Assembly: GCA_964542845.1 (NCBI GenBank)
Contig: CAZIVM010000001.1
Location: 1 to 54,523 of the forward strand
Length of the DNA stretch: 54,523 nt
Direction: 5' to 3'
From: an uncultured Victivallales bacterium
Lineage (GTDB): Bacteria > Verrucomicrobiota > Lentisphaeria > Victivallales > CAZIVM01
Part shown: one piece after another, positions 1-54,523 of the stretch
Numbering within the stretch: position 1 is the stretch's first letter
How the letters are laid out: each line of letters opens with the position of its first letter
Position numbers and translations under genes: made by a program
Notes under the pieces: model-generated
The model's database searches: none
Told to the model about the DNA's origin: nothing
The model's input: only the letters and a program-made list of their open reading frames with translations

Positions 1-604
1 CACTGAGAGCTAAATCGTCATAAGAGACGGCATCGGGCACATCTTCGGGAAAATCAAGTTGTGACTCACATTCTGCGAGGAGTCCGACATAGATTTGACG
101 CAATCCATATATTTTTTCACGTAAAGAACCTGAAAGTTGACGTTCCGCAGAAAGTCGTGCCATTTCAGACTGTGCATGTATCAAATCTGCCACCGCCTCC
201 GCTTGGGTTAAATCCATTTTTCCGTTAATAAAAGCGCGTAACGTGTACTCTCCAGGCTCCGCTTGACGCACTTCGGGATGTGTCAATACGCATTGAAGTG
301 CATGCTGGGTGTTCATCATTCCGCCATGGATTTGGAGTTCAAACACATCTTCGCCGGTATAACTTCGTGGGTTGGGCATCGCAACGCCTAATATCTCTTC
401 TCCGCAAACATGCCCCTCTGAGTCAAGTAAATGACCTAGTGTGAGGGTGCGAGGCGATTGGAGCGCGCTTTTAGCGTGTGAAAAGAGTTTTTGAAAAACA
501 GGAAATGCGTTTTCTCCCGACACACGAATAATAGAAATCGCCCCCCCAACACCTGTACAAACCGCGGCAATGGTTTCTGTGCTGTTATGCGCATTAATTC
601 GCAT
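1..604 (-). CDS. mnmE: tRNA modification GTPase MnmE/TrmE, N-terminal ~201 codons (gene runs off the left edge)
   Basis: The minus-strand frame is open from the ATG at 604 to the window edge. Translation MRINAHNSTETIAAVCTGVGGAISIIRVSGENA...GEDVFELQIHGG...PGEYTLRAFINGKMDLTQAEAVADLI carries the MnmE N-terminal domain hallmarks. It is absent from the ORF track because it is truncated. Confidence 0.8.
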   Translation of the reverse strand, partial: MRINAHNSTETIAAVCTGVGGAISIIRVSGENAFPVFQKLFSHAKSALQSPRTLTLGHLLDSEGHVCGEEILGVAMPNPRSYTGEDVFELQIHGGMMNTQHALQCVLTHPEVRQAEPGEYTLRAFINGKMDLTQAEAVADLIHAQSEMARLSAERQLSGSLREKIYGLRQIYVGLLAECESQLDFPEDVPDAVSYDDLALS

Positions 605-1814
605 GACATTTATCTCCTTTACACCCTTTGCAGTTGGTGCAAACGCTCGCTAACGCACTTTCAAGAATACGGAAAGACTCTTGGAAGGCTAAATTGAGGT
701 GATAGAGACTACTTGCAGGCGAATAGGCATAAGTATCCGCCCCATTTTCGGTTAACTGTTCATGCCATGTGCCTGTTTCGATTATGAGATATTTTTCGAT
801 GATGGTTTGTGCAAGTTGAAGTGCGCGATTCCCTGCTTCCGTGTCTACAAAAGATTCATATACAGCGAGATGCGCTTTCAGAAGTTCGGTCTGACACCAT
901 AAGCGGTGCGTGTTTTTGGCGACAATGTTTTCGCCATCGAGTCCATCATAAGCCAATTGATTTTGTGCGTTAATTCCATGGGCCAGGAGCGAGGTGTAAA
1001 GTTTTTGGATATAGAGTGTGGTATCCTCTCCAGTGAGTTGTTTATAAATATGGAGCAACCATATCCATTCGCTCGCATGACCCGGTTCGCTACGCTGAAT
1101 CAACGCATTGCGTTCCCAGTTGGGTTCGAGGGTTTCAGTTACAGTATCTGTTTGTACGTCAAAGAAATAATCTGTAAAGAGTTTATATAAACTTTGTGCA
1201 CGCGTTAACCATACGGGGTTTCCTGTAAAAAGAAGTGCATACAAGCACGCTTCTAAAAGGTGCATGTGTGGATTTTGTTCATGATGAGGCGTGCAGTCAG
1301 GAGCAGTGCTTGTGTAGAATCCGCCCTGAGGATGTGTGAGGTGTGATACGAGAAAATCCCATGTGTTCTCGGCGTGTGAAAAGTAGGATTCATCATGCGT
1401 GATATGCCCTAAATGAACAAAGGTAAAAATGGCAAATGCTTGTTCGTAAGTATAGCAGTGAGCGTTGGAAATGCCACCTGTAGATTTTAAGCTATAGATG
1501 TAACCCCCTTGCGTATTACGAAAAAGATTGATCATATTTTCGGCGCAAAGAATGGCGCGTTGGAAGAAATGGGGATCGTGGGTATCTAACCACGCTTGTG
1601 CAAAAACGTAGGCTTGACGCGCTTGAACTCTAAAACGAACATCATGGGTCTCGATTTGATGATCGATATTTCCGTTAAAACCGAGCCCTTCACGGAAGTT
1701 GTGAAATGTTTCGTTGTAGCCTTGCTGACTCCATGTTTGACGCGCACAATCGCGAAATTCACGGATTTGAGATAAAATTAATAGGATTTTTTCAGGATTC
1801 ATACGCTTTTTCAT
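594..1814 (-). CDS. AGE-superfamily sugar epimerase/isomerase (N-acylglucosamine 2-epimerase / cellobiose 2-epimerase-like)
   Basis: 406-aa ORF with repeated aromatic/His-rich helix motifs (HMHLLEA, GHASEWIWLL, WCQTELLKAH) typical of the (alpha/alpha)6-barrel AGE family. It has an unusual Cys-rich tail, CTNCKGCKGDKCHAN. Its last 11 nt overlap the mnmE start. Confidence 0.6.
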   Translation of the reverse strand: MKKRMNPEKILLILSQIREFRDCARQTWSQQGYNETFHNFREGLGFNGNIDHQIETHDVRFRVQARQAYVFAQAWLDTHDPHFFQRAILCAENMINLFRNTQGGYIYSLKSTGGISNAHCYTYEQAFAIFTFVHLGHITHDESYFSHAENTWDFLVSHLTHPQGGFYTSTAPDCTPHHEQNPHMHLLEACLYALLFTGNPVWLTRAQSLYKLFTDYFFDVQTDTVTETLEPNWERNALIQRSEPGHASEWIWLLHIYKQLTGEDTTLYIQKLYTSLLAHGINAQNQLAYDGLDGENIVAKNTHRLWCQTELLKAHLAVYESFVDTEAGNRALQLAQTIIEKYLIIETGTWHEQLTENGADTYAYSPASSLYHLNLAFQESFRILESALASVCTNCKGCKGDKCHAN

Positions 1815-1842
1815 TTGAGGTTTTTGAAAATGGGGCTATATT
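1815..1842 (+). promoter_or_regulatory. Putative sigma-70 promoter TTGAGG-N16-TATATT for the CYTH operon
   Basis: -35 at 1815-1820 and -10 at 1837-1842, about 70 nt upstream of the ATG at 1910. It has the same TATATT -10 seen in other intergenic regions of this window. Confidence 0.35.
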
Positions 1843-1909
1843 ACATAATAATAATTTAGTCCATACACGCACGTTTTCAAGTCTAATCCAACATTTAGGA
1901 GCTTTTTTT

Positions 1910-2419
1910 ATGAAAAAAGAGATTGAACGCCGCTTTTGGGTGAAGGATTCTTCATGGAAAAGCGCACATTCTTCTTGCGATACCCTTGTGCAAGGCTACA
2001 TTGTCAAAGAGGGCAACGTGACTGTGCGTGTCCGAACCAAGGCAGGACGTGGTTTTCTCACCATTAAAGCCCCTTCTTCTGGGAATCGAATTGAACGCGC
2101 TGAGTTTGAATATGAAATTCCGCATGAGGATGCGCTTTCAATGTTAGAGCATTTAGCGCAAGACGAGCGGGTCATTAAGCAACGTTACAATGTGCCCCAT
2201 GGTGATTTAATGTTTGAAATTGATGTATTTGAGGGGGAGAACGCGGGACTTGTGATTGCAGAAATTGAGTTACCTGCCCTTGATACGGTCTTTTCGTTGC
2301 CCGAGTGGGTCGGAAGTGAGATTACGCATTTACATCAACTTTCCAATCGTGCGTTGGCAAAACTTCCGTGGTCGCGTTGGTCAACTGAATCGCAACAAGA
2401 TGTCCAAAATATAGAGTAG
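1910..2419 (+). CDS. CYTH-domain triphosphate tunnel metalloenzyme (class IV adenylate cyclase / triphosphatase family)
   Basis: The internal ATG at 1910 gives MKKEIERRFWV, the canonical EIERKFLV-type CYTH N-terminus. Later VRVR...LTIK, RAEFEYEI and IDVFEGENAGLVIAEIE strands are present. The upstream 68 codons of the 1706 ORF overlap the divergent gene and look non-coding. Confidence 0.8.
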   Translation: MKKEIERRFWVKDSSWKSAHSSCDTLVQGYIVKEGNVTVRVRTKAGRGFLTIKAPSSGNRIERAEFEYEIPHEDALSMLEHLAQDERVIKQRYNVPHGDLMFEIDVFEGENAGLVIAEIELPALDTVFSLPEWVGSEITHLHQLSNRALAKLPWSRWSTESQQDVQNIE

Positions 2420-2425
2420 GTAACT

Positions 2426-2842
2426 ATGACACATTATCACTATGAATTTGTAAAAACACTCACTTCTCAACAAGTCCATGATATTGAGAATTTATATCGT
2501 GATGCCCATTGGTGGGATGAACATTACGATCAAGATTGGCTCTACGATTTACCCCAAAAATCAACCCTTTATTTAATTGTTTTGAGTGATGAAAAAGTGA
2601 TTGGAATGGGTCGCATTCTTTCAGACGGTATGAGTGATGGTTATATTCAAGATATTGCGGTGCTTTCAACTTACCGTAAGCAAGGCATTGGTGGGAAAAT
2701 TATTCAAAATTTGATTGCAAAAGCCAAAGAACAAGGTATTGATTGGATTGCATTAATTGGCGAACCCAATACCCAGTCTTTTTATGAAAAACTGGGTTTT
2801 GAAGTGATGCCCAAATACATCCCGATGATTTATAAAGGTTAA
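2426..2842 (+). CDS. GNAT family N-acetyltransferase
   Basis: 138 aa with the acetyl-CoA binding motif IAVLSTYRKQGIGGKIIQNLI followed by FYEKLGF. Confidence 0.8.
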   Translation: MTHYHYEFVKTLTSQQVHDIENLYRDAHWWDEHYDQDWLYDLPQKSTLYLIVLSDEKVIGMGRILSDGMSDGYIQDIAVLSTYRKQGIGGKIIQNLIAKAKEQGIDWIALIGEPNTQSFYEKLGFEVMPKYIPMIYKG

Positions 2843-2844
2843 TT

Positions 2845-3750
2845 ATGTCAAAACTTCCCTTACATTTTAAAATTCCCGTTGCGCAGGATCGCGCCTTAAT
2901 TGAATCGTACACCCACCCGATGAAGGGGCAACTTTCATGCGAATATGCTTTTTCGAATTTACTCTCGTGGGGAGAGTTGTATCAATTGGCTTTTTGTGAA
3001 AAAGAGAATTATCTTTGGGTTTATAATGGGACGGAAGATTATCTCTATTTTCCGTTAGGTGGCGACGTGAGTCCAGAACGTTTGATTTTGGCTTCGCAAC
3101 AAATGAAAGACGAGGGGTTTTCGGGGGTGTTGGATCAAGTGCCGTATACCTATTTTCTTGAACACAAAGATGTGCTCGAACACACGTTTGAATTTCAAAT
3201 GAAAGAAGATTTTTTAGATTATGTTTATAGTGTAGATAAACTCGCCGACTTAGCGGGGGAAAAACTCTCTAAAAAACGTAATTTGATTAAACAGTTTGAA
3301 GAACTTTATCCGCAGTGGTCAGTACGTCCCCTTTGTGGAAAAGAAGAACTCTCTTGGATTTCTCAATTCGTGCCGCAATGGGCTGCAGGAGCGAACCACG
3401 AGAAAGGTTCAGTTGAAGAAGATGTTGAGGCGTTGCAACAGGTGTTTGCCTATTGGGATGAAGGCGGTTTTGAGGGATTGGTACTTTTAGTTGAGAACCA
3501 ACCTGTGGCGTTTGCGATTTATAGTGTGCCGACTTTAGAGATGTCGATTACCCATTTTGAAAAAGCGTTGCGCGATTTTAAAGGGGCGTCTCAAATGATT
3601 AATCGTGAAACTGCACGTTATTTACGCCCTCGCATTCGGTGGATGAATCGCGAACAAGATTTAGGCGTCCCTGGGCTTCGTCAAGCGAAACGTTCCTATG
3701 ATCCTGACTACTTAATCGAAGTTGGCTTTTTGATTCCTAAGGGGAAATGA
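2845..3750 (+). CDS. DUF2156 (MprF C-terminal / lysyl-PG-synthase-like) domain protein
   Basis: 301 aa. The N-terminal pattern SCEYAFSNLLSWGELYQ...YLYFPLGG resembles stand-alone DUF2156 proteins. It sits 2 nt after the GNAT stop and overlaps comF by 4 nt. Confidence 0.65.
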   Translation: MSKLPLHFKIPVAQDRALIESYTHPMKGQLSCEYAFSNLLSWGELYQLAFCEKENYLWVYNGTEDYLYFPLGGDVSPERLILASQQMKDEGFSGVLDQVPYTYFLEHKDVLEHTFEFQMKEDFLDYVYSVDKLADLAGEKLSKKRNLIKQFEELYPQWSVRPLCGKEELSWISQFVPQWAAGANHEKGSVEEDVEALQQVFAYWDEGGFEGLVLLVENQPVAFAIYSVPTLEMSITHFEKALRDFKGASQMINRETARYLRPRIRWMNREQDLGVPGLRQAKRSYDPDYLIEVGFLIPKGK

Positions 3751-4454
3751 TGCGTTCAACGCTTTTGAAACTTTTATTTTCATTTCCATGCCCGCTTTGT
3801 AAAAATGCCGACCCCTCGCAAGCGATTGATAACGATTTTTGTGAAAGTTGTTTTCGTACATTTCCACAAGTTTATGGCCCTTTTTGCGTGGGATGTGGCG
3901 GTCATCTCGATACCGCATTAGATGTCTGCCGAAGTTGTTTATCGCAAGCTAAACGCCCGTGGCAAAATGCGATGACCCTCTTTAATCATGAAGAACCCAT
4001 GCAAAATATCATTCATCAATTTAAGTATCGAGGCATGACTGTTTATGCGCGTGGCTTTGGTTATTTTGGCGCAAAAGTTGTTCGGGAACGTTTAACCTCT
4101 CTTCCAGATGTGATTGTGCCGATTCCGTTACATTGGTTTCGTTTTTTGCAACGCGGTTATAATCAAGCGGATGTATGGGCAAAAGTCTTGAGTGAATATC
4201 TTGAAATTCCTGTAGCGTATCCGTTAAGACGCCCCCATTATCGTAAACATCAAATGCGCTTGAATCGTTCGGGTCGACTCCGCAAGAAAAGTCAGATATT
4301 TGCCTTGCGCAATCAGGGCGAAAGTGTAAAAGGAAAACATGTGTTACTTGTCGATGATGTATTCACGACGGGCGCAACACTCACGGCAGCTGCCCGACTC
4401 CTCAAAAAAGCAAAAGTGGCATCGATTACGGTCTTTACGATTACACGCCGTTAA
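3747..4454 (+). CDS. comF: ComF family phosphoribosyltransferase-like protein
   Basis: N-terminal double CxxC zinc-finger motifs (CPLC...CESC, CVGC...CRSC) and a C-terminal PRTase loop, VLLVDDVFTTGATL. Confidence 0.8.
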   Translation: MMRSTLLKLLFSFPCPLCKNADPSQAIDNDFCESCFRTFPQVYGPFCVGCGGHLDTALDVCRSCLSQAKRPWQNAMTLFNHEEPMQNIIHQFKYRGMTVYARGFGYFGAKVVRERLTSLPDVIVPIPLHWFRFLQRGYNQADVWAKVLSEYLEIPVAYPLRRPHYRKHQMRLNRSGRLRKKSQIFALRNQGESVKGKHVLLVDDVFTTGATLTAAARLLKKAKVASITVFTITRR

Positions 4455-4480
4455 AGGTGGAACTTTGTCGGGGGTTGGGC

Positions 4481-4508
4481 TTGTTTTTTTGCGTTGGAAT
4501 GCTATATT
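4481..4508 (+). promoter_or_regulatory. Putative sigma-70 promoter TTGTTT-N16-(TGc)TATATT upstream of map
   Basis: -35 at 4481-4486 and an extended -10 TGCTATATT at 4500-4508, about 50 nt before the ATG at 4558. Confidence 0.35.
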
Positions 4509-4557
4509 ATGTAGTGTATAACTTAGGGTATCTTTAACTACGCGCGAAAGGCTTAAC

Positions 4558-5520
4558 ATGTTTTCTTTTCATTCAAAAAATAATAAATTGTGTTGGTGTG
4601 GGAGCGGACTCCCCTTTAAAGAGTGTCATGGTCACCCGGCCAAATTGGTGAAAAAAGGGCGTGTCGCGCCTATGCGTAAAGTTCAAAAAGATTTGGCGCG
4701 CCCCGACTACGCAAGCAATGGGCTCCCTAAACGTTCTTTACCCGCAACATTTATTGAACCCGCTGAAAATTATGAAAAAGTGAAAGCGGCTTGTCACTTG
4801 GCGCGTCGTGTGCTTTTGGCAACATGCGAACGCGTTGCCGTGGGCGTAACCACAGAATCTTTAGATACGTTTGCGCATCAAATGATTACGGAGAATGGGG
4901 CGTATCCTTCCCCTTTGAACTATCATCGCTATCCGAAATCGATTTGTACATCGGTTAATGAGGTGGTGTGTCATGGAATCCCCGATGATCGTCCGCTTCA
5001 AAATGGCGATATTGTTAATGTGGATGTGACTGTATTTTTAGATGGCGTGCATGGGGATTGTAATGCGACGGTCGCTGTTGGGGATGTGGACGATGTTAAA
5101 CGCGCATTGATGCAAGATACATGGCAAAGTTTGATGGAGGGGATTAAAGTGGTTAAGGACGGCGTGCCTGTCAACGAGATTGGTCGCGCCATTGAGAACT
5201 ACTTGAAACCTAAAGGATATGGCGTGGTTTACTCTTTTTGTGGACACGGCATCGGATCTGTTTTTCATACCGGACTCCAAGTGTCGCATGTTTTTGATCG
5301 TCATAATAAACAAGTTTTGCGCAAAGGCATGGTGTTAACCATTGAACCCATGGTGAATTTAGGGACGGCAGATGTCTCTATCTGGAAAGATGACTGGACC
5401 GCAGTGACGAAAGATTTGTTTCCCTCAGCACAATATGAACACACTTTAATTGTTACGGAAGATGGATGCGAGGTTTTAACGCTTCTTCCTGAAGAATCCT
5501 TGACTTGCCCTGTGGAGTAA
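4558..5520 (+). CDS. map: Type I methionine aminopeptidase with N-terminal SEC-C zinc motif
   Basis: CWCGSGLPFKECHG (SEC-C motif) is followed by a MetAP core (NEVVCHGIP, DIVNVDVT, GDCNAT, GHGIG, TIEP, QYEHT). Confidence 0.9.
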   Translation: MFSFHSKNNKLCWCGSGLPFKECHGHPAKLVKKGRVAPMRKVQKDLARPDYASNGLPKRSLPATFIEPAENYEKVKAACHLARRVLLATCERVAVGVTTESLDTFAHQMITENGAYPSPLNYHRYPKSICTSVNEVVCHGIPDDRPLQNGDIVNVDVTVFLDGVHGDCNATVAVGDVDDVKRALMQDTWQSLMEGIKVVKDGVPVNEIGRAIENYLKPKGYGVVYSFCGHGIGSVFHTGLQVSHVFDRHNKQVLRKGMVLTIEPMVNLGTADVSIWKDDWTAVTKDLFPSAQYEHTLIVTEDGCEVLTLLPEESLTCPVE

Positions 5521-5524
5521 ACTT

Positions 5525-5881
5525 ATGCACGATAAAATTATCATTTCGGAATTGCAACTCCCTGTGTTGATTGGCACAAATCCTGAAGAACGCCTTAATC
5601 CGCAACTCATTACGTTTAATTTAACCTTGTTTGGCGATCTCTCTGTTGCGGGGGATAGCGATGATTTGAACGATACGGTGGACTATTTTACTTTTTCGCA
5701 AAAAGTGACCGATTTTATTTTGAATTCTAAATATTTTTTGCTCGAAGCCCTTGCCGAAAATATTGCCAAACTTGCGCTTCAAGATCCGCGAGTCTTGGGG
5801 ATCACCGTGAATATTCGTAAGCCCAACGTGATTCCTAATGCGAAAGCATCCATCCTTGAAATTACAAGGTTTCAAGCATGA
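5525..5881 (+). CDS. folB: Dihydroneopterin aldolase
   Basis: 118 aa. IIISELQLPVLIGTNPEERLNPQLITFNL and DTVDY are FolB-type motifs. Confidence 0.8.
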   Translation: MHDKIIISELQLPVLIGTNPEERLNPQLITFNLTLFGDLSVAGDSDDLNDTVDYFTFSQKVTDFILNSKYFLLEALAENIAKLALQDPRVLGITVNIRKPNVIPNAKASILEITRFQA

Positions 5882-6261
5882 TTCAAGTGTGTGCTGCAGT
5901 TGTCTTTCATCAAGGGAAAGTGTTGCTTGCATCGCGTCCTCATGATAAAGACCTGGCTGGTTTTTGGGAATTTCCAGGCGGAAAGTTAGAGGCGAATGAA
6001 TCGCATGCGGATTGTTTAGAACGCGAACTCAAAGAAGAGCTCAATTTAAAAATAGTTGTGGGTGATTTTTTAATGGAAACGCGATTTGAATATCCCAACA
6101 AAACGGTTCAACTCTTTTTTTATCAATGTTTAGCAGATGATATTTCTACATTACGTCCCCTTGAAAATCAAACTTTTGAGTGGGTTAAATCTTCTGAGAT
6201 TCCTGTCGAAAAAATGTTGCCAGCGGATCAGGATATTGCTGTTTTTCTTCAAAATTTTTAG
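5878..6261 (+). CDS. NUDIX hydrolase, MutT-like (could serve as the DHNTP pyrophosphatase given its coupling to folB)
   Basis: Nudix box GFWEFPGGKLEANESHADCLERELKEELNL. There is a 4-nt ATGA overlap with folB. Confidence 0.8.
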   Translation: MIQVCAAVVFHQGKVLLASRPHDKDLAGFWEFPGGKLEANESHADCLERELKEELNLKIVVGDFLMETRFEYPNKTVQLFFYQCLADDISTLRPLENQTFEWVKSSEIPVEKMLPADQDIAVFLQNF

Positions 6262-6323
6262 AATTTTACTTCTGAAATCATTCATGAAAGGTCTAATTCT
6301 GATTATAAAAAAACGTGTCGGAT

Positions 6324-6351
6324 TTGAATTTTAAATGAAGTGTGTTATATT
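6324..6351 (+). promoter_or_regulatory. Putative sigma-70 promoter TTGAAT-N16-(TGt)TATATT for nadC-mazG
   Basis: -35 at 6324-6329 and an extended -10 TGTTATATT at 6343-6351. The RBS AAGGAG precedes the ATG at 6394. Confidence 0.45.
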
Positions 6352-6393
6352 ATATATAAAAATTTGAAGATTAACAAAAATATAAGGAGTTCT

Positions 6394-7269
6394 ATGATGA
6401 ACACAATTCACCCTATTGATTGGAACCGTGTCGATTTATTAATTTCAATGGCTTTAGATGAAGACTTAGGCAGTAATGGCGATACAACTACTAATTCTGT
6501 GATTCCTGCAGAAACACAAGCTGAAGCCGTTTTACTGGCGAAACAAGATATGGTTTGCTGTGGCTTAGATGTTGCTAAACGTGTCTTTCAAGCAGTGCAT
6601 GGTAATGTTCACTTTGAAGCCTTAGTTAAAGAGGGCGAGTTTTGTAAAAAAGGGACTTTGCTTGCCAAAGCGTATGGTCCTGCACGTGCATTGTTAACCG
6701 CAGAACGCACGGTTTTGAATTTTATCCAACGCTTGTCAGGCATTGCAACTGTGAGCAAGGTTTATAGCGATGCCATTCCAGCAGATTCAAAAACTAAAAT
6801 TTTAGATACCCGAAAAACAACCCCAGGATGGCGTAATTTGGAAAAATACGCCGTGAGTGTTGGAGGCGCAACCAATCATCGTATCGGACTCTTTGATCGC
6901 GTCATGATTAAAGATAATCATCGCGAAATTGCGGGTTTTGAAGGGGAGGGTGGAATTACCCGTTCGGTGAAACGTGCGCGCGAAATGTGGCCCGCTTTAG
7001 AGATTCAAGTGGAAGCGGATACTTTAGATCAACTCCGTGAAGCAACAGATGCGGGGGCAGAATATGTGTTGTTGGATAATATGACCAATGACGAAATGGC
7101 GCAAGCGGTTGAAATTGCAAGTGGCAAAACATTCCTTGAGGCGTCTGGTGGGATCACGATTGAACGTATTACTGAAATTGCCAAATTGGGCGTTGACTTT
7201 ATTTCTGTTGGCGCGTTAACGCACTCTGTAAAATCGGCTGATATTTCATTAGATGTTGTTGTCAAATGA
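6394..7269 (+). CDS. nadC: Nicotinate-nucleotide pyrophosphorylase (quinolinate phosphoribosyltransferase)
   Basis: ERTVLNFIQRLSGIAT, DTRKTTPGWR, NHRIGLFD..IKDNH and LDNM are NadC motifs. The start is placed at the MMNT ATG (6394) because it follows AAGGAG. The 6340 start lies inside the promoter. Confidence 0.9.
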   Translation: MMNTIHPIDWNRVDLLISMALDEDLGSNGDTTTNSVIPAETQAEAVLLAKQDMVCCGLDVAKRVFQAVHGNVHFEALVKEGEFCKKGTLLAKAYGPARALLTAERTVLNFIQRLSGIATVSKVYSDAIPADSKTKILDTRKTTPGWRNLEKYAVSVGGATNHRIGLFDRVMIKDNHREIAGFEGEGGITRSVKRAREMWPALEIQVEADTLDQLREATDAGAEYVLLDNMTNDEMAQAVEIASGKTFLEASGGITIERITEIAKLGVDFISVGALTHSVKSADISLDVVVK

Positions 7270-8078
7270 GTCAAAAAGATCCTATTTTGTCGCACACCAA
7301 ACACCTTGACAAATTGGTTGAGGTGATGAAGGTTTTGAGGAGTCCTGAGGGTTGCCCTTGGGATCGTAAACAAACCACGCAATCCTTAGTTCCTTATGCC
7401 ATTGAAGAGACCGCTGAGTTCATGGAATCGGCGGAAGATTTGGATGTTGAAGGGATGAAAGAAGAGCTGGGTGATATGCTTATGCACATTGTGTTACATA
7501 GCGTGATTGCTGAGGAAAATGGATGGTTTACGATTGAAGATGTGATTGATGGAATTGTGAAAAAGATGGTTCGCCGTCATCCGCACGTTTTTGGGGATCA
7601 ACCTAAAGTCGATTCCGCGGAAGAGATTCCTGGACTTTGGGAGCAAATTAAAAAAACAGAAAAACCCACGGAATTTAAAAGTGTTCTTGGAAAGTATCCC
7701 CGACACTATCCTGCACTTTTACGCGCACAAAAAATCAAGGAAAAAGCGTCAAAGGTCGGTTTTGATTGGACGAATATAACGGGGGTAAAAGAGAAAGTTT
7801 TAGAGGAGTGGAATGAATTGCTTGAAGCATTAGAAAGCGATGATCAAGCGCATATTGATGAAGAGTTTGGCGATGTTTTATTTGTGTTAATGTGCATGGT
7901 GAGTCATGGTTCACAAGTTCCAGCAGAGGTTTTACTGCGTCAGGCGTGTGAAAAATTTGAACGTCGCTTTCATTTTATAGAAAAGTTTTTAATTGCGAAT
8001 GGTCAAAATATTCACGAGACTCCATTAGACGAACTCGAATCGCTTTGGCAAGCCGCCAAAAAAACCGAAAAGCAATAA
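7266..8078 (+). CDS. mazG: Nucleoside triphosphate pyrophosphohydrolase MazG
   Basis: Tandem MazG repeats: CPWDRKQT..EETAEF..EELGD in the first half and EEFGDVLF in the second. There is a 4-nt overlap with nadC. Confidence 0.85.
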   Translation: MSQKDPILSHTKHLDKLVEVMKVLRSPEGCPWDRKQTTQSLVPYAIEETAEFMESAEDLDVEGMKEELGDMLMHIVLHSVIAEENGWFTIEDVIDGIVKKMVRRHPHVFGDQPKVDSAEEIPGLWEQIKKTEKPTEFKSVLGKYPRHYPALLRAQKIKEKASKVGFDWTNITGVKEKVLEEWNELLEALESDDQAHIDEEFGDVLFVLMCMVSHGSQVPAEVLLRQACEKFERRFHFIEKFLIANGQNIHETPLDELESLWQAAKKTEKQ

Positions 8079-8084
8079 AAAAAT

Positions 8085-8112
8085 AACACATGACTCGTAA
8101 AAGTCATGTGTT
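8085..8112. terminator. Bidirectional intrinsic terminator between convergent mazG and the DUF3472 gene
   Basis: Perfect 11-bp stem AACACATGACT/AGTCATGTGTT with a 6-nt loop, flanked by an A-run on the left and a T-rich stretch on the right. Confidence 0.7.
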
Positions 8113-8144
8113 ATATTATTTTATAACGGATAACTTAAATTAAC

Positions 8145-9617
8145 TTATTCGTCATCGTGATCTTGTTTGTCTTCATCATTGACATTATCAGGGAGTGCTT
8201 TTGCATCCACTTCTGCGGGAAGTTCTGGGGGGGTAACATTATCTTTTTGTCCCATGGGAATTGTGCTCCAAAGTTTGCCTTCATCATTAGTTATATCGCC
8301 CCCTGTAACAGCATATCCGCCACGTTCGCGTGTCCCTGCGTTGATATTACGGTTAGGGTTACCATCTGCGGTAAAACGGAAATTTTTACATGGGATCCAT
8401 TTGTCGGTTTTGAGTTCGCGCACCCATACGGAGGGGACGGAGGCTTGACGTGGATTTTTGAAACTGTTAAAATCACGTTTGAAGTCTTCAAGAAAACTGT
8501 GTGCGCCTGTCAAAGGGATGTTGGGGCTTTTAGTCGCAAGCGACATCAATTTTTTCCACTCATTCTTTTCGGGGATAAAGAAGTAGGAGGTAAAGACCGT
8601 CCAGCCCGGAAGATATTCGTGGTCGACTTTAACCACAAACTTATAGTTGTGTCCAATTTTCCAATCGTAATTGTAAAAACTTTGGACACCAACGCCTTCG
8701 CCACCAAAACGACGGACTAACATTTCGGGCGCTTCGTATAATATTTTTACTTGGTCATCGGCATGCACCATAAATGGATTGTCGGTATGTGCTGAGTCCC
8801 AAAGCGAGAATAAAATCACTTTGCTTCCGTCTGATTTTTCTTGAATACCAAAGTAACCTCCCGAAAAACCAGCGGTCATAAAATAAGAGCCTGGTGCACT
8901 TTTTTCAATCGTCATTTCCACATAAAGGAGTCGGGCAGGGGGGACTTGGTATGCCATGTGGATAGATGGCGCCATTCGTTCGCCTTTAAGGTGGGCTAGC
9001 GTGGTATTTTTATATGGATAGTTGTTGAGGTCGGTAATCACTACAAGTTCAGCGATAGCGGTGGTTTTACCCCCTGAGATTTCGCTATTGGCTTGGAAGC
9101 GGATATAGCGACCGCGGGTTTCTTTTGGAAGTAAGACAGTTTCGAACTGTTCTTGAACATCGGGCCAAAAGGTACTAACATATTTGCGGAATGAACCACG
9201 TGCAACAGGTTCTTCCCATTTTGTTGAATCGTTACTCACGTAGATGGCATATTGAGAGATGCGCCCTTCTGATTGATAAGGCGGTGGCATATAGAGGAGT
9301 CCGTGAATATCGCGTTCTTCGCCGAGATCGAGGGTAACATAATGGGGGAAGCCCGTCGCACCTGCGCCAACTTGTGTTGACCAAAAAGAGCGCCAATCTC
9401 CATCATTCATATTTGAGAGTGGGTGATGAGGATTTGCGTTTCCGCGTACGTCCACAATTTTAAAGTCTTGTTTAGGATAAGTGGTTGGCCAAGTATTGAG
9501 CGGACGAATCGTGGTGTCCGCATTTGCTTCAACGGGAGCTGTTTGAGCGAAAAGGGCGTTTGCCGAGAAGAGGAGTCCACCCAAAAGGAGAGAGGAGACA
9601 ACATTTTTGAACATCAT
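8145..9617 (-). CDS. Secreted F5/8 type C (discoidin) + DUF3472/DUF5077-like protein
   Basis: Signal peptide MMFKNVVSSLLLGGLLFSANALFA. Discoidin-like DGDWRSFWSTQ..PHYVTLDLGE..ISQYAIYVSND. The C-terminal half resembles DUF3472-type domains. The tail is acidic (NDEDKQDHDDE). Confidence 0.55.
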   Translation of the reverse strand: MMFKNVVSSLLLGGLLFSANALFAQTAPVEANADTTIRPLNTWPTTYPKQDFKIVDVRGNANPHHPLSNMNDGDWRSFWSTQVGAGATGFPHYVTLDLGEERDIHGLLYMPPPYQSEGRISQYAIYVSNDSTKWEEPVARGSFRKYVSTFWPDVQEQFETVLLPKETRGRYIRFQANSEISGGKTTAIAELVVITDLNNYPYKNTTLAHLKGERMAPSIHMAYQVPPARLLYVEMTIEKSAPGSYFMTAGFSGGYFGIQEKSDGSKVILFSLWDSAHTDNPFMVHADDQVKILYEAPEMLVRRFGGEGVGVQSFYNYDWKIGHNYKFVVKVDHEYLPGWTVFTSYFFIPEKNEWKKLMSLATKSPNIPLTGAHSFLEDFKRDFNSFKNPRQASVPSVWVRELKTDKWIPCKNFRFTADGNPNRNINAGTRERGGYAVTGGDITNDEGKLWSTIPMGQKDNVTPPELPAEVDAKALPDNVNDEDKQDHDDE

Positions 9618-9760
9618 AGAGAACCTCGTTCGTTAAAGATTAAAAATTTATCTATACTTTAAAATGCCACAAAAACGGAAAAATACAAATCATATCTTTA
9701 TAAAATGATGAAAAAAGGGTAAATCATAATTTGCGAAGAAGAGATAATAGAAAAATATTT

Positions 9761-9793
9761 AAAAAGAAAAAGGGTTCGTATTGCTACGAACCC
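9761..9793 (-). terminator. Intrinsic terminator after secY
   Basis: Stem GGGTTCGTA/TACGAACCC (9772-9780 and 9785-9793) with a 4-nt loop, followed on the minus strand by a T-rich run (the A/G-rich tract at 9761-9771 on plus). Confidence 0.75.
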
Positions 9794-9813
9794 TGAAGAA
9801 TTATCAACGAATA

Positions 9814-11244
9814 TTACATCGTGAAGTTAGTTTGGCGTCCATGAATGCGACCTGATTTCAAGAAGCCGTCATAGTTACGCATCACTAAGTAAGATTCCAT
9901 TTTGTTCAATGTATCAAGCACAACACCGACACAGATCAACAAACTTGTACCGCCAAAGAATTGAGCGATGTTTTGACCTAAGTTGAGGGGTTCAGCAAGA
10001 ACCATTGGAAGAATCGCTAATGCAGTCAACATAATTGCGCCTGCAAAAGTTAAACGACTCATTGTGGAATCGAGGAAGTCAGCCGTAGGTTTCCCTGGGC
10101 GAATTCCGGGGATGTAGGAACCATCACGTTTCAAACTATCTGACACTTTGCCAGGATTAAATGTATTCGCTACCCAGAAGTAGGAAAAGATAATAATCAT
10201 AGCAGCATAAATGCACATATATGTTTTTGAACTGTGATTGAAGTAACTCATAATCACCCCTAATGTCTCTTGCGTCTCAGGATTTTGAACTGATTTAGCA
10301 AGCATTTGAAGAACAACTGCAGGGATTTGAAGTAATGCAGAACCAAAGATGATTGGCATCACACCTGAGAAGTTGACCTTCAACGGGAGATAAGTTGTTG
10401 TTCCAGTCGCGCCACGTCCTGTACCCATAATTTTACGAGCCATTTGGATAGGCACTTGACGTGTTCCTTGGGTTAACATAACAGTAAACGCTGCAATCAC
10501 TACAAATCCTAAGCAAAGGATTAACAAGGTTGCAGGGCTCATTTGTGCAGCCCCAGGAGTTGTAACACGTCCATAGAGTTCGTATAATGCCGTTGGGAAA
10601 CGAGCTAAGATACCAATGGTAATAATCAAAGATGCACCATTGCCAAGTCCTTTTTCTGTAATGCGATCGCCCAACCAAACCATAATCATACTACCTGCGG
10701 CAAGTACGAGGGTGGTTAAACCGATAAATACATACTCAGACATGGGATCAATTGTTCCCGTAGGATTAAGAATGTTCATCACTAATGAACGATCGGGCGT
10801 TGGTAACCCAATATTACCAGGATTTAAGATCGTCTTCGCTGCGAAAATACCTTGGACTAAACAGATACCCAAAGTTAAATAACGCGTGTACTGACTAATC
10901 TTTTGTTGCCCAGCTTCCCCTTCTCGTTTTAATTTGTCTAACGCAGGAATCGCTGGTGAAACCAACTGAATAATAATTGAGGCCGTGATATAAGGCATAA
11001 TCCCTAACGCTGCAACTGAGAATTGCTCAAGTGCACCACCAGAGAACATGCTAATCATTGAAAGCATCCCACCTAACGCATTGTCCGAAAGTTGATTGTT
11101 GATATAATCGTGGAGGGCAATAGAATCAATCCCAGGACAGGGCACTGCCGCTGCCATACGGGCAAGAATAATAATGCCGGCCGTGAAGACAATTCGAGTA
11201 CGTAACTCTTGTACCTTCCAGCAATTAAGGATTGCTGACCACAT
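9814..11244 (-). CDS. secY: Preprotein translocase subunit SecY
   Basis: 476 aa, multi-TM, with SecY signatures (LGIMPYITASII, GTSLLI..GV..DT). It occupies the canonical position after rplO. Confidence 0.95.
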   Translation of the reverse strand: MWSAILNCWKVQELRTRIVFTAGIIILARMAAAVPCPGIDSIALHDYINNQLSDNALGGMLSMISMFSGGALEQFSVAALGIMPYITASIIIQLVSPAIPALDKLKREGEAGQQKISQYTRYLTLGICLVQGIFAAKTILNPGNIGLPTPDRSLVMNILNPTGTIDPMSEYVFIGLTTLVLAAGSMIMVWLGDRITEKGLGNGASLIITIGILARFPTALYELYGRVTTPGAAQMSPATLLILCLGFVVIAAFTVMLTQGTRQVPIQMARKIMGTGRGATGTTTYLPLKVNFSGVMPIIFGSALLQIPAVVLQMLAKSVQNPETQETLGVIMSYFNHSSKTYMCIYAAMIIIFSYFWVANTFNPGKVSDSLKRDGSYIPGIRPGKPTADFLDSTMSRLTFAGAIMLTALAILPMVLAEPLNLGQNIAQFFGGTSLLICVGVVLDTLNKMESYLVMRNYDGFLKSGRIHGRQTNFTM

Positions 11245-11306
11245 ATAATACCTTCTTTCGTTTTAATTGTGAGATAAATAAGAAGGGAGTCAAAGACTCC
11301 CAAAGC

Positions 11307-11750
11307 TTATTTGACGATTTCACATTTGCCACCGCAAGCTTCAATTTTAGCTTGTGCAGCAGCCGTGAATTTGTTTGCTTTAACTGTGAATGATTTTGTC
11401 AACTCACCGTTAGCAAGGATTTTCAAAGACTTCTTGGCTTTTTGGATCAAACCGCGTTCGCTGAGAATTGCTTCATCAATCACTGCGCCTGATTCAAAGT
11501 TAGCTTCCAAAAGGGATACGTTAACTTCGTGGAATTGCACGGGGTTAAGGCTTTTGAAACCGCGTTTAGGTAAACGACGGAAGAATGTGATTTGTCCCCC
11601 TTCGAAGTGTGGGCGGCTGCTCACACCTGAACGAGAGTGTTGACCTTTGTGGCCGCGACCCGCTGTACCACCATGGCCAGATCCATCCCCACGACCTACG
11701 CGTTTGCGAGGTTGACGAATGATGGTTGGTCCGATATTATGGAGTTCCAT
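11307..11750 (-). CDS. rplO: 50S ribosomal protein L15
   Basis: RKRVGRGDGSGHGGTAGRGHKGQ motif and position in the spc cluster. Confidence 0.95.
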   Translation of the reverse strand: MELHNIGPTIIRQPRKRVGRGDGSGHGGTAGRGHKGQHSRSGVSSRPHFEGGQITFFRRLPKRGFKSLNPVQFHEVNVSLLEANFESGAVIDEAILSERGLIQKAKKSLKILANGELTKSFTVKANKFTAAAQAKIEACGGKCEIVK

Positions 11751-11761
11751 AGTCTATCTCC

Positions 11762-12292
11762 TTATGAGTTGATATTGCGCTTTTCAAAGACTTCTTTGCG
11801 GGTTTTAAGTGTCTCAATCGCAGCAACAGTTGCTTTCACAACGTTCGCAGGATTGTTTGCACCTAATGATTTCGACAAGATGTCGGAAACACCAGCAAGA
11901 CTGAACACAGTACGCATTGCACCCCCTGCGATAACCCCTGTACCAGGAGCTGCAGGACGCATCATCACTTTAGAACCACGGAATTTACCGTTAGCCATGT
12001 GAGGAATAGTACCGTTTTCAAGCGGAATCGTAATTAAATTTTTGCGTGCAAGATCAGATGCTTTTTTGATCGCATTTGATACTTCGCCAGCTTTGCCGTA
12101 GCCATAACCGAATTGACCATGACGGTTTCCGATAACAACCAATGCGCCGAAGCTCATCGTACGTCCACCTTTAACAGTCTTGCTCACGCGGTTCACTGCC
12201 ACAACACGCTCTTCAAATTCAGCAGAGGTCGTTGGAGCGACATCAGCGATCACTTCTGGGGCAGTTTCTGCCATTTTAGCTTTTTCTGACAT
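11762..12292 (-). CDS. rpsE: 30S ribosomal protein S5
   Basis: VNRVSKTVKGGRTMSFGALVVIGN motif. rplO follows only 11 nt after its stop, so no rpmD lies in between. Confidence 0.95.
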   Translation of the reverse strand: MSEKAKMAETAPEVIADVAPTTSAEFEERVVAVNRVSKTVKGGRTMSFGALVVIGNRHGQFGYGYGKAGEVSNAIKKASDLARKNLITIPLENGTIPHMANGKFRGSKVMMRPAAPGTGVIAGGAMRTVFSLAGVSDILSKSLGANNPANVVKATVAAIETLKTRKEVFEKRNINS

Positions 12293-12307
12293 GTTTATCT
12301 CCTCCGA

Positions 12308-12661
12308 TTAGAATTGAAGTCCGTTTTCGCGAGCTGCTTCCGCAATCGCTTTTACGCGACCATGGTAGTTGAATCCCCCGCGGTCAAAGACCACTTTGGT
12401 GATTCCAGCAGCTGTTGCTTTTTCAGCAGCGATTTTACCGAGAATGGCTGCGCCTTCCATGTTGGATTTGCCTGAAAAGGCTTTATCCATTGTAGACGTA
12501 GCGGCGAGGGTGTGTCCTGCATCATCATCGATGAATTGTACATAGATGTGGTTAAGCGAGAGCATAACTGACATTCTTGGACACTCACGTGTGCCTGCCA
12601 CCTTTTTGCGTAAACGCATATGGCGACGTTGGCGATATTGTTTTTTAGTTTTGCATTGCAT
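12308..12661 (-). CDS. rplR: 50S ribosomal protein L18
   Basis: [36 protein letters not shown]. Confidence 0.95.
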
Positions 12662-12679
12662 GAGAATTCTCCGTTAAGA

Positions 12680-13216
12680 TTAACCGACGGTTTTACCTTC
12701 CTTCTGACGAACGTTCTCATCCGCATAACGGATCCCTTTGCCTTTGTAAGGCTCTGGTGGACGAACGCGACGAATAGTAGCTGCAATTTCACCTACTTGT
12801 TGTTTGTCAGCGCCTTCGACAGAAATTTTGGTGTTATCAGCGACAGTGACTTTGACTGAGGCAGGGATTTCGATTTCAACTGGGTGTGAATACCCAACGC
12901 TCAAAACAATCTTTGTGCCTTGAACTGCTGCACGATAACCGATACCAACAATCGTTAAGTCTTTCTTATAACCGCTCGTTACTCCCACAACCATGTTGTT
13001 CACAAGGCTGCGAACCAATCCGTGGAAAGCACGGTCTTTACGACCTTCACCACGACGGTTAACGACGATTTCTTCGGGTTGAATATTAACATCAACAATT
13101 GCAGGAACTTTCAAAGTTAAGGTTCCGTTAGAACCTTTAACTTCAAGAATTTCGTTCGCTAATGTTGCTGTTACGCCCTTTGGAAGAGCGATAGGTTTTT
13201 TACCAATACGTGACAT
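12680..13216 (-). CDS. rplF: 50S ribosomal protein L6
   Basis: MSRIGKKPIALPKGV...GYSHPVE...PEPYKGKGIRY. Confidence 0.95.
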   Translation of the reverse strand: MSRIGKKPIALPKGVTATLANEILEVKGSNGTLTLKVPAIVDVNIQPEEIVVNRRGEGRKDRAFHGLVRSLVNNMVVGVTSGYKKDLTIVGIGYRAAVQGTKIVLSVGYSHPVEIEIPASVKVTVADNTKISVEGADKQQVGEIAATIRRVRPPEPYKGKGIRYADENVRQKEGKTVG

Positions 13217-13238
13217 AGTTAAACTTCCTTTCTACGCA

Positions 13239-13631
13239 TTACCATACATAACAAAGCACTTCGCCACCCACATGTTCGCGGCGAGCTTGCTTGTCACTGA
13301 TGATGCCGTTGGGAGTTGAAAGAATCACAATCCCTAATCCGTTACGAACGCGGGGGAGATCAGCGGAACCACAATACACACGGCATGAGGGTTTGCTAAC
13401 GCGGGTGAGACCTTCAATCACGCTTTGGCGGAATTGATACTTAAGCTTAAGGGTAAGCTCGGACTTGACGCAATCTGTTGCAGAAAAATCAGCAATGAAG
13501 CCTTCTTCTTTCAACACTTTTGCAATTGCGGTTTTCATTTTAGATGCAGGCATGCTCACTTCAGGGAGCTCTGCTTTCACTGCATTGCGGATACGTGTAA
13601 GCATATCTGCGATAGGATCTTGCATACTCAT
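13239..13631 (-). CDS. rpsH: 30S ribosomal protein S8
   Basis: The internal ATG at 13631 gives [17 protein letters not shown], the canonical S8 N-terminus. The 24-codon extension of the 13703 ORF overlaps rpsZ. Confidence 0.95.
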
Positions 13632-13642
13632 AAAAGTGCTCC

Positions 13643-13828
13643 TTACCAGCTGGATTTGGTTACGCCAGGAATTTGACCCGCTGAAGCAAGTTCGCGGAAA
13701 CAAATACGGCAGAGTTTAAATTTACGGATAAAAGCGCGTGGACGACCGCATTTGGCACAACGATTGTACTCACGTACAGGAAATTTGCCAGGACGACCCG
13801 CTTTGGCGATTAAACTTTTCTTGGCCAT
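13643..13828 (-). CDS. rpsZ: 30S ribosomal protein S14, short zinc-binding (type Z) form
   Basis: 61 aa with CAKCGRP...CRIC zinc-ribbon cysteines. Confidence 0.95.
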
Positions 13829-13840
13829 GATTCACACTCC

Positions 13841-14377
13841 TTAGTGGGCAAATGGCAAGCCAAGCAACTTGAGCAGCTCGCGGGCATGCTCATCACAACT
13901 TGCGCTTGTTACAAAGTTAATGTTCAAACCGAAGTGCGTTTTCAATTTGTCAACGTCTACTTCAGTAAACACAGTGACATCAGGCATCCCCAAGTTGTAG
14001 TTTCCAGAACGGTCGAAACCTGTTTTAGAAATCCCGCGGAAGTCGCGGACACGTGGGAAAGTGTTGTTCACTAAACGTTCGAGGAAGTCATACATGCGTG
14101 GTCCACGAAGAGTAACCATCACACCGTTGTTCATCCCTGCACGTAATTTGAAGTTTGAAACGTTCTTACGTGTTTTGGTGATAACGGGTTGTTGACCTGC
14201 GATCAAGCCCATTTGGAATTTGGCTTCATTAAAGAGATCGCGCTCGTGTTTGTTACCAATACCACAGCTCAAAACGATTTTTTTCAATTTGGGCACTTGC
14301 ATTGGGTTCGCTAATCCTAAAGTCTCTTGGAGTTTAGGATGAATTTCTTTTTTATATTTTTCTGCTAAATAAGTCAT
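13841..14377 (-). CDS. rplE: 50S ribosomal protein L5
   Basis: PKLKKIVLSCGIG...MYDFLERLV..FPRVRDFRG. Confidence 0.95.
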   Translation of the reverse strand: MTYLAEKYKKEIHPKLQETLGLANPMQVPKLKKIVLSCGIGNKHERDLFNEAKFQMGLIAGQQPVITKTRKNVSNFKLRAGMNNGVMVTLRGPRMYDFLERLVNNTFPRVRDFRGISKTGFDRSGNYNLGMPDVTVFTEVDVDKLKTHFGLNINFVTSASCDEHARELLKLLGLPFAH

Positions 14378-14390
14378 CGCTTCACCTCAA

Positions 14391-14648
14391 TTACTTAGCA
14401 TCAGTTGTCTTTTGTACATTTGACACGTGTGTCGAGTACTGACGATCAACTGATCCACCGTTGGGGTTAGCTTGCGTTTTACGCAAGGAGCGTTTGCCAA
14501 GCTTGAGCTCAGCACGAATTTCATCGGAAAACATCACAATGACGCGGTCTTTAGGAATGAAAGCACCAATGGTACCTACTTTACCTTTAGCATCGCCAGT
14601 GATTACTTTCACTTCATCACCTTTTTTAACGTGACATTTGTTACTCAT
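14391..14648 (-). CDS. rplX: 50S ribosomal protein L24
   Basis: [21 protein letters not shown] motif. It abuts rplN. Confidence 0.9.
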
Positions 14649-15013
14649 TATAACACCTCCGGTGCCAACGAGACGATCTTCATAAAGTTCTTCTCGCGTA
14701 ACTCACGTGCAACAGGTCCGAAAATACGGGTTCCACGTGGGTTATTATCTTTATCAATAATAACGGCAGCGTTTTTGTCAAAACGTAAGTAAGAACCGTC
14801 AGCACGACGAATTTTCGCGGCTGTTCTTACGATAACGGCTTTAACAACTTCGCCCTTTTTCACGGTTCCATTAGGAATCGCTTCTTTCACAGTGGCTGTG
14901 ACAATATCACCAATACCAGCAATAACTTTTTGCTGACCAAGCACAGTAATACATACAATGCGCTTTGCTCCGGAGTTGTCGGCCACTTCCATGCCAGATT
15001 GCATTTGGATCAT
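14648..15013 (-). CDS. rplN: 50S ribosomal protein L14
   Basis: [17 protein letters not shown]...[10 protein letters not shown]. Confidence 0.95.
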
Positions 15014-15027
15014 AGCTAGTCTCCTGG

Positions 15028-15303
15028 TTATTCAGCGTGGCTGATGATTTCGAGTAAGCGCCAGCATTTGAGCTTACTTAAGGGGCGGGTTTCAACGATA
15101 CGGACGAAATCGCCCTTTTTCGCTTCATTCTTCTCGTCGTGAGCGTGATATTTTTTAGACACTTTCACAACTTTTTTATACATCGGGTGGGGTGTACGAC
15201 GGTTCACTTGGACCACGATTGTTTTATCTTGACAATCGCTCACCACAGTACCAGTACGTTCTTTACGCGCACCACGAGTGATTTTTGGGGTTACTTCAGA
15301 CAT
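15028..15303 (-). CDS. rpsQ: 30S ribosomal protein S17
   Basis: [30 protein letters not shown]. Confidence 0.95.
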
Positions 15304-15320
15304 GATTATGCTCCTGCGCT

Positions 15321-15515
15321 TTATGCTTTCGCTGCGCGTTTAGCTTGTTCAGTTAAGATACGAGCGATCGTCACACGAACGTTTTTAGGGCGGGCAGTAT
15401 TTTGGAGTTGTCCAGTACGGCCTTGGATACGTAATGTGAAACTTTCACGGCGCAAGTCGGCTAACATCAAGCTCAACTCTGCATCTGTTTTTTCACGAAT
15501 AAGACTGTTTTTCAT
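15321..15515 (-). CDS. rpmC: 50S ribosomal protein L29
   Basis: 64 aa with an L29-type helical hairpin (LREKTDAEL...LRRESFTLR). Confidence 0.9.
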
Positions 15516-15526
15516 ATTTCGACTCC

Positions 15527-15946
15527 TTATTCTGCTTCCGTACGACTCAAGAACTTACAGCGTAAGGGTAATTTCTGTGATGCACGAGCCATAGCTTCAC
15601 GTGCAACTTGTTCTGAGCATCCGGTGACTTCAAATAACATACAACCTGGTTTAACAGGTGCATGCCAACCTTCAACGTTACCTTTACCTTTACCCATACG
15701 AACTTCGAGGGGCTTAGCAGTAAATGGTTTCCATGGGAATACGCGGATCCATACTTTTCCGCGACGTTTCAAGTGACGGTTAATGGCGATACGTGCCGCT
15801 TCAATTTGGTTGCCTGTCAAGTAAGCGCGATCGACTGATTGGAGACCGAAGTCACCAAAGTCAAGCTTGTTGTTCTTGTGGGCAAGACCAGCGTTATTTC
15901 CGCGTTGAAGCTTTCTGTACTTTGTTCTTTTTGGCATCAATGGCAT
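15527..15946 (-). CDS. rplP: 50S ribosomal protein L16
   Basis: MPLMPKRTKYRK...RMGKGKG. AGGAG lies 8 nt upstream of the ATG at 15946, and an alternative ATG is at 15937. The start lies inside the 3' end of rpsC. Confidence 0.95.
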   Translation of the reverse strand: MPLMPKRTKYRKLQRGNNAGLAHKNNKLDFGDFGLQSVDRAYLTGNQIEAARIAINRHLKRRGKVWIRVFPWKPFTAKPLEVRMGKGKGNVEGWHAPVKPGCMLFEVTGCSEQVAREAMARASQKLPLRCKFLSRTEAE

Positions 15947-16583
15947 GATTTTTCTCCTGGCCTTCTTTGTTGCAGATCCAAACTTTTACACCGATTTTTC
16001 CAACCGTTGTATTCGCTTCGGCAAATCCGTAATCGATATTCGCACGCAATGTGTGTAATGGCGTACGACCTTCTTTATATTGTTCAACGCGCGCAAGTTC
16101 TGCTCCGCCGAGACGGCCAGCACAACGCACTTTGATTCCTTCAGCACCCATATCCATCGCAGATTGGATAGCGCGTTTCATTGCGCGACGGAATCCAATA
16201 CGACGTTCGAGTTGCATTGCAATGCTCTCAGCTGCAAGCTGTGCATTGATCTCAGGACGTTTAACTTCAACAACATCTACGAGCACTTCTTTTGAAGGTG
16301 CAATCTTAGCAACAACTGCTTTGATCTTTTCGAGTTCTGCACCTTTTTTACCGACTAATACGGCAGGACGTGCTGCGTAAATAGTTACGCGAACGCGGTT
16401 TGATGAACGCTCAAGTTGAACGCGTGCAATCGATGCTTGATTGAAGTCTTTTTTGATAGCTTCACGAATCTTAAGATCCTCATGTAACCATTCGCCAAAG
16501 GCAGGTTTACGTGCGAACCATTTTGATTCCCAGTTTTTTGTCAACGCGATGCGAAGACCAATTGGATTGACTTTTTGTCCCAT
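15894..16583 (-). CDS. rpsC: 30S ribosomal protein S3 with a Lys-rich C-terminal extension
   Basis: MGQKVNPIGLRI..KH-domain..GRLGGAE. The stop at 15894 is 53 nt past the rplP start. Confidence 0.95.
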   Translation of the reverse strand: MGQKVNPIGLRIALTKNWESKWFARKPAFGEWLHEDLKIREAIKKDFNQASIARVQLERSSNRVRVTIYAARPAVLVGKKGAELEKIKAVVAKIAPSKEVLVDVVEVKRPEINAQLAAESIAMQLERRIGFRRAMKRAIQSAMDMGAEGIKVRCAGRLGGAELARVEQYKEGRTPLHTLRANIDYGFAEANTTVGKIGVKVWICNKEGQEKNHAIDAKKNKVQKASTRK

Positions 16584-16593
16584 CGTTGACTCC

Positions 16594-16929
16594 TTACTTT
16601 CCGTCTGTGATAATCACAGTGAAGTGACTTGTTCTTTTACGAATGCGCCCTGCTGAACCGCGGGCTTTGGGACGAAAACGACGAATGATTGGGCCCGGAC
16701 CAACCGATGCTTCTTTCACAGTCATAACCACAGGGTTAAGATCGTGATTGTTTTGTGCATTGGCTGCTGCGCTGCGAAGTGTATTTGCGAAAATAAGACC
16801 TGCTTTACGAGGTGTTAATTCAGCAATCGCAATCGCTTCTGCTACAGGTTTTCCCTGTAACAAACGGGCAACTTGTCTCGCCTTTTCGGGCGGGATTCTT
16901 ACAAATTTTGTAATTGCCTGTACTTCCAT
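16594..16929 (-). CDS. rplV: 50S ribosomal protein L22
   Basis: ARQVARLLQGKPVAEAIAI...RFRPKARGSAGRIRKRTSH. Confidence 0.95.
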   Translation of the reverse strand: MEVQAITKFVRIPPEKARQVARLLQGKPVAEAIAIAELTPRKAGLIFANTLRSAAANAQNNHDLNPVVMTVKEASVGPGPIIRRFRPKARGSAGRIRKRTSHFTVIITDGK

Positions 16930-16938
16930 GTTTTTTAC

Positions 16939-17778
16939 TCACTTGGTTAATTTTTTTCTTCCGGCGGTAACCGCCATTCCTGGTACGATAGTCCGCCAGT
17001 CGCCTTGCTTTAATATTGCTGCCGCGATGTCGGCTCTGACCTCAATAACGAATAATTCCGTTACATTGGCTCCATCTTCAATCCACATTGACATGCCAGG
17101 CGTTATGCCTTGACGATAACCATGATTAATCACAATAATTTCAAATTGTGCGTTAATTTCGATTACCTTGCAGTCTTTCGACTTTGCTACACGCTCAGGT
17201 GATAGCAAGAGTTCGACTTCACGGGTGGTATTTTTCAACGCGGTGATATTTCCTTTCAAACGTTGCAGTTGCGCAGCATCTGTAGGGACACCGTGTCGAA
17301 CAATCACATCCATTAACTGTACGATTCGATTTGAAGCGATACAAAGTTTACGACTTTTCTGACTCAATTCGCCATAAGCGTGTAGAGTAGGATCAATCGT
17401 ATTTGCACTATCTTGAGTTGTAGAACCGTTCCCGAACAGAGTTGCAATCCTCATTTGCAATCCACGGCATCTTTCCTCTAGAATCGTATTTTGTCGATGT
17501 AGTTCGATGATTTCATTGCGGAGCTCGGTCAGCTCCAACTCTTTTTGGCGTTGATAAACCTTCAAGAGATACTCCGTAGAATCTGAGTTTTGAATTCCAG
17601 AAGAGTCAGCACCATGGAGGGTCACAGTCAGGCTGACTCCGTGAGAGCGTTCAGATTCTCTGTCGGAGGTTCCGTCTTCCCCGATAACAATAAAAACCGA
17701 GGTAAGCAGGACTATTAATATACAGCCTGTTATCCACTTTTTCAAGTTTAAATTTAATTTTTTTTGATTTTTTTTCAT
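16939..17778 (-). CDS. Hypothetical membrane-anchored coiled-coil protein. It is the first cistron of the ribosomal operon and has no family assignment.
   Basis: 279 aa. A Lys-rich N-terminus is followed by one TM (WITGCILIVLLTSVFIVI), a heptad-rich segment (YQRQKELELTELRNEIIELHRQNTILEERCRGLQ) and a C-terminal beta-rich module. The stop is 9 nt before the rplV ATG. Confidence 0.6.
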   Translation of the reverse strand: MKKNQKKLNLNLKKWITGCILIVLLTSVFIVIGEDGTSDRESERSHGVSLTVTLHGADSSGIQNSDSTEYLLKVYQRQKELELTELRNEIIELHRQNTILEERCRGLQMRIATLFGNGSTTQDSANTIDPTLHAYGELSQKSRKLCIASNRIVQLMDVIVRHGVPTDAAQLQRLKGNITALKNTTREVELLLSPERVAKSKDCKVIEINAQFEIIVINHGYRQGITPGMSMWIEDGANVTELFVIEVRADIAAAILKQGDWRTIVPGMAVTAGRKKLTK

Positions 17779-17967
17779 CTTTTTTCATCCTTAAATTGCT
17801 TAAAGGTTCTTTTTTGCGGATATTCGACGCTATTTTTGGCTTATTTGTACTTTTTTTAAGTCGTGTTTACAGCCAAATATTCACGTTGTTTGGATCCATT
17901 ATTTCGAGGATTATGCCACAATAAAAAATTTGAGATAACCTATTTGCTTTAACCCACTTATTTATAT

Positions 17968-17996
17968 AATATAGCACTTTGTCACTTTAAAATCAA
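17968..17996 (-). promoter_or_regulatory. Putative sigma-70 promoter TTGATT-N17-(TGc)TATATT for the hypothetical-rplV...secY operon
   Basis: On the minus strand: -35 at 17996-17991, a 17-nt spacer ending in TGC, and -10 at 17973-17968. It lies in the 242-nt gap between nth and the 279-aa ORF. Confidence 0.4.
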
Positions 17997-18020
17997 ATTT
18001 TACCGTCAAAAACAACCTAA

Positions 18021-18674
18021 TTAAATGCGTTTTTGACATTCTTCACGGAGGCAACATGTGTCACAAAGGGGCTTGCGTGCCGAGCAACTATTGCGTCCGT
18101 GCGTGATTAATAACAATGAAAGTTGACCTAGTAGTTCACGATGTGGAAAGATTGATTTTACAAAATGTTCAATCGCCTCTGGTGAATCGGAATCAACAAT
18201 TCCGATACGATTTAAAAGACGTTTTACATGGGTATCAACGGCAAATCCTGTCCCATCATAAATATCAGCAAGGATTACGTTGGCGGTTTTTCTACCTACG
18301 CCAGGTAGGGTCACGAGTGCTTCAATATCAAAAGGAACTTCGCCATCAAATCGCTCCACAATCCCTTGAGCTGTCCCTATAATATACTGTGATTTTGCTT
18401 TATAGAGTCCGATCGCCTTAATTAAAGCTTGTACTTTTTTTAAGTCAGCTTTTGCTAAATGATGCGCTGTTGGGTATTTGTCAAAAAGGGCAGGGGTATT
18501 TTGATTGACCACTTTATCGGTGCATTGTGCAGATAAAATGACAGCAATGAGCAGTTGAAATGGGGTTTCATGATCTAAAAAACAATGTTGTTCTCCATAC
18601 GTTTGATGCAATAAATTGAAGATTTTTTCTAATTTTTGCGCGATTAATTTGTTTTTGCGTGTTAATTTTTGCAT
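18021..18674 (-). CDS. nth: Endonuclease III
   Basis: HhH-GPD motif LVTLPGVGRKTANVIL and a C-terminal 4Fe-4S cluster loop C-x6-C-x2-C-x5-C (CSARKPLCDTCCLREEC). Confidence 0.9.
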   Translation of the reverse strand: MQKLTRKNKLIAQKLEKIFNLLHQTYGEQHCFLDHETPFQLLIAVILSAQCTDKVVNQNTPALFDKYPTAHHLAKADLKKVQALIKAIGLYKAKSQYIIGTAQGIVERFDGEVPFDIEALVTLPGVGRKTANVILADIYDGTGFAVDTHVKRLLNRIGIVDSDSPEAIEHFVKSIFPHRELLGQLSLLLITHGRNSCSARKPLCDTCCLREECQKRI

Positions 18675-18693
18675 GATTTACACTTTGGGATCA

Positions 18694-18721
18694 TTGTTTT
18701 TGTGAAAAAATTCGTTATATT
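18694..18721 (+). promoter_or_regulatory. Putative sigma-70 promoter TTGTTT-N16-TATATT for folK
   Basis: -35 at 18694-18699 and -10 at 18716-18721. The RBS AAGAGG precedes the ATG at 18776. Confidence 0.4.
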
Positions 18722-18775
18722 ATAATAACACGAAAAAGTTTAAAATCAAAATAAATTATCAAAAAAGAGGTTAAA

Positions 18776-19204
18776 ATGTCGGAATTGATTTATATTGCGT
18801 TGGGCGGAAACCTCGGAAATGTCCCTCAAACTTTTCAAAAAGCGATTGAAATTCTGGGGCAAAACGGACTCCATCATATTGTTTGCTCGCAACTTCATGA
18901 GACGGAACCCGTGGGATGTCCTGAAGGGACGCCTAACTTTTTGAATGCAGTGATACGAGGGGAGTGGAATGACACCCCTCAGAAACTTCTTGAGATTTGT
19001 CAAGCCATTGAAGTGGAATGTGGTCGACCGCGACTTCATGAACACTGGGTGAGTCGCACACTCGATTTAGATATTTTGTTGTTTGGGAATCAAACCCTCT
19101 GTTCTGAAAGTTTAACGATCCCTCATCCGCTCATGCACGAACGAGACTTTGTCCTCATTCCGCTTAAAGAAGTGTTGATTTCAGATGAAAAAATTTCCGA
19201 ATAA
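18776..19204 (+). CDS. folK: 2-amino-4-hydroxy-6-hydroxymethyldihydropteridine diphosphokinase (HPPK)
   Basis: IYIALGGNLGN, ETEPVG, FLNAV, RTLDLDILLF and LTIPHPLMHERDFVLIPL. Confidence 0.9.
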   Translation: MSELIYIALGGNLGNVPQTFQKAIEILGQNGLHHIVCSQLHETEPVGCPEGTPNFLNAVIRGEWNDTPQKLLEICQAIEVECGRPRLHEHWVSRTLDLDILLFGNQTLCSESLTIPHPLMHERDFVLIPLKEVLISDEKISE

Positions 19205-19212
19205 CTTGACTT

Positions 19213-19241
19213 TTGATTAAAAAAGATGTAAATTATATATT
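19213..19241 (+). promoter_or_regulatory. Putative sigma-70 promoter TTGATT-N17-TATATT
   Basis: -35 at 19213-19218 and -10 at 19236-19241, about 45 nt upstream of the ATG at 19284. An alternative TTGACT (19205)-N17-TAAATT is also possible. Confidence 0.35.
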
Positions 19242-19283
19242 ATAAATTGAAATTCAACCTTAATCCTTAACGGAGGCTTTATT

Positions 19284-19610
19284 ATGAAAATGAAAATGGT
19301 TTTATCCGCTCTCATCTGTGCTGGAATTGCGTTTACAGCGAGTGCAGAATCAAAAGAACAAACACCGGGTGCGCGTCTTGATGCAAAGTTAAAAGCGCTT
19401 GAAGATGCACGCATTGCTCGTGAAAAAGAACGTGAAGCGAAACGAGAAGAAGCGCGTCAAAAACGCGAAAAAGCAAAAGCAGATTTAGAAAAAGCTAAAA
19501 GCGATATCAAAAACCTTCCAGAAAATACAAAGAAAAAAACACGTGAAGGTTTAGAAAACGCAGCAGATTCTGCGATTAATAAAGGTCTTGATCGTATTTT
19601 TGGCAAATAA
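19284..19610 (+). CDS. Small secreted, highly charged (K/E/R/A) helical protein
   Basis: Signal peptide MKMKMVLSALICAGIAFTASA, then about 87 residues of low-complexity charged helix (AREKEREAKREEARQKREKAKADLEKAK). The stop is 1 nt before the coaB ATG. Confidence 0.6.
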   Translation: MKMKMVLSALICAGIAFTASAESKEQTPGARLDAKLKALEDARIAREKEREAKREEARQKREKAKADLEKAKSDIKNLPENTKKKTREGLENAADSAINKGLDRIFGK

Positions 19611-19611
19611 A

Positions 19612-20271
19612 ATGGCAAAAGTTTTGATTACAGCGGGTCCAACGCGAGAACCCATAGATCCCGTTCGATACATTACCAATCGTTCGAGCGGGAAGATGGG
19701 GTATGCGCTTGCGATGTCGGCCATCGAACTCGGACATGAAGTGGTTTTGATTTCGGGACCGACCATCTTGCATGCCCCTAAAGGACTCTGCGCTTTTGTG
19801 AAAGTTACCACCGCCGAAGAGATGTATGACGCGACACTTGCCTACGCTTCTGATGCCGATTTGATTATTATGACGGCTGCGGTTGCTGACTACACCCCCG
19901 CTCAAATTGCTGATCAAAAGATTAAAAAAGGTGAGAGCGAAATGGTATTGCGTCTTGTGAAAACAAAAGATATCTTAGGTGCATTAGGAGAGCGCAAGAC
20001 AGAATCTCAGTGTTTGGTTGGTTTTGCAGCTGAGACGCAAAATTTAGACCTATACGCAAAGGACAAACTTAAGCGTAAACATCTTGATTTTATTGCAGCG
20101 AACGATGTGAGTGGGGTGGATAGCGGTTTTGATGTGGATCAAAATGCAATTACCCTTTTTGCAAAAAGTGGAAAAGTGTTTGAACTCGCTTTGCAACCTA
20201 AACGTACATTGGCAGACGAGTTATTAAAAATTATTTTCACAAACTCACCTATTTTAATTGATAAAGCATGA
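19612..20271 (+). CDS. coaB: Phosphopantothenate--cysteine ligase, stand-alone CoaB (no CoaC domain)
   Basis: MAKVLITAGPTREPIDPVRYITNRSSGKMG and AAVADY motifs. The start is set at ATG 19612, because the 8-codon extension overlaps the upstream gene. Confidence 0.85.
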   Translation: MAKVLITAGPTREPIDPVRYITNRSSGKMGYALAMSAIELGHEVVLISGPTILHAPKGLCAFVKVTTAEEMYDATLAYASDADLIIMTAAVADYTPAQIADQKIKKGESEMVLRLVKTKDILGALGERKTESQCLVGFAAETQNLDLYAKDKLKRKHLDFIAANDVSGVDSGFDVDQNAITLFAKSGKVFELALQPKRTLADELLKIIFTNSPILIDKA

Positions 20272-20945
20272 AAAACTATCATTGGCATACCCCTTATTCT
20301 GCTGCAGTAGCGCAAAAAGTACAAGCGCGAATTGCGTGCATGCGATGTCATGATTGGGATCATACAGAACGTGTGTTGCATCATGCGTGGAAACTTCTTG
20401 AAATGGAAAACTCAAACGCGCGGATGGAAATTGTTGAGTTAGCGGTTTTGATTCATGATGTGGCACGACCTGAAGAATTTTCACAAGGGCGCGATAAGGT
20501 GTGTCACGCAATTCGTGGAGCAGAAATTGCGCCCGAAATTCTAACCGAGTGTGGAGTGCCTGTGGATTGGTTTGTGCCCATACAAGATTGTATTCGTACG
20601 CATCGTTTTCGTTCAGGCGATACCCCTCAATCGTTAGAAGCGCAAATTGTTTTTGATGCGGATAAACTCGATTCTTTGGGGGCGGTTGGCGTTGTTCGTG
20701 CCTGTTTTTATGCTGGGAAAACAGGGGCTCGTTTGCACAATACGCGCGAAGAAGCCTTGGCAAGCCCTGAACATGGAGTTGACGATACCCCTTATCGTGA
20801 ATATTTGGTAAAGTTGAGCAAAATTCCAGCGAAGATGCTGACCGAAAGTGGGCGTAAATTAGCAGAAGATCGCTTACGATTTACTACGCAATTTTTTGAC
20901 GAATTGAATCAAGAAGTATATCCTGAACTTTTTAATGAGTCCTAA
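20268..20945 (+). CDS. HD-domain metal-dependent phosphohydrolase
   Basis: The H...HD...D signature is present (HDWDHTERV, LIHDVAR, FDADKLDSLG). There is a 4-nt overlap with coaB. Confidence 0.75.
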   Translation: MKNYHWHTPYSAAVAQKVQARIACMRCHDWDHTERVLHHAWKLLEMENSNARMEIVELAVLIHDVARPEEFSQGRDKVCHAIRGAEIAPEILTECGVPVDWFVPIQDCIRTHRFRSGDTPQSLEAQIVFDADKLDSLGAVGVVRACFYAGKTGARLHNTREEALASPEHGVDDTPYREYLVKLSKIPAKMLTESGRKLAEDRLRFTTQFFDELNQEVYPELFNES

Positions 20946-20960
20946 TGATTTAAAAAGAAA

Positions 20961-20986
20961 AAGTCATAATCTCGCGACTATGACTT
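20961..20986. terminator. Hairpin terminator between the convergent HD gene and the purF-like gene
   Basis: Stem AAGTCATA/TATGACTT with a 10-nt loop. An A-run lies on the left and a T-rich stretch on the right. Confidence 0.5.
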
Positions 20987-21013
20987 TTAATGATAAAATT
21001 TAATTTTTAAGAA

Positions 21014-22432
21014 TTAATCTTTTCCATTGAAGCAGAAGGTACAAACTTCATCTGATGTTTTACCTATGGCTTCTAAAAGACGCTCTAATTTTTGGAATTT
21101 CAAGGTTGAAAGATTTAACTCATTTCCAATAATTTCGACCATCTGATTATATTTAGGGGATTCAAAGTCTAAATAGGGGGTAATAAGATCATCGGTTAAA
21201 TCTTTGGTGTTCTCAATTTGTGCAATGGCACGACGTGCTGCTAAATCAAACTCAGTACGTGAACGAGAGAAGTTTAAGAACGGACAACCAAAGACGATAG
21301 GCGGTGATGCTGAACGCATGTGTAACTCTTTGGCCCCTAATGATTTTAAGCGAATAACGGTGTCTTTAAGTTGTGTGCCACGCACAATGGAGTCATCGCA
21401 CATCAACAGGCGTTTTCCATTAATAACATCGTGAACAGGGATGAGTTTCATACGTGCAACTAAGTCGCGAACATTTTGATTTTGGGGCATGAAACTACGT
21501 GGCCATGTAGGAGTATATTTAACAAACGCGCGCAAATAAGGGCGTCCGGACGCATTCGAGTAACCAATCGCATGGGCGACTCCTGAATCGGGAACCCCGC
21601 AAACGGAGTCGATATCAACATCATCATGTTGTGCAATGATGCGACCATTTTCGTAACGCGCAATTTCGGTATTGACCCCTTCATAAGTTGATGAAGGGTA
21701 GCCATAATAGACCCATAAAAAGACGCATGTACGATTTTTGCCATGAGGTGCACGTTTTTGAATAATGTTAAGATCAGGCGTAATATGAACAATTTCGCCA
21801 GGGCCTAAATCGTGTTTGGGTGTAAAATCGAGGTTTGGGAACGCAGTTGTTTCCATCCCCACAGCAATTGCCGTCTCTTTTTGTCCGATGATAATGGGAG
21901 TACGCCCATTTTTATCGCGAGAAGCATAGATGCCACCATCTGCCATTAAAAGGATCGAGCAAGATCCTTCGATGCGAGCCTGTGCATAAATAATTCCATC
22001 GACGAAATTATCTTTTTGGTTAATCAGTGCAGCAACCACTTCGGCGGCGTTAATTTCGCCGTTGTCCATTTCGGAGAAGTGGATGTTGTGGACTTCTTGG
22101 ATCTCTTTGGTTAATTCATCAATATTGGCAATTTTACCCACAAAAACAAGGGAGTAAATTCCTAAACGAGACGTAATGACAAGGGGTTGATCTTCGAAGT
22201 CACTGATAATTCCAATTCCTGCGATGGAGCCTTCAAAAGAGATTAAATCGCGATCGAACTTAGAGCGAAAAGGGTCGTTAGAGATATCGTGAATACGACG
22301 AAAAAGTCTGCCACTTTTTTTGGTAACAGCCATTCCGCCTCGACGTGTCCCAAGATGTGAATGATAGTCTGTACCATAAAAAAGATCCGCGACACAGTCA
22401 TCGCTCGCGACAACACCAAAAAATCCGCTCAT
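21014..22432 (-). CDS. Amidophosphoribosyltransferase paralogue with Ser in place of the N-terminal catalytic Cys
   Basis: 472 aa. The N-terminus MSGFFGVV compares with canonical MCG(I/V)xG. An Ntn-amidotransferase-like N-domain and a PRTase loop (LLMCDDSIVRGTQL) are present. Confidence 0.75.
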   Translation of the reverse strand: MSGFFGVVASDDCVADLFYGTDYHSHLGTRRGGMAVTKKSGRLFRRIHDISNDPFRSKFDRDLISFEGSIAGIGIISDFEDQPLVITSRLGIYSLVFVGKIANIDELTKEIQEVHNIHFSEMDNGEINAAEVVAALINQKDNFVDGIIYAQARIEGSCSILLMADGGIYASRDKNGRTPIIIGQKETAIAVGMETTAFPNLDFTPKHDLGPGEIVHITPDLNIIQKRAPHGKNRTCVFLWVYYGYPSSTYEGVNTEIARYENGRIIAQHDDVDIDSVCGVPDSGVAHAIGYSNASGRPYLRAFVKYTPTWPRSFMPQNQNVRDLVARMKLIPVHDVINGKRLLMCDDSIVRGTQLKDTVIRLKSLGAKELHMRSASPPIVFGCPFLNFSRSRTEFDLAARRAIAQIENTKDLTDDLITPYLDFESPKYNQMVEIIGNELNLSTLKFQKLERLLEAIGKTSDEVCTFCFNGKD

Positions 22433-22476
22433 AAAGGGCTCCTAGGTTTTAATGAAAGTTAATATTGCGTCATATT

Positions 22477-22505
22477 AATATAAACGCATTCTGTTTTTTT
22501 TCAAG
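22477..22505 (-). promoter_or_regulatory. Putative sigma-70 promoter TTGAAA-N17-TATATT for the purF paralogue, overlapped by a dyad
   Basis: On the minus strand: -35 at 22505-22500 and -10 at 22482-22477. The dyad TTAATAT-N6-ATATTAA (22459-22478) overlaps the -10 and the predicted start site. Confidence 0.45.
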
Positions 22506-22697
22506 TTTAATCGTTTATTTTTATTCACGTTTCGCTTTTTCTTCGCTAAAAATAAAATAAAAATTGAGTTGGACGGGAAACATTTTTTTCTTTTTTTCGT
22601 CTTTATATAATATAAATTGAAGAAAAGTGCGTGTGCGCGCTTATGCCCATGATACTATTGTATAAAATATGAAAATAATGAAAGGGTTATGTAGAAT

Positions 22698-24860
22698 ATG
22701 ATCGATTTCTTTTTGGAACCAGACCGCTTATGGCATCTTGCTTGGCTCCTTCCGTTATTGGTTTTGTTGCAAGTGTACGCACAAGGTCGTCGTGCAAAGG
22801 CGATTCGTTCGGTTTTAGGCGTTCAACATTTTCAGAAAGATGGTTCGGCAATTGGGATTAATGTTTCGCCGACACGTCGGGTGCTTCGTTTTGTTGTATT
22901 GGGTTTGATTGCAACTCTATGTGTTTGTGCTTACGCGCGCCCTGCATGGGGAAATAGTTTGATTTCTGTAACAGGGGCTGGATGTGATGTGATGTTTTTA
23001 TTCGATGTCTCCAAGAGTATGCTTGCTGAAGATTTGCCTCCGAACCGTTTAGCGCATGCGAAACTTTTGGTTGAAGAGGTGACGAAGCGTTTGACAGGAG
23101 ATCGTTTTGGGATTATTTCGTTTGCTGGACACGCTTTTATGGAGTGTCCGCTCACCTCAGATCGCGTCAGTTTTCTTCAAATTTTGAATACGATTAGCGA
23201 AAAGTCAATCCCAGTAGGGGGGACAAATATTGAATCCGCCCTTTCGATTGCGAGTACTCATTTTGATGTCGCCGAAACGGAAAATCGTACCATTGTTCTC
23301 ATCACTGATGGGGAAGAACATGTGGGGAAAATGGAGAATGTGTTAGATAGTTTGCGTCTTCAAAAAATTCCATTAATTGTGGTGGGGCTAGGCGATCCGA
23401 ACATCGGGAGTGCGATTCAGTTAACAAACAGTCGTGGAGAGAAACGGTTTATCACAGATAAAGCGGATAATATGGTTAAAACCAAGCTCAATGAAGCCGG
23501 GTTGCGTCAGTTAGCCGTTGAAACGAAAGGGGTTTATATTCGTTCAACCGTGCAAGCAATGGGCGAAAAAGAGATTGTCGCACGTGTAAAACAACTCACC
23601 CCTAATGCGCATGATACCGTGAATAAAATGCTCCCCGTCGAGCGTTGGTTATGGTTTATGGTGCCTGCATTTGTTTTGTTTTTGCTGTTTATTGGGTTGC
23701 ATGAACGTGCGACTTCTGTGGCGAAAAATATGGCATATCAACGTTTTTTAGGTGAAACCCCGATTCTATTTTTTGTTGGGACTCTCTTGTTTTTGTGGGG
23801 AATGCGTGCGGAGGCGTCGGAAGAGAGCGACTCAACTTTATCTGCCATTGGGATTTATAACTTGGGTGTGGATGAACATCTCCAAAACGAGAAAGATTCA
23901 GCCATTCAATCATACTTAGAGGCATTGAGTAAACCTCATACTTCCCCTGAACTTCGCGCTAATATTAATAATAATTTAGGCGTCATTCGTCATGAAGAGG
24001 CGATTGAACGATTAGAGGAAGCTAAATCTTTTTCGAGTGCGCACTTAGATGAAATTGATCAGGCGATTGAATCGACGGATCAGTCGCTTTCCAAACTCAA
24101 AGAGAGTCAGGACTACTATCGAGAAGCATTGCGACTCAATCCCAATCAATCTATTCAAAATCAAGCGCGTAACGTGAAGAAACGTTCGGAAGCGGAAGGT
24201 TTGAAACAAACGCTTGAAATGACAAAGAAGAAACTTGAAGAACTCCAAAAACAATTGAATGAAGCTCAAAAGAATCAACAACAAAATCAAAAAGACCAAC
24301 AAGATAATCAAAAGACTCAACAACAAAAACAGCAGCAAAATCAAAAAGCACAAAAATCTTCACAAAAAGCACAAGATGCTGCCAAAGAGGCGGGCGACTC
24401 AGCAGAAAAGCTGAAGAATCAAAAGATGAAAGATGCCATGGATTCTATTCAAAAATCACTTGAGAAAGCACAGAAGGCGCAGTCTCAAAACGATCAAAAG
24501 AGCGCCTCCGAACATCTACAAAAAGCTGCGCAAGAGATGCAACAAATCATGCCTAATCCGCAAGAAGATAAAAAATCAAAGGATGACAAAAAAGGCGATA
24601 AACAAGCTGATCAAGCGGAAAAGAAGTCGGATTCAAAAGATGCAGAATCGATGCAAGAATCGAAAGACTCTCAAACGGATGAAGAGAAAGAAAAAGCCAA
24701 AGAAGCCATGCGTCTTCAAGCGGCGAAAGAAGATATAGACAATAAAGCGGGCGAAATTCTTTTGCGCGAAATGGAACGTGATGAAAATGCGTTGCGAAAT
24801 GAACTCTTGCAACGTCGTTCGGGTCCAGCCAAACTTCGTCCGGTAGATAAGGATTGGTAA
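22698..24860 (+). CDS. BatA/BatB-like VWA-domain membrane protein fused to a TPR (BatC-like) region and a long Q/K/E-rich coiled tail
   Basis: N-terminal TMs. VWA MIDAS motif DVMFLFDVSKSM plus IVLITDGEEH. Central TMs, then TPR-like repeats (IGIYNLGV..AIQSYLEAL, YYREALRLNPN), then about 230 aa of low complexity. Confidence 0.7.
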   Translation: MIDFFLEPDRLWHLAWLLPLLVLLQVYAQGRRAKAIRSVLGVQHFQKDGSAIGINVSPTRRVLRFVVLGLIATLCVCAYARPAWGNSLISVTGAGCDVMFLFDVSKSMLAEDLPPNRLAHAKLLVEEVTKRLTGDRFGIISFAGHAFMECPLTSDRVSFLQILNTISEKSIPVGGTNIESALSIASTHFDVAETENRTIVLITDGEEHVGKMENVLDSLRLQKIPLIVVGLGDPNIGSAIQLTNSRGEKRFITDKADNMVKTKLNEAGLRQLAVETKGVYIRSTVQAMGEKEIVARVKQLTPNAHDTVNKMLPVERWLWFMVPAFVLFLLFIGLHERATSVAKNMAYQRFLGETPILFFVGTLLFLWGMRAEASEESDSTLSAIGIYNLGVDEHLQNEKDSAIQSYLEALSKPHTSPELRANINNNLGVIRHEEAIERLEEAKSFSSAHLDEIDQAIESTDQSLSKLKESQDYYREALRLNPNQSIQNQARNVKKRSEAEGLKQTLEMTKKKLEELQKQLNEAQKNQQQNQKDQQDNQKTQQQKQQQNQKAQKSSQKAQDAAKEAGDSAEKLKNQKMKDAMDSIQKSLEKAQKAQSQNDQKSASEHLQKAAQEMQQIMPNPQEDKKSKDDKKGDKQADQAEKKSDSKDAESMQESKDSQTDEEKEKAKEAMRLQAAKEDIDNKAGEILLREMERDENALRNELLQRRSGPAKLRPVDKDW
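24247..24375 (+). repeat. CAA/AAA-rich low-complexity coding tract (Q/K/N repeats)
   Basis: Encodes QKQLNEAQKNQQQNQKDQQDNQKTQQQKQQQNQKAQKSSQKAQ. The degenerate CAA/AAA/GAC units have no exact period. The tract generates long spurious ORFs in the other frames. Confidence 0.7.
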
Positions 24861-24863
24861 AAT

Positions 24864-27380
24864 ATGTTAAAAACAATTATTTCATTGATATGTATGTTGA
24901 GTGTAAGTGTTTCGCTTTGGGCGCAGCAGATTACGACACGCATTGAACCTAACCCCTTAAAAGTGGGTGATCAAGGCAATTATGTTATCACTATTCAAGG
25001 CAATGCACAACTGCGTAGTATTGATCTTCCAGAAGTTAAAGGAATCACCTGGCATCGTAATATGAATCAATCGGGTTATTCCGTGGTAAATGGTGTTACG
25101 AGCGCAACGCAAACCCTCGTATTCACGGTTTCGCAAGAGGGCTCATACACTGTTCCACCTTTGAACCTCACTTTTGCAAATGGGGCAACTGAAAAAACAA
25201 AGTCAATGACTTTTACTGTGAAAAATAAAGATTGGGGCGTGAAAAATAAAGATGGCTTGCCCATGACAATCTCTCAACTTTTCTATGGGAAAACAGCGGT
25301 TGCATCGGTGCAAGCAGATGGAAAACCGCGCACAACATTTTATGTGGGAGAGCTTATTCCGTTGCAAACAAAATATTATGCTCATGTAACGTTGAATGCA
25401 GAACCACAATATCCGCAGTTTTCAGAACATCCCGATTTGGTGATAACTAAGATCCCTGATCAACAAACAGGCGAACCGCGTGATTTTGGTTTTGTAGGGC
25501 AAACCGTAGAGCAAGTGGGGGATAATACCTATAAGGTGTTTAACTTTATTTCTTATTTTCGTCCCATGAAAGCAGGAACATATAATGGTCTTAAAGTGAC
25601 GGGGCATGGCAATCTTTTAGAGCGACGTCGTGCGCGTGATCCGATGGATATTTATTTCGGACACAATGCCATGACGCGTAAACCTTATGCTTTTGAAACC
25701 TTGATCCCTTCCATTACCATTGAAAATCTTCCCCCTTTACCCCGTGATGTGCTTGATTTAGGCTTGATTGGTGAGTATAAAATTGAGTTCGAGCTTTCCA
25801 AGGCTCCTTATAAAGTTGGCGAATGTTTTACGCTAGATGTGATGGTGAGTCAAGGTAATGTGGATGGGATTAAACCGCCCAAACTTTCAGCCGATGGTTT
25901 CCGGATTTATCCCCCAGAAACAACCGAACTCAAAAACGGGAATCAACGTTCGATGCGAATCCGCTATGTGATTTTACCTATGGTAGAAGGGTCGCATTCT
26001 CTCCAATTTAACTTTGTTTATTTTTCGCCCAAACACAAAGATTATTTACAACGTGCATTCAATGAAACGATTACGGTAGAGCATAATCCTTTGGCCAGTT
26101 TGAATTCAGGCGCCACGGTAGAGAGTTTTGATCATCCATCTACGACAGAGGCGCAATCGGTGAAGCATCTCTCGGATATTTTGTATTTAAAGCCTGTGGC
26201 TAAAACAGGGATTGTTCTTCCGCTAACACAGAATGCTCCCTTAAATATTTTTGCACTGATTGCCTTAGGATTTGTCGGGTACCTTGCAGGTCTTATTTTA
26301 GCATGGCGTCGACATCATTCAAAAAATGGACCTGATGATTTGCGTTACCAAGCCGCGCTTAAAAAACGCAAAATATTGATCGATAAACTCAAAAATGCTG
26401 ACAATCCAACGTTTGACGAACTTGCACGTACTGATTTTATGGATTGGCTTTGTGATATGACGCGTTCACATGCTGGAAGTTCTGCTTCTGAACTCTCTGA
26501 AAAAATTAAAAATAAAGAATTGAACCATGCACTTAAGGAAATTGAAATGGCAACTTATCATCCCGATGGACTCACCCAGAATCGTGAGTCGATTCGCGCA
26601 ACACTCCTCACCACGCTTAAAAAACTCTCTTTTATCTTCCTTTTTGCGTTGATGCTTCCCCTCTTCGCCCAAAAAACAGACTCCGCATTTGATGAACGTT
26701 CAGCCTATGATGCGGGGCGTTTTCAAGAGGCATTGTCGGGGTATCAATCGCAAGCTACAACCTTTGGTAAAGAGATTCATCCTGAACTTCTTTACAATCT
26801 TGGAAATTGTTATTTTCAACTCCAAAAATATCCCGAAGCGCTTGTGATGTTTGAACGCGCGCATCGTCTTTCACCCAATGATGCGGATATCTTAAGTAAT
26901 CTTAACGCGACATGTCGTAAACTTGAGATTTCGGAGCGGGGGCGCGTTAAAAGTCCAATGGATTTGTTCCGCGCATTCCGCGACACGTTTCGCTTAGATT
27001 CCTGGTGGATGGGTATTGGTATCTTTGGATGTTTGATGTTACTTTGTGTCGGCGCAAACGTTTATTCACGCTTAACCGTGTTTAAACATTTAATGGTATG
27101 GAGTTTTGTGGCTTGCGTGCTCTCTATGGGAATGTATTTTTGGCAGAAATACGATTTCTTTGAACGAAATGACGCAATTATTTTACAAGATGCAACACCC
27201 GTTTGGAATCTCTCTGTTGCTGAAAATGCGAAACAACTAGCAACACTGGTCAAAGGCGAAACTGTTGAAATTCGTGAAGAACGCCCTAATACCTATTTAA
27301 TCCGAGTTAAAGACATCGAAGGTTGGGTCGCGCGTGAACATCTTTCAGAAATTTGGGATGATGCGATTTATCAACCCTAA
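24864..27380 (+). CDS. BatD-like (oxygen tolerance domain) protein fused to a BatE-like TPR + SH3 module
   Basis: Signal peptide. BatD-like Ig-type repeats (EPNPLKVGDQGNYVITIQG; EFELSKAPYKVGECFTLDVMV). A TM, then TPR (LYNLGNCYFQLQKYPEALVMFERAHRLSPND), two TMs and a C-terminal SH3-like segment (VKGETVEIREE..YLIRVKDIEGWV). Confidence 0.65.
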   Translation: MLKTIISLICMLSVSVSLWAQQITTRIEPNPLKVGDQGNYVITIQGNAQLRSIDLPEVKGITWHRNMNQSGYSVVNGVTSATQTLVFTVSQEGSYTVPPLNLTFANGATEKTKSMTFTVKNKDWGVKNKDGLPMTISQLFYGKTAVASVQADGKPRTTFYVGELIPLQTKYYAHVTLNAEPQYPQFSEHPDLVITKIPDQQTGEPRDFGFVGQTVEQVGDNTYKVFNFISYFRPMKAGTYNGLKVTGHGNLLERRRARDPMDIYFGHNAMTRKPYAFETLIPSITIENLPPLPRDVLDLGLIGEYKIEFELSKAPYKVGECFTLDVMVSQGNVDGIKPPKLSADGFRIYPPETTELKNGNQRSMRIRYVILPMVEGSHSLQFNFVYFSPKHKDYLQRAFNETITVEHNPLASLNSGATVESFDHPSTTEAQSVKHLSDILYLKPVAKTGIVLPLTQNAPLNIFALIALGFVGYLAGLILAWRRHHSKNGPDDLRYQAALKKRKILIDKLKNADNPTFDELARTDFMDWLCDMTRSHAGSSASELSEKIKNKELNHALKEIEMATYHPDGLTQNRESIRATLLTTLKKLSFIFLFALMLPLFAQKTDSAFDERSAYDAGRFQEALSGYQSQATTFGKEIHPELLYNLGNCYFQLQKYPEALVMFERAHRLSPNDADILSNLNATCRKLEISERGRVKSPMDLFRAFRDTFRLDSWWMGIGIFGCLMLLCVGANVYSRLTVFKHLMVWSFVACVLSMGMYFWQKYDFFERNDAIILQDATPVWNLSVAENAKQLATLVKGETVEIREERPNTYLIRVKDIEGWVAREHLSEIWDDAIYQP

Positions 27381-27638
27381 TTATCCATTCTTACGATATT
27401 CTAATACCAAAAATAGATCTAAGCTCACCATACCACAGTTGAGCATGTAGAGATAAAAAATAAAGTCAAAATTACCTGTGTATTTGAATGCCATTCCTGC
27501 AATATAACCTAAAAGAATAATCGATAAAAAGAATGTCGACTTTCCTGCAGATTTCTTGGTTTTATACATGCGGTAGATTGAAAACGGCCATGCAAGACCA
27601 AAACAAATCAACATTATTGCTTCAAAAATCATTGGCAT
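27381..27638 (-). CDS. PQ-loop / SemiSWEET-like 3-TM small membrane protein
   Basis: 85 aa from the MPM start at 27638, which lies 2 nt after the upstream stop. It has three TMs and a WPFSIYRMYKTKKSAGKS segment resembling the PQ-loop motif after TM1. Confidence 0.45.
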   Translation of the reverse strand: MPMIFEAIMLICFGLAWPFSIYRMYKTKKSAGKSTFFLSIILLGYIAGMAFKYTGNFDFIFYLYMLNCGMVSLDLFLVLEYRKNG

Positions 27639-27640
27639 AA

Positions 27641-28825
27641 TTATTGCTCCTGTGCTGAGAGGATTTGACCAATTAATGAACCTGTTGCAAATGCCCAATG
27701 GAGGTTATAGCCACCGAGCTGACCCGTGACATCCATCATTTCACCTGCGATATAGAGGTTCGGAATATTTTTCGACATAAAGGTTTTAGAGGAGAGTTCA
27801 TCAGTATCAACGCCCCCCATCATCACTTCGGCTTCACTGAAGTCACCAATGCCCATCGGGGTAAATTTGAAATGTTTGAGGGTGGCAATCAAGGTTTGCA
27901 TCTCTTCTTTTTTGAGTTGACTAATCGTCTTTTCTGACCAATCGTATTGTTGAACGAGCGTTGCACCGAGTCGACGAGGCAAAAACTGTGCAATGCAGTT
28001 ACGAACAAGCACGGTTCCATGATGTTGACGCGACTCTTTAAGCTTCTCTTCAATATTGACGGAAGGTGCAAAATCAATCTCAATATCGCCACCTTTCCAT
28101 GCCCACTCTGATGCTGCTTTAAATACAGCAATTCCGCCAATACCGTCTGGACGGAAGACGAGTGACCCTAAAAATGATTTGCCCGCAACACTAATTTTGA
28201 TCTCTTCAAGGGCAATTCCTTGTAATTCTGAGAAACTTTTTCGGAGCACTGCAGGGAAACGTATGGGGGCAAGACCTGGCATTGTATCAGTAATATTCAT
28301 CCCTAAAGCTTTCGCAAGTTTAAGTCCATCAAATGTCCCTCCAACTTGTGGATATGCGCGTCCGCCACAGGCTAAAACAACTTGTTTGGCAAAGAAGTTA
28401 TCGTTGACAGAAAATCCACCATTCTCAGAACGGATTTGTGTCACTCGCGTATTGAAAAGGAATTGAACGCCTAATGATTCGGCTTCTTCGCGAACCGTTT
28501 CCATCCAAAGATGAATCTGTTCGGTACAAAAATAACAATCTCCGCGCATTTCATAGTCGAACCCATCTTGTTCAAGCGTGCGGACAAGTAAGTCGGTCGG
28601 ATAACGTTTGAGCCCTGATACCATAAAGTGGGGATTGCGTGAATAATAGAATTGTGGTCGAACATCGCTATTTGTAAAATTGCCATAACCACCACCACAG
28701 ATGGCGACTTTGCGTCCCGCATTTTTTTGTGCCTCTAAAACCAATACGGAAAGACCGCGACGAGCGGCCGTTCTAGCACAGAAGAGTCCTGCTGCGCCTG
28801 CGCCTACGATAATTACATCAATCAT
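27641..28825 (-). CDS. HI0933/BaiN-family NAD(FAD)-utilising flavoprotein
   Basis: N-terminal dinucleotide fold DVIIVGAGAAGLFCA, GGGYGNFTN, and C-terminal GEMMDVTGQLGGYNL. Confidence 0.8.
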   Translation of the reverse strand: MIDVIIVGAGAAGLFCARTAARRGLSVLVLEAQKNAGRKVAICGGGYGNFTNSDVRPQFYYSRNPHFMVSGLKRYPTDLLVRTLEQDGFDYEMRGDCYFCTEQIHLWMETVREEAESLGVQFLFNTRVTQIRSENGGFSVNDNFFAKQVVLACGGRAYPQVGGTFDGLKLAKALGMNITDTMPGLAPIRFPAVLRKSFSELQGIALEEIKISVAGKSFLGSLVFRPDGIGGIAVFKAASEWAWKGGDIEIDFAPSVNIEEKLKESRQHHGTVLVRNCIAQFLPRRLGATLVQQYDWSEKTISQLKKEEMQTLIATLKHFKFTPMGIGDFSEAEVMMGGVDTDELSSKTFMSKNIPNLYIAGEMMDVTGQLGGYNLHWAFATGSLIGQILSAQEQ

Positions 28826-28856
28826 TCTATCCCACTTTCTTTATAGATACTTGCAT

Positions 28857-28885
28857 AAAAAAAAGGGCAACTATCACGTTGCCCT
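28857..28885 (-). terminator. Intrinsic terminator after jag
   Basis: Stem AGGGCAAC/GTTGCCCT (28864-28871 and 28878-28885) with a 6-nt loop, followed on the minus strand by T8. Confidence 0.75.
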
Positions 28886-28905
28886 TCTCTGAATCGTGCT
28901 ACAAA

Positions 28906-29742
28906 TTACTTTTGTGAAATCACAACAGATTTGCGTGCGCCTTGACCAATGGATTCTGTTTTGACATCGTTGGTTTCTTCCAAAGCAATATGGATGATAC
29001 GACGTTCAATAGCCGACATCGGAGGAAGGGTAATGGGTTCGCCCCATTTCACAACTTCTTTGGCGTAGTCGAGTGCTTGTTGACGTAAGGTGGATTCACG
29101 CTCTTGAGATACAAACTCACGACGAGGTCCTTTGGCTCCTTTAGCCCCTTTAGGGCCACGGTCGTTTGGACGACGCTCTTTGCCACCACGGTCATTACGT
29201 GGACGACGCTCATTATTGTTGCGTGGGCGACGCTCGTGTCCTTCTTTGAACACGCCACCATTACGCGCATAACCATCAATATCAATCACGATACGTGGGA
29301 ATGCTTGTTCACCTTTAACAAGAATACGTGCTAAAAGGAATTGAATCGCTTCTAAATTTTGACCTTTACGGCCAATGATACGACCTGCATCTGTGGAGTT
29401 TACCGCTAACACAATTTTGTTATCTTTGTTTTGTGCTTTAACTTCACCACTTAATCCTAAGAAACCAATAACTGCTGCTAAGGTTTCTGTGGCTTGACGA
29501 AGGTGATCATCCGTAATTTCAATCGCAGGGCGGGGTTCACGTTTAGGTTTTTCGGTTACTTTTGCAGCAACTGGAATTTCTGCGCCTTCATCCTCATCGT
29601 CACATCCACAATCACATGAAGTTTCTACGATGTCCTCTTTACATTCGCATGTGGGTTGACAAGTGCAATCATTACCGCAGGCACACTCAGACGTTGTGTC
29701 GATTGCGGTTTCGGCAGTTTCGGGGTTAATTTTTTCGTCCAT
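28906..29742 (-). CDS. jag: Jag/KhpB-like KH + R3H RNA-binding protein with a Cys-rich N-terminus and a basic RG-rich insert
   Basis: KH motif GRIIGRKGQNLEAIQFL and R3H-type ERRIIHIALEE. It occupies the canonical position after yidC. The N-terminal 50 aa contain 9 Cys in CxC motifs. Confidence 0.8.
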   Translation of the reverse strand: MDEKINPETAETAIDTTSECACGNDCTCQPTCECKEDIVETSCDCGCDDEDEGAEIPVAAKVTEKPKREPRPAIEITDDHLRQATETLAAVIGFLGLSGEVKAQNKDNKIVLAVNSTDAGRIIGRKGQNLEAIQFLLARILVKGEQAFPRIVIDIDGYARNGGVFKEGHERRPRNNNERRPRNDRGGKERRPNDRGPKGAKGAKGPRREFVSQERESTLRQQALDYAKEVVKWGEPITLPPMSAIERRIIHIALEETNDVKTESIGQGARKSVVISQK

Positions 29743-29758
29743 GAAAGACTCCTAGGGG

Positions 29759-31489
29759 TTAGTTCGACTTTATATTGCTTGTGTCGGTAGTTGTAAGATT
29801 TTGTTTATGTGCTTTGAGCATGAACCATTGTTGAATAATCTGTGGAATAGATGAAACGGTCATGTAAAGCGTAAGCCCAGCGGGCATGTTATAGAAGAAT
29901 ACGAGCAACATGATGGGCATTAAATACATCATCATTTTTTGTGGACCCTCTGCTGAAGATGGACTCATTTTTTGTTGGAGTACCATGAGGAGGGTTTGCG
30001 CAATCACCAAGGGGTGAATGGGGAGACCAAAAATCACCGCAATCGCATCCGGTTTAGAGAGGTCGGCAATCCATAAGAATGGCACTTGACGAAGCTCAAC
30101 GGCGCCATTTAACGCCGCAAAAAGGGCAATAAAGATAGGCATCTGAATCAAAAGAGGTAAACATCCAGAAACAGGATTAACCCCTTCTGTACGATAGAGT
30201 TCCATAATTTTTTCGTTAAGAAGCGCTTTATTGTCTTTATATTTTTCTTGGATCTCTTTCATCTTAGGTTGGATCGCTTGCATTTTGCGCATGGATACAA
30301 TCGACTTGGTTTGTAAAGGCCAGAAAATTCCTTTAATGACCAATGTTACAAGAATAATTGCAATCCCGTAACTGGCAATGATGTTGGCATGAATCCAAAG
30401 CATGATTTGAAGCACAAAACGTGCTAAAAATTCAAACCATGAGAAATATGAAAGTTTCATTGCTTCTACAAATTTGGAATCAAATTTGCCAAGTGGCTCT
30501 AAAAGTTTGGGTCCAGCATACAATGTTGCAGTGCGTGTAATCGATTCATTGGGAGAAAGTGGGGCATTGAAGACCCATTTTCCTGTTGCGGTCAATACGG
30601 GATATTTAACGTTGACAGCATTTGGGGCATCAACATAAAAACAAATCGCTTCCGCTTGCATTAAAGGATCGTTGGATTTCAAGATGGTTGCACAATATTT
30701 GTTTTGTACAGCCAACCATGTGTAGCTTTTCGCGACATTAAATACGTTTTTTAAATCTTCATCTGAAGCATCCGCATTTTCTTGCTTGATTGCGCCATCA
30801 ATGCTTAAGCCTGCAATCGTGTGTAATGATCCATAAGCTTGATCATTTGAGAGATAGATTTCAGACTCAAGAGGTCCTGTACTCAATGTAATTGGAGGAA
30901 CTGCGCGTGCGTGTTCTGAAATGTTTGTGATTTGGACTTGGTAACGAATTTGGAATCCTGAATCCAATGTATAAGTTTCAACAGTTTTGAAGTTTCCGTT
31001 TTCGTAAGAGAAAATAACTTCATTTCCACGGTGTTGGACTTGTTTCTGGACGCCCATTGCCCAAAGCGTGGAGGTCGGTGCAAATGCGCCTTTTCCCATA
31101 AAATGTGCAAACATTGGGATAGGCTGATACGTTTCAGCTGTAAGATAGTTGAGTAATAATACGCTATCTAAGGTGCCTGTATAAGGATTAACTGCCACAG
31201 AGACATCACTATCTTTAATGGTGATACAAGGTGCGTTAATAAATTTTGAGAGATCTTGAACCGTGGCAATGCGTGTGCTATCGTTGTTAAGATGAGAATC
31301 TGTTGTTGCGATGGCCGTTGCGGGGGCGGTTTGGGTAATTTGAGGTTGTGCCACAGGGGTTTCTTCGGCTGGTTTTTGTCCAAAGTAGTTCATATAAATC
31401 ATGATACCAGCGAAGATAATAGCGGTCATTATCAAGTTTTTTTTGATATCGAATTTGGGTTGTGGCGGTTCTAAAAAGTTAGAATTCAT
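29759..31489 (-). CDS. yidC: Membrane protein insertase YidC
   Basis: 576 aa. An N-terminal TM, a large periplasmic domain and a C-terminal 5-TM core with MQAIQPKMKEIQEKYKDN and GCLPLLIQMPIF. Confidence 0.95.
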   Translation of the reverse strand: MNSNFLEPPQPKFDIKKNLIMTAIIFAGIMIYMNYFGQKPAEETPVAQPQITQTAPATAIATTDSHLNNDSTRIATVQDLSKFINAPCITIKDSDVSVAVNPYTGTLDSVLLLNYLTAETYQPIPMFAHFMGKGAFAPTSTLWAMGVQKQVQHRGNEVIFSYENGNFKTVETYTLDSGFQIRYQVQITNISEHARAVPPITLSTGPLESEIYLSNDQAYGSLHTIAGLSIDGAIKQENADASDEDLKNVFNVAKSYTWLAVQNKYCATILKSNDPLMQAEAICFYVDAPNAVNVKYPVLTATGKWVFNAPLSPNESITRTATLYAGPKLLEPLGKFDSKFVEAMKLSYFSWFEFLARFVLQIMLWIHANIIASYGIAIILVTLVIKGIFWPLQTKSIVSMRKMQAIQPKMKEIQEKYKDNKALLNEKIMELYRTEGVNPVSGCLPLLIQMPIFIALFAALNGAVELRQVPFLWIADLSKPDAIAVIFGLPIHPLVIAQTLLMVLQQKMSPSSAEGPQKMMMYLMPIMLLVFFYNMPAGLTLYMTVSSIPQIIQQWFMLKAHKQNLTTTDTSNIKSN

Positions 31490-31768
31490 TTCGGATTTTC
31501 TTGGGTTGTGGGGTTGGGAGGTGGAGGAACAGGGTCATAACCACCCCGACAAAAGGGTTGGCAACGGAGTACGCGCCATATAATGAGACCAATCGCACGA
31601 AAAAAATGATGAGTTCCGAGCGCTTCCATCGCATAAACGGAACATGAAGGCGTAAACCGACACGTATTCGGAAGTATGCGAGATAAAGTTAATCTGTAGA
31701 ACCCTACGAGGAGGGTAAGGATTCCTTGGGGGGTGATCCAGAAATACCACCGTTTTTGATGTGTCCAT
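31486..31768 (-). CDS. yidD: Membrane protein insertion efficiency factor YidD (5' end unresolved; apparent frame problem)
   Basis: Conserved core CRFTPSCSVYAMEAL...RCQPFCRGGYDPVP. There is no ATG/GTG/TTG in this frame downstream of the rnpA body. The nearest ATG (31768) is in another frame and joins the YidD frame only through the G6 run at 31728-31733. Confidence 0.7.
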
Positions 31769-32105
31769 GGCGCAAAAGCAACCGTTGGATCTCCTTCTCC
31801 ACTTCGCCTTGGTTCGCTTTTTGGAGCGACTGACGAGGTATGAACACAAATTGTTTCGCATCTAGATTGATTTTCGGGAGTAGATGTCGAAGACTCTCCC
31901 AGATGAGTCGGCGCGCACGATTGCGTTTCACTGCATGTTTGTGATATTTTTTGCCACATACGATACCAAAACGCGGGATGCTTTGCGTTGCGCCAGCACT
32001 CACTAACACCACCCATCGACCCGCTTCCTTTTTCCCTTCGCTCCGCATATACGAAAAATCTTCGGCGGTTCGGAGCTTTGTTTCGGATCCAAGAATATTA
32101 TTCAT
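31704..32105 (-). CDS. rnpA: Ribonuclease P protein component
   Basis: 133 aa, basic, with LRTAEDFSYM..G and KKYHKHAVKRNRARRLI (RNR motif). It sits between rpmH and yidD. Confidence 0.85.
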   Translation of the reverse strand: MNNILGSETKLRTAEDFSYMRSEGKKEAGRWVVLVSAGATQSIPRFGIVCGKKYHKHAVKRNRARRLIWESLRHLLPKINLDAKQFVFIPRQSLQKANQGEVEKEIQRLLLRHGHIKNGGISGSPPKESLPSS

Positions 32106-32131
32106 CGATAGGAGGTGCGTGTGCCTCGCGC

Positions 32132-32266
32132 TTACGCAGTTAAGCGAGCACGGCCTTTTTGACGGCGACGACGAATAATGTTGCGGCCATCTTTTGTTGC
32201 CATACGAGTACGAAAACCATGATTGCGTTTGCGTTTGCGAACAGAAGGTTGGAATGTACGTTTCAT
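32132..32266 (-). CDS. rpmH: 50S ribosomal protein L34
   Basis: Hand translation gives [44 protein letters not shown] (44 aa). It is too short for the supplied ORF track. Confidence 0.95.
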
Positions 32267-32700
32267 TTGAGTAATCCTTTCCGAGTTAGACGGGTTTGAC
32301 GAATTTATTGGTATTTTGACCTAATATTTACGTGTAAATAAGTGCATTTTGTTTCTTTAATGATGATGTCAGACAACTTGTCTAGACTAATGCACGTTAT
32401 TTAAAATATCACACTTTTTCAAAAAATCAAATTTTTTTTAACTTTTTTTCTGCTTTTAAATCCGACTCCGCCGTAACTTACACCAATTTAATCCCTCCGA
32501 GACCTCTGTCATTGCAAGATTTCTTCACCGCGAGTCATTTGCTTAAGAACTTCTTGAATTTGCGTGCTTATCTCATTGGAACGAACCTCAATATAATCAT
32601 TTTCTGCTTGATTATGTTGGGCGTTATAAAACATGTTGACACAATTCACAAGCAGTGTGATGGCAACTACATATATAATATAGGAGAGCGTGACAGGTAA

Positions 32701-33090
32701 TTATATGTTAATAGGAAAGAAGTTCAATCCTATTTTCTGGTGGGGATAATTTCTACAATGCCATTGATAAAGGTGGCGTCCGTAAAAATAGATCCCTGCA
32801 CTGAAAACGATGCCTTGAGCGCATAGGTCAAACCATCCCCATGTTTGAATAAAATAGGGTGGCAATATGAGCCTGAATATATAAAGCCCAATAAGTATTA
32901 AAATGGCTCTCCCCCATATTTTTCGCTGAATTTGCCATGGGAGAAATACTCTTTGTGTGTGTGTAATAACGCCCCAAACCCCAGTTGCAATGCGTATGAA
33001 TAATAGAAATAACATCACCCCAATGGCAATGACCCCAGATAAAAATAGCATAACACTGTTGGTTGTTACCACCAATTCGAGCTCGTTCAT
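32701..33090 (-). CDS. Hypothetical 4-TM membrane protein, third gene of the PadR operon
   Basis: 129 aa with four hydrophobic segments. There is a 4-nt overlap with the upstream gene. Confidence 0.55.
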   Translation of the reverse strand: MNELELVVTTNSVMLFLSGVIAIGVMLFLLFIRIATGVWGVITHTQRVFLPWQIQRKIWGRAILILIGLYIFRLILPPYFIQTWGWFDLCAQGIVFSAGIYFYGRHLYQWHCRNYPHQKIGLNFFPINI

Positions 33091-33962
33091 TCTCTTTTGT
33101 AAGGTTGCAGCCGTTTGAGAGGGTTGTGTGTGGATAAATTGATCAAAAAAGAAATCTGAACTATAACTTTTAGGAAGGATGTGTTCGTAAATTCCCTGTA
33201 AATTGTTTTTTGTTTATATTGTAAATAATCAAATAAATAAGGTTGAATGTACGGCGCATTGAGGGCGAGACTTATGGCATGATGCAGGGAGTCAACATGG
33301 GGATAAGGTTGTGTCCGACACCGTTGTGAGTCCGACTGATAACAAAGCGCATTTAAAAAGTGATAATATCCATTTTGTGAATCGGTGCTTTGCGCCCATG
33401 CAATAGTGTTTAATGTGTTATTCAAATCATTAGAATCCGTGGATTTATTTAGCGCACAAAAAACAATATGCGTGCTATACCATGCGCGTTGAGCTTGAAA
33501 ATCACCATATTTTTCTGCGTAATATTCATAATCGTGTAAAAGAGGCGTAGCATTAAGCATTTCTGGGTATATTTGAGGAGGGTCAAAAAGAATTTTTTGA
33601 ACGGCTAATCTTCCCGTGTTAAGCAATGGGGTAAATAATAAAAAACAAAAAGGGATCGCCAAAATAAGAAGAAAGAGAATATACCTTTGAATTTTTCTTA
33701 AAACAGCGTGATGTTTCATTCGCTTGAGGTTGGCGTGGGTGAGTGACTCATTGATTTCATCGGGCGAACCCCACGCTTGCAAGGTTTCTTCGATTTGACG
33801 CGCTGGATCGTCGGGGAAAATCTCGGCTAACTCTGTACATTTATCGTCTAAGTGCGCACGGATCTCGGTGCAAACTTCCGCATGAAGTTGTGCATCGCTT
33901 TCCAAACCGCGTGTACACGATTCTGCCAGCTGATCAAAGGGATGAGATGGAGTCGCATTCAT
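33087..33962 (-). CDS. Hypothetical single-pass membrane protein, putative PadR partner (N-terminal helical module + extracytoplasmic domain)
   Basis: 291 aa. An N-terminal ~90-aa acidic helical region (LHAEVCTEIRAHLDDKCTELAE), a TM (YILFLLILAIPFCFLLFTPLL) and a ~170-aa C-terminal domain. The ATG lies 1 nt after the padR stop. Confidence 0.55.
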   Translation of the reverse strand: MNATPSHPFDQLAESCTRGLESDAQLHAEVCTEIRAHLDDKCTELAEIFPDDPARQIEETLQAWGSPDEINESLTHANLKRMKHHAVLRKIQRYILFLLILAIPFCFLLFTPLLNTGRLAVQKILFDPPQIYPEMLNATPLLHDYEYYAEKYGDFQAQRAWYSTHIVFCALNKSTDSNDLNNTLNTIAWAQSTDSQNGYYHFLNALCYQSDSQRCRTQPYPHVDSLHHAISLALNAPYIQPYLFDYLQYKQKTIYREFTNTSFLKVIVQISFLINLSTHNPLKRLQPYKRE

Positions 33963-33963
33963 T

Positions 33964-34296
33964 TTAACAAGTTCCGAATCCTAAAAGGGCGTGAATGTGG
34001 TTGAGTTCGGATTGAACGGCATGAACACGCACGGTCACTGCCGATTTTCCTTGACGGGTGAGGGCATAATACTTGCGGGGTTTGGGGGTATCGGTCGACC
34101 AAAAACTTTCGATTAAGCCTTCGGCTTCGAGTCGATGCAAGCATGGATAAAGGGTCCCTTCTTTCCATTGGAATGCGCCTTGCGTGCGTTCATCAACTTT
34201 TTTAATAATTTCGTAACCATACATTTGATTTTCGCTTAAAAGTTTGAGAATAATTGCATCGGTTGCTGTATGGGTAAGATCTGCTTTACGTGCCAT
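33964..34296 (-). CDS. PadR family transcriptional regulator
   Basis: 110 aa with a winged-HTH signature (ILKLLSENQMYGYEIIKKV...GTLYPCLHRLEAEGLI). Confidence 0.9.
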   Translation of the reverse strand: MARKADLTHTATDAIILKLLSENQMYGYEIIKKVDERTQGAFQWKEGTLYPCLHRLEAEGLIESFWSTDTPKPRKYYALTRQGKSAVTVRVHAVQSELNHIHALLGFGTC

Positions 34297-34342
34297 AATC
34301 GACTCCTCAATTTGATGTTTAAATGTTTATACCTTATAATTC

Positions 34343-34370
34343 AATATACATCGAATTTCGATATATGCAA
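34343..34370 (-). promoter_or_regulatory. Putative padR promoter TTGCAT-N16-TATATT with an embedded palindromic operator
   Basis: On the minus strand: -35 at 34370-34365 and -10 at 34348-34343. The spacer contains the perfect 6-1-6 palindrome ATCGAA-T-TTCGAT (34350-34362). Confidence 0.45.
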
Positions 34371-34484
34371 ATTAAAAAGGTATCTTTGATCTCTTTTTTT
34401 CACAATTTTTTCTTAAAAAAAGAAGGATTTGTTTATAAAATTAAAATTTTTTCTAAATCAAGATTAGGTTTTGAAAGTTTAATC

Positions 34485-34513
34485 TTGACAATTTAAGAAA
34501 GCGGTGTTATATT
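34485..34513 (+). promoter_or_regulatory. Near-consensus sigma-70 promoter TTGACA-N17-(TGt)TATATT for the ECF sigma / kinase operon
   Basis: -35 TTGACA at 34485-34490, a 17-nt spacer, and an extended -10 TGTTATATT at 34505-34513. The leader to the ATG at 34638 is about 118 nt. Confidence 0.55.
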
Positions 34514-34637
34514 CTTTTCAGTCAATTTACAGCTCTTTTACACAATTCTTGAAAAGAGTTGTAGTTTTTCATTATGTTCTGCGTTTAATAACCTAACCCG
34601 CCGTCATTATCTTCAACACTCTGTGATCTGTATAAAT

Positions 34638-35240
34638 ATGAATACGCTCCCCGACGATACACGCCAATCCCTTGAATTTACCACGCTGTTTGAAGAACAT
34701 CGCCCCCGACTCCACCGTTTGGTGCAAGCTCGGATGTCGCGCATGTTATTTCACCGTATGACCGCTGAGGATATGGTGCAAGAGGTCTATATGGCGAGTG
34801 CAAAACGCATCCCTTATTTTGTGGCATACCCTGAGATTCCTTACTTTGTGAAACTTCGCAGCGTCGCCCTACAAACCATCACAGATTTTGAACGTAAATA
34901 TCTTGCCGCAAAGAAACGCAATGTTTATCAAGAGATCAATCCTGATCAAGTGGTGCAAGAAAATGAAGATTTCGATATGTGGAATTTATTTGCAGATCCG
35001 AAAAGTTCTCCCTTAACGCGCGTGGCCAAACAGGATCGTTATGCCCTCTTGCATGGCGCAATGGAGGCGTTATCTGTGCAAGATCGCGAAATGATACAGA
35101 TGCGAAACTTTGAGGGGCTTACCAATATGGAGTGTGCGAATGTCTTGGAGATAGAACCGAAAGCCGCAAGTATTCGTTATATTCGAGCGTTAAAACGACT
35201 CCAAGAACTTCTGATTGAATTTTCGGAGTTCAACGGATGA
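34638..35240 (+). CDS. ECF-type RNA polymerase sigma factor
   Basis: Region 2 (EDMVQEVYMASAKR) and region 4 HTH (NFEGLTNMECANVLEIEPKAASIRYIRALKRL). The start is set at ATG 34638; the GTG at 34623 is an alternative. Confidence 0.8.
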   Translation: MNTLPDDTRQSLEFTTLFEEHRPRLHRLVQARMSRMLFHRMTAEDMVQEVYMASAKRIPYFVAYPEIPYFVKLRSVALQTITDFERKYLAAKKRNVYQEINPDQVVQENEDFDMWNLFADPKSSPLTRVAKQDRYALLHGAMEALSVQDREMIQMRNFEGLTNMECANVLEIEPKAASIRYIRALKRLQELLIEFSEFNG

Positions 35241-37633
35241 ACGAGACAAATGAATCCTTAGATGCCATTGACGCTTTAGATACGATTCTTGAAGATTTTT
35301 TAGAGCGTTACCGCGTTGAACCTACCCTGGATATTGATCAATTTATTCAACAATACCCTGAATATGAACGTGATTTGAAAGATTTAATTCCGTGTTTAAT
35401 CTCTGTTGAACGCGCATCCGCCTCGGGCTCACCTTCAACGGTAGAGTCGTTAGATGCTGGGGCGCAGTTAGGTGAATACCAAATTGTTGAGAAGATTGCA
35501 CAGGGAGGGATGGGGTCGATTTACAAAGCGTATCATGTGGCGCTTAATCGTTATGTGGCGATTAAAATACTCCTGTCGGTGTGGCGCGATGATGAAATTC
35601 TACGCGCAAAATTTTTAAATGAGGGTAAAACGCTTGCGCGTTTGCAACATCCGAATATTTTAACCATTTATGGGGTTGGAAGCGATGAAAGGTACTCGTA
35701 CTTGGTGATGGAGTTGATTCATGGGACGCCCTTAAATCGTGTCGATTTGCAAGAACGTTTTCCGCATCAAACACGCACCGAAATTATCGCCCATATTGCA
35801 TTACAAATCGCTCAAGCACTCACCTATGCACACTCGCATGGAATTTTGCATTGTGATATTAAACCTTCGAATCTTTTATTGGATGAAAAAGGAAATGTGT
35901 TATTGACCGATTTTGGACTCTCCCGAATGCTCGAAGAAGGCGGGAAAAGTGCGTTGCTGACACAGGTACAGTCTGGCACTTTAGCGTATATGGCGCCTGA
36001 ACAACTTTTATCGAATCATATTTCGGTGGCGTCTGAACAGTATAGTTTAGGACTCACGCTTTACGAGTTATATGTGGGGAGATCCATCATGACGGAATCA
36101 AATCCGGGGCGACTGGTGGATCAGATTTGTTCTAATGCGCTTCCCCCTTTGCGCGATTCCGACAAAGATTTTGCTACAATTATTAATAAGAGTCTTCACT
36201 TCTTACCTGCGGATCGTTATAAGAGTATGGAATCGTTTGCGGCCGACTGGAAGCGTTATTTGAATAATGAACCGATTCATGCGCGTTCTATTTCACTTTT
36301 CAGACGTTTTTATTTATGGACAAAGCGGAAACCTGCCATTGCTTATTTATCGCTTTTAGCTGTGATTCTTGTAAGCCTCTCCTTTTCTGCATTTTATGTG
36401 GGGTATATCCGAGTGAACAGAGCCTTGAAAGAGGAGCTTGAACAGCGTAATTTATCCGAACGAAATAGTCGTATTGCATATTTAACTTTTCAAAAGTTGT
36501 TTCATACATTGGGGAATATGTCGCAAGATGGCAATTATGAAATTCATCCTGCGTTTACCTCTGCAACAACGGTTGAGTTGTTAAAGACATTACTTCCTTA
36601 TTATCAAGAGATTGTAATCTTGCGTCAAGTGAGTCAGCAGAAGATTATGGAGGCTTATAGTGCGATGTCTACCATTTATATGCAGCTCGGTCACTATGAA
36701 GACGCAGAGAGTGCGCTTTGTCATGCCATTCTCATTGGGAAAGAGATTGACGCACCGCTTGCTGTTCGTCTTTCTCAAATTAATTTTTTAGGACTCAATT
36801 TGTTTAAACAAGGAAAAACTGAAGATGCCGAAAAAATATGGGGAAACGCGATAAGTCAATATCAACATAATCCTGATACGGAAATTCAGTTGATTGTTGC
36901 AAATATGAAGCGCAATCAACTCGGCGAAAAGAAGTCTTTTCTAACGGATGAGGTCAATGTCTTTACAAAAACGCAACGTCAGAACGCGCAAGCGTTGCTT
37001 CAATATCTGGATACGATCTTAGAGAAAGATTCTGCAAATCAAGAAGCGTTGTATTTGCGGGCATCGGTTTTAGGTGAATTTCCGAGATTGCATGATGTTA
37101 CGGGGTATGAACGTGGGGATGCGTTAACTTTACTTCAGTCGTTAATCAAAACGTATCCTACCGTTGCGAAGTACAAGCTTGAATTTATTCGATTTGCACT
37201 TTATCTCCCCATTCGTAAAGACGATCAGGCATTACTTAAAACAATTAATAATGCCGTTTATTATGCTGAAGATTTATTGATGATGTCGCCTTTGAACGCC
37301 ACTTATATTATGGCAGGAATTGCGATTTATCAACGACGCACACAGTATTTTAGAGTTCGCAATGATTTTCGCAAAGCGCAAATGGATGTAAAACGAACAC
37401 TCTCGTTATTATACACATTAGTGCGTATATCTGATGATCAGTCTCATATTGAAAAACTGATTAATCTTCAATTTAAAGAATTACGTCATGCGATAAAAGA
37501 TTCGGAGTTTTCGCCTGAACTCTCTATTTTAATAGATGCGTTGCGCGAAAAAATTGAACTTCTTCCCGCAGATGAATGTGCACGATATATGGAGCAACTT
37601 GATAAATTAGAGAAAAAGAGTCAACGGTTGTAG
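35237..37633 (+). CDS. Transmembrane Ser/Thr protein kinase with a large C-terminal helical-repeat (TPR-like) domain
   Basis: Hanks kinase motifs GQGGMGSIYKA, VAIK, HCDIKPSNLL, DFG and APE. A TM lies around residues 375-397 (AIAYLSLLAVILVSLSFSAFYVGYI), followed by a ~400-aa C-terminal repeat region. There is a 4-nt ATGA overlap with the sigma gene. Confidence 0.9.
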   Translation: MNETNESLDAIDALDTILEDFLERYRVEPTLDIDQFIQQYPEYERDLKDLIPCLISVERASASGSPSTVESLDAGAQLGEYQIVEKIAQGGMGSIYKAYHVALNRYVAIKILLSVWRDDEILRAKFLNEGKTLARLQHPNILTIYGVGSDERYSYLVMELIHGTPLNRVDLQERFPHQTRTEIIAHIALQIAQALTYAHSHGILHCDIKPSNLLLDEKGNVLLTDFGLSRMLEEGGKSALLTQVQSGTLAYMAPEQLLSNHISVASEQYSLGLTLYELYVGRSIMTESNPGRLVDQICSNALPPLRDSDKDFATIINKSLHFLPADRYKSMESFAADWKRYLNNEPIHARSISLFRRFYLWTKRKPAIAYLSLLAVILVSLSFSAFYVGYIRVNRALKEELEQRNLSERNSRIAYLTFQKLFHTLGNMSQDGNYEIHPAFTSATTVELLKTLLPYYQEIVILRQVSQQKIMEAYSAMSTIYMQLGHYEDAESALCHAILIGKEIDAPLAVRLSQINFLGLNLFKQGKTEDAEKIWGNAISQYQHNPDTEIQLIVANMKRNQLGEKKSFLTDEVNVFTKTQRQNAQALLQYLDTILEKDSANQEALYLRASVLGEFPRLHDVTGYERGDALTLLQSLIKTYPTVAKYKLEFIRFALYLPIRKDDQALLKTINNAVYYAEDLLMMSPLNATYIMAGIAIYQRRTQYFRVRNDFRKAQMDVKRTLSLLYTLVRISDDQSHIEKLINLQFKELRHAIKDSEFSPELSILIDALREKIELLPADECARYMEQLDKLEKKSQRL

Positions 37634-37726
37634 ATTTTTTCTTACTGTTGCGTTTTTTGTAGTATGAGCTCAAAATAAAACAGTTTAGAAATGAAAAAAC
37701 GACATCTGAAAAGAAAGGTTGACACT

Positions 37727-38170
37727 ATGAAAAAATTAATGATTATCGCTTGTTTGCTTGCATGGACCCCTTGTGCTATTTTTGCTGCGGATTCTAATGA
37801 CTCCAAAAATAAGAAAACACCTGAAGAACGTAAAGCATTTCATCTTTCATTTGATGCGGATGGAGATGGAAAACTCAATGATGCAGAGTTAGCCAAAAAA
37901 CGTGCAACGGTTGATCAAAATATTCAAACACGTCGTGCGGAGCGTGATAAAGAAATTGTAGCGCGTCGCGCCGAGGCAGATGCAAAAATTGCAAAGATTG
38001 AAGACGAAGCACGTCGGAGTGAAAAAACTGCCAAAGCAACCGCGCGTCGTGCTGAAAAAGATAAAGAGATTTCCGCACGTCGTTCCGAGAAAGATCAACA
38101 ACTTGCAACCCATCGCGCCAAAGTTGACGAACGTCGTGCCAAACGTGCTTCACAGCAAAAAAAATCATAA
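37727..38170 (+). CDS. Secreted charged-repeat protein with a canonical EF-hand loop
   Basis: Signal peptide MKKLMIIACLLAWTPCAIFA. EF-hand loop DADGDGKLNDAE. Repeats RRAERDKEIVARRAEAD and RRAEKDKEISARRSEKD. Confidence 0.6.
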   Translation: MKKLMIIACLLAWTPCAIFAADSNDSKNKKTPEERKAFHLSFDADGDGKLNDAELAKKRATVDQNIQTRRAERDKEIVARRAEADAKIAKIEDEARRSEKTAKATARRAEKDKEISARRSEKDQQLATHRAKVDERRAKRASQQKKS

Positions 38171-38210
38171 TCTATATTTAAAGTGCAGCGTTTGTACTTT
38201 AAAAAGAGAA

Positions 38211-38248
38211 AGAGTTATCATGATGCGTGATAACTCTTTTTTTATTTT
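38211..38248. terminator. Bidirectional intrinsic terminator
   Basis: Perfect 10-bp stem AGAGTTATCA/TGATAACTCT with a 7-nt loop, followed by T7 on plus and preceded by an A-rich stretch. It serves the convergent genes ending at 38170 and 38262. Confidence 0.7.
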
Positions 38249-38261
38249 AAATAATTTTTAT

Positions 38262-39800
38262 TTAAGAATCGATATTGTACCACTCAGGGGTAATTCCTAA
38301 ATGACGCACCTTATAGTGCATAACACGTGGGGATAAATCGAGTTCGCGACCTGCTGCCGACATGTTCCCATTGTTGCGTTTGAGTGCCGACACAATGAGT
38401 TCACGTTGGTAGGAATTGACGAGCGTGGTAAACGAAGCTTGTCCTGAGGGATGTGTTTCATTTTCGCTCTCTTCGCCTGTTTGCAACGAAGGGGGGAGGT
38501 TGTAACCATAAATGGTATCATCAATACACGTTAAAACGGCGCGTTCAATGCAGTTTTCGAGTTCGCGTACATTTCCTGGCCAGTGATACGACATCAACAT
38601 GTTAATGGCAGGGGTGGAGAGTCGCTTCACATGTTTATCGTAGCGCAGGTTGGCTTTTTGGATAAAGTGTTCGGCGAGTAAAATAATATCGGAGCGTCGT
38701 TTAGAGAGATCTGGCACGACAACTGGAAAAATATTTAAGCGGTAATATAAGTCCTCACGAAAGAGTTTTTTCTCCATGAGTTCTTCGAGATTCCGACTTG
38801 TAGCCGCAAGAAATCGTACATTCGATTTGAGTTCTGTATTACTGCCGACCCGTGAAAAGGTTCGCTCTTGCAGAAAACGCAAGAGTTTGACTTGTGTTTG
38901 AAGTGTTAAGTCGCCAATTTCATCTAGAAACAGCGTCCCGCCATTCGCCTCTTCTGCTCGACCAATACGACGAGTCACCGCGCCTGTAAACGCCCCTTTT
39001 TCATGTCCGAAAAGCTCACTTTCTACAAGGTTTTCGGGGAGGGCTGCACAGTTTAATGCGACAAACGGTTTATCATTGCGTTGACTCAAATTGACAATCG
39101 CCCGTGCGACTAACTCTTTTCCCGTTCCCGAACTTCCACGAATGAGCACTGTTGCATCACTCGGCGCTACTTGACGAATGAGCTTGTATACATTTTTCAT
39201 GTTATGACAATTCCCAATCATCTCTCCGGGGTTCTCCGTGAGCATCTTTCGTAGCTCCAAGTTTCCTTTGAGGAGTTTTTCGCGTTCTTCGCGCTCTTTG
39301 TGTAACACCGCGACCGCTTCTGCTGTAATATTACTAATAATTTGAAGTAACGATAAATCGCGATTAAGATCGGTGTTTTCTGTGACAGGGCGGTCGATAC
39401 TCAAGGTTCCAACCACTTGTTCCGCGTGGAGCACAGGGACACAAATAAACGCTGTTTTTTCGTTCGTTTTGTTTTTTCGACTTTGCGTACGATTCAAAAA
39501 GCGTGAGTCTTTAGTAATGTCAGGAACGACTTCTGCTTTCCCTGTCTCGCCCACGCGTCCTGTAATCCCTTCGCCATAATGGTAGAACCCCAAACGTTTT
39601 TCAGTGGTTTCGAGTCCGTGAGAGGCTTCGATACGAAAAATGTTATCGTGAAGTAGAGTGAAAGTTCCGCGAATCATCCCCATTCGTTTATTCAGAATTT
39701 CGAGAATATCGTTGAGCAGAGCTTCCGCGTTTTGACGATGCAAAATCGCTGTACTAATCTCTTGCAAAACAAGTATTTCGGTTTCTAATGTACGGGGCAT
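38262..39800 (-). CDS. Sigma-54-dependent transcriptional activator (bEBP), GAF - AAA+ - Fis-type HTH architecture
   Basis: N-terminal GAF-like domain. Walker [15 protein letters not shown] loop (HEKGAFTGA), Walker B LFLDEIG. C-terminal [28 protein letters not shown]. There is no receiver domain. Confidence 0.9.
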
Positions 39801-39866
39801 ATTTTTTCCTTGGGGTTTGTTTAGTATTAATTTAATACGATTTGCGAAACTTTCAAGTGTGATGAG

Positions 39867-42800
39867 TTATTTAATTGAGATTTTAGGACGAAGTGGGGTG
39901 TGTTGACGCAAGACGTGTTGATGATATTCTTGCAAACTGCACACTTCAAAGCGACCAAACTCTGCTTGTTCCAGTACGCCATCCACTGCCGCTTGGAATC
40001 CCGACAATGTGGTCGTAATTGGAATCCCTGTTAAGACCGCATGTGAACGCATTTGAATTTCGTCAGCCAACGCTTCGAGTCCATTCTCTGATGAATTGAC
40101 AATCCATTGGACTTTTTTCTCGTTTAAGAGGTCGATCAAATTCGGACGTCCGCGTGAGATTTTGTAGACCGCATGCGCTGGAATTCCTGCATCATAGAGA
40201 AGTGTCGATGTGCCACGGGTTGCGTAGATTTGGAAACCTAATTTTTGGAGCGCGCGAACACGAGGAATCGCCTCTTCTTTATCTTCATCTCTTAGGGATA
40301 AGAAAATACCGCCTGAGGTTGGGATACGGTTATGAGCTGCAATTTGTGATTTGAGATAAGCCATGCCGTGGAGGTAGTCGATGGACATGACTTCACCTGT
40401 CGATTTCATTTCAGGTCCGAGCAAGACGTCTACGCCTGCGAACTTGATGAAGGGGAAGACCGCTTCTTTAACAACAGTGTATGGAATTTTAACTTCTTCT
40501 GTGAATCCGATGTCGACTAATTTTTCGCCCGCCATACAACGCGCTGCATATCCTGCCAAAGGAACCCCAATGGCTTTACTTACAAATGGAATGGTCCGTG
40601 AGGCGCGCGGGTTGACTTCAAGGATATAAATCGTTTCGCCACGAACGGCGAATTGGACATTCATTAAGCCACAAACATGAAGTTCGCGTGCTAAATCAAG
40701 TGTATGCTTGCGGATGCGATCTTGAACACTTTGTGAGAGACTCATCGGTGGAATCATTGCGGCGGAGTCGCCTGAGTGAATCCCTGCCGCTTCAACGTGT
40801 TCCATAATCGCGCCAATCACGGAGGTTTCGCCATCTGAAATACAGTCGACATCTAATTCAAGCGCATCTTCTAAGAAGCGATCGACCAAAATAGGTTTCC
40901 CGGGTGAAATGGCTTGCGCTTCACCGACATAACGGTTCAACTGTGTTTCGTTATAAACAATAATCATCCCTCGTCCACCCAAGACAAATGAGGGGCGAAT
41001 CAACACGGGATAACCAATGCGATTGGCAATTTCCAACGCTTCGGCTTCGTTCATTGCAATTCCGTTCGGGGGCTGTTCGATGCCTAAGCGGTGCGCGAGT
41101 TGTTTGAAGAAGTCGCGATCTTCGGCAGCATCGATATCTTCAGGACTTGTCCCGATAATATTGGCGCCCGCTTTTTTGAGTTGTTGCGCAAGGTTGAGTG
41201 GGGTTTGACCGCCAAATTGGACAATGACACCACTGCAGTTTTCACGCTCATAGATGTGCATGACATCTTCAAGGGTGAGGGGTTCAAAATAGAGTTTGTC
41301 ACTGCTGTCGTAGTCGGTTGAGACGGTTTCAGGGTTACTATTCACCATGATCACCTCGTAGCCCGCTTTACGGAGCGCTAAGGTCGCGTGAACACAACAG
41401 TAGTCAAACTCAATCCCTTGTCCGATACGATTGGGTCCGCCACCGAGAACCATAATGGTTTTTTTATGGCTGACACGCACGGGGTCTGTATGTTCGCCGT
41501 AAGTCGAGTAGTAGTAAGGTGTACGGGCTTCAAATTCTCCAGCGCAGGTATCCACGACACCAAAGATGGGGAGAAGTTTTTCCGCATAACGGGCCGCACG
41601 CACTTTCTCTTCGTCAGTCTTGAGAATGAAAGCGATTTGACGATCAGAGTAACCCAACGCTTTAGCCGCTCTGAACATCTCCATATCTTTACAAAGATTC
41701 TCAAGTGTGCCAATTGCTTCAAGTGCATTTTCAAACGCCACAAGTTCTTCTAAATGACGAAGGAAGTAAGGATCAATCGCGGTGATTTGATAGAGTTTTT
41801 CAACACTATAACCGCGTTTGAATGCTACGCGAAGACAAAAGACTCGGTTGGCATGACGGCGTTCAAGTTCTGCATCAAGTTCCGCTTCGGTTAAGCTTTC
41901 GTAGGGGCCATCTTTACCATCTGCGCCAAATCCAAAACGCCCTGTTTCAAGCGAGCGTAATGCTTTTTGAAACGACTGTTTGAACGTACGCCCAATCGAC
42001 ATCGCTTCGCCCACAGATTTCATTTGTGTGCCGAGGGTGTCGGATGCTAACGGGAATTTTTCAAAGGCAAAACGTGGGATTTTAGTGACCACATAATCTA
42101 AGGAGGGTTCGAAACAACAAGGGGTTGTTCCCGTAATATCATTAATGAGTTCATCTAAGGTGTAACCCACTGCAAGCAATGCGGCAATTTTAGCGATAGG
42201 GAACCCTGTCGCTTTCGATGCGAGCGCTGATGAACGCGATACACGTGGATTCATTTCGATGATAATGCGACGTCCTGTTTGAGGATCAATCGCCCATTGA
42301 ACGTTTGAGCCCCCAGTTGAAATTCCAATCGCGCGCATCACTTTTAAGCTATCATCACGCATGCTTTGGTATTCTTGATCGTTAAGCGTTTGAATGGGGG
42401 CCACTGTGATGGAGTCACCTGTATGGATTCCCATGGGATCTACGTTTTCAATCGAACAGACAATGACAGAGTTTCCACGTTTATCGCAGATCACTTCCAT
42501 TTCGTATTCTTTCCATCCCAAAAGTGATTCTTCGATTAACACTTCGGAGGTCGGGCTCGCTTTAAGACCGCCTTTGACAATTTTGTCGAACTCTTCAGGA
42601 TTGTAGGCAATTCCGCCTCCGCTACCCCCTAAAGTAAATCCGGGGCGGATGATGAGTGGCCAACGTCCAATAGTTTCAGCAACGGCACGGGCTTCATCGA
42701 GCGTATGAGCGGTTCCTGATTGTGGAAGATCGAGACCAATGGTTTGCATGGTTTGTTTGAAAAGTTGACGATCTTCAGCTTTATTAATGGCAACTGCATC

Positions 42801-43154
42801 AGCACCGATGAGTTCCACTTGATAACGATCTAAAATCCCACGATCATAAAGTTCCATGGCAAGGTTCAATGCGGTTTGACCCCCTAAGGTGGGTAAGACT
42901 GCATCGGGGCGTTCGCGACGGATAATTTCGTGGAGAATATCAGCGGTAAGAGGTTCAATATAGGTGCGATCTGCAAACTCGGGGTCGGTCATAATGGTTG
43001 CAGGGTTGCTGTTCACCAAGACGATTTCGTAACCTTCTTTACGAAGAACTTTACACGCTTGTGTTCCAGAGTAGTCGAATTCGCACCCTTGACCGATTAC
43101 AATCGGGCCAGACCCGATTAACATAATTTTTTGAATATCAGTACGTTTTGGCAT
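39867..43154 (-). CDS. carB: Carbamoyl-phosphate synthase large subunit
   Basis: 1095 aa with duplicated ATP-grasp halves ([21 protein letters not shown]; [20 protein letters not shown]) and a C-terminal MGS-like domain. Confidence 0.97.
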
Positions 43155-43166
43155 CGTTGTGATTCC

Positions 43167-44267
43167 TTATTGTTGAATGAGTTGAACAAATTCGTCGAAG
43201 AGGTAGCGTGAGTCGTGAGGGCCGGGGGCTGACTCTGGATGGTATTGCACAGAGAATGCTTTTTGTGTGCGGTGACGAACCCCTTCAACGGTTTGGTCAT
43301 TGAGGTTGATGTGCGTCACTTCTAAACATTCGGGCAAGTTGTTTTGCGTAATGGCAAAGTTGTGGTTCTGACTCGTAATTTCAATATCGCCAGTTTTTAA
43401 GTTTTTCACAGGATGGTTACAACCGTGGTGTCCGAATTTAAGGCGAACACACTCTGCGCCACAAGCGATTGAGAGGAGTTGGTGTCCTAAACAAATTCCC
43501 ATCATGGGCTTTTTGCCTAATAATGCTTTGATGGTGTCGATGGCATAAGTGACAGCGGAGGGGTCTGCAGGGCCGTTTGAAAGAAAAACACCATCTGAGT
43601 TATATTTCAAAATCTCTTCAGCAGTGGTTTTGGCGGGAACAACGGTGACACGGAATCCCGCATCCGCGAGGAGTCGGAGAATGTTATATTTAATCCCGAA
43701 ATCAATCGCGACAAGGTGATATTCGCCTTCGGTGTTCCATTCGAAAGGTTTGTCGATGGTGACTTTGGTTGCATAATCTTGTCCATCAAGCCCTTCCCAT
43801 GCTTGTGCTTTGGCAATCGCTTCGGCTTCGGTGATAGGGGTCTCTGAACAGTGCAAATAGGCTTTTTGATTCCCATGCGCGCGTAAAGAAAGAGTGAGAC
43901 GGCGTGTATCTACCCCTGCAAGAGCAGGAATGTTGTTGGTTTTAAGAAAATCTTCAAGACTGATTTCAGATGTGAAGTTTGAGGGAGGATTCATTTCGTG
44001 AAGGACAATACCAGAGAGTCGGGGTTTATCCGATTCCATGGCAGACGCATTGCACCCATAGTTGCCGAGTTCTGGGACTGTGAATGTCACAATTTGTCCG
44101 GTGTAAGAGGGGTCGCTAATAATCTCTTGGTAGCCACTCATTCCTGTGTTGAACACCACTTCACCGACTTGATCGATAGGGGCTCCACAAGTATATCCGT
44201 GGAATATTTCGCCATTGGCGAGCGCGAGAAACGCTTTCTGTTTGGTTTTTTTCTGCCATGAGTACAT
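43167..44267 (-). CDS. carA: Carbamoyl-phosphate synthase small (glutaminase) subunit
   Basis: The triad-GATase nucleophile elbow GICLGHQ is present, together with HHGCNHPV and QYHPE. Confidence 0.95.
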   Translation of the reverse strand: MYSWQKKTKQKAFLALANGEIFHGYTCGAPIDQVGEVVFNTGMSGYQEIISDPSYTGQIVTFTVPELGNYGCNASAMESDKPRLSGIVLHEMNPPSNFTSEISLEDFLKTNNIPALAGVDTRRLTLSLRAHGNQKAYLHCSETPITEAEAIAKAQAWEGLDGQDYATKVTIDKPFEWNTEGEYHLVAIDFGIKYNILRLLADAGFRVTVVPAKTTAEEILKYNSDGVFLSNGPADPSAVTYAIDTIKALLGKKPMMGICLGHQLLSIACGAECVRLKFGHHGCNHPVKNLKTGDIEITSQNHNFAITQNNLPECLEVTHINLNDQTVEGVRHRTQKAFSVQYHPESAPGPHDSRYLFDEFVQLIQQ

Positions 44268-44282
44268 GATAACTCCTTACTG

Positions 44283-46022
44283 TTATTGATAGGCTCTGGT
44301 ATGATTATTTTCGTAGTAATTGACAAGGGCTTGGTTCACCACACGATAACCGCCTGAGGTGGGGTAATTCCCCGTAAAATACCAGTCACCCGAGTGGTTC
44401 GGACACGATTCGTGAAGTGATTTTTCGGTTTGGAAAATGACCACGAGTTCTGCGCGCAATCCTTCAGGACGGAGACGGTCTGTGATCGCTTGAATGAGTT
44501 CAGCTTCCGAGAATTCGTCGTAGATAGGGGTGACGCAGTTAGTCATTGGTTTATGTGGAGAAGAGAGTTGACGCTTCGCTTCGTTGTACGCTTGCTCTAA
44601 TACTTCCATTTTGTTGTGTTTTTTGAGTAGGTCAACCAACGCTTCAAAAGCGATCAGTTCGCGCATGCTTCCCATGTCGATGCCGTAACAGTCGGGGTAA
44701 CGAATGGGGGGGGCGGATGAGGCAATGACAATGCGTTTAGGGTTGAGTCGATCTAACATGGGTAAGATGGCCCGTTTCATGGTGTTTCCGCGTACAATGG
44801 AGTCGTCGATCACCACGAGGTTATCGGCTCCTGGACGCACGAGACCATAAGTGACATCATAGACGTGCATCGCAAGATCTTTTCGCACTGTTTCATCAGA
44901 GATGAACGTACGGAACTTTGCATCTTTAATGGCGATTTGACCAAATCGAAGCTCTTGAGGACACTTCTTAATAAGGGTTTGTAACAACCCATGAAAACAA
45001 ATTTGTGCGGTATTAGGAATATAAGAGAAAAATGTGTTTTCAAAATCGTGTTGTACCGCTTCTGAAATCGCTGGAATAAGCGCGGCACCTAACGCTTTAC
45101 GTTCTTGGTGAATGTCGGCATCATTTCCGCGTGAAAAATAGATCCGTTCAAAGACGCATTTGCGGTGAGGTTTTGAGGAAAGACAATCTTTGATTTCAAC
45201 TTGATTATCTTGGGTCATAATTAACGCTTTGCCGGGGGGGAGTTCCATCACTTCTGCCGATGTGCGATCAAAAACGGTTTGAATTGGGGCGCGTTCAGAC
45301 GCGACCACCACCACTTCATCATCAAAGTAAAAGTAACCAGGGCGGATTCCAGCAGGGTCGCGTATGGCAAACGCTTCACCATTACCTGTTGCCCCGCAGA
45401 AAGTATACGCGCCATCCATCTCTTCGAGTCCGCTCTGTAAAATTTCGGCAAAGTCGCACTGACTTTGATAGGCGTTACGCTTATGTTCAAGACAGTGTGA
45501 AATCCATTGGAGGACGAGGGAACTATCGCGCAAGTTATGCACATGGTGTCCTGATGCGGTTAATTTATGAAGAACATGTTGCGCATTAGTTAAGTTAAAG
45601 TTACCTGCAAGCATTAAGGTGCGATTCAAGCAAGGGCTTTCATGGATTTGGGGCTGACAGGCTTCAATATCGCGTGATCCGTAAGTTGCATAACGAAGGT
45701 GTCCTAAAAAAAGATCCCCGCCGAAAGGGGATTTAGAATGTGAGCTAACGGAGAGAGAAGGCCCAATTCGTTCAACCAAGTCGGCGAGGGGAAGATTTCG
45801 TATAGAACGCTCCAGTTGGAATGCGGGCACTCCTATCTCTGGATTGAAACGGATAGCGGCCATACCGGCGCCATCCTGTCCTCGATTATGTTGTTTTTCA
45901 AGTAATAACGTCAATTTCTGGAACCCGTAGAAAGGGGTTCCATACTTTTGGAGATAGTATTCGGGGCGCTGTCGGAGTTTGATCAACGCCACCGCGCATT
46001 CGTGTTTGAGAGCGTCTGACAT
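44283..46022 (-). CDS. purF: Amidophosphoribosyltransferase, long form with propeptide and catalytic Cys
   Basis: MSDALKHE-C9 (propeptide then Cys), EKQHNRGQDGAGMA, and PRTase loop LVVIDDSIVRGNTMK. Confidence 0.8.
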   Translation of the reverse strand: MSDALKHECAVALIKLRQRPEYYLQKYGTPFYGFQKLTLLLEKQHNRGQDGAGMAAIRFNPEIGVPAFQLERSIRNLPLADLVERIGPSLSVSSHSKSPFGGDLFLGHLRYATYGSRDIEACQPQIHESPCLNRTLMLAGNFNLTNAQHVLHKLTASGHHVHNLRDSSLVLQWISHCLEHKRNAYQSQCDFAEILQSGLEEMDGAYTFCGATGNGEAFAIRDPAGIRPGYFYFDDEVVVVASERAPIQTVFDRTSAEVMELPPGKALIMTQDNQVEIKDCLSSKPHRKCVFERIYFSRGNDADIHQERKALGAALIPAISEAVQHDFENTFFSYIPNTAQICFHGLLQTLIKKCPQELRFGQIAIKDAKFRTFISDETVRKDLAMHVYDVTYGLVRPGADNLVVIDDSIVRGNTMKRAILPMLDRLNPKRIVIASSAPPIRYPDCYGIDMGSMRELIAFEALVDLLKKHNKMEVLEQAYNEAKRQLSSPHKPMTNCVTPIYDEFSEAELIQAITDRLRPEGLRAELVVIFQTEKSLHESCPNHSGDWYFTGNYPTSGGYRVVNQALVNYYENNHTRAYQ

Positions 46023-46033
46023 GGTGTAACCTC

Positions 46034-48145
46034 TTAGTAGATGAAGAGCATGTCGCGATATTTAGGAAGCGGCCAGAGATTATCAGGCACAATTCCTTCG
46101 ACAGCGTCTACAATCGTACGCATTTCGGTGAGCGCAGGGAGAATTTCTTCGTGGTCATCCGCGAGTGCTTTTTCGAGTTTTATGCAAGCTTTAGTGAGTT
46201 TATCAAGTGCAGTTCCGAGGGTTTCTGCATCGGCTTTAAGGGATGCAATTCCGCCACGTAACCCTAACTCTTGCGCTTGAATTAATGGGGTGACGCATTC
46301 ACTAAACGCTGATTTTACAGCGGGAGAGATCATGGTTTTTGCCATCTCAAGCGCGACTTCTCCTTCGATACGAACACGACGTTCGTATCCTTCAACGAAG
46401 ACTTCTGTGCGCGAGTGTAATTCTTTAGAATTAAAGACGCCATGTTTGCTAAAAAGTTCAATGTTTTTCTCAGAATTTAAGATAGAAAGTGCACTTGGGG
46501 TGTTTTCTTTGTTGAGTAAACCGCGTTTTTTAGCTTCTGCACGCCACTCGGCGGAGTAGTTGTCGCCATTGAAGATGACACGTTTGTGTGCTTTAATCTC
46601 TTTGCCTAAGAGGGCTTGGAGTGATTCATTGAATTTTTTGGGATCAAACGCTTCAATTTTTTCTGCAAGTTCGTTCATCGACTCCGCAACAATCGTGTTG
46701 AGTGCGGTTAATGAACCTGCACATGATTGGCTTGAACCTGGTGCGCGGAATTCAAACTTGTTCCCTGTGAATGCAAATGGACTTGTGCGGTTACGGTCGG
46801 TTGCATCTTGTGGGAGTGCGGGGAGTGTGTCGACCCCAATTCGCATGGAGCTTGGACGGCGACTGCGTGTGGCAGGGCCTTTTTCAAGCTGTTCGATAAT
46901 ATCGTTAAGTTGATCTCCAAGGAACATTGAAATAATGGCAGGAGGTGCTTCGTTTGCCCCTAAACGGTGATCGTTTCCAGCTGTTGCAACGGCACTGCGG
47001 AGAATATCGCTGTGTTCATCAATCGCTTTAATGATAGAGGTTAAAACGGTTAAGAAGATTGCGTTTTGGTGGGGATCATTTCCTGGATTGAGGAGGTTCA
47101 ATGTGCCGTAGTTCATCGACCAGTTATGGTGTTTCCCTGAACCATTGACGCCTGCAAAGGGTTTTTCATGGAGTAAACAAACCATGCCGTGTTTATCGGC
47201 AACAGTGCGTAAAACTTCCATCACAATCATGTTGTGGTCGACCGCTAAGTTTGCATTTTCAAACATTGGTGCAAGTTCGAACTGAGCAGGAGCCACTTCA
47301 TTGTGACGTGTTTTGGCAGGAATTCCTAATTTCCAAAGTGTATGCTCAACTTCATTCATAAAGTTTAATACGCGAGTACGAATAGAACCAAAATAGTGAT
47401 CTTCTAATTGTTGATGTTTTGCAGGTGCTGCACCGAAGAGTGTGCGACCGGTTTGGATGAGGTCAGGACGCTCTAAGTAGAACTTTTTATCGATTAAGAA
47501 ATATTCTTGTTCAGCCCCTAAAGTTACAGTGAAAGGAGATTCAGGTAAATCAAAACAGTTCATTAAGCGAATCACAGATTTTTTGAGCGATTGAATCGAA
47601 CGGAGTAAAGGTGTTTTTTTATCTAAAACTTCGCCGGTGTATGAGCAGAACGCTGTAGGAATACAAAGTGTGGCGCCGTTATCATGACGTTTGATAAATG
47701 CAGGAGAGGTTGGATCCCATGCGGTGTAGCCGCGCGCTTCGAATGTGCAACGGAGTCCGCCTGAGGGGAAGCTGGAAGCATCGGGTTCGCCCACGATAAG
47801 ATTTTTCCCAGAGAAAACGTGGAGTGCTTTGTTGTTATCGACAGGTTCAAGAAATGCATCGTGTTTTTCAGCAGTGCCACCTGTGAGCGGTTGGAACCAA
47901 TGGGTAAAGTGGGTTGCGCCACGATCTAAGGCCCAACGTTTCATGGCGTGAGCCACATCGCCAGCGATGGCGGGATCAAGAGGCGCGCCGTCATTGATGG
48001 TGCTGATGAGTTTTTCTGCGGTGGCTTTGGCGAGATACTGACGCATCATTTCGGGACCAAAGACATCTTCCGCATAGAATGAAAGGTTTTTGATGTCGAG
48101 ATCGGCATCGACACTGCATGCACAACAAGAATTGGTATTGCTCAT
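46034..48145 (-). CDS. glnN: Glutamine synthetase type III
   Basis: 703 aa, GSIII length class. Motifs include HFTHWFQPLTGGTAEKHD, NGSGKHHNWS and RLGANEAPPAIIS. Confidence 0.9.
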   Translation of the reverse strand: MSNTNSCCACSVDADLDIKNLSFYAEDVFGPEMMRQYLAKATAEKLISTINDGAPLDPAIAGDVAHAMKRWALDRGATHFTHWFQPLTGGTAEKHDAFLEPVDNNKALHVFSGKNLIVGEPDASSFPSGGLRCTFEARGYTAWDPTSPAFIKRHDNGATLCIPTAFCSYTGEVLDKKTPLLRSIQSLKKSVIRLMNCFDLPESPFTVTLGAEQEYFLIDKKFYLERPDLIQTGRTLFGAAPAKHQQLEDHYFGSIRTRVLNFMNEVEHTLWKLGIPAKTRHNEVAPAQFELAPMFENANLAVDHNMIVMEVLRTVADKHGMVCLLHEKPFAGVNGSGKHHNWSMNYGTLNLLNPGNDPHQNAIFLTVLTSIIKAIDEHSDILRSAVATAGNDHRLGANEAPPAIISMFLGDQLNDIIEQLEKGPATRSRRPSSMRIGVDTLPALPQDATDRNRTSPFAFTGNKFEFRAPGSSQSCAGSLTALNTIVAESMNELAEKIEAFDPKKFNESLQALLGKEIKAHKRVIFNGDNYSAEWRAEAKKRGLLNKENTPSALSILNSEKNIELFSKHGVFNSKELHSRTEVFVEGYERRVRIEGEVALEMAKTMISPAVKSAFSECVTPLIQAQELGLRGGIASLKADAETLGTALDKLTKACIKLEKALADDHEEILPALTEMRTIVDAVEGIVPDNLWPLPKYRDMLFIY

Positions 48146-48193
48146 TTTTTCTTCTCCAATGAGTAAGGGTTATGGGTTGATGCCAACTTAATA

Positions 48194-48210
48194 AGCAAAA
48201 AGCGTGCCAA
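48194..48210 (-). promoter_or_regulatory. Sigma-54 (-24/-12) promoter for glnN-purF-carAB
   Basis: The minus strand reads TTGGCACGCTTTTTGCT, which fits YTGGCACGRNNNTTGCW with GG-N10-GC spacing. The predicted start is about 38 nt upstream of the glnN ATG. The SD is GGAGAAG. Confidence 0.8.
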
Positions 48211-48269
48211 CTTTTTAAAACAGCTCTTTTTGTGCGTAAATCTTCTTTTTTGGCGGATTGAGTATAGAA

Positions 48270-48325
48270 ATATCTTTTTACAATTTTGTAAAATCTTGAT
48301 AATATCTTTTACAATTTTGTAAAAT
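48270..48325. promoter_or_regulatory. Two direct repeats, each carrying the dyad TTTTACAA-TT-TTGTAAAA: candidate enhancer (UAS) sites for a bEBP
   Basis: ATATCTTTTTACAATTTTGTAAAAT (48270-48294) and ATATCTTTTACAATTTTGTAAAAT (48302-48325). The dyads are at 48276-48293 and 48307-48324, with centres 31 bp apart. They lie midway between the two sigma-54 promoters. Confidence 0.65.
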
Positions 48326-48376
48326 TAAAAATCGCTTTATGATTCCTTTTCTCCTTCAAATCCTTTGATATGAGAG

Positions 48377-48393
48377 TTGGCACGCTTTTTGCT
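48377..48393 (+). promoter_or_regulatory. Sigma-54 (-24/-12) promoter for gltBD
   Basis: The plus strand reads TTGGCACGCTTTTTGCT, identical to the glnN promoter 17-mer. The predicted start is about 60 nt upstream of the gltB ATG. The SD is AAGGAG. Confidence 0.8.
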
Positions 48394-48462
48394 ATTTATA
48401 AGCGTGTGTAATTTTACATCTATAAATTCAATAGGAACTCAATCTATCATAAGGAGCTTAAA

Positions 48463-51400
48463 ATGTCTTTCCAACATCCTATCTCTCCCTTGCCCGATGC
48501 GCAGGGACTCTACAATTACCAGAATGAACATGATGCTTGCGGTGTCGGTCTCGCTGCAGATCTCGCTAACGAACCGAGTCATCGCGTCGTTGATCTCGGA
48601 TTAACAATCCTTAAACGTCTTGCCCACCGTGGTGCGGTCGGTAGCGATCCCAATACGGGCGATGGCGCGGGGCTTCTCTTAACAATCCCACACGACTATT
48701 TTATGCAAACTTTGAAAATGAGTTTGCCAGAATTTGGTTTCTATGGTGTCGGGATGATTTTTGGTTGCGATACTCAGACACAAAAACAAATTGAATCGAT
48801 GATTGAAGCTGAAGGTTGCGAAGTGATTTCATGGCGCGATGTTCCGCATCATCAAGAACATATCGGGCAAGCCGCACAAGCCACTTGTCCTACAATTCAA
48901 CAAGTTTTCATAAGTGGTTCAAGTTTCACCTCCCCCGAATCGTTCGGTCGCAAACTGTATGTGATTCGTCGTATCATTGAAAACACCATTCCTTCCGTTT
49001 ACATTTGTAGTATGTCGAATCGCACGATTGTGTATAAAGGACTCCTCCTTGCCCATCAATTAGAGTTGTTTTATCCCGATTTGTCACACGAAAATTTCAA
49101 AACCGCTATTGCCCTTGTCCATCAACGTTATAGTACCAATACTTTCCCAACCTGGCAGTTGGCGCACCCGTTTCGTTTCTTAGCACACAATGGTGAAATT
49201 AATACTTTACGTGGGAACTTAAATCAAATTCGTGCGAAAGAAGCTTTTTTAGCGTCGCCATTGTTTGGTGACGATATTTCAAAGATTTTTCCTGTGGTAA
49301 CGCCCAATCAAAGTGACTCCGCATCTTTAGATAATATGTTTGAACTTTTAGTGCAAGGTGGGCGCAGTATTGAACACGCAATGTTGATGATGATGCCTCA
49401 AGCTTGGGGGAAAAAATATCATTTGAGTCGTGATGTTCGCGCCTTCTTTGAATATCATTCAGCATTGATGGAGCCATGGGATGGCCCTGCCGCGGTGGGA
49501 TTTACTGACGGAATAAATGTTGGTGCAATGTTGGATAGAAATGGATTGCGTCCCGCACGTTATACCTTAACAAAGGATGGTATTTTTGTGTTGGCTTCTG
49601 AAACGGGTGTCATTGATTTTCCTGTAGAAGATGTGGTTAAAAAAGGTCGTTTAAAACCGGGTGAGATTATTTTATGTGATCTTCAAAATCATCGTTTATT
49701 ACTCGATGATGAGGTAAAAAAGAGTGTGGCACGTCGTCAACCCTATCGTCGTTGGTGTGCTGAAAACCGCATGAATGTTCACGGTTTATTTAGTGCGATT
49801 ACTGCGCCAGAAGTTCCTGAAAATCTTCGTACGCGTCAACGCATTTTTGGTTATACGCGTGAAGATGTCTCCACCATTATTAAACCGATGTCGAAACACG
49901 GACAAGAACCCGTCGGTTCGATGGGAAATGATGCGGCGCTTGCGATTCTTTCTGATAAACCTCAGCTGCTTTTTAACTACTTTAAACAGTTGTTTGCTCA
50001 GGTGACCAATCCACCTATCGACCCCATTCGCGAGGAGTTGGTGATGAGTTTAACCACTTATATTGGGAACCGTGGGAATATTTTGGATGAAACCCCTGAT
50101 CATGCGCGTATTATTAAATTGGATCGACCTATTCTCACTTACGATGAATTAACTCACTTATGCGAACTTAAAAATGAGGCATTCAAAACCACCACTTTGC
50201 GTATGGAATTTCCTGTCAATGAAAATGCAATGGCGATGGAATATGCCCTTGATAGCTTAGGAATTGAGGCGGTGGCCGCTGTGAAAAGTGGGTATCGTAT
50301 CTTGATTTTAAGTGATGAAAATCTTTCTCCCAATTGTGCGCCTATTCCTTCTTTATTGGCTTCTGTGGCGGTCAATCGTGCCTTGAGTGCGGCAGGACTT
50401 CGCCCCGAAGTGGGCATTATTGTGGCCTCTGGGGAAGTGCGCGAAGTGATGCACTATGCGCTACTTTTAGGGTACGGTGCAACGGCGATTTGTCCTTACC
50501 TTGCGCTTGAGACCGTCTCTGCATCGGTGACGGAAGGGACGATTAAGCGTGATCGCATTACTGCGGTTAGCAACTATATTAAGGCGGTCGACAAAGGTTT
50601 ACTCAAAGTGATGTCAAAGATGGGAATTTCAACCTTACGCAGTTATCGTGGCGGACAAGCTTTCGAGGCGGTTGGGTTGGATGAAAATCTTGTGAATCGA
50701 TATTTTACAGGAACGGCAAGTCGTATTGGCGGGATTGGAATTGCGGAGATTGCGGAAGAGGCGCGTCGTCGTTATAACTCCGCGACATCGACTCAACCCT
50801 TACTCCCTGTCGGCGGTAATTATGTGTATCGTGAAGAGGGAGAACACCATTTATGGACCCCTCAATCACTCTCTGTATTTCGTCAAGCCGTCATGGAAAA
50901 CAACCGTGCGAAATACGATGAATACGCCTCTTTAATCAATAATCAAGAAAAACATCTTTGTACGCTTCGTGGACTTTTCGAGTTTGCTCCTGTTGGTCAA
51001 TCGATCCCATTAGACGAAGTTGAAAGTGTCGATTCTATTCTCAAACGTTTTGTTTCGGGCGCGATGTCATTAGGTTCATTGAGTCCTGAGGCGCACGAAG
51101 CGATTGCGGTGGCGATGAACAAAATTGGCGCGATGAGTAACACGGGTGAGGGTGGGGAAGATACCGCACGTTATACCCCAGGTCCTAACGGCGAAAATCG
51201 TGCCAGTGCGATCAAACAAATTGCCAGTGGTCGTTTTGGGGTAACGATTGATTACTTACGTCATGGCAAAGAGATACAAATCAAAATGGCGCAAGGTGCA
51301 AAACCGGGTGAGGGCGGTCAGCTTCCCGGACACAAAGTGAATGAATTTGTGGCGAAGTTGCGACACTCCATGCCGAATGTTACTTTGATTTCACCGCCTC

Positions 51401-52950
51401 CCCACCACGATATTTATTCGATTGAAGATTTATCTCAGTTGATTTATGACTTACGCAATGCGAATCCTGAAGCGCGTATTTCGGTTAAATTGGTTTCAGA
51501 AGTGGGGGTCGGTACGATTGCTGCTGGGGTTGCCAAAGCGCACTCCGATGTGGTGTTGATTAGTGGACACGATGGCGGCACAGGGGCTTCGCCTTTAACC
51601 AGTATTAAACACGCAGGTTTACCTTGGGAACTCGGTTTAGCTGAGGCGCAACAAACCCTTGTTAAAAATAATTTGCGTTCGCATGTTCGCCTTCAAGTGG
51701 ATGGTCAGCTTAAAACAGGTCGTGATATTATTATTGGGGCGTTGTTAGGGGCTGAGGAGTTCGGTTTTGCGACGAATATTTTGGTATGTTTAGGATGTAT
51801 CATTATGCGTAAATGTCATGAAAACTCATGTCCAGTGGGTGTCGCTACGCAAGATCCCGAACTTCGCAAACGTTTTGCAGGTAAGCCCGAGTATATTATT
51901 AATTTTCTCCGCTTTATTGCAGAAGAAACACGCGAATATTTGGCGATGTTAGGACTCCGCTCAATTGATGATGCCGTGGGGCGTGCGGATTTACTTCGTG
52001 TTAATCAAGCGATCGACTTCTATAAAACCAAAAATCTTGATTTCTCTAAGATTCTTACCCCTGTCACTTCGGGTAAAGTGCGCTATGAAACCACGGTTTA
52101 CGACGATGTTGCAAAAAGCTATGACCGTCGCGAACTTCTCCCCGAACTTCTCCCTTACTTAGATCAACCTAGCGCCGTGACCCTGACGCGTACGATTGCA
52201 AATGAAGATCGTGCAGTAGGGACAGGCCTTTCAGGTGAAGTTGCTTTCCGTCATGGCGCGGCAGGACTCCCCAATCATACCATTACTGTAAAGTTTACAG
52301 GTTGCGCGGGGCAGAGTTTTGGTGCCTTTTTAGCGCAAGGGATTACGTTTGATCTCGAAGGTGAGGCGAACGACTTTATTGGAAAAGGTTTGTCTGGCGG
52401 AAAAATCATTGTTCGTGCACCTAAGAATGCGCAATTTAAGCCTGAAGAAAACGTCATCGCGGGTAACGTAATTGGTTATGGGGCTACCTCAGGAGAGATT
52501 TTCTTGAACGGTTTAGCGGGCGAACGTTTTGCAGTGCGTAACAGTGGGATTACGGCAGTGGTTGAAGGGGTAGGCGATCACGGTTGCGAATATATGACTG
52601 GCGGACGCATTGTAGTGTTGGGTCAAACAGGCAACAACTTCGGCGCGGGAATGACGGGCGGTATCGCTTATGTCTATGATGAGGACGAAGATTTCGATTT
52701 GCGTTGTAATATTGATACGATCGACCTCGAAATTGTCGAGCCACACTCTGACGATGATCACGAGTTGCTGACGCTTTTACGACGTCATCTTTCATACACA
52801 CAAAGTCCTAAAGCGGCGCGGATCCTTGATAACTGGGAAAATGAACGTCATAAATTTGTGAAGGTGTTCCCCGTCGAATATCGTGCTGCGCTGGGTCGCA
52901 TGCGTCAAGACGATATGCAAGCTGTCAACCGTACAAAAGTATCCAACTAA
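48463..52950 (+). CDS. gltB: Glutamate synthase (GOGAT) large subunit
   Basis: 1495 aa. N-terminal Ntn amidotransferase Cys in HDACGVG, FMN/Fe-S central domain (CPVGVATQDP), and a C-terminal GXGXG beta-helix domain. Confidence 0.97.
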   Translation: MSFQHPISPLPDAQGLYNYQNEHDACGVGLAADLANEPSHRVVDLGLTILKRLAHRGAVGSDPNTGDGAGLLLTIPHDYFMQTLKMSLPEFGFYGVGMIFGCDTQTQKQIESMIEAEGCEVISWRDVPHHQEHIGQAAQATCPTIQQVFISGSSFTSPESFGRKLYVIRRIIENTIPSVYICSMSNRTIVYKGLLLAHQLELFYPDLSHENFKTAIALVHQRYSTNTFPTWQLAHPFRFLAHNGEINTLRGNLNQIRAKEAFLASPLFGDDISKIFPVVTPNQSDSASLDNMFELLVQGGRSIEHAMLMMMPQAWGKKYHLSRDVRAFFEYHSALMEPWDGPAAVGFTDGINVGAMLDRNGLRPARYTLTKDGIFVLASETGVIDFPVEDVVKKGRLKPGEIILCDLQNHRLLLDDEVKKSVARRQPYRRWCAENRMNVHGLFSAITAPEVPENLRTRQRIFGYTREDVSTIIKPMSKHGQEPVGSMGNDAALAILSDKPQLLFNYFKQLFAQVTNPPIDPIREELVMSLTTYIGNRGNILDETPDHARIIKLDRPILTYDELTHLCELKNEAFKTTTLRMEFPVNENAMAMEYALDSLGIEAVAAVKSGYRILILSDENLSPNCAPIPSLLASVAVNRALSAAGLRPEVGIIVASGEVREVMHYALLLGYGATAICPYLALETVSASVTEGTIKRDRITAVSNYIKAVDKGLLKVMSKMGISTLRSYRGGQAFEAVGLDENLVNRYFTGTASRIGGIGIAEIAEEARRRYNSATSTQPLLPVGGNYVYREEGEHHLWTPQSLSVFRQAVMENNRAKYDEYASLINNQEKHLCTLRGLFEFAPVGQSIPLDEVESVDSILKRFVSGAMSLGSLSPEAHEAIAVAMNKIGAMSNTGEGGEDTARYTPGPNGENRASAIKQIASGRFGVTIDYLRHGKEIQIKMAQGAKPGEGGQLPGHKVNEFVAKLRHSMPNVTLISPPPHHDIYSIEDLSQLIYDLRNANPEARISVKLVSEVGVGTIAAGVAKAHSDVVLISGHDGGTGASPLTSIKHAGLPWELGLAEAQQTLVKNNLRSHVRLQVDGQLKTGRDIIIGALLGAEEFGFATNILVCLGCIIMRKCHENSCPVGVATQDPELRKRFAGKPEYIINFLRFIAEETREYLAMLGLRSIDDAVGRADLLRVNQAIDFYKTKNLDFSKILTPVTSGKVRYETTVYDDVAKSYDRRELLPELLPYLDQPSAVTLTRTIANEDRAVGTGLSGEVAFRHGAAGLPNHTITVKFTGCAGQSFGAFLAQGITFDLEGEANDFIGKGLSGGKIIVRAPKNAQFKPEENVIAGNVIGYGATSGEIFLNGLAGERFAVRNSGITAVVEGVGDHGCEYMTGGRIVVLGQTGNNFGAGMTGGIAYVYDEDEDFDLRCNIDTIDLEIVEPHSDDDHELLTLLRRHLSYTQSPKAARILDNWENERHKFVKVFPVEYRAALGRMRQDDMQAVNRTKVSN

Positions 52951-52962
52951 CGAGGTAATATT

Positions 52963-54354
52963 ATGTCAAAAGCACAACGTATACAAAATGTTTATCGTCC
53001 TAAAGATGAACGTGTTCAAGATTATAAAGAAGTCGAACGCCCCTTCTCTCACGAAGAGATGGCGGCTCAAGCCGACCGTTGCGGTCAATGCGGACTCCCC
53101 TTTTGTCACGGCTGCGGATGCCCTTTGCACAACGTGATTCCCGAAATGAACTTTGCGGTCTCTAAGGGCGACTATCAAACCGCCTATGCGATTCTTTCCG
53201 AAACGAGCTGTTTCCCTGAGTTTACAAGCCGTGTTTGCCCCGCTTTGTGCGAGGGCTCATGCGTGGGCGGACTCAATGGTCAACCCGTCATGATTCGTCA
53301 GATTGAAAAACAAATTATCGAGACCGCCTTTGAAAAAGGTTGGGTCAACCCGAAATCGCCCGATACGCCTGTGATCGACAAGAAAATCGCTGTGATTGGA
53401 GCAGGTCCAGCAGGCTTAGCAATGGCGCATACGCTTTCTTGCTTGGGGTATAAAGTTACGGTCTATGAACGCGAAAAGGCGGCGGGGGGATTACTCCGTT
53501 ATGGCATCCCGAACTTCAAGCTTGAGAAGGGAATTATTGATCGACGCATTAAAGTGATGGAGTCGATGGGGGTCAAATTCGTTTATGAGACTGAAGTGGG
53601 CAAAGATGTCTCTGCCGACTACTTGAACCGACGCTACGATGCAATCGCTGTTGCCATTGGAACCCCGATTCCGCGCGATTTAAATGTCCCTGGGCGCGAA
53701 CTTCGCAATATTCACGTTGCGCTCGATTTCTTGGGCGGACAAAACAAGTATCTCACTAAAGAAGTGCGTAAAACAATTAATGTGAAAGATAAAAACGTGG
53801 TCGTTATTGGGGGCGGTGATACGGGAAGCGACTGTGTCGGAACCTCGATTCGTCAGGGGGCAAAAAATGTGACACAAATTGAGATTATGCCCATGCCTCC
53901 TATTGAACAGTCCGCTTCAACGCCTTGGCCGAACTGGCCCTACTTGTTGCGTACCTCCTCAAGTCATAAAGAGGGAGGCGAACGCCATTGGTCGATTTTA
54001 ACCAAAGCGTTTGTGGGCGACAAAGGAAAAGTGACAGGGATTGAAGTGGTGGATGTCGATTGGGAAATTGATCCTTTGGGGCGTCCAGTCAAATTCACGG
54101 AGAAACCCGACGCCTCACGCATCATCTCTGCCGACTACGTCTTTTTAGCGATGGGCTTCTTAGGCGTACCTACGGATGGGATTACCACGGAGTTAGATGT
54201 ACAACGCACAGAACGTGGAGCATTAGTTGAAGATATTGCACGCAAGATTTTTGTGTGTGGAGATGCAGCGACAGGCCAATCCTTAATTGTCCGCGCCATC
54301 GAACACGCCAAACAACAAGCGTACAAACTCCACACCACACTCTCCCATAAATAA
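52963..54354 (+). CDS. gltD: Glutamate synthase small subunit (NADPH)
   Basis: Fe-S Cys clusters (CGQCGLPFCHGCGCP; CPALCEGSC) and dinucleotide folds IAVIGAGPAGLA and VVVIGGGDTGSD. Confidence 0.95.
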   Translation: MSKAQRIQNVYRPKDERVQDYKEVERPFSHEEMAAQADRCGQCGLPFCHGCGCPLHNVIPEMNFAVSKGDYQTAYAILSETSCFPEFTSRVCPALCEGSCVGGLNGQPVMIRQIEKQIIETAFEKGWVNPKSPDTPVIDKKIAVIGAGPAGLAMAHTLSCLGYKVTVYEREKAAGGLLRYGIPNFKLEKGIIDRRIKVMESMGVKFVYETEVGKDVSADYLNRRYDAIAVAIGTPIPRDLNVPGRELRNIHVALDFLGGQNKYLTKEVRKTINVKDKNVVVIGGGDTGSDCVGTSIRQGAKNVTQIEIMPMPPIEQSASTPWPNWPYLLRTSSSHKEGGERHWSILTKAFVGDKGKVTGIEVVDVDWEIDPLGRPVKFTEKPDASRIISADYVFLAMGFLGVPTDGITTELDVQRTERGALVEDIARKIFVCGDAATGQSLIVRAIEHAKQQAYKLHTTLSHK

Positions 54355-54376
54355 AAATAAATTTAAACTCCTTACA

Positions 54377-54415
54377 GTTAATGCTTTACGATAACCAAAA
54401 TCCTAAAGCATTAAC
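54377..54415 (+). terminator. Long hairpin downstream of gltD (possible terminator; no U-tract)
   Basis: 12-bp perfect stem GTTAATGCTTTA/TAAAGCATTAAC with a 15-nt loop, 23 nt after the gltD stop. It is followed by a C/T-rich stretch rather than a T-run. Confidence 0.4.
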
Positions 54416-54491
54416 CTCCTCCCTTCTTCTTTATCTCACGCTCTTCTTTTTATTATTAATATTTGATATGGGAAAAAACAGGGATATTTTT

Positions 54492-54523
54492 TATGATTAA
54501 CAAAATCTTTATTTGTCTTATCA
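54492..54523 (+). CDS. Possible start of the next gene (hydrophobic, signal-peptide-like N-terminus), truncated by the window edge
   Basis: ATG at 54492 gives MINKIFICLI... Only 10 codons are visible. Confidence 0.2.

Follow-up and report, generated by a model that had tools for sequence, protein, structure and literature searches.

Paired dyads between two opposed predicted sigma-54 promoters in the glnN/gltB spacer of an uncultured Victivallales bacterium

We analysed a 54,523-nucleotide stretch of DNA from an uncultured Victivallales bacterium (hereafter the window), in which two divergent gene units, one headed by a type III glutamine synthetase gene and the other by the gene for the large subunit of glutamate synthase (GOGAT), face away from a common spacer. 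The features discussed here are, from left to right:

38205..38243, both strands: terminator-like hairpin, directly after the activator stop codon
38262..39800, minus strand: NifA-like GAF-AAA+-HTH_8 sigma-54 activator, 512 aa (Pfam, NCBIfam, alignment)
39867..43154, minus strand: carB, carbamoyl-phosphate synthase large subunit (NF003671, 1616 bits)
43167..44267, minus strand: carA, carbamoyl-phosphate synthase small subunit (TIGR01368, 451 bits, above cut-off)
44283..46022, minus strand: PurF-like class-II glutamine amidotransferase, 579 aa (Pfam GATase_6/7)
46034..48145, minus strand: glnN, type III glutamine synthetase, 703 aa, first gene leftward (Pfam GSIII_N, Gln-synt_C, Gln-synt_C-ter)
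48194..48210, minus strand: predicted sigma-54 (-24/-12) promoter of the glnN operon, TTGGCACGCTTTTTGCT, exact consensus match
48276..48293, no strand assigned: dyad 1, TTTTACAA-TT-TTGTAAAA, proposed activator-binding (UAS) site (exact repeat, consensus)
48307..48324, no strand assigned: dyad 2, 18-mer identical to dyad 1, proposed UAS site (exact repeat, pairing kept in relatives)
48377..48393, plus strand: predicted sigma-54 (-24/-12) promoter of gltBD, TTGGCACGCTTTTTGCT again, exact consensus match
48463..52950, plus strand: gltB, glutamate synthase large subunit (NF008730, 1728 bits)
52963..54354, plus strand: gltD, glutamate synthase small subunit (TIGR01317, 508 bits)

GlnN of the window is 66-67% identical to its closest relatives. 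The PurF-like protein scores 142 bits against the NCBIfam purF model, for which the cut-off is 350, and its gene is syntenic in four other loci (L001, L005, L007, L008). No terminator-like site was found in the gap between carB and the activator gene, and the hairpin at 38205..38243 is likely the end of the leftward unit.

The spacer itself spans 317 bp (48146-48462), from the minus-strand glnN start codon (ATG 48145, Shine-Dalgarno sequence GGAGAAG) to that of gltB (ATG 48463, AAGGAG). The 17-mer TTGGCACGCTTTTTGCT, which a sequence-only reading of the window had placed once on each strand as a match to the sigma-54 consensus, indeed occurs exactly twice, at 48194-48210 on the minus strand and 48377-48393 on the plus strand, and no other site in the window fits TGGCAC-N5-TTGCW perfectly. 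Beyond the two exact copies there is no match with fewer than three mismatches in 54.5 kb, and shuffles give a chance expectation of 0.29 matches at up to three mismatches. In both copies the GG and GC lie 10 nt apart within the consensus, and both copies sit upstream of a gene, point towards it and are conserved in orthologous regions. From the end of the 17-mer to the start codon there are 48 nt on the glnN side and 69 nt on the gltB side, in keeping with the 40-70 nt first estimated from the letters. With the start site defined as 12 nt past the C of the -12 GC, transcription of glnN is predicted to begin at about 48183 (5' UTR of about 38 nt) and that of gltB at about 48404 (about 59 nt). 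The whole window contains no structured RNA at the Rfam gathering threshold, so no riboswitch or leader RNA accounts for the spacer.

Identity between the two 17-mers carries on into an inverted repeat of 24 nt with 92% complementarity (AGTTGGCACGCTTTTTGCT and its flanks). We considered whether this identity is a separate meaningful feature, such as a product of gene conversion, and rejected the idea because in relatives the four free promoter positions are usually not the same (CTTC/GTTT, CTTT/GCAT), although the pair in one Victivallis-type locus (L081) is identical. We therefore treat the 17-mers as two probable near-consensus promoters with a T-rich spacer preference, to which the exact identity adds little. 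Support for the presence of sigma-54 is confined to the phylum level, RpoN being carried by both Lentisphaerae genomes surveyed (PMC3372290), and to the GAFTGA motif of the linked activator; no rpoN gene was found among the larger ORFs of the window that were scanned.

Between the two predicted promoters lies an 18-bp perfect 8-2-8 dyad, TTTTACAATTTTGTAAAA, present in exactly two copies, both in the 317-bp spacer, with a start-to-start spacing of 31 bp or about three helical turns, so that the two lie on the same side of the helix. The direct repeat in which they are embedded reaches AATATCTTTT leftward and a single T rightward. When up to three mismatches are allowed, the 18-mer has five matches against 0.38 expected, a number that no shuffle reached. 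Relative to the predicted start sites, dyad 1 is centred at -101.5 (glnN) and -119.5 (gltB) and dyad 2 at -132.5 and -88.5, matching the earlier rough figure of -90 to -130. This is the layout expected of upstream activating sites, namely at least two dyads on the same helical face some 80-200 bp upstream, as measured from predicted start sites.

The dyads correspond to no known box that we tested. The spacer contains no NifA-type TGT-N10-ACA and no NtrC site (TGCACC-N5-GGTGCA, strict or loose), which agrees with the sequence-only reading on both points, and likewise no TyrR (TGTAAA-N6-TTTACA), NtcA (GTA-N8-TAC) or TnrA/GlnR (TGTNA-N7-TNACA) box. From 40 sites in 21 loci we derived the consensus tTTTACA-WWWW-TGTAAAa, and we found no published description of this motif or its regulator in the literature searched.

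Orthologous spacers of relatives, whose comparison had been suggested from the letters of the window, proved to hold both dyads and promoters in conserved position and orientation. Divergent glnN and gltB genes with two opposed -24/-12 promoters flanking paired dyads are found in three Victivallis-type loci (L081, L083, L085), and the full layout is also present in another Lentisphaeria MAG (L001), in a Kiritimatiellia locus with an N5 variant of the dyads (L005), in an Opitutales locus with a CGACA-N4-TGTCG variant (L010) and in four gut metagenome loci (L102, L110, L112, L131). An Akkermansia-labelled MAG (L013) has the same 18-mer unchanged, with one promoter in front of glnN. Taken promoter by promoter, an equivalent precedes glnN in L001, L005, L010, L013, L081, L083, L085 and many metagenome loci, and the divergent gltB promoter is found in L001, L005, L010, L081, L085, L102, L110, L112 and L131; in Victivallis vadensis (L083) the identical 17-mer precedes gltB. 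The layout is conserved across four phyla and in backgrounds of 43% to 60% G+C.

The geometry is conserved with it. Dyad pairs in relatives (ACA-N4/5-TGT) are 29-33 bp apart, with 30-33 bp in the loci just named, and lie at about -77 to -200 from the predicted start sites. In two Victivallis-type loci (L081, L083) the symmetry is exact: measured from either predicted start site, the dyads fall at about -77.5 and -108.5. The window departs from this, the dyads being offset by 13 bp in register between its two promoters. In the GC-rich Victivallis-type spacers the dyads form isolated AT islands at the same distance from both sigma-54 promoters. This retained layout supports a single shared enhancer serving two opposed sigma-54 promoters, as the sequence-only reading had proposed. 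At one locus (L085) an extra dyad lies at the gltB start site.

Strong dyads are essentially specific to the glnN locus. In a scan of 1.46 Mb, comprising the window and 80 GlnN loci from many phyla, every dyad that scores 13/14 or better sits directly in front of glnN, the loci concerned being Lentisphaeria, Akkermansia-labelled or Fibrobacter ones. When metagenomes were scanned for TTACA-N4-TGTAA pairs without regard to genes, 80 loci came back, 25 of which adjoin nitrogen-assimilation genes: 20 adjoin glnN, and the other five adjoin gltB (L149), a GSI glnA with a sigma-54 promoter (L089), amtB-glnK (L151) and glnD with a sigma-54 promoter (L105, L153).

The candidate for reading these sites, already singled out from the sequence, is the activator encoded at 38262-39800, at the distal end of the leftward unit. 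It has a GAF sensor domain (residues 25-162), a Sigma54_activat domain (PF00158, 2.6e-70) with Walker A GSSGTGKE and an intact GAFTGA in the alignment, as in the AAA+ domains of enhancer-binding proteins, and a Fis-type HTH (HTH_8, residues 466-499). Its best NCBIfam match is TIGR01817 (NifA), at 437.8 bits and under the cut-off of 528.85, and its best PDB match is NifA 9qq6_C, collinear over residues 8-503 (E=2.6e-92). We rejected an assignment as NifA on the grounds of this sub-threshold score, the lack of a TGT-N10-ACA site in the spacer and the lack of nif neighbours: its gene neighbours in all loci examined are glnN, carAB, gltBD and amtB-glnK, with no nif genes. An assignment as NtrC was likewise rejected, since a GAF domain replaces the receiver, the ntrC models score under their cut-offs (327.7 against 558.6) and the spacer has no NtrC site.

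The protein is 75% identical to its closest relatives, and in every PVC or Fibrobacter locus with enough DNA, orthologues of 49-75% identity occur in linkage with glnN, gltBD or amtB(-glnK). The linkage takes many forms: the gene lies downstream of carB in the window and in L005, within the gltBD operon in L081-L086, downstream of gltD in L001 and L010, between glnN and gltB in L078, and in L040 near two amtB-glnK operons, each with dyads and a sigma-54 promoter. In the Kiritimatiellia locus (L005), where the orthologue reads GAFTDA, the activator gene has a dyad of its own a short way upstream. Recognition helix and dyad also vary together, LSPRV(I/M)HYK being paired with TTTTACA-N4-TGTAAAA dyads and TT(Q/P)RII.YK (L010, L040) with CGACA-N4-TGTCG dyads. 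From this synteny, and from helix/dyad covariation in a few lineages, we infer that the linked activator is most likely the protein that binds the dyads.

Fibrobacter loci present a variant. In L002, L003 and seven metagenome loci the gene for the activator homologue is transcribed away from glnN, with the dyads right next to it; the protein lacks the GAF domain and reads GAFIGA in L002 and GAFTGA in L003. In these nine loci no convincing -24/-12 promoter was found downstream of the dyads and upstream of glnN, with two mismatches allowed and by eye, and there are only other conserved blocks, for example GGGTGCCAACC...GTTTTTATTCC. Because dyads and a GAF-less homologue occur here without a recognisable -24/-12 element, the dyad-binding protein can apparently work without a canonical sigma-54 promoter.

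Taken together, we favour, with a probability of about three in four, the reading that the spacer controls transcription in both directions through sigma-54 and an enhancer, its dyads being read by the linked NifA-like activator. Under this proposal, sigma-54 RNA polymerase would form closed complexes on the two opposed near-consensus -24/-12 promoters, of which the leftward one would drive glnN, the purF-like gene and carAB, probably with the activator gene as well, and the rightward one gltBD. Dimers of the activator would bind the palindromes, whose half-sites TTTTACA and TGTAAAA are one helical turn apart, and an activating signal would convert the bound dimers into an active AAA+ ring. 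By analogy with NifA, the signal would be sensed through the N-terminal GAF domain and would probably be 2-oxoglutarate and/or PII reporting nitrogen limitation. The ring would then loop to either promoter and open the closed complex by ATP hydrolysis through its GAFTGA loop, so that GS-III (with the glutamine-consuming CPSase) and GOGAT would be switched on together. Because the activator gene lies inside the regulated unit, we propose that the circuit would be positively autoregulated. Against this reading stand the Fibrobacter loci, with dyads but no recognisable -24/-12 promoter, the GAFTDA sequence of the L005 orthologue and the 13-bp register offset in the window.

The strongest rival accepts the sigma-54 promoters as real and assigns the dyads to another factor encoded elsewhere, a repressor or other nitrogen regulator, in which case the linked GAF activator would bind a different sequence or none. 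The Fibrobacter dyads, which occur without a recognisable sigma-54 promoter, speak for this, as does the fact that AT-rich palindromes are typical operators of many HTH families. We nevertheless consider it unlikely: apart from the activator gene, no regulator gene is consistently found with the dyads, and this one is so in at least six gene arrangements, its Fibrobacter homologue being directly adjacent to them; recognition helix and dyad flanks co-vary; the position at -77 to -200 and the three-turn pairing are how sigma-54 activators use their sites; and the spacer lacks an NtcA, TnrA/GlnR, TyrR, NtrC or NifA box.

Less probable still, at long odds, is that the dyads serve chiefly as operators for promoters of the sigma-70 type located in the AT-rich middle of the spacer, acting in repression or a promoter switch and not in activation. 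There is precedent in E. coli, where NtrC sites repress glnAp1, and several observations fit, among them sigma-70-like hexamer pairs, such as TTGATA-18-TAAAAT at 48296-48325, that share positions with the dyads, the extra dyad of L085, and TGTAATTTTACA at 48407-48418 in the window, just after the predicted gltB start. Yet sigma-70-like matches, which are usual in AT-rich DNA, are not significantly enriched (22 against 14.5 +/- 4.4 expected), the dyad islands of Victivallis-type spacers have no evident -35/-10 elements and keep a constant distance to both sigma-54 promoters, and such a role is compatible with sigma-54 enhancer control as a second function, not as its replacement. Finally, the idea that the repeats are chance or a recent AT-rich duplication without function, with fortuitous -24/-12 matches, gains something from the fact that the direct repeat runs on past the palindrome (AATATC...), as expected after a recent duplication, but it is effectively refuted by conservation of the layout across phyla and base compositions, besides the locus specificity of strong dyads and a shuffle expectation of about 0.3-0.4 matches even at three mismatches.

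The proposed enhancer-dependent region has clear parallels. At glnAp2 of E. coli and Salmonella, the two strong NtrC (NR-I) dyads, near -108 and -140, are separated by roughly three helical turns. The window shares with that system a sigma-54 promoter for glutamine synthetase, two dyads three turns apart (here -101.5/-132.5 for glnN) and, as proposed, an activator gene co-transcribed with the synthetase gene in positive feedback and a nitrogen-limitation switch. It differs in that the glutamine synthetase is of type III, the site is TTTTACA-N4-TGTAAAA in place of TGCACC-N5-GGTGCA, and the enhancer also serves a divergent GOGAT promoter; moreover, because the activator has a GAF sensor and not the phosphorylated receiver domain of NtrC, this would be a one-component system. 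NifA is the closest sequence relative and has the same GAF-AAA+-HTH architecture, the HTH scaffold (S/T)PR...Y(K/R) and half-sites with TGT/ACA. Here, however, the half-sites are in reversed order and at another spacing (ACA-N4-TGT), and the recognition helix is different from that of NifA, TPRQIAYRIQ. The TyrR box contains the same hexamer words, TGTAAA and TTTACA, and TyrR is also in the sigma-54 activator protein family, but TGTAAA-N6-TTTACA has its half-sites reversed and differently spaced relative to the TTTACA-N4-TGTAAA found here.

Divergent sigma-54 promoters that share one set of activator sites occur in E. coli at zraP/zraSR (ZraR) and hyc/hyp (FhlA). Like these, the window has inverted repeats between opposed -24/-12 promoters and a regulator gene in one of the units; regulator, signal and motif are different, the targets belong to central nitrogen assimilation, and two Victivallis-type loci are exactly two-fold symmetric. 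A NifA-like protein of Aquifex aeolicus reportedly binds upstream of glnBA, in work (Studholme et al. 2000) that appears in the reference list of PMC12316311. In Leptospira, the EbpA-RpoN pathway uses a GAF-domain activator for ammonium assimilation without NtrB/NtrC (PMC12655853). EbpA, unlike the activator here, is FhlA-like, has two GAF domains and belongs to a different orthologous group. The proposed role of the window's activator would make it, like both of these proteins, a GAF-domain sigma-54 activator of ammonium assimilation outside the Proteobacteria that acts without NtrB/NtrC. The targets described are amtB and lipoprotein genes, as against GS-III and GOGAT here. To our knowledge, they share no binding motif with the dyads.

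Nitrogen regulation is assigned to NtrC in Proteobacteria, TnrA/GlnR in Firmicutes, GlnR/AmtR in Actinobacteria, NtcA in Cyanobacteria and NrpR in Archaea, and our literature search found no description of a nitrogen regulator or operator for the PVC group or Fibrobacteres. We lean, by a narrow margin over even odds, towards regarding the activator, together with its ACA-N4-TGT pairs, as the master regulator and enhancer code for nitrogen in several phyla, not described until now and standing in for NtrBC as a one-component system. If so, it would operate in the Lentisphaerota, Kiritimatiellota and Verrucomicrobiota and in some Planctomycetota at least, Fibrobacterota would have a derivative that lacks GAF and may not depend on sigma-54, and the regulon would span GS-III, GS-I, GOGAT, carAB, amtB-glnK and glnD. 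Since the mechanism would be textbook enhancer-dependent sigma-54 activation, the advance would lie in a new regulator member and a new regulon, with no new principle. The groups concerned include abundant gut and rumen organisms (Victivallis, Akkermansia relatives, Kiritimatiellae, Fibrobacter), for which the locus offers a candidate regulator, a sharply defined DNA motif and a testable architecture of two promoters and one enhancer. The dyad motif lends itself to immediate reconstruction of nitrogen regulons from PVC and Fibrobacter genomes, and the symmetric Victivallis-type region may serve as a clean natural model in which to ask how a single activator assembly picks between two sigma-54 promoters.

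The spacer between the divergent glnN and gltB genes and the genes around it comprise the following features.

48146-48462: glnN/gltB spacer, 317 bp
48194-48210, minus strand: 17-mer TTGGCACGCTTTTTGCT, predicted sigma-54 promoter, exact match
48276-48293: 18-mer dyad TTTTACAATTTTGTAAAA, perfect 8-2-8 palindrome
48307-48324: 18-mer dyad TTTTACAATTTTGTAAAA, perfect 8-2-8 palindrome
48377-48393, plus strand: 17-mer TTGGCACGCTTTTTGCT, predicted sigma-54 promoter, exact match
minus strand: glnN, type III glutamine synthetase (GS-III), first of five leftward genes
44283-46022, minus strand: PurF-like class-II glutamine amidotransferase, 579 aa
38262-39800, minus strand: sigma-54 activator, 512 aa
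plus strand: gltB-gltD, glutamate synthase (GOGAT)

The sequence-only reading had described identical, mirror-oriented 17-mers flanking a duplicated 18-bp dyad, and its coordinates and sequences are all confirmed. The two 17-mers are the only perfect matches to TGGCAC-N5-TTGCW in the 54.5-kb window, which holds no other match to TTGGCACGCTTTTTGCT with fewer than three mismatches, and the match between them continues a little into the flanks, giving a 24-nt inverted repeat with 92% complementarity. The dyads are spaced 31 bp apart, and shuffles with three mismatches permitted never reached the observed count of the 18-mer. Both start codons have a good Shine-Dalgarno sequence. Placing each start site 12 nt past the C of the -12 GC, we predict starts at ~48183 for glnN and ~48404 for gltB, with dyad centers at -101.5/-132.5 and -88.5/-119.5, respectively; the earlier estimate of roughly -90 to -130 agrees with this range.

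Further repeats lie near these elements. TGTAATTTTACA (48407-48418, roughly positions +4 to +15 from the predicted gltB start) has the half-sites of the dyad in reversed order and pairs with 48318-48327 as a 10-nt perfect inverted repeat. AAGTTGGCA occurs twice on the minus strand, 24 nt apart (48181-48194 and 48205-48218), so that a second TTGGCAT, without a matching -12 element, falls at the predicted glnN start. Inside carB, TTTGACAATTTTGTCGAA (42573-42590) resembles the Opitutales/Sedimentisphaerales dyad variant GACA-N4-TGTC, probably by chance.

The leftward genes are, in order, glnN, the PurF-like amidotransferase, carA, carB and the activator. The amidotransferase scores 142 bits as PurF, far under the cut-off of 350. 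It is conserved in loci from Lentisphaeria and Kiritimatiellia (L001, L005, L007, L008), where its gene likewise separates glnN from carA. The activator has GAF, Sigma54_activat, AAA-lid and HTH_8 domains, its Walker A motif and GAFTGA loop are both intact, and its gene follows carB after a 66-bp gap. Because a terminator-like hairpin lies directly 3' of its stop codon and none lies 5' of the gene, the glnN unit may end with the activator. Its best homologues are Victivallis proteins (75% identity), and the best GlnN matches (66-67%) come from Lentisphaeria, Fibrobacter and Victivallaceae, which places the window in a member of the Lentisphaerota. Neither rpoN nor any Rfam family was found in the window (G+C ~43%); RpoN is listed for both Lentisphaerae genomes then available and for Fibrobacteres (PMC3372290). 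Elsewhere in the window, genes for an ECF-type sigma factor (205 aa) and a 798-aa Ser/Thr protein kinase with TPR repeats overlap by 4 nt in what looks like a sigma/kinase pair (34623-37633, plus strand). Adjoining genes for a VWA-domain protein (720 aa) and a BatD/TPR protein (838 aa) resemble a Bat-type aerotolerance operon (22698-27380, plus strand), and a second GATase_7 protein (472 aa) is encoded at 21014-22432 (minus strand).

We then compared 80 GlnN loci, one genome per species, and three Victivallis-type loci reached via the activator. The dyads and sigma-54 promoters recur in the same architecture in orthologous spacers of Victivallis-type, Lentisphaeria, Kiritimatiellia and Opitutales loci. 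In Victivallis vadensis (L083), glnN and gltB are divergent, the gltB promoter is the window's 17-mer, the glnN promoter is TTGGCACGGCATTTGCT, and dyads TTTTACAAAATTGTAAAG and GTTTACAATTTTGTAAAA lie between them, 31 bp apart. Victivallaceae bacterium BBE-744-WT-12 (L081) has the same architecture, with TTGGCACGCCTTTTGCT as both promoters. In these two loci the two-fold symmetry is exact: measured from either predicted start, the dyads lie at -77.5 and -108.5. In the window, by contrast, the two promoters differ by 13 bp in their register with the dyads. The genomes of L081 and L083 are G+C-rich, so their dyads form conspicuous islands of AT. The same layout is found in Victivallis sp. Marseille-Q1083 (L085; dyad spacing 32 bp), another Lentisphaeria MAG (L001), a Kiritimatiellia locus (L005; TTACA-N5-TGTAA, 32 bp apart) and an Opitutales locus (L010; CGACA-N4-TGTCG, 30 bp apart). 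A MAG labelled Akkermansia sp. (L013) carries the window's identical 18-mer, two more dyads and a perfect promoter, and in both L007 and L008 a single N5-type dyad precedes a promoter-like -24/-12 element. Over the 1.46 Mb covered by the window and the 80 loci together, all dyads scoring at least 13/14 sit immediately 5' of glnN, in loci that are Lentisphaeria, Fibrobacter or Akkermansia-labelled; the numerous GlnN loci of Firmicutes, Chloroflexi and Actinobacteria contain no such dyad.

Variant sites were also seen. L085 has a third dyad, TATTACAAAAATGTGAAA (2044-2061), centered on the predicted gltB start, which might serve in autoregulation or repression. A Kiritimatiellia MAG (L078) has the palindrome TTTTGTA-CC-TACAAAA (15568-15583), with inverted half-site order, ~95 bp upstream of a sigma-54-like gltB promoter; its activator helix reads TTERIFVYK.

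An activator orthologue is linked to these nitrogen genes in every lineage with enough DNA, in varying gene order: after carB (window, L005), last in a gltB-gltD-dapF-aminotransferase operon (the three Victivallis-type loci), downstream of gltD (L001, L010), or between glnN and gltB (L078). The L005 orthologue has GAFTDA in place of GAFTGA, and a further dyad, TTTTACACTTTATGTAATG (18201-18219), lies immediately 5' of its gene. In Sedimentisphaerales (Planctomycetota; L040), the orthologue (49% identity) lies near two perfect sigma-54 promoters (3985-4092 and 7610-7740), one driving amtB-glnK and the other amtB-glnK-glnN, each with GACA-N4-TGTC/TGTA dyads 90-120 bp upstream. The predicted recognition helix is LSPRV(I/M)HYK in Lentisphaerae and Fibrobacter, with dyad TTTTACA-N4-TGTAAAA, and TT(Q/P)RII.YK in Opitutales and Sedimentisphaerales, with dyad CGACA-N4-TGTCG; this apparent covariation, across few lineages, is suggestive.

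A gene-blind scan of a metagenome collection for TTACA-N4-TGTAA, 13-19 nt, TTACA-N4-TGTAA matched at least 80 loci. Among the matches listed, the pair adjoins glnN in 20 of 80, either with two divergent perfect sigma-54 promoters, gltB opposite and 33-bp spacing, or in the Fibrobacter form with 29-bp spacing. Others among those listed place it beside gltB (L149), ~110 bp upstream of a -24/-12 promoter and type I glnA (L089), upstream of a -24/-12 promoter and glnD (L105, L153), or upstream of amtB-glnK-nadE (L151); the rest are mostly tandem-repeat arrays. Repeat samples of the same species make up several of the gut loci, which leaves about a dozen independent lineages. This enrichment for nitrogen-assimilation genes among the matches listed is far beyond chance. 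In L146 (6871-8536), the gene for a PAS-domain sigma-54 activator (37% identity) is separated from one for an aldehyde dehydrogenase, itself followed by a second ORF, by a region with a similar pair (GTTTACAAGATTGTAAA / CTTTACAATTTTGTAAA) and a promoter, TTGGCATGCTTCTTGCAT; a related site appears to be used there by a different activator.

In Fibrobacter, paired dyads 29 bp apart lie upstream of glnN (L002, L003, L093, L095, L111, L114, L125, L132, L154; dyad/homologue regions L002 8638-9700 and L003 8396-9520). The activator homologues (360-379 aa) lack the GAF domain and carry GAFIGA (L002) or GAFTGA (L003); their genes immediately adjoin the dyads and diverge from glnN. No -24/-12 promoter is recognizable downstream of these dyads, which are followed instead by other conserved blocks, e.g. 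GGGTGCCAACC...GTTTTTATTCC. The Fibrobacter branch may thus work differently, as a sigma-54-independent derivative.

The closest sequence relative of the activator is NifA (best PDB match 9qq6_C, collinear over residues 8-503, E=2.6e-92). We rejected its assignment as NifA itself: it scores 437.8 bits against a family cut-off of 528.85, has no nif neighbors, and its sites are not TGT-N10-ACA, as the sequence-only reading had held. In function the arrangement resembles NtrC at glnAp2, where two sites near -108/-140 lie about three turns apart and the activator is co-transcribed with GS, but this activator lacks a receiver domain and the dyad, as also proposed earlier, has no relation to the NtrC box. 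In E. coli, zraP/zraSR and hyc/hyp are known examples of divergent sigma-54 promoters with common activator sites. An Aquifex NifA-like protein is reportedly a GAF-type activator of ammonium assimilation outside Proteobacteria. Leptospira EbpA is another (PMC12655853). A 2025 cross-phylum survey found sigma-54 control of GS mainly in Pseudomonadota and does not mention Lentisphaerae or Fibrobacter (PMC12316311); we found no description of the dyad motif or activator in the literature searched.

The comparative evidence strongly supports the interpretation of the dyads as a putative shared enhancer, and the classical enhancer-dependent sigma-54 mechanism is the most economical reading. Activator dimers would occupy the two sites on the same helix face, with half-sites 11 bp apart within each site and the sites about three helical turns apart. 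Upon an activating signal, the dimers would assemble into an active AAA+ oligomer that loops to the sigma-54 closed complex and opens it via the GAFTGA loop. The likely sensor of this signal is the GAF domain; if NifA is a guide, and purely conjecturally, the signal might be 2-oxoglutarate and/or PII. By analogy with NtrC at glnAp1, the dyads might also serve a secondary repressive role: sigma-70-like hexamers overlap them, and the predicted gltB start is closely followed by TGTAATTTTACA. Under the enhancer reading, GS-III (with CPSase) and GOGAT would be induced together because one enhancer lies between two opposed promoters, and the activator gene's position inside one of the two units would create positive feedback. 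We therefore predict that the spacer is an enhancer-dependent sigma-54 nitrogen switch, known in mechanism and undescribed in its NifA-like regulator and enhancer motif, that appears to be conserved throughout the PVC group and, in a modified version, in Fibrobacteres.
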